DNA of 37,610 bases. It comes from Chrysochromulina tobinii. Its lineage: Eukaryota. This document shows, piece by piece, positions 1-37,610 of the stretch. A program made the translations under genes and the position numbers. The stretch lies in contig JWZX01002586.1 in NCBI GenBank assembly GCA_001275005.1, forward strand, positions 1-37,610, in the 5' to 3' direction. How positions within the stretch are numbered: position 1 is the stretch's first letter; each line of letters opens with the position of its first letter. The notes beneath the pieces are model-generated. The model was not told the origin of the DNA, did not search any database, and saw nothing but the letters and a program-made list of their open reading frames with translations.

Positions 1-519
1 GGGGGGGAGCCCGCCACGTGTGTGCGCACGGCGCGGTACGTTCCGTTCCCGTCCCGTTGGAGCGAGGCCCGAGGCGTCAGGCGTCGTTCGAGACCACGGG
101 AAGCGAGATACATCGCATGACCCGTTGTACGCGCTTACAGGATCAGCCTGCGAACGCGGGGACCGGGGTCAGCCTGCCACGTGGGTCGTGGCTGCGAGGA
201 CCCCGCGCGCAATGCATCCCGTCCCTTACCCCCGTCCCGATTCGGTCGTCGGGGTATGGTGTAACACTTGTGATGGGTAAACATGCTCTCGACGCGTTAC
301 CGTTTCGTAGAAAAAACATGGCCGTTGCGGCGCGCGTTGCATCGCGCGGCACGCGCGACAAGGGTGGCAGACTCCGCGTCGCGGTTTACGCTTACCCGCT
401 TACGGCTCGTTTCACGGTAGCCGTGCCGCGCACAATCTGCCTACGCGTAATCGTAGGAGGCCAACGGGCGTTTTCGACGACGACTGTTCAATTGCGGTCG
501 TCGGCGGGTGGACTGGCGG

Positions 520-1314
520 TCACTGCTGTTGCTGTTGGCCTGCTGGCGGTCGCGACCACAATGAGCCTCGGTACATGACCTCCGTCTTCCCTCGCTCGAG
601 GATGTAGCCGTTGAAGTCGTCGGACCACTCCTGAGTGAGGCCGCATGCTCGCAGAGCCTCGTCCATGGGTTCGAAGGCATGCGTGAGGATGCCGAAGCGC
701 TTCTCGAGCGCGAAGGTCTGCTTATGAGGCACTGCAAGGCCCAGCAGTCCTCCTTCGGCGAGCGCCGCGGCGACCTGCCTCAGAAAGGGCGGTGGATCGT
801 CGACGAATTCCATCATGCCGCACACGAGCACTACATCGAAGCGCTCACCAGCGAGCTCGTTCGCGAGCGCGTCCTGCGCCGTCGCTGTTATCACGCGCGC
901 ATATGGCAGCGTCCGTGCGCTTTCGGTCATCGCCGGCGTCACATCGACGCCTGTCACCTCGTGCGAGGAGCCGGGCTCGTCGAAAAAGGGCTTAGCGACG
1001 AGGCCGGTGCCGCAGCCGAGGTCGAGAACGCGCAGCTGCTGCCTGTGAGCCGCGCTGTGGCGCGCGAGCACCTGTGCGGGGATCCGGTGGTGGGCCTCAT
1101 ACCCGTAGCTCTCGATGGCTGCATCGTATTCAGACCCAGCGAAATTCTGGTAGTGATCGACTATCGCCTGTGGCTGCGTGATCTGGGCCGCGAAGCGCGG
1201 ACGGGAAGCGGCCGAGGCAGCCATCTCGCCGAAGGATGTGTGGGCACGGATGAATGCTCTTCGCGCCGCGCGCGCGCCCCGGCGTGCGAGAATCGGCCTT
1301 GGCGTGAACAACAT
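520..1314 (-). CDS. Class I SAM-dependent methyltransferase
   Basis: 264-aa ORF with motif I VLDLGCGTG, acidic motif II VTGVDVT and post-II FDVVLVCGMMEF. The start could instead be the internal Met of MAASAAS near 1224. Confidence 0.85.
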   Translation of the reverse strand: MLFTPRPILARRGARAARRAFIRAHTSFGEMAASAASRPRFAAQITQPQAIVDHYQNFAGSEYDAAIESYGYEAHHRIPAQVLARHSAAHRQQLRVLDLGCGTGLVAKPFFDEPGSSHEVTGVDVTPAMTESARTLPYARVITATAQDALANELAGERFDVVLVCGMMEFVDDPPPFLRQVAAALAEGGLLGLAVPHKQTFALEKRFGILTHAFEPMDEALRACGLTQEWSDDFNGYILERGKTEVMYRGSLWSRPPAGQQQQQ

Positions 1315-1401
1315 GTTTAACGGTCCGGCGGGCTGCAGAATTCGCCACCAAGATGTACATGTACATGTATACTCATCGGCTACACTTCAGAAGTGATGGC
1401 G

Positions 1402-1426
1402 GACTTGACTTGACTTGACTTGACTT
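1402..1426 (+). repeat. (GACTT)5 microsatellite in the divergent intergenic region
   Basis: Five perfect GACTT copies; an (ATGTAC)~3 repeat also lies at about 1353-1369. Confidence 0.9.
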
Positions 1427-1736
1427 ATCAATTGAAACCAATTTTTTCGAAACTAAAATCGCGCCGCAACGGGCCCCAAAAAACAACTCCGAAACGAACA
1501 TACGAAAGCCCAAAGAGCTTGCAGGACTTTGGCGATTTCGCCCAGCGGTGGGTCCTTCTTCCTCGCCGCTGCGCCTGCGGTGGCTGCGGGACGCGGGCGA
1601 CCTCCTGCGCGCTCCCTGCCATGCGGATAGAGGCCAGGCTTCATATGCTGCTGGGTGCCGCCGCCGCTCGTTGCACCGAATATCGCTCTCACACTCTGCG
1701 CGCTGTTCGCTTCCTCGCTCTGCGCAGGCAGTCGCC

Positions 1737-3558
1737 ATGCCGGTCTCTATGCAGTTCAACGCCGGTTCCATCCACGCTTCGCCAGGTGGGCAGCCGCCGC
1801 TAAGCTCTGCTGTTGCCCGCCATACACTCTTACACAACCGATTTCGCGCCGAGGATGAGGGACAGGCTGCCAATGGCGGCCGCGCACGCGGCGGCCAGGC
1901 AGAGACTGCATCAAGGATATGGGCAGCGACAGTAGTGCGGTGGCGGCTGCAGACGAGCATTGATGTTGGCGATGGAGGATGGATGATGCTCGGCGGCCAC
2001 TCGCAAATACGGGGGATGGCGGCGCGGCGTGCACGCACTCGCACAGATTGGCCACTCTTGCCGCATACACAAGTGCTGGTGCCATCTCTCTGCTCACACG
2101 TTCCCTCCGACTGTCCTCTCCTGCGCGCAGCCAAGCGCGCGGCCCTCGACGAGGCGCGCATGAAGGCTCGCAGCGCCAAGGCCGGCCTTAACCCCGGCCC
2201 GGGCGCGTACGACGTCAAGCGGCCGGCTGTCACTGCTGCTGAGGTGCGCGCAAGGATACCCCAAAAGGCCCAGCCTCTCATCTCGTGGCCCTAGCCTGGC
2301 AACGAGGATCCCCCGCTAGTCTCCCACTCACCTTTTTCCGCCGTCACCATCGTTGTGTTGTCGCAGCTTGCCGGCTCCGCTGCCTTCAAGTCCAAGTCCG
2401 AGCGCAAGAACGACGTGTCGCTCAAGGAGGTTGGCGACCCTGGCTCGTACAACCCGTACGACAACATGACCCTCGCGGCTTCGACCTCGAAGTCGTTCAA
2501 CAAGTCGCAGCAGACTGGCGCCGGCGGCTTCGGCACCAAGGTCAAGCGCGCGGAGCTCTCTGTGCCCAACGACTCCCCTGGCCCGGGCACCTACGATGCC
2601 AAGCTTCCGGAGGCTCCGGAGGCGAAGCAGGGCAGCGCGTTCGCCTCGCAGACCAAGCGCGGCGCGTACCTGCCGAAGGCGCAGACCCCCGGTGCGGGCG
2701 AGTACGACCCGAACATGCCGCAGGAGAAGATCGCTGGTGGCGAGTCGATGTTCAAGAACAAGGACGAGCGCTTCAAGAAGAGCATGGAGCTCGAGTACGC
2801 TGCGCACGTGGGCCCGGGCTCGTACGCCCAGGGGCAGATGACGATCGAGTCGAGCATGGGCAAGACCACGTCCAAGCTCGGCGCAGCCTTCAACACGACC
2901 CAGAAGAAGGACTTCACTCTGGGCGCTGGCACCGACAACCCTGGCCCGGGCGCCTACGACGCCAAGCTCAGCTCCTCCGACGTCGCGGGCCTTGCCGGCT
3001 CCGCTGCCTTCAAGTCCAAGTCCGAGCGCAAGAACGACGTGTCGCTCAAGGAGGTTGGCGACCCTGGCTCGTACAACCCGTACGACAACATGACCCTCGC
3101 GGCTTCGACCTCGAAGTCGTTCAACAAGTCGCAGCAGACTGGCGCCGGCGGCTTCGGCACCAAGGTCAAGCGCGCGGAGCTCTCTGTGCCCAACGACTCC
3201 CCTGGCCCGGGCACCTACGATGCCAAGCTTCCGGAGGCTCCGGAGGCGAAGCAGGGCAGCGCGTTCGCCTCGCAGACCAAGCGCGGCGCGTACCTGCCGA
3301 AGGCGCAGACCCCCCGGTGCGGGCGAGTACGACCCGAACATGCCGCAGGAGAAGATCGCTGGTTGCGAGTCGATGTTCAAGAACAAGGACGAGCGCTTCA
3401 AGAAGAGCATGGAGCTCGAGTACGCTGCGCACGTGGGCCCGGGCTCGTATTCGCAGGCGGAGGGCACTGTCGAGCTTGCCTTCAAGAAGCAGAGTGGGAA
3501 GGTGTCGTCGGCGTTCGCTTCGACGTCGCTGCGGGGGGACAGCTTCATTCCTTCGTAA
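1737..3558 (+). CDS. PGPGxY (SHIPPO / sperm-tail PG-rich) repeat protein, ODF3/STPG-like ciliary microtubule-binding protein; 3 exons (1737-1785, 2131-2243, 2367-3558), +1 frameshift at about 3310-3315
   Basis: Repeated PGPGAYD / PGPGTYD / PGAGEYD / VGPGSY motifs with F-containing spacers. Introns 1786-2130 (phase 1) and 2244-2366 (phase 0) are GT-AG and join in frame to give MPVSMQFNAGSIHASPAKRAALDE...TAAE-LAGSAAFK. The C run is 5 long in the first repeat copy and 6 in the second. Confidence 0.8.
2367..3449 (+). repeat. Intragenic duplication, period 624 bp (2367-2824 vs 2991-3449)
   Basis: About 458 bp essentially identical at nucleotide level; visible differences are one extra C and GGC>TGC. 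Confidence 0.9.
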
Positions 3559-4522
3559 GCACGCCCCCTCAGCCATCTGCTGCGCAGATGCGCGCAGTGG
3601 AGTCGCTGGCGGCCTGCTGCGAGGCAGTGGATCCAAGGGCACTCGGCCCTCTCCGTACTTTCCTTTCTGCCGTTGGCACCGCGTGGTGCCGACCGCGATA
3701 CTCTCTTTGTTTGCTGCAGCGCTGCGCGTGATCGCAGTGCGGTGGATCTTTTGACCTGATGTCCTGTGCCTGTGTCAACTTGTGTGGGTGGCGTGAGGGC
3801 GCGCGCCTGGGCGTGTGCGTACCTGGCTCGATGGCTCATGTGGTCGTGCTGCTTTTCACAGCGTCAGTGAGTTGATCGGCTGGGTCAACAATGACACGGC
3901 GTCTGGCATAGTGTGTGATATGGGCGCATGTTGGGGATCTCTCGAGTGTCCTAGCGATGGGTGTGTTTAGCCCCTGTGTCAAAGGGCGTGGGCAGATGAA
4001 GAACGTTGGCGATGAACAGAACCAGTGAACAAGGCCACAAGTGGGGCGGCGTCGCGCGCGCGGCGGTCGCGGCCCGCCGCCGCGGCGCGCCGCGCGCCGG
4101 GTACCGTCTCGAGGCCGGAGGCTCTAGCTACTAGCAAGGGGCGCCGCGGCGGCGCGGGGACCCTGCGACGTCGCTTGGACGGGGAGTCCTGGCGCGCGGG
4201 AGGCGACACCGGGGAGCCGGAGGTAACTTTAACTACAGGTCGCTAAGCAAAAACTATATCTACAGGTCAATCTACAGGCCACGCCGTCCTCGCCGTGGGC
4301 GTGGTACCCGGCCCCCGGCGCTGCCGCCGCGCGCGTACGGCATTCGGCACATCTCACCGATGCGCATGTGAGATACGGCGTACATATCACCTACGAACTA
4401 CGCCTCCCGATTCCTCCCGAGACCGTCGTGCGTAGCGCTTGCGATCAGTAGTGGTTCGTGCCTCGAGCGACGCTCCGAAATTTCTCGCTTTGTGCAGTGG
4501 CCGCGTGTGTGGCGCGCGGCAT

Positions 4523-6838
4523 CTACTTCTTCAAGATCTGCAGCATCTGCTCGCGGACCACCTCATACGCCTGGCCGTATCCCTCGTCCCACAGGAACAT
4601 CTTGTGCACCTCCATCAATCGCTGCCGTTTCTTCCATATGGCGTGTCGACTCAGGTTAGCCAGAATGGACGGCAGGATGGGAATGTCCTCGAAAGGCAGC
4701 TGCACGGCAAAGCCATCGTAATCCAATGCTGGCTCGAGTGGCAACAGGAGTCCTCCCGGGCGGACGACGACCGGAATGCATCCGGTGACGATGTAGTCGA
4801 CGAGGCGGTTACCAAAGCCCTTGCCCGGCGCGCTCAGGCAGAACTCATATGTCCGGAGCATTGCGTGATACGAAGCGCCCGTCAAGATCCCAGCCGAGCT
4901 CGTTTGGTGAGCACTACGAGGAGATCCAGTGGAGTTTTGGCCATCCACGTGTGCCACGGGCGCCGGCCCATGACGGTTGAAGTGCACCATGGGATGCTTG
5001 CCTAGCTCGTTCTCCACCGCCTGACGGATGCCCATCGAGTAGACCTTACGACAGCGGGCCGGCCGCGGCGAGCGTGGGTCGTAGCACCGCACGATCCAGC
5101 CCGACCGCATCTGTCGAGTGGATCCTCGGAAGAAGAGGAAGGGTGCTCGAGGTCGATGGAGCGCTGCGTCCTCATATGTCGCGCGCGCGGCGCTGACCAT
5201 ACGGTCGTCTACCACCCGCCACACGTCCTTGCCAGGCATCGCGCGCAGGCGAGGCTTGCCCATGGAGCCGGGAGGCAAGACGACGTGAAGGACGCCACGA
5301 GGGAAGCACGCCGTGTCGCCCCAATGGGTCACCACCACGTCGCCGGGTTGCATGATGCCTTCGGGCACCCCGCACTCGCCGCAATCCATATGCTCCTCCC
5401 AGATCTGGGGCAGCCGAGATTGGGACAGCCGGCCGCGCTCGGCCGCCGGCGCTGCCTCCAACGCACGCGGCAGGAGCAGCCGTGTGCCCGCGACGGCGCC
5501 TTGCAAGGTCCATTTGAGCTTCTCTCGATCGGTATTGCTGTAGAGGCGGAATCCGAAGAGAGGGTCCCAACGCGCGCCTGCACAACGTGCCGAGGGCGCG
5601 CGGTGACGAGGGTCGTTGAGCAGCCGCAGCAGCAGCATATCGGGCGCGACGTAAATGCCGCCCGTCGAGGGGTCTAGAGTCGTCACCGGCGCCAGCGCGC
5701 ACGCGTCGTGCTTCTCCGTGCGCATGCCCGGCGTGCCAGCGACTAGGTCAAAACCTACACTGCCAATGAATATCCCGCCGCTCTCTGCATGCTTGCACGC
5801 AGCAGCCGAGGCAGCGGCGGCCTCAACGGCGCAATCCAAGCCGGCCCACGCCTTCTCGCACACGCACCGGCCGGCCATGCAGGCGCCGTGGCCGTGGCAC
5901 GCATGCAAGCAGCACTCTGCAGGAAGGGCTCGCTGGGCAGTCGGCTGCGCTTGCAGAGCGGTCGGCTGCGCTGGCATCGCTGTCGGCTGTGCTTGCGAGT
6001 CGATCGGAAGCAGCGTGGTTGACCCCTCGTCGGCGGTCGAAGCGAGCTGCGCCACGGCCAACCCGTCCGACTGCTGCTGCAGCGCAGCCAGCCACGCCGT
6101 GAGCTGCGCCTTGAAAGGCCGCCGAGGTCTGCCAAACGACGTGTTTGTCTGCGGCTCGAAGACGACTCCGTGCGTGAGTGTGTTCGCTTGCCAGCCTACC
6201 ATTGGCTGAGGCAGCGCGAGTGACCACAGCGAGCGCGAGGCGATGAGCTCGTAGGGGATAGTACCGGAGAGCCGCGTGCCGCGGAGATCCACCCGGTGGT
6301 AATGGCTGAGCTCTTTTGGCAGGGTCCCGGACAGAGCGAGGTTGCCATGCAGATCAGTCGACCCGACGCCTGAACCATATCTCAATTCGTGCGGCAGCGT
6401 GCCGGAGAGCGCGTTGCAACACATCTTGAGCTTCGCCTCAAAGTGGCACTGGTGCGTATTATATGGGGTTCCGCTGGGTATGGCACGATTTGCAAAAGGC
6501 CAGCGGCAAGGGCCTGGCAATGACTGAGGCAGCGTGCCTGACAAGCGAGTGCGCTCAATCTGTAGCAAGCGCATCGCACGGTTCCAGCGCTCCATCCCCA
6601 CGGGTAGCGTGCCGGACAGCAGCGGCACATTCTCGATGGTGAATTCCCACAGCCGGCCGAGGTTCATAACCTCGGATGGAATCGTGCCCGAAAGAGAGGA
6701 AGCTTGGAATATGTGGAGGCGCGTGATACTCGTCAACAGGCCGAGCTCTGATGGCAGAAACCCGACAGCTGAAGCACCATTGATGAGACCCACTCTGGTG
6801 TCGGGTCCGAGCTTGGCACCGTCGGGGCCGCGGATCAT
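4523..6838 (-). CDS. Exostosin-family (GT47) glycosyltransferase with N-terminal plant-type LRRs and an EGF-like domain
   Basis: LSGTIP/LSGTLP LRR repeats, EGF-like CLHACHGHGACMAGRCVCEKAWAGLDC, and GT47 C-terminal signature FCLSAPGKGFGNRLVDYIVTGCIPVVV...LPLEPALDY. The 5' end is uncertain because no signal anchor is visible. Confidence 0.8.
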   Translation of the reverse strand: MIRGPDGAKLGPDTRVGLINGASAVGFLPSELGLLTSITRLHIFQASSLSGTIPSEVMNLGRLWEFTIENVPLLSGTLPVGMERWNRAMRLLQIERTRLSGTLPQSLPGPCRWPFANRAIPSGTPYNTHQCHFEAKLKMCCNALSGTLPHELRYGSGVGSTDLHGNLALSGTLPKELSHYHRVDLRGTRLSGTIPYELIASRSLWSLALPQPMVGWQANTLTHGVVFEPQTNTSFGRPRRPFKAQLTAWLAALQQQSDGLAVAQLASTADEGSTTLLPIDSQAQPTAMPAQPTALQAQPTAQRALPAECCLHACHGHGACMAGRCVCEKAWAGLDCAVEAAAASAAACKHAESGGIFIGSVGFDLVAGTPGMRTEKHDACALAPVTTLDPSTGGIYVAPDMLLLRLLNDPRHRAPSARCAGARWDPLFGFRLYSNTDREKLKWTLQGAVAGTRLLLPRALEAAPAAERGRLSQSRLPQIWEEHMDCGECGVPEGIMQPGDVVVTHWGDTACFPRGVLHVVLPPGSMGKPRLRAMPGKDVWRVVDDRMVSAARATYEDAALHRPRAPFLFFRGSTRQMRSGWIVRCYDPRSPRPARCRKVYSMGIRQAVENELGKHPMVHFNRHGPAPVAHVDGQNSTGSPRSAHQTSSAGILTGASYHAMLRTYEFCLSAPGKGFGNRLVDYIVTGCIPVVVRPGGLLLPLEPALDYDGFAVQLPFEDIPILPSILANLSRHAIWKKRQRLMEVHKMFLWDEGYGQAYEVVREQMLQILKK

Positions 6839-7539
6839 TTGGCGCTCTCGTCGCCGTCACTCCCGCTGACACCGCTGGATATGCAGCCCATCAATTGGCC
6901 TCTACGGCCCAGCCTGTCGACCTACAGCTTCTGCACCTCGAACTCCTTCGCTGGGCTTGGTGTGTGATTCATTATGAATACACACAACACGTAAGCAGCA
7001 TGTGTGATTCACGCTCGAGAGATGTTTGTAATTCCGCACGAAAAACACGAAAGTACCGCCGTCTCATCACCCCCAGGAGAGGTACGATGCCGGGGTTTTC
7101 ATCGTACATTGTCGACTGATACACACCCGATGCTATCGTCGTCGCGCGATATGTAAAATGGAAGAACTCGAGTAGAGAACCGGCGGTGAACGGTCGTGTT
7201 TGTATGTGTTCTCGCGCGCGCGCGCCGTGCCGGACCAGCACCTGCCGCGCCCGGTAGGGTATCGTGCGCACGGCCGGAGGGCACGATGCAGGCCGCCAGG
7301 CCCACCCTCCACCTCACGCTGCGGAACTATGCCTATGGCTCTTGTGAGCGCCGCTGCGCAGGTCCAGGCTCTCGAGACTGCAGACTCGTGCAAGAGCATG
7401 CACGACCGTACAAGTAGTCCCAGAGCGGGAACCCTCATTCGTCCTGCCAACGGACAGTTTCGACTGCCAACGGAAAATTCGCTCCGCTCCGAGCGTCGTT
7501 TCCACACGAGCGCCGGCTCTTCGAGAACCGCTTGCCGTC

Positions 7540-9805
7540 TCAGAAGCCGCCCAGGCCGTACTCGTCAAAGCCATCGCCCCCCCACTGGTCGGCTTCGGTC
7601 ATTGCCTTCTGCTGACCCATCATGTCAATGCCCGCGCCCTGTCGCTGGCGCTCTCGCTCCTCACGCTCACGCAGGCGCTGCTCGTCGCGCTGGCGCTGGG
7701 CCTGCTGGCGCTGATCCTGAGCCGCACGGCGCGCACGCTCGGTTTCGGCCGCGGCCGCTTCCTGCTGCCGCGCCTGCTGCTGCTGCGCCTGCTGCTGCTG
7801 CCGCAGGTGGGATTCCTTCGTCTGCTGGAAGGACTGCCACATGCCGCCGCCTGCTCCGCCTCCGCCGCCTCCGGTCGGCGCTTTGCCACCGTCCGAGTCG
7901 CCGTCACTCATCCAGCCGTCGTCGGCGCCGTCGTCAGCGCCCGAGAAGCCGCCGCCGCCGCTCGCGCCGCCGTCGGCGGCACTCGCGAGCGAGGAGCGAG
8001 CGTTGCGCACCTGCTGCAGCTGGTGCGGGTTGCGCATGGACGCGGCATCTATGTTGCTCAGGAGCGAGTTGGCGGCACTGCCGCGCTTGCCGCCGCCGCC
8101 GCTCTTCTTGGGCTTTGGGCCGTTGCACTTCTCGAGGTAGTCCCACAGGCGCCACAGGGTCGGGTTGTCGAGTGCGTTGATGTCGACCTCGATGTGGCCG
8201 TCCCCGGACGCGAGCGAAGGGTTGTTGTCCTGAATGATCTTGACTGCCTTCGAGAGGTCATTGGCTCCGAGCCTTGCGATCCCCGCAGAGATCTGCGCGC
8301 GCTGGTCGAAGCTCATGTCGCCGCGATCCATGGGTGGCGCCGGTACCATCGCGCCACCAAAGGCATCCATGCCGCCGCCTCCATAAGGTACCATGCCGCC
8401 GCCGAGCGTATTGCCGCCGCGGGAGCCGCCGCCGCCTCCGCGCCCGCCTCCGCCTCCGCTCTTGCGCCCACCGCGGCCGCCGCCGCGCGGTGCCGCCTGC
8501 TGCATCATGCCGCCCATCATCATGGCGGGCATCATGGCGGGCATCATGCCCGGCATCATGGACGGCGCCATGCCCCCCATCATCATTTGCTGCTGCATCT
8601 GCTGCATCTGCTTCATCATCAACTCCTGCTGCAATAATTGCGCCTTCTGCATTTCGCGCAGCTGCTTCTTGAGGTCCTTAGCCGCATCCGTCTCCTTGTC
8701 CAACTTTTCCGCGCGCTCTCGCTCGAGGACTTGCGGGATCTGCTTCAGCAACTCCTCCGAGCGATGCTCAAGCTCGCGCGCCATGCTGGTCACGCTATTC
8801 GGGTCGTTGGGCTGGTCGTCGCGGTTGAACGTGTAGCAGTTGTGCCACACGAGCCGCAGGTCCGAGGTGAACGCATCGAGGTCCTCGTACTCACCGCCTT
8901 CGAGCTTCTTGCGGATGGTGCCCAGGTCCATCGGGTGCGAAATGACCTCATAGTACTGCGGATACTTGGTCACATCTACTGGCTTGTTGAACAGCCAGGC
9001 AACCTGGCGGCCCATCAGGTCCTTGAGTACCTTTTTGGCCTCCTTGAGCTCTGCCTTCACGGTGCCGTCGCCGCCGGCACTCAGCCGCGCAGGCGCGACC
9101 GTCGCGCGTTTGCGGTGCGTTTGACCGCCAGCATTTGGCAAGCCCATGCTCGCGCGGCCTCCGCCGTCAGGGCGCGCGCGCTTCTGGCCAGCCACTTGCG
9201 CCCCGGGCGCGCCGGGCGCGCCGCCTGGCACGCTGCCGGGCACGGGCATGGTAAACCCGCGTGGTTTGTGCGAGCCGCTCGGGCCCGATGAGCGGCGGCC
9301 GGCGTTGGCCGCTCCGGGAGCGTTCATGTGCTTGCCGAGGTAGACACCGCTGCTCTTCTCAAAATGAATCTGTTGCGGTCGAGAGCGGGCGTGAGAACGG
9401 CGACGGCGACAGGCGCGTGCGCGGATCCGCATGGGCGGGCGGGCGCCGTCGGCTGCGGCTCGCGCTCGAGCCGATTGCGAAGCAGGAAAGCAGCGGGAGA
9501 CGCACACGGAGAGAGCGCAGCGCTCATCACCTTGGGCGTGACGGCCTGCTTCTCCGGATGGCCAGCGACCAGGCCGACCGGAATCATCATGAAACCGAGG
9601 CCGGGCAGGCGCGTCTCGACCTCCCTCATTAGCGCCTGTGCAGAGAGCGGCAACGCAGGCTGAGCGACCGGAGAGCCTCTCATGTGCGCACGCGCTGCCG
9701 CGTGCGTGGGTGCAGAGCATCGGCTCCACAGCCGCGAAAGGCGCGGCAGTGAGGCATCTGCCGCCTCACCTCCGCCTCGCGATGCGTCTTCTCCACCCTT
9801 GACAT
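7540..9805 (-). CDS. BET/GTE-type bromodomain + extra-terminal (NET) domain protein; exons 9805-9770, 9635-9531, 9369-7540
   Basis: Bromodomain AWLFNKPVD...YYEVISHPMDLGTIRKKL...VWHNCYTFN and ET domain MSFDQRAQISAGIARL...IEVDINALDNPTLWRL, with a Q-rich coiled C-terminus. Two phase-0 GT-AG introns join MSRVEKTHREAE-ALMREV...VTPK-IHFEK; the 5' exons are less certain. Confidence 0.88.
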
Positions 9806-10114
9806 CTCGATCAGGCGGTGCAGTCGCGCAGCAGCAAGCAGCTCTCGCGCTGCGCTTGCGATGAGAAAAGCGTTCGCGATGTCGCCGCGTTTCACAAGCG
9901 AGCGTCCCTACGCACGAGGGGCCAAGGGGCTCCCAGCCCCTTAGAGGGGCCTAAACCGAGCCCGTTGTACACGGAATTCCTCTAATCATCGCGGTTCACA
10001 CACGCGGCCGCCGAAGTTTTGAGAGATTTCGCCCATGAAGGCGTTTTTCAACGGCGGCTCTCCCTTCAATCGGCTCTCTCGTATCGAGCCAACGCGAGCG
10101 TAAGGGGGTAGGTC
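9806..10114. promoter_or_regulatory. Probable bidirectional promoter between the BET and tubby genes
   Basis: About 310 bp between divergent start codons; inferred from geometry only. Confidence 0.4.
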
Positions 10115-11089
10115 ATGGCGGTGCCGAGCATGGCGAATCCCAACCCCGCAGCTACGTACATGCCGCAGCCAGCGCAAACAATCACGCAGCGACAGCTCGC
10201 CACCTTTGGCCGCGTCGCCAGCCCATCCTCGCAGCACTACCCGCCTGCCGCCACGGCCGCAGCAACATCGCCCTTCACGCCGAAGCCGATCGGGATGCGC
10301 TCCAGCCCGCCGTTGGTCTCGAGCCCGTCGACCTCCTTCTCATCAGATTCGCCCACCGTGTGCCCGGAGGTGTCCATCGACCTCTCGCGTGCAGCCGACC
10401 TCGATGTTGACAGGCTGCTCGAGCCGCGACCTCGCGATCAGGGCACGATGCGCTGCACCGTGAAGCGACTGCGCGAGAAGCACACGCTCGAGCTCTACCT
10501 CGAGGAGGGCAACGTCTTCGTCCTCTCCGCCACACGCAAGGGCAAGGAGTGGATCATCTCCGAGCAGCAGCAGGGCTGCGAGCCGCGCAAGCACCTTGCG
10601 CGGGTGCGTCAGGGCAAGGAGCGCACGTTCAGCATCGTGCGCGCGCGGCACGACGGGCACGAGAGCGCACCCGAGCTGTGCTACGTGGCGCACAGCACCC
10701 ATCAGCTCGGCAACGGCCTGCCCGATCTCAACGTGATGCGCGTCGCGATGCCGCGGCCGCCTATTGGCGCGCTCGACGCACAGCACGGCGAGCTCGGGAG
10801 AGTGTTGGGTGAGCTCGGCGCCAAGCGCTCGCCCGAGCACGTCTCGATCCTCGAATCGCGCCGCCCCAAGTGGAACGCGCGCACCGAGACGTACGAGCTC
10901 CCCTTCGGCGGGCGCGCCAACTGGGCCTCCGCGCGCAATTTCCAGCTCGTCGAGCGCGGTGCGTCTGAAGGGTCTGCGGTGGCCCTGCTCTACGGCAAGA
11001 TGGAGGAGGACGAGTTTGCGCTCGACTTTGCGTTCCCGCTTTCGCTGCTCAACGCCTTCGCCATCGTTCTCACCACGTGGGGCTGGTAG
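10115..11089 (+). CDS. Tubby-like protein (tubby C-terminal domain)
   Basis: Motifs MRCTVKR, LELYLE, PKWNARTETYELPFGGRANWASARNFQLV, LLYGKMEEDEFALDFAFPLSLLNAFAIVL. Confidence 0.92.
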   Translation: MAVPSMANPNPAATYMPQPAQTITQRQLATFGRVASPSSQHYPPAATAAATSPFTPKPIGMRSSPPLVSSPSTSFSSDSPTVCPEVSIDLSRAADLDVDRLLEPRPRDQGTMRCTVKRLREKHTLELYLEEGNVFVLSATRKGKEWIISEQQQGCEPRKHLARVRQGKERTFSIVRARHDGHESAPELCYVAHSTHQLGNGLPDLNVMRVAMPRPPIGALDAQHGELGRVLGELGAKRSPEHVSILESRRPKWNARTETYELPFGGRANWASARNFQLVERGASEGSAVALLYGKMEEDEFALDFAFPLSLLNAFAIVLTTWGW

Positions 11090-11797
11090 CACCTTCCGTG
11101 ATTCGCCCCTCTCTCTTCTAATGTATTGCGCTTCCACAGGCACAGCCGCGCGGGCGATCATCAGACTCAGCTCAGAGCACCGCACGGTTATCGCAAGTTA
11201 CGGTGCACGGCCACGATGGGATGCGGCCCGCGAGACGTTGACGCTTGCGCGGGTGTCACAGTGTTGCTCTTGCGCTGTGTGTAGTAGGTGAAACCGCTCT
11301 TGTCGTGTACTTCAAAGTTAGTACGGAAGGTTTCGATAGAATTTCGATACGATATCGATCGATAGAATTTCGAATAATTCGCGCCGGGACGGGGAACGGC
11401 CCCGCCAAGAACGTTCTTGGGAGTGGGACTTCCGGAAGTCCTAAGAGTAAGACCCGCGGCCCGCCCGCGGCGCACGACGGTCTCGACGGCTCAGCGCACG
11501 GGTCGACGCGCGGGACGGGCGACACGGAACGGTCCGACGCGCCGGACGGAGACGGAGATAGTCGATTAGGACGATTACTGTCAACGGATATCGCTCATCG
11601 GGCTGGACGGTAGTCGGTACTGGGACCGGACGCGAAGCCGAGAACGCGAGACACGTGCGCGAAGTGAGGAGGAGACGCCGCGGTCCCGTTGGTGCGGGCT
11701 GCCTGCGTGGCACGCAACAGGGCTGCGCGCCGCGAACACCCTCAGGTCTGTGACAGTGGACTTGCGATCTCTGAGCATAGGCTGTAGTGGGTTGCAG

Positions 11798-14197
11798 TCA
11801 GTCCACAGAAACCCATCCCGGTGAGAGGATGGTGTTGGGAGTACCGGTGGGCAACCCATCTGCCTGTGCCCTGCCATGCCCCCCATAGCGCTCTGGGCTC
11901 GTCAACGGATTCACATAAAGTGCCTCCGCTGCCGCGCCTAGGCCACTTCTGGGCGCCATGTCGGGCTCTTGCATGCTCGCATCCGGTGAACGCGATGGCA
12001 AGAGCTCTTCCTGAAGCCCGCCGGCCCTCGGCGGCGCGCCGGCGGTGAGCCGTCCGGTAGGCGCGGTTGCGCCTTCGTCCGGCAGCCCCGCCAGCACACC
12101 CAACGGCAAACGGCCGGAGACACTCGCTCGCACGAGGGCTGCATTGTTCTCACGGAGCAGGCGGAGCTGTGCAAGCACCTGCCTCTCGAAGACCATCGGG
12201 AGGAGGCCGCGCCCAATCCCATGCAGTAGCACATAGGCGGTGAGGCATGAGAGCAGCACACACGAGCTCTGCTCGCCGTCAAGCCCGAAAATCAGGATTA
12301 CGCACAAAGGGAGGGACAGGAAGAGCGCCCCGAGGCTCGTGACGCTGTTCGCCATGAGGCACGTGAGCGGGAAGACGAGCGGCATGCTGCACCGGTGGAT
12401 GATGAGCGTTGAGTCCTCGTTGCACCAGAGGAAGATGGCACACCCGACGCAGCCACCAAGGAACATGGTTGGGAAGAACTTGCCACCCACGAAGCCGAAA
12501 CTGAGCGCCGTGCGAGTCGCGAGCAGCTTGACTACACCGATGCCGATCAGCGTGCTGGGTGCGAGCGTGCGGTTGTTGGTGCCAGCGAGGAGGTAGCGCA
12601 GAAAGTCTGTACCCTCGCCCAAGCAAAACGGCTGCAAAACGGCCCACAGCCCAATGAGGAGGCCCCCGAGAATGGGTTGGAGCAGCGCACCGAGCGAGGC
12701 GACCTCGTCACAGATCGGGCGGGCGGTGCACAGGCTGAGCAGCCGATACCTCAACAGGCTCGTCTTGGACGTCCACCAAAAGTTGAGGCGCGTGTGATCG
12801 AGCCAGCAGAGAAGGCGCAGCCCGAGCGTCTGCAGCACCGCACCCACGATCTCCCCGAGCAGTGCGAGCCCGCAGCCAAGCACTCCGAAAAGCATGGCCA
12901 CGGGGTAGTGCCAGAGCTCGACGACCCACGCTTTCTGCAAGAGGAAGAGGAACACGTCGGCGGACGACGCGCCAGTCGAGGCGACGAGGTCGTCGGAGGT
13001 CAAGTCGTCCGCCGAGAGAAAGGTGTTAGACGCACCGAGCGAGTAGACAACTGCGCCAACGCTCCCGCCAAACGTGACAAAGATGACGAACTGGGCAAAG
13101 TCAAAGCGGAACTTGGAGTGCGGTAGCTCGCCCGGTGCGGCGGCCGACCGCTTCGCATCGACGGCAACGTCCTTGGCGCACCCGAGGCAGCTTAGTGCTC
13201 CGGCGGCTCGTCGGCCCACACCCGTCAGCCTCGCCTCCGCTGTACCGGAAGGCTCCGCCGCTGCCGTGGCCGTGGCCTCTGCCGTTGCCGTTGCATCTGC
13301 CCTTGCCGTTGCATCTGCCCTTGCCTGCTTTCGGAGCGCATGGGCCTCATCCCGCTCCGCGAGTGCAGCGACAGACGCCTTTACAGCGGCCACGGAGATG
13401 ATGGTCGTCGTGATGTTCAGCTCGAGCATGAGGGCAATCGCACAGATGAGTCCCGGGAAGATGTTGACGAAGGCCGTCGCCATCCCGATCAGCACATACT
13501 CCTCGCTAAAGCCACGCTGCACCTCTCGCTCAGATCCTGCCCCTGCGCCGCCTGCCCCTCGTGGGCCCACCTTCAGTAGCCGATGCAGACCCGCGCCGAC
13601 GCCTGCGCCGAAGGAGCCGTTGGGAGCCTCCGGGCCTACGCTCGCGCCGCATCCAATCGCCACGGCCCCGCAGAGCAGGATAAAATAGCCGTGCACCATG
13701 TGGCCCTCGAGGGATCCGACCTCGACCACGAGGTTAGGGGTGAGTCGCGGAAAGACACGAGAGGAGGTGCGGTGCGTAGCATCCCTGTCAAAGATGCCGA
13801 AGAAGACGCTGAAGAAGGTGCCCAGCAGCTTCAGACCGGCGATCACGGCACCGCCACACGTGGTGTACACGATCCATCGCCACTCTCCGCTTCCCCAAGC
13901 AGCATATGCAGTCACGTTGTGAGGCACGACGCTCGTACCATCGTATGCCAGGCCGTGGTCCAATTCGTCGGTGTGCCACGTGGCCTGCGCAATAGAGGTC
14001 GCAATCAGTTGAAAGAGGAGTGCACCACACGCAGTCAAAGCGCCCGCCGCGCAGCTGGCGAGCAACGTCCACCAAAATTTGTGCTCCAGTCCGAATGAAG
14101 AGCCGGCGAAGCGCCACATGTATAGCGTGGAGGCTGCGTCCTCGCCATAGTGGTGTGACAACGTCTGAAATGGCCTCGAGCGGGGTGGAAGTGTCAT
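11798..14197 (-). CDS. CLC-family chloride channel / Cl-/H+ antiporter-like membrane protein
   Basis: Many hydrophobic helices, GASVGPEAP (GxEGP-like gating-glutamate motif) and GFVGGKFFPTMFLG (GxFxP motif). No CBS domains are evident. Confidence 0.82.
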   Translation of the reverse strand: MTLPPRSRPFQTLSHHYGEDAASTLYMWRFAGSSFGLEHKFWWTLLASCAAGALTACGALLFQLIATSIAQATWHTDELDHGLAYDGTSVVPHNVTAYAAWGSGEWRWIVYTTCGGAVIAGLKLLGTFFSVFFGIFDRDATHRTSSRVFPRLTPNLVVEVGSLEGHMVHGYFILLCGAVAIGCGASVGPEAPNGSFGAGVGAGLHRLLKVGPRGAGGAGAGSEREVQRGFSEEYVLIGMATAFVNIFPGLICAIALMLELNITTTIISVAAVKASVAALAERDEAHALRKQARADATARADATATAEATATAAAEPSGTAEARLTGVGRRAAGALSCLGCAKDVAVDAKRSAAAPGELPHSKFRFDFAQFVIFVTFGGSVGAVVYSLGASNTFLSADDLTSDDLVASTGASSADVFLFLLQKAWVVELWHYPVAMLFGVLGCGLALLGEIVGAVLQTLGLRLLCWLDHTRLNFWWTSKTSLLRYRLLSLCTARPICDEVASLGALLQPILGGLLIGLWAVLQPFCLGEGTDFLRYLLAGTNNRTLAPSTLIGIGVVKLLATRTALSFGFVGGKFFPTMFLGGCVGCAIFLWCNEDSTLIIHRCSMPLVFPLTCLMANSVTSLGALFLSLPLCVILIFGLDGEQSSCVLLSCLTAYVLLHGIGRGLLPMVFERQVLAQLRLLRENNAALVRASVSGRLPLGVLAGLPDEGATAPTGRLTAGAPPRAGGLQEELLPSRSPDASMQEPDMAPRSGLGAAAEALYVNPLTSPERYGGHGRAQADGLPTGTPNTILSPGWVSVD

Positions 14198-14293
14198 GAG
14201 AAGGAACTAAATCCCTTTGAGGCCTAGTAGCTAGCGCCGCCTCCCCTTTTTCCTCGACCTCATCTTCTTACGAGACGCCCGGCCATTCAAGCG

Positions 14294-17200
14294 TCAACTT
14301 TGGAGCCTACCACGGCGCTTCTCGCCCATCTCGGCGCTCTGAAAAAGCGCCTCGAGTAGTTCATCCGAGAGGACACAGCCCACGTGTCGCGTAGCACCGT
14401 CGGCGAGCGGCGAGCGGCCTCGCTGAAACTCAACTACGATCTTCCGGCACGTGCCGGCACAGCCGCAACGTGGTCCAAGGGAGACTTGGTGCACAAATGG
14501 TGGGAAGGAACGCACGAGTGCACTGCGCGACGAGACGAGGCGCCAGTGCGGCCCGCCGGTGGGGTCCAGGAGCAGCTGGCCACCCAGGTCGGCTGTTTCC
14601 GGGCAGGCGCACACGCCGAGCTCCGCGACGATCGGATGAGCCTCTGGGTGCGGGCAGCGCGAGCAGCGGCCTTCGTCGTCGGGATCCATGCCGCCTGGCA
14701 GCGGCGGCTGGCAGAAGCATCCGGGGCAGAGGGGGTACGCGCGCTGCCCGGCGGCGCCGCGCGTATTCGGTGCGAAGAGGAGCAGCTCATATGCGCACAG
14801 TGGGCAGCGGCGCTCATTGTAGAGCCGGAAGCTCCCTCCCACTGGTAAAGGGATGGTCCGAGATGGGATCTCCGCGGTCCGAGATGGGATCTCCGTGAGC
14901 TCCGCGGTCTGCGCGTTGTATAGATGCGGGCGCGGGTGTAGCCTCAGCCGTAGGTAGTGGCCTGAATGCGGCGCGCGGCAAAACGGCTTCGAGTCCCGTC
15001 CGAGGACGCCGTCGGCACCATCGACGGCACCATCGATGCGGGCGCTTCCATCGTCCGCAACCGGCGTCGGCTTGGCGATGTCCCACTGCAATGTGCCGCC
15101 ATACTGCTCGATGAACTGAGCGAGGGTGTACGCGTTGCCGTCGGTGATGTCGATGCGACGCTCCTCACCACCGCCTCCACGTGTGTCACCGCCACCCTCG
15201 CCAACCCCCACACCGTCACCTCCGCCTCCATCACCGCCAGCTCCACCTCCGCCAGCTCCACCGCTGCCTCCACCGCCGCCTCCACTGCCGCCTCCGCCGC
15301 CGCCTCCGCCGCCGCCTCCGCCTCCACCACCAAAGGATGCCTCCAAGAGCTCATGCAGGAGGCCGATGTTGCGCGTCAGGTGCTCAAACTTGGCGCGGAA
15401 CTCTTGCAGGCAGTGCGCGACCACAACGGCGCGTTTCGTCTCGCCTCGAGCGATGCGATCGAGCTGTGCCTCGACGTGCGAGCGGACCGTCGGCAGCACC
15501 AGCTCCGGGTCAATGCGCCGAATCGCCTGGGCGAGTGCGAGTCCGACGGACGTAGGCAATCAGCATGCAATTAGATAGGCCATCAGAGGCCATCAGCGGC
15601 ACCTGGGCGAGTGCCAGCCCGACGGACGTAGGCAATCAGCATGCAATTAGATAGGCCATCAGAGGCCATCAGCGGCACCTGGGTGAGTGCCAGCCCGACG
15701 AACGTAGGCAATCAGCATGCAATTAGATAGGCCATCAGAGGCCATCAGCGGCACCTGGGTGAGTGCCAGCCCGAGGGAGGTAGGCAATCAGCATGCAATT
15801 GGATAGGCCATCAGAGGCCATCAGCGGCACCTGGGTGAGTGCCAGCCCGAGGGAGGTAGGCAATCAGCATGCAATTAGATAGGCCATCAGAGGCCATCAG
15901 CGGCACCTGGGTGAGTGCCAGCCCGAGAGGGGTAGGCTCGAAGCGCCGCCCGCCCGTGCCGCCGAGCAGACGAACGTACTTGCGCTGCTCGATCGTGTGG
16001 ATATGAGTGGCAATCGAGGCATCGGTGCCGATCCCATTCATCTCCATGAGCCCAATCAGCTCACTCTCACTCAGGGCGGACGGCTCGGTGGTCGCGTGCT
16101 CCTCGAGCGTCACCGGACCGAAGGCGTATCGACTCGCGACACAGACCCAATCCGGCAGAGGCTCGCATGGCGGCGCAAGGCGCGGCAGCACACGGTACCT
16201 GATGACGGAGGCCATCAGTGGCAGTCAGTGTCCCTCTTCAAAGCCTCTCGATGTCACTCAGCGCCCATCAGCCGTCATCCACGGCAATCAGCATACCGGC
16301 CACGCTCAATCAGCACGGCAATCAGCATACCAGCCACTCTCAATCATCTCACGCCCTCGCGCCTCGAAGACCTCGCCGCCCACGTCGACGGTCGCGAGCA
16401 CGACACGAAGCCGCGCATCCGGCGAGACCGAAGCCAGGAAGGTGCGTGCGACGAGCTCGTACAGACGCCACGCGTCGAAGCCTCCGCAGGCACACGCCTG
16501 CTCACGCGTCGCGGCGGCTACCGGCGTGATCGGCGGGTGATCGCCCGCGTCCACAGCGCCCGGCCGCTTGCGCAACTGTGGGGATGCGGGCGCCGTAGTG
16601 AGCACTTGCATGCAGGGCGGGCGCCCTGCCACTTGCGCGCCTGCCGCCGCTTAGTCTTTTCGAGTCTCAGTGGCAAGCAGTGGCAAGCAGTGGCAAGCAG
16701 TGGCAAGCAGTGGCAAGCAGTGGCAAGCAGTGGCAAGCAGTGGCAAGCAGTGGCAAGCAGTGGCAAGCAGTGGCAAGCAGTGGCAAGCAGTGGCAAGCAG
16801 TGGCAAGCAGTGGCAAGCAGCGTCCATCAGCGCACCTGCAGACGCCCAGGCTCTTCGAGGAGCCACGCCGCATGCTCGCCCCACTCGGGGTGCCCCTGCT
16901 GGGCGCGCACCTGTGGGGAGCAGGGCGCCGTGGTGAGCACTTGCATGCAGGGCGTGCTCGCCCCACTCGGGGTGCCCCCGCAGCGCGCGCACTGTCGTTA
17001 CGAAATCGAACCCCTCGGGGTAAGCTGTGGACTCGGTGCGTGGGTAAGAGAGTAGCCCGCCCATGTACCTGATCAGGGAGTCCATTGCGTCGCACTCAGT
17101 CGCACTCAGTCGCACTCAGTCGCAATCGTGGGTGCGAGAGCCGCTCGCCAAGGTACAATCCCTCTGCGATTTCGTCAAGGTACAATCCCTCTGCGATTTC

Positions 17201-18707
17201 GTCAAGGTACAATCCCTCTGCGATTTCGTCAAGGTACAATCCCGAAGGGTTCGATTTCGTCCATCAAGGTACAATCCCTCTGCGATGCGCATCGCCGAAT
17301 GGGCACCGAGCCCGAGCGCCGCCGAGCATGTCTTGAGCAGCTGCACAGTATTGAGGCCGAGCGGCCGTGCTCGGGTCTCTTCTGTTTCGTCAAGCTGCGA
17401 GAGCGCCGCGGCGGGCGCTTCTCGCACGAGCTGGCAGCACACTGCAGCGACGCCGCGGTCGAAGACGCGAGAGCGACGCCAGTGCACCTGTGGGGAGGAG
17501 GGCGCCGTGCTGAGCACGTGCATGCGCGAAGACGCGAGAGCGACGCCAGTGCACCTGTGGGGAGGAGGGCGCCATGGTGAGCACTTGCATGCGCGAAGAC
17601 GCGTGAGCGACGCCAGTGCACCTCCAGCGACGGAGTCGTGGGCGCTCCCGGTGCCGCCGCCGCCGCCGCCACCTCCTCCATAGCCGATTTGGCGATGTCC
17701 CACTGCAAGGTGCCGCCGTACTCGGCGATGAATTCGGCCTTCGTGTACGCATTGCCGTCGGTGATGTCGATGCGCCGCTCTTCGCCCGCCTTCAACGGTG
17801 CTCCGCCGTGAGCGCCGCCGAGAGGGCCCTGCAACCAGCGCGGAGCGCCCGAGCCCCTGGGTCAGTTTCTGTAATCCGGGCTCATCAGCGCTCATCAGCG
17901 CTCATCAGCGCTCATCAGCGCTCATCAGCGCTCATCAGCGCTCATCAGCGCTCATCAGCGCTCATCAGCGCTCAACACCTGCAAGCGGGCCGCCAGCGTC
18001 CAGTACGGCTCGGGCACGAAGGCGGCGATCTCGAGGTGGCGCTGCACGACGAAGCCGAGGGCGGGCGTCTGGCATGGGCCGAAGCTGATCGTCGTGTTTG
18101 CCAGCCGCTTGATCCGGTCGCTCACTGACTGCGTCAAGTAGCGCGTGAATGCGACGCCTACCTTGAGATCCAGCTCCTGGCGCGCGTCCACCGCCGACGC
18201 CTCCGCCTCATTCGGCTGTGTGAGTGTCTCCATCGCGCGGCTGACGGACGCTGCCGAGACGGCGGAGAAGCGTGCGCGCCACACACGCCGCGCGTCGCCC
18301 GCTGCCGGACGCAGCGCTGGCAGCACGATGTGCATCACCTCGAAGCAGATGTTCTCGCCCTCACGGTCGCAATCAAGCCACAGGACGAGATGGGAGCAGC
18401 CCTTGGCCGCCTCGCGCAAGTGATTGCACACGGCACCGCTCGTAGGCGTCTTCACAGTGCCACACGAGAAGAGCTCGATCGGCGGACGATCCCACGAAGA
18501 GGCGTAAGGCTCTGTAAAGTCCAAGTTGAACACGTGGCCCTTGACCGACGTGACCCTAAACCTCGCGGGCTTGCCGAGAAAGGATCCGTCGAGCTCGTGC
18601 ACGTCTGTCTCCCCGTGCCGCACGCTCACAGCTCGCTCGTGTGCAAGAAATGTCGCAATCGCTGCGGCGAGCGAGGGCTTCTCGGCCACATGCAGGATGT
18701 GTTCCAT
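14294..18707 (-). CDS. TOP3B: DNA topoisomerase III beta; 8 exons: 18707-17979, 17828-17622, 17487-17273, 17068-16993, 16910-16836, 16575-16331, 16198-15907, 15526-14294
   Basis: TOPRIM motifs VAEKPSLA, TSVKGHV, LWLDCDREGENICFEV; then RQELDLKVG, SFGPCQTPALG, catalytic SYPRTEST, DAGDHPPITP, GIGTDASIATHI, IDPELVLPTVR and C-terminal Cys-rich zinc-ribbon motifs (CPLCAYELL, CPGCF). Seven GT-AG introns restore one open frame. Confidence 0.93.
15527..15906 (-). repeat. TOP3B intron 7: five tandem 76-bp units, each starting with GT and ending with AG
   Basis: Units 15906-15831, 15830-15755, 15754-15679, 15678-15603, 15602-15527. Each is a 46-nt cassette GTGCCGCTGATGGCCTCTGATGG...GCATGCTGATTG plus a 30-nt copy of the upstream exon end (...GGCACTCACCCAG). 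Confidence 0.9.
16199..16330 (-). other. TOP3B intron 6 (132 nt) with an internal duplicate of its exon/donor junction
   Basis: TG|GTATGC...CATCAG|GTAC restores ESGWYRVLP. The junction TGATTGAGAGTGGCTGGTATGCTGATTGCCGTG is repeated immediately as TGATTGAGCGTGGCCGGTATGCTGATTGCCGTG. Confidence 0.75.
16671..16820 (+). repeat. (TGGCAAGCAG)15 10-bp satellite inside TOP3B intron 5 (16835-16576)
   Basis: 15 perfect copies. Confidence 0.95.
17069..17272 (-). other. TOP3B intron 3 (204 nt): 27-bp tandem repeats of the donor junction, an inverted exon fragment and a 10-bp repeat
   Basis: TT|GTACCTTG...GATCAG|GTAC restores AEGLYMGGLLSYPRTEST. On the + strand, CAAGGTACAATCCCTCTGCGATTTCGT repeats at 17149/17176/17203 and (CGCACTCAGT)3 lies at 17091-17120. 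Confidence 0.8.
17488..17621 (-). repeat. TOP3B intron 2: two tandem 67-bp GT...AG units
   Basis: Units 17621-17555 and 17554-17488; each is a 29-nt copy of the exon 3 start (GTGCACTGGCGTCGCTC...) plus the 38-nt acceptor cassette. Confidence 0.88.
17881..17970 (+). repeat. (CTCATCAGCG)9 10-bp satellite inside TOP3B intron 1 (17978-17829)
   Basis: Nine perfect copies. Both intron junctions read TTGCAG|G. Confidence 0.95.
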
Positions 18708-18805
18708 TTGTTCTGAGCGCTCACGACGGCGCCCGTTTGGTTGAGAGCAATCGGCTCGTGGCCGTTTACGATAGCATTTTGGGCACACGAGTGCACTCAC
18801 GAGGC

Positions 18806-18888
18806 GTCTGTGCGAGCAGGTAGAGCAGGGCGTGAGGAGTGATTTTAGTCTGTGCGAGCAGGTAGAGCAGGGCGTGCGGAGTGATTTT
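18806..18888 (+). repeat. 42-bp-period tandem duplication upstream of TOP3B
   Basis: GTCTGTGCGAGCAGGTAGAGCAGGGCGTG(A/C)GGAGTGATTTT occurs twice. Confidence 0.85.
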
Positions 18889-19085
18889 TCATCGCATTTG
18901 ACCGTACAGATTCTCTTCGGCGTATGAATTCATACACATTTGACCGACACATCAACATTTTGTCCTCTAGTCACCAATTGCTAGCGCACTAGCTACTGTT
19001 CCCACTGTGACGGTACACTCCGCTCGCTCAGATTCGAATAACAGCCACAGCCGCCAAAGCTCGCCGTGTGCCGCGCAGTGTGACG

Positions 19086-22000
19086 TCACAGGGCCCCCAG
19101 CAAGTCACAGACCACTGTGTGGCCACTATCACGAGCGAGCGAAAGCGCGGTCTTGCCTGCAGCAGTCTGCACTTCCTTGCGCGCGCCAGCGCTGAGCAAC
19201 ATGTGGACGCAGTGCTGCTGGCCCGCCATCGCCGCATACATGAGCGCAGTATAGCCTGCCTCTGTTGCATGCGAGGGGACGACAGCAGCGTCGATGTCCG
19301 ATTGCGGGAGCACGCGCTTGAGCACCGTTGTCAGGCCGCCGAGGCTCGCCGCCATGAGCATTGTAAAGTTGTCGATGCTCACTACCTTGAGCGAGGCGCC
19401 TGCCTCAAGCAGGACGAGAGCAACCTGCTCGTGGCCATTTTGGGCAGTGAGCATCAAGGCGGTCCAGCCATCAGGCTGTGCCTGATTTGGGTCCGCCTTC
19501 GCCTCGAGCAGGACGAGAGCAACCTGCTCGTGGCCATTTTGGGCAGCGGACATCAAGGCGGTCGTGCCGTTGGACTCTGCCTTATTTGGGTCCGCCTTCG
19601 CCTCGAGCAGGACGAGAGCAACCTGCTTGTGGCCTTTTCCGGCAGCGAGCATCAAGGCGGTCACGCCATTGGGCTGTGCCTGCTGATTTGGGTCCGCCTT
19701 TGCCTGGAGCAGGACGAGAGCAACCTGCTTGTGGCCTTTTCCGGCAGCGAGCATCAAGGCGGTCACGCCGTTGGACCTTGCCTGCTGATTTGGGTCCGCC
19801 TCTTTGCCTCGAGCAGGACGAGAGCAACCTGCTCGTGGCCACTTAGGGCAGCGAACATCAAGGCGGTCATGCCGTCGGACCTTGCCTGATTTGGGTCCAC
19901 CTTTGCCTCGAGCAGGACAAGAGCAACCTGTTCGTGGCCATTTTGGGCAGCGAGCATCAAGGCGGTCACGCCGTCGGACGTTGCCATATTTGGGTCCGCC
20001 TTTGCCTCGAGCAGGACGAGAGCGACCTGTTCGTGGCCATTTTGGGCAGCGCACATCAAGGCGGTCCAGCCGTTGGACATTGCCATATTTTGGTCCGCCT
20101 TCGCCTCGAGCAGGGCGAGAGCGACCTGTACGTGGCCATTTCGGGCAGCGCACATCAAGGCGGTCAGGCCGTTGGACTCTGCCTTATTTGGGTCCGCCTT
20201 CGCCTCGAGGAGGACGAGAGCAACCTGCTCGTGGCCATTTTGGGCAGCGCACATCAAGGCGGTCCAGCCGTTGGACATTGCCATATTTGGGTCCGCCTTC
20301 GCCTCGAGCAGGGCGAGAGCGACCTGTTCGTGGCCATTTTGGGCAGCGAGCATCAAGGCGGTCCAGCCGTTGGACTCTGCCTGATTTGGGTCCGCCTTTG
20401 CCTCGAGCAGGACGAGAGCAACCTGCTCGTGGCCATTTTTGGCAGCGCTCATCAAGGCGGTCCGGCCGTCGGACTCTGCCTGATTTGGGTCCGCCTTTGC
20501 CTCGAGCAGGACGAGAGCAACCTGCTCGTGGCCATTTTGGGCAGCGCTCATCAAGGCGGTCCAGCCGTCGGACTCTGCCTGATTTGGGTCCGCCTTTGCC
20601 TCCAGCAGGACGAGAGCAACCTGCTCGTGGCCATTTTTGGCAGCGCTCATCAAAGCGGTCCGGCCGTCGGACTCTGCCTGATTTGGGTCGGCCTTTGCCT
20701 CGAGCAGGACGAGAGCAACCTGCTCGTGGCCATTTTTGGCAGCGCTCATCAAGGCGGTCCAGCCGTCAGACTCTGCCTGATTTGGGTCCGCCTTCGCCTC
20801 GAGCAGGACGAGAGCAACCTGCTCGTGGCCATTTTGGGCAGCGTACATCAAGGTGGTCCGGCTGTTGGACTTTGCCATATTTGGGTCCGCCTTCGCCTCG
20901 AGCAGGACGAGAGCAACCTGCTCGTGGCCATTTTGGGCAGCGCTCATCAAGGCGGTCCGGCCGTCGGACTGTGCCTGATTTGGGTCCGCCTTTGCCTCGA
21001 GCAGGACGAGAGCAACCTGCTCGTGGCCACTTCGGGCAGCGTACATCAAGGCGGTCACGCTGTCGGACTTTGCCATATTTGGGTCCGCCTTTGCCTCGAG
21101 CAGGACGAGAGCAACCTGCTCGTGGCCATTTTTGGCAGCGCTCATCAAAGCGGTCACGCCGTTGGACGCTGCCTGATTTGGGTCTGCCTTTGCCTCGAGC
21201 AGGACGAGAGCAACCTGCTCGTGGCCACTTCGGGCAGCACTCATCAAGGCGGTCACGCCGTCGGACTCTGTCTGATTTGGATCCGCCTTCGCCTCGAGCA
21301 GGACGAGGGCGACCTGCTCGTGGCCATCTTGGGCAGCGAGCATCAAGGCGGTCACACCGTCGGACCTTGCCTGATTTGGGTCCGCCTTTGCCTCGAGCAG
21401 GACAAGAGCAACCTGCTCGTGGCCAGCACTTTGGGCAGCGAGCATCAAGGCAGTCCAGCCGTCGGACTCTGCCTGATTTGGGTCCGCCTTTGCCTCGAGC
21501 AGGACGAGAGCAACCTGCTCATGGTCATTTTGGGCAGCGAGCATCAAGGCGGTCACACCGTCGGCCGCTGCCTGATTTGGGTCCGCCTTCGCCTCGAGCA
21601 GGACGAGAGCAACCTGCTCGTGGCCATTTTGGGCAGCGAACATCAAGGCGGTCATGCCGTCGGACTCTGCCTGATTTGGGTCCGCCTTTGCCTCGAGCAG
21701 GACGAGAGCAACCTGCTCGTGGCCATTTTGGGCAGCGAACATCAAGGCGGTCCTGCCGTCGGACTCTGCCTTATTTGGGTCCGCGTTTGCCTCGAGCAGG
21801 ACGTGAAGGCAGCGCTCGTGTCCAAAACTGCTCGCCCGCATGAGCGGAGTGCCACCGTCGGAATCGGCGAGCGCCGCATCCGCCCCTTGAGTGAGGAGCT
21901 GCTGCACGATCGGCTCGGCGCCCTCCTCCGCGGCGAGGTAGAGCGCGGTGCAGCCCTCGGCGCTCTGCGCATTGAGCGTGGAGGCGTTTGACGATTCCAG

Positions 22001-25000
22001 TAGCTTGACGATGGCCGCGAGTTGCTTGCGGCGGGACGCGACCATGAGCGCCGTCATCCTCCCCGCGTCCTGCGTGCGTGCGAGGGTCGCCAGGTCCCCC
22101 GTCGCGGCGGCGCGCAGCCGCTCCGTGCGCATGCACGCCTCGTCGGTGAACTCGCGGTCCGAGAGCGTCGGCTCAAAGAGGCGAACGACGGCGTGCTGCT
22201 TGGCGTTCCGTGCTACGTTGGCTGCGGACTGGTTCTGCATGTTCCTCTCCTCCTTGTCGGCGCCCTTTGCGACGAGCGCACGGCAGATGGCCACGTGCCC
22301 GCCGGCGGCGGCGCGGTGCAGCGGCGTGTTGACGCGCTCGTCGGCGACGAGCGGGTTGACGCCCGCGTCGAGCAGCGCCTCGACGAGCGCCGCGTCGCCC
22401 GCCCCCGCGGCGAGACGGAGGAGCGCGCCCGCGCGGTTGGACGCAACGACGAGCGCCTTGGTGCGCGGCAGGCCCTTCTTCTCCTCCCACCCCTGGATCT
22501 TGACGTCCACCTCGTCGCCCTCCACGCGTGCGACGACGGCCGGCAGCCAAGTCACGTCGCTGGCGAGCACGCGCTTGCCCACGACGAGCGCGTCCGCAGC
22601 AGCCAGCTTCCCCGCCTCGCGCGCCGCCTCGCGCGCCACGCCCTTGGCTGCCTCGAGCGCCGTGGGCAGCCACGCGGCAGGCAGCCCCTTGCGCACGAGC
22701 GTGGCAAGCACGCACAGCCGCCACGCCTCCTTGTCTGGCACGGCCGCCCCCTCGGCTACCGGCAGCTGCGCCGCCTTGACGAACGCGTCGCCAAACACCG
22801 CGCCACCCGCCTGCACGCCCATGAGAACGGCGTTCGTCCACCACACGCCCCACGCAAACGACGGCAGCGGCACGCCGCCATCGCCGATGGCGAGCATCGC
22901 ATAGTATTCCTGGAAGGAGAGGTGGAAGGCCTGCATCTGCAGCGGCTTCGCCTCGAGCAGGCGCACGAGCGGCAGCCCGTCTCGCGCCACCAGGGCGCGC
23001 AGCTCGTCGGCCGCACCCTGGGCGGCGGCCATGCCGATGCGCGCGCCGATGCGCGCGGCGGCGGCGCCGAGGTGTGCCTCGGTGATGATGCGCTGCTCGG
23101 CGGCGTGCGCCTCGAAGAAGGTGGCTTGCAGCAGCGCGCGCGCGTCGTCCGACACGGCGGCGCCCGACCGTTTTTGCATCGCGCCGGCCGCCACCTCGTA
23201 CAGCTCGGCGGTGGTAGTCGGCATGTCGATGCCGACACGCAGCTGCGCAATGGAGCACACCATCGAGAGCATGAGGGGGTTGGCGGTGACGCGGCGCTTC
23301 GTGCCGGCCTCGCCGCCGGCGTCGAGCGGCACCTTGTCGCGCAGGTAGGACTTGAGCGCGGACGCGCGCTTGTCGCCGAGCCGCGTGGTGAGGAAGGCCT
23401 CCTGCTGCTCGTCGCTCAGCGGAGCGAGGGTCAGCCTGTGGAACCCGGCGAAGCCCGCCTCGTCCAGGCCAGCCGGGCGTGAGGTGCACAGGATCACAAA
23501 TCCCTTGGGCGCGAGCACCTCGGCGACGTGCTTCTCGATGCGCGCCCGTTCGGCGCCCGCCTCGTCGAGCCCGTCGAGCAGCAGCAGCACGCGCCGCTCG
23601 TGCATCGCCGCGCGCAGCATCGCATAGTGCGGCGGCGCGCACGTGAGCTTGAGGCCGGCGTCGACCCAATCGTTCGCCGCGTCGAAGGCTGCCCCTTGCT
23701 CGGCGAGCCGCTTCTGGAGCTGCTCGGCGCGCACGAGCACGGGCACGAGCGGCTCGCGCCCGTCGTCCTCGGCGAGCCTGTCGACTTGCCCCAGCGCGTG
23801 CATGATGAGCTGCGACATGAGCCACGTCTTGCCCGCTGCCGGGCCGGCGGTCAACAGCGCGCACGTGCGTGCGCTGGAGCGCAGGTCGTGCAGCCACGCA
23901 CACAGCGAGCGTGCGTCGCGCACGGCGAGCGGCTTGCCGTTGGCATCGTGCCCCTCCACGCCGATGGGCACGCACTCCGTGAGCGTGCTGAGCTGCTTGC
24001 CGGAGAGGGCGTCGGGGATGTACGCGTGCTGCGCGCGCAGACAGTCGAGGTGCCACGCGCGCATCGACGCGAATCCGTCGTCGGCGGGCATCGGCGGCAA
24101 CGCCACCACCTGCGAGCCGGCGGCCGCCTCGGCGGCGAGCGCGAGCACCGGCTGCACCGCACCGACGATGCGCGTGACGTACTCACGGTAAAGGGCGGGC
24201 ACCGTGTCCATGTCGCCTTTGCCGGTGAAGGTGGCGCCGGCAATGCGGGTGAGGACCCGCTCGACGCGCTCGGCCAGCTCGCCGGTCGGCGCGACGCACG
24301 GCTCCGTGGGGCGGCCGCTGCGCAGCACGAGCACCTTGGACGGAAGCGCGTCGAGCGCCTCCCGCACGCGCGGCACCGCGCCCAGCCGTGCGAGCAGCTC
24401 GTGGCTCACGGCATCCTCAAAGACGCACCAGCCGCGCTCGTCGTACGGGCGCTCATTGTACAGCGTGTCGACGCCGTCGCACAGCTCAGGCCACGGCCCT
24501 GCGCGCTTGGCGGCGAGCGCCGCCTCGTGCGACGCGAAGCGCACGACGGGCGGGTTGCGCGTATGCTCGAACGCGACGATGGCACCGAAGCAGCCGAGTG
24601 TCTCGCGGACGGCGCCCTCCCCCTTCGTGGCTTTCAGCCCGAAGAGGCACAACGCACCGTCGAACGCCTCCGGCCGGGGCGGGATCTCGCGCGACTGCAG
24701 CACGGTGGTGCCGACGGCGGAGGCGTACACGTCGGCCATGACCATGATCGCGCGCTCGAAGGCGGCGCTCTCGACGGGCGTGCGCGTGCGGTTGGGCAGG
24801 TTCTGGAAGAGCGAGGCATAGTCCCAGAAGACGCCCTCGATGTGCGGGTGCTCCTCGAGGGCGGCGAGCACCATTTCCAGGCGCACGCCGTCCGGGTCGC
24901 ACTCGCCGGGCGACAGCCAGCTGTGGCTGAGCGCGCCCACGCCGCGGCTGCCGCGCCGGAGCAGCACGACGGCCTCCTCAGCCGAGAGGAAGGGCGATGA

Positions 25001-25894
25001 GAGGAACGGCGACTTTTCCCCCGATGCGAGGGACAGCGCCTCGAGCTCCTGTCGCCGCTTCAGCCGCCTCCCGTTTGGCTGCCGCCGCAGCCGCCGCAGC
25101 CGCCGCAGCCACGAGACACGCAGAAGCTTGATGTCGCCGGCGTGGAGCGCGTCGGCGAGCCGGTCGTCGAGTCTTGAGAGGACGCGAATGATCTCGGACG
25201 GTGCGCCCATGGCCACGGTGGGCCGCACAGCGTCGTCGTCGTCGATGTCGTCGAGGTTGATGTCGTCCCCGTTGTACAAGGCATTGGACCGCGTGGGGCC
25301 ATTGGACGGTCCCGATGAAAACAGCCCACGCGGCGTGAAGGCCAGCATGATCGCGTTTATCACGGAGGTGCCAATCTCTAAGATCGGGTTCTTCGTCTCG
25401 GCCGCCGTCTCCGTCGCCGCTCCGGCCACCGGCTTACAACTTCCGTCGTCTACAGACGTCTCGGGCACTGATTCGGCGCTGTCGGTCGTCTCGGGCACTG
25501 GTTCGGCAACCTTCATGTCTTCGGGTGCTGCCCGAGGGCCTGGCTCGACAGCGACAGGTGGCGATTCCGAAGGGCCATCCAGAACCTGCACGAAGAGCTC
25601 GGCTTGTGCGCCAGGCTTGCTTGCGGCGCAGCCGCCCCCTCGGACGCGCACCATCTCCGTCCAACAAGTCCTGAGGCTCACTGGCCGACCCGGCAGGGCG
25701 ACCGCAGAGCGGGCGCACTCTCGCGTCCGAAAACGCGGACGTCCAAGCAAAACTTCCCAGGAACGGCGTGAATGTGAATGCGAGTGACCACCGACCCGCC
25801 TACCGGTCGCGGCATCGACGGAGGTGGCGGCGGAAGAACTTGTCGCCGACGCGAAAACGGCGAAAATAAAGATCGGCCCGCGGATGATCGACAT
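19086..25894 (-). CDS. NLR-like STAND protein: HET-like domain (with RRM-like insert), NACHT NTPase, SH3/Tudor-like segment, long ankyrin array; 2-nt frameshift at about 19801
   Basis: HET-like SHSW...FWDYASLFQ...MADVYA...RGWCVFE. NACHT Walker A AGPAAGKT, Walker B LLLLDGLDE, CTSRP, NPLML, FHLSFQEY. Ankyrin consensus GxTALMxAAxNGHEQVALVLLEAKADPN. The start is uncertain: the ORF is open to 26404, with candidate Mets at 25894 and 25654. Confidence 0.85.
19400..21790 (-). repeat. About 24 near-identical 99-bp (33-aa) ankyrin repeat units
   Basis: Counted 20 units in the 2213-aa ORF and 4 after the frameshift. The scaffold is almost invariant; three units carry a one-codon insertion. Confidence 0.92.
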
Positions 25895-26416
25895 GATTGA
25901 CAGAACCCGTGACAGAAGCGCTCCGCCGCACCTACATCCGCTACATCTGCTTCGTACCCCGACGCCCGGTGGCACGGACCGTTGAGGCGGCGGCCCCAAA
26001 ACAAAGACGGCAGAGTTATGATGACGGTCGACAATGCCATAAAGGCATAAACCCCAAGATAAACCCATCCCCCCCCAACCCCCCACCTGATTGCCTATCA
26101 CAGTCCCGCCCGGTAGTATATGGCAGCGAGCACCAGGGAACACCGCTGTGTGCTCAGACTCTCCGAGAGACATTGCCGAGAGATCATGAGAGATCGACCT
26201 CACTACATGTAGCGAAACCTGTAGCGAAATTGAAGAGCGCTCTGGCTCAGTACTTGTGTTGACCGAGGGGTGCGGAGCCATCCTTACACAGATACACTGT
26301 GATGAGCTCGACCAGCGACGAAACTGTCGGACCAGAAGTTTTTTGGACCGCCATGAGTTGCCAAATCTGTCCACGCACGCTCTGAAAACATTTCTGGCCG
26401 CCACGATCGAGAAGGG

Positions 26417-29400
26417 ATGCCGCGATCGCCTAACGCTGCGTTGCCGAAGCTCCGCGCCGCGGCGCCGCGGACCACCGGCTCACCGTCCAGCAGGGCGGCA
26501 TCGACTCGCAAGGATGCCATGCCACGCGCCGCTTCGCCGCTCAAGTCCGGGAGGGGCCAGCAATCGCAGCGTGGGTCACGACAAAGCAAGGCCCCTGCGA
26601 GCCTCGTTACCATCGCTGGCCAGCCTCTTATGGACCTGGTGCCCGAGGAGCCACCAGAGGAGCTGAGTGGCTGTGCCGATGACGATGCCGAGCCCAAGTT
26701 CGATGCGATGGACGAGATCCAGTGGCTTCGAGACGAGCTGGCTGCCAAAGAGCAGGAGCTGGCCGACAAGGACCAAGAGAAAGCGCAGGCGCTGGCCGAT
26801 AAGGACCGGGAGCTGGCTGAACTGCGCGCGCGGCTTCTGTACGGCGGGTCGCTCCCACAGCCGACGTGCAAAACAATCCTCATCGACATGGACAACACGA
26901 TCTGCGACTTCGACGGCGAGGTCGTCCGCCGCTTCACCGACAAGTTCCCGGGCCAGACCATGCTCACGACGAGCGCGGCAACGCGCAAGAACTGGGGCAT
27001 CGCCGAGGACGTGAGGGAGCCGTACAGCGAGGAGGTCAAGAAGATCTTCCGCGAGTCGGGCTTCACCGAGTCGCTGCCGCCGATTGCCGGCGCGGCCAGA
27101 GCGCTCAAGGAGATGCTGGCCGAGGGCTACGACGTGCGCCTCTGCACGAGCCCGCTCGTGAATCAGCCAATGGGCGTGGGGGAGAAGTTCGTGTGGGTCG
27201 CTGCCGTGCTCGGAGATGAATGGAAGAAGCGCATCATCATCACGTCCGACAAGACGATGGTCAAGGGACTTATGCTCATCGATGATAAGCTTGCGATCGT
27301 CGACGAGAAGAGCGTATGCAACCCGCCGGAGTGGAAGCAGTATGCTGCATGCCGCCTCACACGTGACCACCCATTTGCTCGCAAGCCAACCCCAGTCACT
27401 CTCCTGTTCGAATCACCCCCCATTCACTCTCCTGTTCCAACCTCCCCCACGCGACGCTTTGTGGCGACGCAGAGTCATCTTTCGAAGGCCGTACCTCGAT
27501 CACTACGAGGACGAGCTCCAGAACCATACCGTGCTCGACAGCTGGAAGGATTGGCGAAGGGTCGTCGATCCTAGCTCGGCGGCCGCGCTGCAACCGGCGG
27601 ATGGCGCCGAGGAGTCTCGAAAGGATGCGGAGCTCGCCCCGTGGGAGCACGCCGTGGACGAGACGAGGCTGGCAAGTGTGGTCGCGTCCAGCTGGCAGCA
27701 GGAGCGCCCTTTGGACGGCTCCGGCGGAATCGTCCTTACCGATAGCGCCGGCAACGCACAGGGCGTCTTCGACGTGCTACTTCGTTCGCAGTGGACGCTG
27801 ATGGCATGGATCCGCCCAGAGTGCTATGCGCTCTCCGGAGATGAGAACGTGCGATTCTCGCTCTTTGGGTGCGGTCAGTCGTGGGAAGAGCGAGATGTAG
27901 CGAGCAGTCATCACAGGAATGCTCAGCCGTCGGGGGTCTCGTCGTACTTTCATGTCGAGACGAGTGGGCCGAGGATCCTGATTCGGTTGGGCAACGACAT
28001 CCTCAGCTCGGATGCCGAGCTGCTGCCGCAGGAGCAGTGGTCGCACGTGGCCATCGTGTACGACGGCGTGCAGCGGCGGCTGCAGCTGGTCGTCAACTCC
28101 ATGCTCGTGGCGCAGCTCGTGCCTGTGGATCCGCTGCGCTCTCCAAAGGTCCCGTCGCTCCGACGGCTCTATGTTGGCTCGCGTGGCGGGAAGTTGGTTA
28201 CGTTCATCGCAGGCACGACGTGGGCGTGGGCGAGTAAGGCACAGAAAGCTGGAGAGGCGGGCGCGCAGGAGCTGACGCTTGGCGAAGACGGGACGACCGT
28301 GTTCAAGGCTGCCAAGTCTAGGTGGAGCGTGCGTGACGAGGCTGAGCGGACGGTGCTCTGCGAGGACCTCGGCGGCCAGCGCGTCGAGCTGCGCTTCTCC
28401 GAGGATCTGCAGAGCTTCGTTGCCATCTCCCTTGGCGCCGAGATTGCAAAGGGCGAGCGCAACCGCGATGCCGGCGTGCACTCGCCGAGGCCTTTCAAGG
28501 GTCTTGTGCGGTCTGTGCGACTCGTTCCAAAGTCGCTGCCTTCGGTGCTTGTGCAGGCGGCGGGCAAGGTGCCCTTCATCCAGTTGGTAGTCTACTCGAA
28601 AGCAGAGGATGCGTCAACTGTCAAGGTCCTCGTCATGAGTGCGCGCCTGCCCCAAGCACACATTGCACGCCCGCTAAAGTGGCCACTTGTTGGCTGACCC
28701 CAATCTTTTTTGCCCCCCTGTGTTGCCAGCTCACACCGAGTCCGCCGACGGGCTGCTCTCTCAAAAGCTTGGCCTGATAGAGGGGATCGTGGGCGATAGC
28801 GAGGACCCGCTGAGCGCGGCGAACAGGCTGATCACAGCACATGGCATCGGACGCAGTCTTGGCGATCCAGTAGTGCTCAAAGTCTCGAAGCAGCCGTGGA
28901 ATGAGCTCACCGCAGCAATGGAGCCACGAGTGCTGTACCACGAGCTCGAACACTTGCTCGAGTGGGGCGAGTCGCCTCCCTCCTTTATCGCGCTCGCCGA
29001 GTGGAAGGACCTCTCCACAGCGCGGGGCTTCTTCTCTACGGCGCCGCCCCCCGCAGAGCCTTCGGCGCTACTTGAGAGATCGCTCACCGCCGGTGCCACC
29101 CATCACAGCGTCTCCCCGGCTGGTACTGGAAGCACGCACTCGCCGAGTGGCGCCAGGAAGAGCAAGCTGAGCAAGCAAGCTTCGGCCATGCAAGGAGAGC
29201 TGGAAGACGCGGCGAAGAGCGCTCAGATGAGCACGACGCACTCGCGCGTTCACTGGGGGTGGTTCTCGACGGACGAAGCGCATGGCATGTGCAGGCTCGC
29301 CGTGCAGAACCGTACCGCCCAGACGAATGCGCGCGCGCGGCAGCTTGAGAGTGGCGGCGTGGAGTCCTGGACCAGCCCCTCCAAGCGGACTCATCCTGCG

Positions 29401-32400
29401 AAGGGGGCGACGGACGAGGGCATCGAGATTGGTGGCACAATAGTCGTGGATCCGGAAGATGTACTGACCCCGCGGAAGAAGGTCATGCTCGTCGAGCTGC
29501 ACCAAAGCCCGAAGGCCAAGACCATTCGCTTCCAGACCCTCAACACGGGCTTCTCGACAGCGGTTGTCCTGCTCGTGCGCGCCGTGGGCGAGACTGGCGT
29601 CGCGCTCGAGCCGACGATTGTCAAGATCGACGTGCGCAAGGAGCTCGAGTCCGAGATCCAACTGCACGAGCAGATGCAGAAGCACCTCGGCTTCAACATG
29701 CCACAGCTCCTCGCAGTCACCGACTCGGCTGAGCGCGAGCTCATCGGGTACAAGCAATCGTTCGCGGGCGCCTGCTGGCAGATGCCCGAGCTCGCGTCGG
29801 TTGGCGGCGACCTCGCCGTGCCGCTGGAGCGGCTGATCCGCCAAGAGCTCATCCGCGACGCGGTCGACGGCATCTCTTCCTTTTCGCTGGGCGACGTGAG
29901 CGTATCGAGGGTGCTCGAGACGCTCATGGGCGACATCGTGCTGCAGCTGTGCAAGCGGACGGCCTCACGATGCGATGCACCGCTGCTCGAGCCGATCCTC
30001 GGCCCAAAGACGCGAGACCACGTAGAGACCATGCGCGACATGACGACTGGCTCGGACAGGGCGACGTTCGAGGAGCTCCTGGCATTGCTCGACAACAAGA
30101 GCTCGCGGCTGCCATTTGAGTCGGGGCACGAGCCGATTCGGGCCATGTGCCACGGCGACCTGCACGGCGGCAACGTCATGATCGACTCGCGCGGCAACCC
30201 GTGGCTAATCGACTGCGGCATGTCCAAGCCGGCCGACAAGGGCTACCCGCTGATGGATGCGGCCAAGCTCGAGTGCTGCTTCTTGTTTGCATACGTGCTC
30301 GCTCCACTCACAGTGGACCACATCAAGGGCGCGGAGCCCAACGAGCTCGTCGATTGGCTCAGCCTCGGGCGCAAGGACGTTGCGCATCTCCAAACGATCG
30401 CCGCCGGCTGCGCCACCAAGCAGGAGCTGCTCGATAAGCTCGCGAGCGAGTCGATGCTTGCACAGGTCAAGGTGCGCCTCGAGGAGCCCGACTTGTGCGA
30501 AGAGTGGTTAAAGATGGCTGCCGGCCGGCTCGACGAGCTGATGAATGTCGATGAGCTCACAGCGTGCATGCGGCGAACGGACTACATGAACCCAGCGCGT
30601 CGACGCCCCCCGGGGCTGGCGACGCAAGGCGACAGGCTCTCAAAGTACCGCAAGAGCCTCGACGTCGCGGATGGGTTCGCAGGCAAGATCCGCCGCTACA
30701 TTTCCGCACTCTCCACCTGCCTCAAGGCGGACGACAAGGCGCGTGGCTCCCTCGACAGCCACGTCCTCAACCTTGCGATGCATCTTCTCTTCTATTCGAT
30801 CCGCTTCACGCTGCGCGGCTACCCCACCTCTAGCCCGATGCACAAGCGGCTCGCGCAGCACGTCAGCGCGCGCCTCGCCCGGGTTGTCCTCGACGCAGTC
30901 AGGGCGCAGTCTTCAGAGGCCCGGCCCGCTGTTGCGACCATTGTGCAGCCGGCGTCCTATGTTCAGTACGAGCACGGTCAGGTGCTGCAGGTGTGGGCCA
31001 ATGGGCGGGACGGTACCGCAGTTGTCGAGGACGGAGATGGTGAGCAGCTTGTACGCATGGGAGGGCAAGCGGTCCCCCTCGCGCGGTTCTTGGAGACGCA
31101 GCTGCCCCTGGCTGCTCCAGTGTTAAAGTACAACCTGGGGACGAAGCTCGTCGTCGACGGCACCAGCGTCTTGATCGTGGAGCGCGAGGGCTTGGCCAAC
31201 AGCTATACGTGCGCAGCCTCAAGCGGCGGCTCTGAGCGCCAGAAGGTTCACCTGACGCCATCCAACCACACGCTTGAGCACGCGGACCCGTCGGGGCTCC
31301 TCACGATGCACACGAGGGTGGCGTGGTCGAGCCTCGAGCTCCGGCTCGGCGACGGTGCATTTGCATCTCTTGGTGAGGTCGCAGAGCCGACAGCGAACGC
31401 GGTGGTGCGCGTCAAGCTCGACGACGTGCGGCGCACTGTCGACGCTCGTCAAGAGCACAAGGGCCGCGACGAGCCTAGAATGGGTGAAGGGCTCGGGGGT
31501 GGAGACGGGGGCGGAGGCGAGGGTGGCGGCGGCACAGGCGGTGGGCTCGGAGGTGGAGGCGACGGTGGCGGGCTCGGCGGCGGCCACGGCGAGGACGGAG
31601 GAGGCGGCGCGTTCGTCGCCGCCAACGACCCCGACTCCCGAGCTCAAGTCCATTCCGGCGCGTGGCTCACGGGCTGGGTGATGAATCACGACGGTGCCCA
31701 AGCGCGGACATGCACCGTCGCCGTGCCCATCTATGCCGACGGCCAGCTGGTGCTCCTCGACGGCGAGGTGGGGACGCTGCAGAGCGACGCCACGGGCCTC
31801 AATCTGTGCCGCTGGGATCTCGACACGAAGCGGGTCGAGCCCCGCCAAGTTTTGGCCATCGGCGGAGGGACGCCTCTGCCGACCTTGGTACGCCCGATGG
31901 CCCTGCTCACGTACAAGGCGGGGCAGTGGATTCGGCTGAAGGATGGTGCCTCATGCAGGCCGCCCGATAAGGACCTCGAACACGCGTGGCGGCTCGCGCA
32001 GCTGCAGCCCCACGACCAGCCCGACGCCCGCGGCTGCAGTGTGGTCGTCGTCCGCGACCAGGGCTCCGTCTGCCTGCTGGCCGCCAACCACTCCCCGTGC
32101 GTCGACCACAACATGGACCACGCCATCGACTTTTGCTCATACCAGGCGCTGGTGCGCACCGCGCTCGGCACGATTATCGACGTGCTCAGCGCGCAGCGGC
32201 TCGATCTGATGCTCCAGTGCGTCAACCTCAAGGTCAAGGGCAACAACGCCGACGCGTTCACGACCATCATGGAGGAGGTCAAGGTGCATGCGCCCAAGGG
32301 CCAGCCACCTGCCATTCTCATCCGCGCCGAGGCGGCGGGCGGGAAGACGACGTTTTCCAAGCGCTTCGTGCTCCTGTGCACGATCGAGCAGTGGGGTCGT

Positions 32401-35400
32401 CACGTGGCCGCGCCCACGCCCGACCCCGTCTTCTACGTGCCCGTGCTCGTCTTTGTCGTCGACCTTGTCAAGGTGCTCAAGAAGCAGCGCGGCGCCGACG
32501 GCGGCAACCTGCTGCTCATCCACCTTCAGTCGCACCTGGGCGCCCACACACGCCACTGTAAGCACACCCGCCCGAGACGGCCACAGCCCTCGCCAGCCGT
32601 CGCACGCGCTGGCGCCTTGCGCGCGCCTGTCGGCCCCCCTGACCATCGCGTGCGCGTGTGCCCTTCTCTCGCGCAGACGCCTTTGTGCTGCAGGCGTGGC
32701 TCGACGGCCGGCTGATTGTCATCCTCGACGGCTGGGACGAGTGCGATCGCTTGTGCAAGGACGAGATGCAGCGGTACATTACGACGATGCTCCTCGGCCG
32801 CGTCTCGCTCGTCATCACGTCGCGCCCCGCCGCCGTCGACGGCGACGCCTTCTTTGGCGAGGCCTTTCAGCGTTTCGAGCTCGCGGGGCTCGACGGGCCG
32901 ATGCAGGACCACGTGGCCAAGTACCGGCTGCCGGTGACCAAGCTGCCCGCGTACAAGCGGACGCTGCATCAGAGCGTCGGCCTCACCGAGCTCTGCCGCA
33001 ACCCGCTGCTCCTGTCGATGCTGCTGACGGTCATCGACACGCGCGAGGACAACGCGTCGCAGCGGGAGCTCAACCGCTTCGCCCTCTACAACACTATCGT
33101 GACGGCGCTCGTCGAGCGCCTCGAGAAAAAGGCCCTGGGCGCCCACGACGGCGCCCACGATGACGTTGCCGCGGCCGAGGGCTCACTGATGGAGTTTACC
33201 TGCCACCTCGCGCACGCGACGCACAGCCTGAGCACGGGCAGCAAGAAGGTGAACGACGAGGTGCGCGGGCGCGTGCGGCTCGCGGGCGCCGCGAAGACGT
33301 GGGAGGGCGTCCACATGAGCATCCTGCAAGGCAGGTTCCCCATCCTGCAGTTGCAAGAGCAGGAGGCCATGTTTGCGCACCTCTCGCTGCAGGAGAGCCT
33401 CACGTTCATGGCCGCGGCGCGCTACCCGGAGGCCTGCCCCGTGCGCCTGGACGACGTGCTCAAGGAGCATCGCTGGTGGCTTGAGGTGGTGCGATTCGCG
33501 GCCGAGTGCGCCGCCGAAGAGCCCGAGTACACGCGCGCGTTTGCCGACAACCTGCTGCGCGGCCAGGCCGAGCACCGCATCAACGTGGCGGATGCGAGCA
33601 TGTACCAGATCTTTGCGCCGCTCGGCACGGTCCTCCAGATGGCGAGCGGCGCGCCGCGCCTGCGCCTCACAATCAGCCACAAGCTCGGCAAGGTCGACGC
33701 GTCGGCGTTTGCCGCGTTGCTGCCCTCGCTCGCGCGAATGCTGTCGGCGCTCGAGCTGCTCGGTCAGGCCTTTGACGACGACGACTGGGGCGTCATCGCT
33801 GGGCACGTGCGAGGGATGGAGGCGCTCGAGACCCTCAGCCTGAATGGGAGCGTCGTCAGCCCCGAGGTGCGCGCCGACCTGGTGCAGAGCGTGCCCACGC
33901 TCGCGGCGCATCTGCGCCACCTCGACCTCGGCGGCCTTGAGGTGGGCGCGGACGAGGCGCTCGCGCTCGTCTCGACATGCCGCGCGCTGCAGACGCTCAG
34001 GCTCGGCGAGTGGGCGGTGCCCGTGGGCGAGCTGCGATCGGGGGGAGAGGCGGTGTCGACGGGCGGCCAGGCGGTGGGCGAGGCCGAGGGCGCCGTCGTG
34101 GGCGCGCTCCTCAGGGCGAGCACCAGCCTGACGACGCTCGATCTGAGCCGCTCGTGGTGCGCGGCCGAGGCGGCGCGGCTCATCGGCGAGGGCCTGCGCG
34201 AGAGTGCGGCGCCGCTGGCCGAGCTGCGGCTCGCCAACGTGTGGTACACGACGGACGGTCGGATGCCGGCTGCGGCGGTCTGGGAGCGGCAGGCGGCCCT
34301 GGTGAGCGGCGCGTGCCGTCTGTCGCTGCGCGAGGTCGAGTGCTCGGCGCAGGCGATCGAAGCGACGGAGACCGCCGCGCTGCAGCGGGGCTTGCTGCTC
34401 TTTGCGCCGGAGCTCAAGGTCGCGAGCGCCACGCTCGGCGACGGCGGGCGGAGCGTGCGCCTTGCGGACGCCAACGGGCGGGCGCTGCTCGGCGCGGTCT
34501 CGCCGATGGTCGAGCTCGTGGTGCAGCAGTGCACCGATCCTGCTGGCTGCCGCATCGGCGCGACGCTGCCGGGCAAGGGCGCCCTGTTCAGCTCTCTGGG
34601 CACAGACGCCGAGAGCTGGGGCTACTTGGCGGACGGTAAAATCAGGCGCAATGGCTCCGATGTCCAGAGCGGCCTGCCCACCTACAAGGCGGGCGATCGG
34701 ATCCGCATGACGCTCGCCGGCGGCGTGCTCGCGTGGCACATCAACGGCCAGAGGGCCGCCGAGGTGCGCGGCGTGCCGACCGGCGTGCACCTTGGCGTCG
34801 GCCGGTTTAATGGGACGGTCGAGGTGCGCATCGAGCGTGCCGCGGTGGCCGGCGCGGCGGGGTGCTCCGTGATGCTGCGGCCGCTGTGCGGGCTGATGGG
34901 TCGCGAGGGCAACGCGCTGCGCACGGTGCGGCTGGGTGGCAACGGCGCGTGGGCCGAGGGCGACGGCGCGACGCTCGCGGCGGCGCTGGGCGCGGCGTCG
35001 TGCGTGGTGGCGGAGCTCGACGTGAGCCGGTGCGGCCTGGGCGCGGACGAGGCGCTCGCGCTCTTCGCGGCGGGCCGCGCGCTGCAGACGCTCAGGCTCG
35101 GCGAGTGGGCGGTGCCCGTGGGCGAGCTGCGGTCGGGGGGAGAGGCGGTGTCGACGGGCGGCTTGGCGGTGGGCGAGGCCGAGGGCGCCGTCGTGGGCGC
35201 GCTCCTCAAGGCGAGCACCAGCCTGACGACGCTCGATCTGAGCGGCTCGTCGTGCGCGGCGGCGGCGCTGGCGCGGCTCAGCGAGGGCCTGAAGGCGAGT
35301 GCGGCGCCGCTGGCCGAGCTGCGGCTGGGCGGGCTGATCCACGGCGAGGGCGCAGCGAGCGTGGCGGCGCGGCTGGCGGCGCTGGTGCGCGGCGCTTGCC

Positions 35401-37610
35401 GGCCGTCACTGCGGCTCATCGACTGCACGAAGCAGGCGGGCGGCAAGGCGGGCGTGTGCGCGCTGTTTGCGGCTGAGGGCGAGGGCGTGGTGGCCTCGCT
35501 CGCGGCGCTCATGTCGACGGCAGGCAACGCTCTCACGACGGTGCAGCTGGGCGGCAACGGCGCGTGGGCCGAGGGCGACGGCGCGACGCTCGCTGCGGCG
35601 CTGGGCGCGGCGTCGTGCGTGGTGGCGGAGCTCGACGTGGGCGGGTGCGGCCTGAGCGCGGACGAGGCGCTCGCGCTTGTCGCGGCGGGCCGCGCGCTGC
35701 AGACGCTCAGGCTCGGCGAGTGGGCGGTGCCCGTGGGCGAGCTGCGGTCGGGGGGAGAGGCGGTGTCGACGGGCGGCTTGGCGGTGGGCGAGGCCGAGGG
35801 CGCCGTCGTGGGCGCGCTCCTCAGGGCGAGCACCAGCCTGACGACGCTCGATCTGAGCGGCTCGTCGTGCGCGGCGGCGGCGCTGGCGCGGCTCAGCGAG
35901 GGCCTGAAGGCGAGAGTGCGGCGCCGCTGGCCGAGCTGCGGCTGGGCGGGCTGATCCACGGCGAGGGCGCAGCGAGCGTGGCGGCGCGGCTGGCGGCGCT
36001 GGTGCGCGGCGCTTGCCGGCCGTCACTGCGGCTCATCGACTGCACCAAGCAGGCGGGTGGCAAGGCGGGTGTTTGCGCGCTGTTTGCGGCTGAGGGCGAG
36101 GGCGTGGTGTCCTCGCTCGCGACGCTCATGTCGACGGCAGGCAACGCTCTCACGACGGTGCAGCTGGGCGGCAACGGCGCGTGGGCCGAGGGCGACGGCC
36201 GCCGCGCGTTTGCATCAGCGCTGGGCGCGGCGTCGTGCGTGGTGGCGGAGCTCGACGTGAGCGGGAGCGGCCTGGGCGCGGACGAGGCGCTCGCGCTCGT
36301 GGCGGCGGGCCGCGCGCTGCAGACGCTCAGGCTCGGCGAGTGGGCGGTACCCGTGGGCGAGCTGCGATCGGGGGGAGAGGCGGTGTCGACGTGCGGCCAG
36401 GCGGTGGGCGAGGCCGAGGGCGCCGTCGTGGGCGCGCTCCTCAGGGCGAGCACCAGCCTGACGACGCTCGATCTGAGCGGCTCGAGATGCGTTCCGGCGA
36501 CGCTGGCGCGGCTCAGCGAGGGCCTGAAGGCGAGCGCGGTGCCGCTGGCCGAGCTGCGGCTGGGCGGGCTGAGGCCCGGGTCAGATGGGAGCGTCTGTGG
36601 CGCCGAGGTGCGCGCCGACCTGGTGCAGAGCGTGCTCACGCTCGCGGCGAACCTACGCCACCTCGACCTCGGCGGCCTCGAGGTGAGCGCGGACGAGGCG
36701 CTCGCGCTCGTCTCGACGTGCCGCGCGCTGCAGACGCTCAGGCTCGGCGAGTGGGCGGTGCCCGTGGGCGAGCTGCGATCGGGGGGAGAGGCGCTGTCGT
36801 TGATCGGCCAGGCGGTGGGCGAGGCCGATGGTGCCGTCGTGGGCGCGCTCCTCAGGGCGAGCACCAGCCTGACGACGCTCGATCTGAGCGGCTCGTCGTG
36901 CGCGGCCGAGGCGGCGCGGCTCATCGGCGAGGGCCTGCGCGAGAGCGCGGCGCCGCTGGCCGAGCTGCGGCTCGCCAACGTTTGGTACACGACGGACGGT
37001 CGGATGCCGGCTGCGGCGGTCTGGGAGCAGCAGGCGGCCCTGGTGAGCGGCGCGTGTCGTCAGTCGCTGCGCGCGGTCGAGTGCTCTGCGCAGGCGATCG
37101 GCGCGACGGAGACCGCCGCGCTGCAGCGGTGCTTGATGCTCTTTGCGCCGGAGCTCAAGGTCGCGAGCGCCACGCTCGGCGACGGCGGGCGGAGCGTGAG
37201 GCTCGCGGACGACTACGGGCGGGCGCTTCTCGGCGCGGTCTCGCCGATGGTCGAGCTCGTGGTGCAGCAGTGCTCCAATCCTGGTGGCTGCATCATCGGC
37301 GCGGCGCCGCCGGGCAAGGCCGCCCTGTCCAGCTCTCTGGGTGCAGACGCCGAGAGCTGGGGCTACTTTGGGGACGGCAGGATCTTTAACAAGGGCTCCG
37401 CTGTCCAGAGCGGCCTGCCCACCTACAAGGCGGGCGATCGGATCCGCATGACGCTCGCCGGCGGCGTGCTCGCGTGGCACATCAACGGCCAGAGGGCCGC
37501 CGAGGTGCGCGGCGTGCCGAGCGGCGTGCACCTTGGCGTCGGCCGGTGGCTTGGAACGGTCGAGGTGCGCATCGAGCGTGCCGTGGTGGCCGGCGCGGCG
37601 GGGTGCTCCG
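26417..37610 (+). CDS. Giant multidomain NLR-like protein, 3'-truncated by the window: coiled coil, 5'(3')-deoxyribonucleotidase (HAD), LamG/ConA-like, degenerate Nudix, APH/PKL kinase-like, SH3-like repeats, NACHT, LRR with embedded SPRY domains; introns 27340-27472, 28639-28729, 32558-32676; 2-nt frameshift at about 35913
   Basis: ILIDMDNTICDF/LCTSP/DKT..LIDD (NT5C-type HAD); WTLMAWIRP...WSHVAIVYDG (LamG); CHGDLHGGNVMID...WLIDCG (kinase-like); AEAAGGKTT, ILDGWDE, ITSRP, NPLLL, FAHLSLQE (NACHT); LTTLDLS/LQTLRLG (LRR); LGTDAESWGY...GDRI...WHING (SPRY). Three GT-AG introns fuse four ORFs in frame (EWKQ-VIF, VLVM-THTE, RH-YAFVLQAW). Confidence 0.8.
33845..37610 (+). repeat. Hierarchical coding repeats: 615-bp LRR units (about 34908, 35523, 36140) within an approximately 2.74-kb LRR+SPRY super-repeat (33864 vs 36605)
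   Basis: Near-identical nucleotide blocks recur at offsets of 615, 617 and 2741 bp; the extra 2 nt matches the AG insertion at about 35913. Confidence 0.85.

Follow-up and report, generated by a model that had tools for sequence, protein, structure and literature searches.

New introns in the freshwater haptophyte alga Chrysochromulina tobinii likely arise when parts of existing introns are copied into DNA breaks, and we regard as new this form of repeat-driven intron gain, in which the copied intron piece lies between long exon repeats. The introns share one anatomy, lie in sense orientation, differ in presence between strains, have identifiable parent introns and carry microhomology at the 5' junction. 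The origin of new spliceosomal introns is a long-standing question and is now largely attributed to transposons. The alga is culturable and holds young half-copied introns in a number of the order of a thousand with filled and empty alleles. A lineage can be traced from a TOP3B exon to TOP3B intron 4, from there to an intron of an ABC-F gene and on to a third gene, and the system permits direct tests of RNA versus DNA templating and of reverse splicing.

The cassette introns of TOP3B

The window, the whole stretch of 37,610 nt analysed here, contains a TOP3B gene of the Chrysochromulina parva/tobinii group (Table 1). Its eight-exon model yields an open reading frame with a single stop at the end, and the spliced protein aligns continuously with TOP3B homologs over the exon junctions, in agreement with the initial annotation that splicing restores the coding sequence. 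That annotation had described a shared plan for introns 2 and 4 and the tail of intron 5, namely a copy of the head of the downstream exon followed by a 38-nt acceptor cassette. The plan was confirmed, but the cassette copies number four, intron 2 holding two of them. The four cores found in the window (starts 17592, 17525, 16948 and 16613) all lie in TOP3B introns; TOP3B likewise contains every other module of the window, and the remaining long ORFs have none. Core and tail together measure 38 nt in all four. The exon-head copies are close in introns 2 and 4; the tail of intron 5 is, by sequence comparison, the weakest case of the window, and the CAG just ahead of its exon copy may be an older acceptor.

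Table 1. Features of the TOP3B gene in window coordinates
Feature	Position	Strand	Description
TOP3B	14294..18707	-	8 exons, 1023 aa
Exons 1-4	18707-17979, 17828-17622, 17487-17273, 17068-16993	-	
Exons 5-8	16910-16836, 16575-16331, 16198-15907, 15526-14294	-	
Intron 1	17829..17978	-	10-nt CTGATGA tandem array
Intron 2	17621-17488	-	2 tandem 67-nt units, each 29-nt exon 3 head copy plus cassette
Intron 2, unit a	17593..17621	-	29-nt exon 3 head copy, source of GT donor, 27/29 match
Cassette A copy 1	17555..17592	-	Core, tract, CAG
Intron 2, unit b	17526..17554	-	Second exon 3 head copy, 28/29 match
Cassette A copy 2	17488..17525	-	Own AG directly before exon 3
Intron 3	17069..17272	-	B-like acceptor, tandem exon 3 tail copies, 20 nt of exon 4 copied in inverse orientation
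Head of intron 4 (16992-16911)	16949..16992	-	41-nt exon 5 head copy plus 3-nt linker; 44-nt head vs exon 5, 37/44 match
Cassette A copy 3	16911..16948	-	In intron 4
Exon copy in intron 5 tail (16640-16576)	16614..16640	-	Degenerate exon 6 head copy, starts GC, 16/27 match
Cassette A copy 4	16576..16613	-	In intron 5 tail
Intron 6	16199..16330	-	CTGA-rich, acceptor family B at end, holds exon 6 tail copy and donor
Intron 7 (predicted)	15527..15906	-	Mirror type, five 76-nt units

Among the RNA contigs, intron 3 was joined in all three RNA runs, intron 1 in two and intron 4 in one (run X16, an 82-nt GT-AG joint). The listed RNA joints include none for intron 2, where one contig departs from the genomic sequence at 17489, as expected of a splice to exon 2. 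The acceptor of intron 5 is predicted from reading frame and homology. Each unit of intron 7 consists of a donor module followed by an exon 7 tail copy that supplies the AG.

An Rfam search over 15400-18000 gave only sub-threshold matches, on the tandem array of intron 1, and none for the cassettes. The predicted RNA folds of the four window units were no more stable than those of shuffles (z-scores 0.18 to -1.02), and no terminal inverted repeat of at least 14 nt was present within them, as had been noted at the outset. Viral contigs contained no match to the cassette pattern and no TOP3B relative. Exact look-up of five window ORFs in the collection searched returned no match, and a search with the NT5C ORF no named match.

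The cassette family, its parents and its strain differences

Family counts refer to a sample of metagenome loci, five of 64 parts having been scanned. The 301 cassette matches (loci plus window) gave 246 non-redundant cores after removal of about 23 with too little flank and of 32 redundant ones. Also left out were six of 121 rows with a linker longer than 40 nt and, in the orientation counts, acceptors with another core at most 150 nt downstream. A copy of the next exon's head preceded the cassette in 135 of the 180 sampled acceptor-type copies but in only 67 of 5323 shuffled pairs (1.3%), so that the position predicted for the cassette genome-wide, at intron 3' ends behind such a copy, was borne out. 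At a stricter cut-off, 115 of the 180 carried a locus-specific copy of the downstream exon. These duplications are variable in length (13-54 nt) and perfect in 40/115, with tandem junction copies in 17/115. The first duplication units begin with GT or GC in 88 of 98 cases and are immediately preceded by G in 73 and by AG in 38; acceptors lacking a duplication likewise stand before a GT in 24 of 37. Where a duplication adjoins the core, the exon goes on with GC in 13 of 16 cases, compared with a background of 14%, which constitutes microhomology at the 5' junction.

The constant part of the family is a core of about 24 nt, shorter than the 38 nt shared within the window. It has palindromic hexamers at its two ends, few copies are cut within it, and the cassette ends in CAG. 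A second acceptor family (B) and mirror, donor-type copies behave in the same way as family A, and full-length introns with donor, core and acceptor occur at L008, L097 and L120. The mirror type was judged on the clear cases L021, L051, L058, L061, L062, L098 and intron 7, as the 35 rows of its table also include tandem units, views of the reverse strand and rows due to chance. The single, defined non-autonomous 38-nt element proposed initially does not describe this family: its tract and 5' edge are variable and derive from parent copies, unrelated modules share its behaviour, and an entire intron, exon-derived half included, was copied into a different gene. Divergence of the duplication did not correlate with core mismatches (rho -0.04, n=115); joint ageing of duplication and core is therefore unsupported, and the result fits variants inherited from parents. 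Gene models of this algal group include a translated cassette (P0134).

A codon model placed 122 of 150 copies on the sense strand, the model itself being correct in 125 of 143 cases. Adjacent cores had the same orientation in 161 of 168 pairs (overlapping loci counted twice), as did A and B modules in 99 of 104. Antisense-looking copies were few (L127, L114). The sense orientation expected of the cassette was thereby upheld.

Parent introns could be identified. An EttA-like ABC-F gene (L062) contains the complete TOP3B intron 4, from its GT, as one of its own introns and without a duplication, and a third gene (L058) contains the 3' part of intron 4; the exon-derived stretch 16949..16992 lies in introns of both. 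Because the copied head encodes a stretch native to TOP3B, TOP3B is the source of the L062 copy. An intronless protein of 566 aa matches L062 continuously across the TOP3B-derived intron and another cassette intron. Copies at the same locus shared core variants in 28 of 152 pairs, compared with 325 of 10874, and at least 6 nt of upstream sequence in 12 of 152 versus 51 of 10874. One hop, from L041 to L042, links neighbouring genes. To see whether templates take in the parent's exon, kin pairs were compared for similarity of their exon heads, which was weak and inflated by tandem pairs. What is copied appears to be an existing intron, in whole or in part.

Nine locus pairs were compared between strains and two of the sites gave clean empty/filled differences, as anticipated for a recent gain. 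L009 is empty where L070 is filled by 81 nt with a 33/33 duplication, and L064 is empty where L044 holds three 86-nt units. In the empty alleles an intron is absent altogether, and DNA run X1 contains the empty form. The 81-nt unit, a candidate intron, is a multiple of three and open in the gene's likely frame; run X19 contained almost nothing of L070, and coverage by run X21 was thin. Recombination loss between repeats would mimic such presence/absence.

Proposed copying of introns at staggered breaks, and alternatives

We tentatively favour, from the sequence pattern, that staggered breaks in transcribed genes are repaired with existing introns as templates, probably via intron RNA. A new intron would then consist of a 13-54 nt exon duplication enclosing a piece of another intron. 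Copying would begin at the 3' splice site of the parent, for instance with the intron's 3' end attached to the displaced sense strand, in the manner of partial reverse splicing at an R-loop. It would proceed 5'-ward, mostly end just past GCATGC, and the product would be connected to the other, filled-in end. Filling of the stagger would create the exon duplication, whose first GT would become the donor, so that splicing restores the coding sequence. Copying to completion would insert a whole intron without duplication (L062), copying of the parent's 5' half would give the mirror type, and the flanking direct repeats would permit later expansion in tandem or an exact loss. Any newly made intron could template others, and a dedicated element would thus be unnecessary.

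In its favour, the exact 3' join and the truncated 5' join with microhomology would resemble those of partially reverse-spliced group II intron RNA. Against it, a halt near GCATGC, some 14 nt upstream of the putative branch A, would not be a stall at the branch, a few copies look antisense, the mirror type requires a second route, and the group II precedent involves exon deletions. The inverted copy of exon sequence within intron 3 and the hop from L041 to L042 suit DNA templating equally. A further step would be a transposase-free chain reaction coupled to splicing, in which spliced-out intron RNA is joined to displaced sense DNA by reverse splicing, in part or in full, and copied, every intron, even one of which half is duplicated exon, breeds introns, and most introns of the alga were built in this way; we consider it speculative and rather doubtful. 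Rolling copying around a lariat was rejected, as inspection by eye places the tandem junctions behind GGCGC instead of at an A.

Alternatively, repair could be templated by DNA throughout: a broken end would invade, by way of microhomology, an intron-exon junction nearby or farther off (polymerase theta or template-switch type), part of the intron would be copied and rejoined out of register, and selection would retain spliceable sense copies. This would account for the local kinship of copies and the hop between adjacent genes, for the GC microhomology and the G or AG ahead of the duplication, for linkers and intron 3 holding fragments of local and inverted sequence, and for the symmetry of acceptor and donor types; 3'-overhang breaks are described as yielding small tandem duplications (PMC8355091). 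However, it predicts that neutral antisense and intergenic copies are common, and those observed are rare. Moreover, the L062 copy begins at the exact 5' splice site of its parent, where there is no mark at the DNA level; selection may explain this, at a cost. We judge repair from DNA to be somewhat unlikely.

A non-autonomous transposon, mobilized by an HUH enzyme of the Replitron/Helitron type or by a LINE reverse transcriptase, would leave a precise end, a fuzzy end and target duplications that vary, and the palindromic hexamers bounding a rarely cut core would suit it. Insertions of Replitron-1 are described as orientation-specific, with variable duplications and a fuzzy end drawn from the parent flank, and one Replitron protein in the same study came from C. 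tobinii (PMC10288648). We consider this explanation improbable, given that no terminal direct repeat was seen, nor an inverted one of at least 14 nt within the window units, that at least two unrelated acceptor modules as well as donor modules behave alike, that an intron moved in full together with its exon-derived 5' end, and that sense and genic bias are strong. An older burst of full-length Introners as the source of the shared sequence, later reduced to half-introns by local junction duplication, removal of the original intron and abortive conversion events between empty and filled alleles, would fit the full-length introns, the frequent tandem junction copies and the GT beside duplication-free acceptors, but it is very unlikely and as sole cause already contradicted, because it cannot move TOP3B exon sequence to unrelated genes, does not explain kinship of different sites within a locus and meets empty alleles that have no intron whatever.

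Comparison with known systems

Introners are likewise families of similar introns at new genic positions, which bring one of their splice sites along and recruit the other from a duplication. The cassette family far exceeds four similar introns in unrelated genes and is genic, sense-oriented and recent by presence/absence. Similarity does not extend to both intron boundaries, the 5' part being a locus-specific exon copy, except between L062 and TOP3B intron 4. Introner duplications measure 3-9 bp, whereas those described here are longer and variable, only one end is shared and any intron is apparently a possible parent. Two surveys that included C. tobinii list no family for it (Gozashti et al. 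2022, PMC9860276; 2025, PMC12130899); the method as outlined in PMC9860276 requires intron similarity at both ends. Such searches would miss introns of this kind, and gains may therefore be undercounted in other genomes. The Introner family of marine Chrysochromulina has a 4-bp TSD and carries its own donor (PMC9860276; PMC12130899); it is set apart here by description, not by sequence.

Among transposons, the short TSD of fixed length typical of MITE-type Introners (DDE transposons) is absent, and their terminal inverted repeats have no counterpart of 14 nt or more within the four window units. Replitrons and Helitrons share with the cassette introns a precise end, a fuzzy parent-derived end and a variable duplication, as described for Replitron-1 of Chlamydomonas (PMC10288648). 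According to the same account, Replitrons measure 0.9-3.6 kb and have terminal direct repeats and a Rep enzyme; for the cassette no such traits were seen. As to a terminal hairpin, the folds of the four window units did not exceed shuffles, and palindromic hexamers stand at both core ends. A variable TSD and 5' truncation with microhomology are also seen in SINEs and LINEs, but the cassettes show sense bias instead of either orientation, end in CAG instead of a poly(A) or simple-repeat tail, and lack an Rfam match to a structured-RNA head.

In intron gain by tandem genomic duplication of AG|GT, as presented in PMC3443670, the duplicated exon likewise gives a splice site and the coding sequence is restored. 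There, both sites come from AG|GT without a foreign insert; here, foreign intron sequence between the copies supplies branch point, tract and AG, and AG precedes only a minority of duplications. Intron gain by break repair in Daphnia, as reported in PMC4202315, likewise involves direct repeats from staggered breaks and population polymorphism, with repeats of 4-12 bp, shorter than those found here, where the filler comes from other introns of the genome.

Linear group II retrohoming, as described in PMC3280974, proceeds from partially reverse-spliced intron RNA with a precise 3' join and a truncated 5' join with microhomology; exon deletions are reported there, and the paper nowhere uses the word stem 'duplicat'. 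For the introners (IEs) of Micromonas, reverse splicing at R-loops is proposed in PMC4540971. The cassette introns resemble the former in their joins and the latter, as presented there, in sense-only genic insertion. The introns of C. tobinii are spliceosomal, have no known intron-encoded enzyme, and carry a long exon duplication in place of an exon deletion.

Cassette introns in TOP3B

The minus-strand TOP3B gene is described by an eight-exon model of 1023 aa with one stop codon, at its end, and with Toprim and Topoisom_bac domains. Alignment of the model with homologs was unbroken across all seven junctions, consistent with the initial annotation, in which splicing restores the coding sequence. 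A quick tree placed TOP3B within a 10-row clade (support 100), together with Prymnesium parvum. Sequencing runs containing the window carry the labels mixed culture and freshwater.

Four cassettes were found in the window, every one on the sense strand of a TOP3B intron (Table). Introns 2 and 4 and the tail of intron 5 had been read as a copy of the downstream exon head followed by a cassette, and this plan was recovered in all three, in degenerate form in intron 5. The number of introns held, whereas the number of cassettes rose to four, as intron 2 has two tandem units. RNA contigs joined across intron 4 in one of three RNA runs, intron 3 in all three and intron 1 in two of three, and supported splicing of intron 2 only indirectly; the RNA check proposed for the junctions was positive for intron 4.

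Table. Features in the TOP3B introns and elsewhere in the window, and locus pairs differing between assemblies
Feature	Window position	Strand	Structure	Match
TOP3B intron 2		(-)	two tandem 67-nt units	heads vs next exon 27/29, 28/29
TOP3B intron 4		(-)	one 82-nt unit	head vs next exon 37/44
TOP3B intron 5, last 65 nt		(-)	degenerate unit; predicted acceptor	head vs next exon 16/27
TOP3B intron 7		(-)	predicted mirror type: donor module, then copy of upstream exon tail	
Inverted copy in intron 3	17241-17260		20 nt, of exon 4 sequence 17000-17019	95%
Coding repeat in TOP3B	17689-17786; 15072-15169		98 nt, twice (~33 aa, RRIDITDG...)	
Ankyrin repeats	19401-21803		24 tandem 99-nt units, 2213-aa NACHT-ankyrin ORF	
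L009 vs L070			81-nt unit, duplication 33/33	1520 bases aligned, 26 mismatched
L064 vs L044			three 86-nt units in one, none in the other	

Besides its inverted copy, intron 3 holds the exon 3 tail in tandem copies; together they make a template-switch-like scar. One copy of the 98-nt coding repeat is inserted in the topoisomerase domain, and the first copy also occurs in the related proteins P0002, P0003 and P0008.

TOP3B has seven introns. No cassette was found in the other long ORFs of the window (1-14000 and 19000-37610), which encode CLC channel, bromodomain, exostosin, ankyrin/NACHT, TCAD9 and NACHT/LRR proteins. The modules cluster by gene.

The cassette family and its variation between assemblies

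We sampled the family by an exact 25-letter pattern in 5/64 parts of a metagenome collection and obtained 133 stretches (about 1800 in all), a count that includes several assemblies of the same organism. Together with the window, these loci provided 278 cores with enough flank, 246 of them non-redundant. A pyrimidine tract and YAG followed 180 of the 246, and 135 of these 180 acceptor-type cores were preceded by a copy of the next exon, anchored at that exon's first base, compared with 67 of 5323 shuffled pairs. Under a higher score cut-off and a linker of at most 40 nt, 115 units remained, with duplications of 13-54 nt (40 of them perfect) and unit lengths of 45-123 nt (median 77); 88 of 98 first units began with GT or GC.

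Trained on ORFs of the window, a codon model that called 125 of 143 held-out pieces correctly scored 122 of 150 downstream flanks as sense, and after in-silico splicing the frames agreed in 38 of 46 non-3n units. Orientation was the same in 161 of 168 pairs of neighbouring cores. The suggestion that the cassette would recur genome-wide in sense orientation, at intron 3' ends behind a next-exon copy, was borne out, but not its description as a fixed 38-mer: only the 24-nt core is almost invariant, and the tract differs in length and sequence among the 180 acceptor copies, 117 of which terminate in CCCCACAG. In the DNA sequencing run X1, summed depth over the core was ~79,000 against 60-70 for single-copy flanks; this is not a true copy number, but suggests one on the order of a thousand.

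More than one element is at work. There is a second acceptor family, with CTGA repeats and the end CCTCCCTCATCAG; of its 94 cases, 38 likewise stood behind an exon-head copy (controls: 3 of 1806), and its modules had the same orientation as those of the first family in 99 of 104 comparisons. Mirror copies, in which the upstream-exon-tail copy behind a donor module provides the AG, and full-length introns with donor, core and acceptor were also present.

Among cores lacking an acceptor, 19 of 26 scored as sense. Some lie in frame in long ORFs (L015, L021 and L008 at 2500, L033 at 1199; cassette-strand positions) and would insert peptides such as HASAHHGA or MQVLTTAP; core copies in L114 and L127 are in frame and probably antisense. 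Palindromic hexamers stand at both ends of the core, GCATGC at its start and GGCGCC at its end, and a CTT in front of it makes up a 12-nt palindrome. TGCATG is also the RBFOX motif.

Nine pairs of loci were compared between assemblies, and in two of these a site was intronless in one assembly and carried units in the other (Table); L050 and L100 differed in unit number. A DNA contig from run X1 shows the L070 site in its empty form, and the 81-nt unit, a putative intron, is 3n and open in frame. Polarity is unproven because loss between direct repeats would look alike. A cassette lying 524 nt off within that gene has the same tract as the L070 copy and the same 8 nt of linker upstream, which favours gain. 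The cassette phenomenon is real, genome-wide and polymorphic between strains.

A presence-absence comparison had also been proposed for TOP3B itself. Four related TOP3B ORFs, continuing to model residues 384, 447, 507 and 533, read past intron 2 (4/4) and past introns 4 and 5 (3/4). They may be genomic, because they end in unrelated tails; as we infer their DNA status, they bound the age of the introns only weakly. P0002, a relative's TOP3B ORF, breaks at model residue 384, the position of intron 3, so that intron 3 may predate introns 2 and 4.

Copying of introns between genes and possible routes

TOP3B intron 4 has a head copied from exon sequence that codes for a stretch native to TOP3B. 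From its GT onwards, this head, the linker and the cassette recur in an EttA-like ABC-F gene (L062), where they constitute a 178-nt intron that has internal tandem units and was inserted without duplication. Three intron-specific states are common to both introns, and the L062 intron retains the exon state at two sites, indicating that it branched off before those changes in the window. The L062-encoded protein has 98% identity to an ABC-F gene model of Chrysochromulina parva (P0134), and this model includes translated sequence from the TOP3B-derived intron. As L062 also has intron sequence in common with the window, the C. parva/tobinii group is the most likely origin of the window. An intronless protein matching L062, probably from a transcript, joins across this intron and another duplication-type cassette intron. 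L058 has the 3' part of the intron 4 sequence with an identical tandem junction, and L042 carries the end of L041's duplication; L041 lies 2.5 kb from it in the preceding gene, and the two sequences overlap by 5 nt at the join.

Over 149 sites, 152 pairs of copies came from one locus; 28 of these had core variants in common and 12 had at least 6 nt of upstream sequence in common, against 325 and 51, respectively, of 10874 pairs. In 13 of the 16 cases where the duplication abuts the core, the exon goes on with GC, the core's first letters (14% in the background, p = 3.5e-9). The target is duplicated and the filler is copied from other introns; one end is exact at the splice site and the other is fuzzy, with microhomology; and sense and genic bias is strong, with local spreading.

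We infer that an existing intron serves as the template when a staggered break is repaired. In an RNA-linked route, the intron 3' end would be joined to the displaced sense strand, the opposite strand would be nicked 13-54 nt downstream, and fill-in and end joining would yield exactly the order exon, duplication, cassette, exon. This route is our tentative choice, with a little under an even chance, given how few neutral antisense and intergenic copies there are, the restriction of the window modules to a single gene, and the exact donor-to-acceptor extent of the L062 copy. Its splicing-coupled form, in which intron RNA would be reverse-spliced partially or completely into that strand and then copied, is rather doubtful. 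DNA templating followed by selection, likewise rather unlikely, explains in a simpler way that mirror-type copies exist, that intron 3 holds an inverted copy, that a few copies are antisense and that sequence has hopped between genes. A non-autonomous element driven by HUH or LINE functions is improbable: the signature of Replitron-1 fits, but the mix of modules does not. Local re-duplication of older Introners is very unlikely, being unable to carry TOP3B exon sequence into other genes.

Relation to Introners and published work

We found no description of the exon-duplication and cassette architecture in the literature covered, mainly open papers without Introner consensus files and including the available parts of PMC11282704, PMC4580454, PMC4202315, PMC3443670, PMC12403724, PMC8469720, PMC4540971, PMC3280974 and PMC8355091; an earlier one is possible. 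The available parts of the 2022 Introner survey (PMC9860276) include C. tobinii and C. parva among the genomes listed and report Introner families for marine Chrysochromulina MAGs; neither of the two species turned up in its Introner table, nor the cassette words in its supplement. The 2025 survey (PMC12130899), as far as available, gives C. tobinii zero families, and neither cassette word occurs in that portion, which includes 12 of 14 supplements.

The comparison with Introners drawn in the initial annotation holds in part. Like them, the cassette makes introns from shared sequence with duplication; unlike them, its introns fail the both-ends, short-TSD and TIR tests, and they fall outside the definition in the available text of the 2022 survey. 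Replitron-1, as described in the accessible part of PMC10288648, resembles the cassette in its insertion signature and differs from the mix of modules seen here.

What the first reader, a model, noticed from the sequence alone, without database searches (positions are those of the whole stretch)
19086..37610. Head-to-head pair of NLR-like NACHT genes: a candidate sensor/executor immune locus in an alga
Seen: two very large NACHT genes diverge from a spacer of about 520 bp (25894 and 26417). They share family-specific segments: pre-NACHT IPDALSGKQLSTLTECV vs IIDVLSAQRLDLMLQCV, and HYAMLRAAMHERRVLLLLDGLDE vs HYAFVLQAWLDGRLIVILDGWDE. One has a HET-like effector and ankyrins; the other has several enzyme or decoy domains plus LRR/SPRY. 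Known: plant NLR pairs (RPS4/RRS1, RGA4/RGA5, Pik-1/Pik-2) are adjacent, with an integrated-domain sensor and an executor, and fungal HET-NACHT-repeat proteins trigger cell death. Inference: a convergent paired immune receptor system, possibly antiviral.
Basis: partly seen in the sequence, partly recalled or inferred. Interest (0 to 1): 0.82.

Follow-up and report, generated by a model that had tools for sequence, protein, structure and literature searches.

The report
Shuffled algal immune receptors, side by side
Two immune-receptor-like genes of a freshwater alga sit back to back, but they are likely two self-contained members of a large, scattered, module-swapping receptor family, not a dedicated sensor-executor pair; the family's predicted cell-death domain carries an unusual inserted RNA-binding-type fold.

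Summary
The head-to-head layout is real: an independent assembly (L020) repeats it. The window is Chrysochromulina tobinii. Three corrections follow. The left gene probably starts at 25654, not 25894. The 'shared segments' are family-wide. The left gene as assembled is a chimera: its long ankyrin tail belongs to another paralogue.

The left gene is one of a dispersed family found at 20 sites. At 0 of 17 other sites with upstream flank is the next gene upstream an NLR, although 10 of the 17 have a divergent neighbour. Integrated domains occur throughout the family. The right gene (nucleotidase, LamG, kinase, NACHT, LRR/SPRY) keeps its catalytic motifs, and a second kinase-like NACHT giant stands unpaired.

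A true pair is not excluded (about 0.27). Linkage probably persists in a second strain, and the real partner has an unusually fixed ankyrin tail.

The more novel result is the family. Its HET/TIR-like domain keeps an invariant GWCxxE motif and carries a cleanly inserted RRM fold. A diglycine-plus-myristoylation-like leader occurs at 11 of 20 sites. My searches found no description of it.

The parts
25616..25654 (-). Probable start of the left gene: R-V-R-G-G followed by G-C-x-x-S-K, a diglycine plus N-myristoylation-like leader (both consensus motifs recalled)
   Evidence: Motif at 11 of 20 sites, once each, only at the 5' end of the NLR gene in 320,805 bases read in six frames; paralogue similarity ends here
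24230..25210 (-). HET/TIR-like alpha/beta effector domain of the left gene
   Evidence: AlphaFold2 model pLDDT 83.6, pTM 0.81 with 29 sequences; motif blocks conserved; no Pfam, NCBIfam, PADLOC, PHROG or Atlas family named it
24455..24673 (-). RRM-fold insertion inside the effector domain
   Evidence: Structure Z about 10 over 70-80 residues to RRMs; Pfam RRM_1 in 13 of 29 members at E<=5, best 3.8e-5; an RRM-less relative, P0183, skips exactly profile positions 186-252
24416..24433 (-). GWCxxE motif; predicted catalytic helix of the TIR/HET type
   Evidence: G260, C262 and E265 invariant in 29 of 29; Glu and neighbouring Cys are the TIR alphaC catalytic residues in PMC9153377
22829..24100 (-). 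NACHT module of the left gene
   Evidence: Pfam NACHT E 1.1e-4, under the cut-off; relatives pass the cut-off; Walker A/B and sensor-1 motifs present
22949..23172 (.). Switch point of the assembly mosaic (paralogue A above, paralogue B below)
19086..22357 (-). Long homogeneous ankyrin array with a 2-base frameshift near 19801; belongs to paralogue B (neighbour of the topoisomerase gene), not to the right gene's neighbour
   Evidence: 0 differences to L005/L007 from 22900 to 18900; Pfam; frameshift
25655..26416 (.). Spacer between the start codons, with a 40-base element (26246-26285) that many other contigs share
   Evidence: no Rfam match; element absent from the other 38 loci and from viral contigs
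26876..27560 (+). Right gene: HAD-type 5'(3')-deoxyribonucleotidase domain, split by intron 27340-27472
   Evidence: Pfam NT5C E 8.9e-14; solved deoxyribonucleotidases E 3.5e-21; DxDxT and DD motifs present; intron 1 inferred from domain continuity
27780..28133 (+). Right gene: laminin-G/concanavalin-like domain
   Evidence: Pfam E 4.7e-7
28639..28729 (+). Intron 2 of the right gene
   Evidence: RNA joint 28638>28730, GT..AG, in runs X13 and X15
29520..30400 (+). Right gene: TCAD9/APH-type kinase-like domain with Lys, HxD..N and DxG motifs
   Evidence: Pfam TCAD9 63.8 bits (cut-off 40), APH E 1.4e-7; motifs; boundaries approximate
32143..33425 (+). Right gene: divergent NACHT, split by intron 32558-32676
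   Evidence: Left-family profile 25 + 62 bits; longest branch in the tree; the NCBI model P0121 uses the same splice
33844..37610 (+). Right gene: repeated LRR and SPRY-like modules, frameshift near 35914, open at the window end
   Evidence: Internal repeats 82-95% identical; 73-83% identical to modules in left-family proteins P0111/P0112; SPRY weak, E 0.031

Best explanation
The two genes are neighbours from a large, scattered NLR-like family of Chrysochromulina, and each likely works as a self-contained receptor, not as one half of a fixed pair. Shown: both have a NACHT switch with its nucleotide motifs, C-terminal repeats and N-terminal enzyme-like domains; family members exchange N-terminal domains, inserts and tails; most sit next to ordinary genes. 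Inferred for the left type: a ligand bound by the repeats would trigger nucleotide exchange and oligomerisation, clustering the HET/TIR-like domains. Their invariant Cys and Glu would then cleave NAD+ or nucleic acid, with the inserted RRM fold supplying or gating the substrate, and the infected cell would die. Inferred for the right type: activation would release its own kinase and deoxynucleotidase, or these domains would act as baits for it. The likely opponent is a giant virus; this is not shown.
For: 118 relatives with ankyrin, WD40, LRR or SPRY tails. 38 loci fall into 20 sites; NACHT DNA identity is 92.9-98.4% among 12 ankyrin-clade sites. A second NACHT was found in 1 of 38 loci, L020, the window's own site. 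No divergent-strand family hit at 17 of 17 other sites with flank. Nearest upstream gene is divergent at 10 of 17 (Sec61/SecY, NUDIX, dCMP deaminase, thioredoxin, EGF repeats, five without a Pfam name) and same-strand at 7. Extra domains in left-family proteins: SPRY, Mind-bomb SH3, Hint plus Fic, dynein stalk, weak PDZ; 7 of 101 have an insert of over 90 residues before Walker A. The right gene's tail module recurs inside P0111. P0166 (L038), a second kinase-like NACHT-LRR giant (E 6e-12 to the right kinase), has a dehydrogenase gene upstream and no NLR in its flanks. In a second strain the orthologue of the left gene carries another effector subtype, 40% identical against 94-97% for NACHT and distal tail. 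With 100-200 such genes among 16,777, at least one head-to-head pair is expected by chance with P 0.14-0.69 (gene count from PMC4580454).
Against: The family size in this genome is unknown; at 60 genes the chance figure is only 0.05-0.10. Only 7 of the 17 other sites had the 7.8 kb of flank needed to reach a NACHT as distant as the right gene's, and 3 had under 5 kb. The LRR-tailed clades were sampled at one site only. The true partner's ankyrin tail is atypical: repeats 42% alike against 70-87% at six other sites, and 90-97% conserved in other strains. P0015 and P0142 share a contig length of 51,910, so linkage probably persists. The right gene lacks the HET-like domain and has a very long NACHT branch, as sensors often do. 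HET/TIR identity was not confirmed by any library.
Confidence: 0.58

Rival explanations
1. A true sensor/executor pair: the right protein senses viral attack through its nucleotidase, LamG, kinase and SPRY domains and holds the left protein off; the left protein binds it with a fixed ankyrin tail and kills through its HET/TIR-like domain.
For: Geometry confirmed. Complementary anatomy: the effector motif is only in the left gene. Very divergent right NACHT. Fixed, non-homogenised tail in the true partner. Linkage probably kept in a second strain. Near-identical RNA pieces unique to each gene in one run, X11.
Against: 0 of 17 other family sites have an NLR upstream. Effector subtype is swapped in the second strain, whereas plant pairs co-evolve and chimeric pairs fail (PMC13725568 passages). 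The right gene keeps catalytic and NACHT motifs, and its analogue P0166 is unpaired. Synteny between strains about 4% apart is expected for any neighbours.
Confidence: 0.27
2. The two are independent receptors kept together because a short two-way promoter switches both on during infection; they do not bind each other.
For: Spacer of about 760 bases; both genes are covered by RNA contigs in 4 of 4 runs; a NACHT gene is among those raised in virus-resistant Gephyrocapsa huxleyi (PMC12489294 passages).
Against: Short divergent spacers to housekeeping genes are the commonest setting of this family (10 of 17); contigs cannot show expression levels.
Confidence: 0.1
3. One or both genes are decaying copies or non-immune signalling ATPases.
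For: Frameshift near 35914 in the right gene's repeats; weak Pfam NACHT scores; no function tested.
Against: The right gene is open for 3,050 aa, spliced in wild RNA and 92-96% conserved in other strains; the true left gene is intact at 1,570 aa in nine contigs; shuffling and homogenised repeats match fungal NLR behaviour (PMC10197012 section 13).
Confidence: 0.05

Closest known systems
Fungal NLRs of the HET-NACHT-WD40/ankyrin type (HET-E, HET-D, HET-R of Podospora anserina)
   Same: Effector-NACHT-repeat order, exchangeable ankyrin/WD40 tails, homogenised repeats, strain-level turnover; HET homologues are reported from Haptophyceae (PMC4986451 section 16; PMC10197012 section 13).
   Different: LRR tails are common here; an RRM fold is inserted in the effector domain; a diglycine-myristoylation-like leader is present; Pfam HET is not matched.
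Plant paired NLRs (RPS4/RRS1, CSA1/CHS3, DSC1/WRKY19; RGA4/RGA5 and Pik recalled)
   Same: Divergent adjacent genes; one partner rich in non-canonical domains.
   Different: NACHT, not NB-ARC; the partners share only 25% in the switch and have no common N-terminal domain; sisters of the 'executor' are unpaired; the effector domain is swapped between strains.
TIR NADases and 2',3'-cNMP synthetases (plant RPP1, L7)
   Same: An alphaC-like motif with Glu and a neighbouring Cys (PMC9153377 passages).
   Different: The fold match to TIR was not obtained; the RRM insert has no counterpart that I found; activity untested.
Ectocarpus NB-ARC-TPR and ROCO-LRR candidate receptors
   Same: Algal, fast birth and death, shuffled repeats (PMC3341825 passages).
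   Different: Other switch domains; about half are clustered there, while this family is mostly dispersed.
TCAD9/APH kinase-like domain and NT5C deoxyribonucleotidase (Pfam PF19974, PF06941)
   Same: Significant matches with catalytic motifs in the right gene.
   Different: Here fused with LamG, NACHT and LRR/SPRY in one eukaryotic protein of over 3,000 aa; only three close homologue clusters were found.

Membership tests
NLR-like STAND receptor (NACHT type) | Central NACHT with Walker A, Walker B, sensor-1 and winged-helix motifs | tested here: met
   Both genes; Pfam under cut-off but family profile and motifs agree. Walker A lacks the two usual leading glycines throughout the family.
NLR-like STAND receptor (NACHT type) | C-terminal repeat domain | tested here: met
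   Ankyrin (left, P0125); LRR with SPRY-like modules (right)
NLR-like STAND receptor (NACHT type) | Ligand-triggered oligomerisation and defence output | not testable with these tools
   No functional data
Fungal-type HET-domain NLR | N-terminal HET (PF06985) or TIR-like domain | tested here: inconclusive
   No Pfam HET match for the window domain, and none among the 25 of 96 families listed for 29 members; fold lists were filled by the RRM; motif order fits the recalled HET consensus; Cys and Glu invariant
Paired sensor/executor NLRs | Head-to-head genes with a short shared spacer | tested here: met
Paired sensor/executor NLRs | Integrated domain marking one partner as sensor | tested here: inconclusive
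   The right gene has several, but so do many left-family proteins, and the left gene has an RRM insert
Paired sensor/executor NLRs | Pairing recurs across the clade | tested here: not met
   0 of 17 other sites have an NLR upstream; flank was limiting at some
Paired sensor/executor NLRs | Conserved linkage and co-evolution | tested here: inconclusive
   Linkage in a second strain inferred from equal contig length only; effector domain swapped there
Paired sensor/executor NLRs | Exclusive binding; sensor represses executor; both needed | not tested
   No complex prediction was sent; needs experiments
Canonical RNA-binding RRM | RRM fold | tested here: met
   Z 10.1, rmsd 3.6, 74 residues (6kor_A); Z 10.0, rmsd 2.2, 72 residues (5d78_A)
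Canonical RNA-binding RRM | RNP1/RNP2 aromatic residues on the sheet | tested here: inconclusive
   Column counts show mostly Cys, Pro, Ala and Val at the expected places; register and consensus are recalled

The most novel reading that the evidence does not exclude
Haptophytes have an undescribed NLR class built as a double tripwire for giant viruses. A protease that cuts after the ubiquitin-like Gly-Gly would expose a myristoylation glycine and send the receptor to membranes. An RRM grafted next to the TIR/HET catalytic helix would feed or gate RNA for NAD+ or nucleic-acid cleavage. At this locus, one member with a fixed ankyrin tail would guard a giant nucleotidase-kinase NLR, a pair evolved independently of plants.
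Probability: 0.2. Interest if true: 0.87.

Novelty: new variant of a known kind. Interest (0 to 1): 0.6.

Why it matters
Antiviral mechanisms of bloom-forming haptophytes are largely unknown. In Gephyrocapsa huxleyi, TIR, LRR and NACHT genes rise in resistant cells, but the TIR genes there carry no nucleotide-binding or LRR domains (PMC12489294 passages). This family supplies complete receptor-effector proteins with a one-residue test (the invariant Glu) and a candidate RNA input. It would also give a route to the enzymatic activity of HET-type domains, named as open in PMC10197012. In practice, the public gene models KOO28318.1 and KOO35150.1 are probably reciprocal chimeras.

Tried and rejected
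No whole genome is held and the metagenome contigs could not be extended, so no genome-wide count was possible. The one search of protein representatives and the first viral scan used a wrong reading frame and say nothing; the viral scan was repeated in frame and found no relative. Scans with the effector alignment found nothing in viral or prokaryote contigs; their patterns came partly from the NACHT. The nucleotidase gave one distant viral locus at 27% and none in genomes. A search for longer relatives of the right NACHT found none, limited to 644-2,000 residues. The single-sequence fold failed (pLDDT 36). TIR or HET entries were not among the rows listed by Foldseek or the wide structural search, which the RRM filled; this does not exclude the fold. 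The Atlas gave unnamed haptophyte clusters under 0.9 and no named hit. A search with the HET family over one viral record and 14 controls rang nowhere. A guessed degenerate Nudix box near 28750 got no support. Weak eIF2-alpha, SpoU and DUF4030 matches in relatives have no passing stretch and are probably repeat artefacts. No complex prediction was sent: the interface is unknown and the right gene has no deep alignment. Read depth was not used as copy number or expression. The tree is the quick version, midpoint-rooted, 54 rows chosen at 90% identity from 121 cores, and the right gene's place in it is unsure. The eight earlier findings returned concern fungi and an archaeon and were not used; searches returned nothing. 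The Ciliophrys preprint (passages) was irrelevant.
Full report
Source and layout. The top homologue of the left protein is an NCBI Chrysochromulina tobinii protein on a contig of 37,610 bases, and the right gene matches Ctob_003964. That assembly was made from 454 and Illumina reads merged with Phrap into 3,472 contigs with 16,777 genes (PMC4580454, passages; 'NACHT' does not occur in its main text). The left frame is open from 26479 to 19763 on the minus strand; the right gene is spread over plus-strand frames from 26357 to the window end.

Right gene. Three GT-AG introns (27340-27472, 28639-28729, 32558-32676) give 3,050 aa without a stop up to 35911. Intron 2 is shown by RNA joints in 2 of 4 freshwater RNA runs. 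Intron 3 agrees with the NCBI model and with an RNA contig whose match ends at 32677. Intron 1 is inferred only. Domains in order: deoxyribonucleotidase (E 3.5e-21 to solved structures), LamG, TCAD9/APH kinase-like, NACHT, repeated LRR and SPRY-like modules. Catalytic and NACHT motifs are present. The part up to 33888 lies on one contig with 0 differences in 3 of 4 DNA runs, while the tail draws many similar contigs. The tail module is 73-83% identical to a module inserted before the Walker A of left-family protein P0111. Orthologues at 92-96% exist in other samples. A 2-base frameshift near 35914 lies in the repeats and could not be checked.

Left gene. The likely start is 25654: paralogue DNA similarity and RNA loose ends stop there. 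The domain before the NACHT folds confidently with an alignment (pLDDT 83.6). Residues 176-255 match RRM folds at Z about 10. A natural relative without NACHT, P0183, aligns in four collinear blocks and skips exactly that part (E 2e-7 among three targets), so the RRM is an insertion. Right after it, Asn, Tyr, Gly, Cys and Glu are invariant in 29 of 29 sequences. In plant TIRs the alphaC Glu is catalytic and a neighbouring Cys is needed for nucleic-acid cleavage, and HET domains share that Glu (PMC9153377, passages). HET homologues are reported in Haptophyceae (PMC4986451, section 16). My call of 'HET/TIR-like' rests on these statements, the alpha/beta order and a recalled HET consensus; no library confirmed it. 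The RRM's RNP aromatics look mostly lost, so RNA binding is uncertain.

The window's left gene is a mosaic. Against contigs from separate assemblies, the window equals L020 from 34112 to about 23170 and equals L005/L007 from 22900 down to at least 12859. L020 continues into a different, shorter, intact ankyrin tail (P0125, 1,570 aa, nine contigs). L005/L007 continue upstream into a different effector subtype and no right gene. The NCBI protein KOO35150.1, on a 5,141-base contig, is the reciprocal: B-like NACHT start, 100% A tail. In a second strain the A tail (P0015) and the right-gene orthologue (P0142) both lie on a contig of 51,910 bases; P0125 and P0144 share 34,172, the length of L020's contig, which supports the logic. 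At five places the window differs from both A and B. A misassembly is most likely; a real reciprocal exchange is not excluded. Short-read assemblies also mix paralogues here (124 differences inside one gene with near-identical flanks).

Is pairing the rule? Six peptides of the left NACHT gave 38 loci (41 confirmed of 107 pattern matches), which fall into 20 sites, 18 apparently from the same culture. A profile from 116 left-family cores, without the right gene, found a second NACHT only in L020 and the window. For the 17 other sites with a defined 5' end (L006 and L032 left out), no divergent-strand match to any held protein was found; 14 had at least 5 kb of flank and 7 had at least 7.8 kb. 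The nearest upstream gene is divergent at 10 and same-strand at 7. Related neighbours do occur at 3 of 19 other sites, none head-to-head: a tandem family gene at L006, a relic at L002, and the tail-to-tail P0183 gene at L014. A second kinase-like NACHT-LRR giant, P0166, has no NLR in 3.1 kb upstream or 3.9 kb downstream. The shared segments are family-wide. Under random gene order, one or more head-to-head pairs are expected with P 0.05-0.10 for 60 genes, 0.14-0.26 for 100 and 0.45-0.69 for 200. The true number is unknown; 121 cores from mixed samples form 81 groups at 95%.

What favours a pair. The right gene lacks the effector domain and has by far the longest NACHT branch. The true partner's ankyrin repeats are 42% alike (four repeats caught) against 70-87% at six other sites; two further sites could not be measured. 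Its tail is 90-97% conserved in other strains. Run X11 holds near-identical RNA pieces unique to each gene. Against this, the second strain's partner has a different effector subtype (40% against 95% to site L003), whereas Arabidopsis pairs co-evolve and fail as chimeras (PMC13725568, passages).

Leader motif. Eleven of 20 sites carry R-[VI]-R-G-G followed by G-C-x-x-S or M-G-A-G-A-S, once each and only at the gene's 5' end, in 320,805 bases. From recall, this resembles a ubiquitin C-terminus followed by a myristoylation signal, and some large DNA viruses have proteases that cut after Gly-Gly. Cleavage is a hypothesis. The paper search for it (listing only) showed nothing relevant.

Print. Searches for haptophyte or Chrysochromulina with NACHT/NLR (listings) and related ones (57, 89, 93, 112) found no description of this family. 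The library lacks most subscription journals, and I read no supplements; those of PMC12489294 and PMC4580454 could list such genes. PMC12489294 (passages) reports one NACHT gene raised in resistant G. huxleyi. PMC3341825 (passages) and PMC10197012 (passages and section 13) give the algal and fungal parallels.

Verdict. The geometry is real, but the dedicated pair is the less likely reading (0.27). The family, with its RRM-bearing effector and leader, is a new variant of fungal-style NLRs. Interest 0.6.

Noticed in passing
window 26246-26285: A 40-base element shared by 12-14 other contigs per DNA run with unlike flanks and very high summed depth, also seen in RNA runs; no Rfam, viral or other-locus match.
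   Followed up: partly
L038:3131-12847 (P0166): Single-exon 3,238-aa protein: weak Tpt1/KptA-like match (E 0.0012), kinase-like region lacking the catalytic Asp, NACHT, LRR.
   Followed up: partly
L014:14339-16712, minus strand (P0183): Gene with a hydrophobic N-terminus, a HET-like domain without RRM, and LRRs but no NACHT; its first half is also fused to the end of NLR P0074 (69%).
   Followed up: partly
P0106, P0110: Family members ending in Hint plus Fic domains, or in a dynein stalk.
   Followed up: no
L025:3-1736: P-loop protein resembling (from recall) helicases of mobile elements, upstream of a family gene in a non-culture contig; only a weak AAA_16 match, no PHROG match.
   Followed up: partly
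L007 versus L021, position about 6110: Two assemblies share the DEAD-box helicase end and the NLR but differ upstream: another repeat-driven join.
   Followed up: no
window 1-18929: Ordinary genes: methyltransferase, SHIPPO-repeat protein, EGF-exostosin, bromodomain-ET, Tubby, CLC channel, type IA topoisomerase; at least 12859-18929 flanks paralogue B.
   Followed up: partly
window 15526-15937: Short tandem repeat with a 76-base offset, seen in self-overlapping matches to L005/L007.
   Followed up: no
L014:9167-13312: Family member that goes from the leader almost directly to the NACHT, with no effector domain.
   Followed up: no
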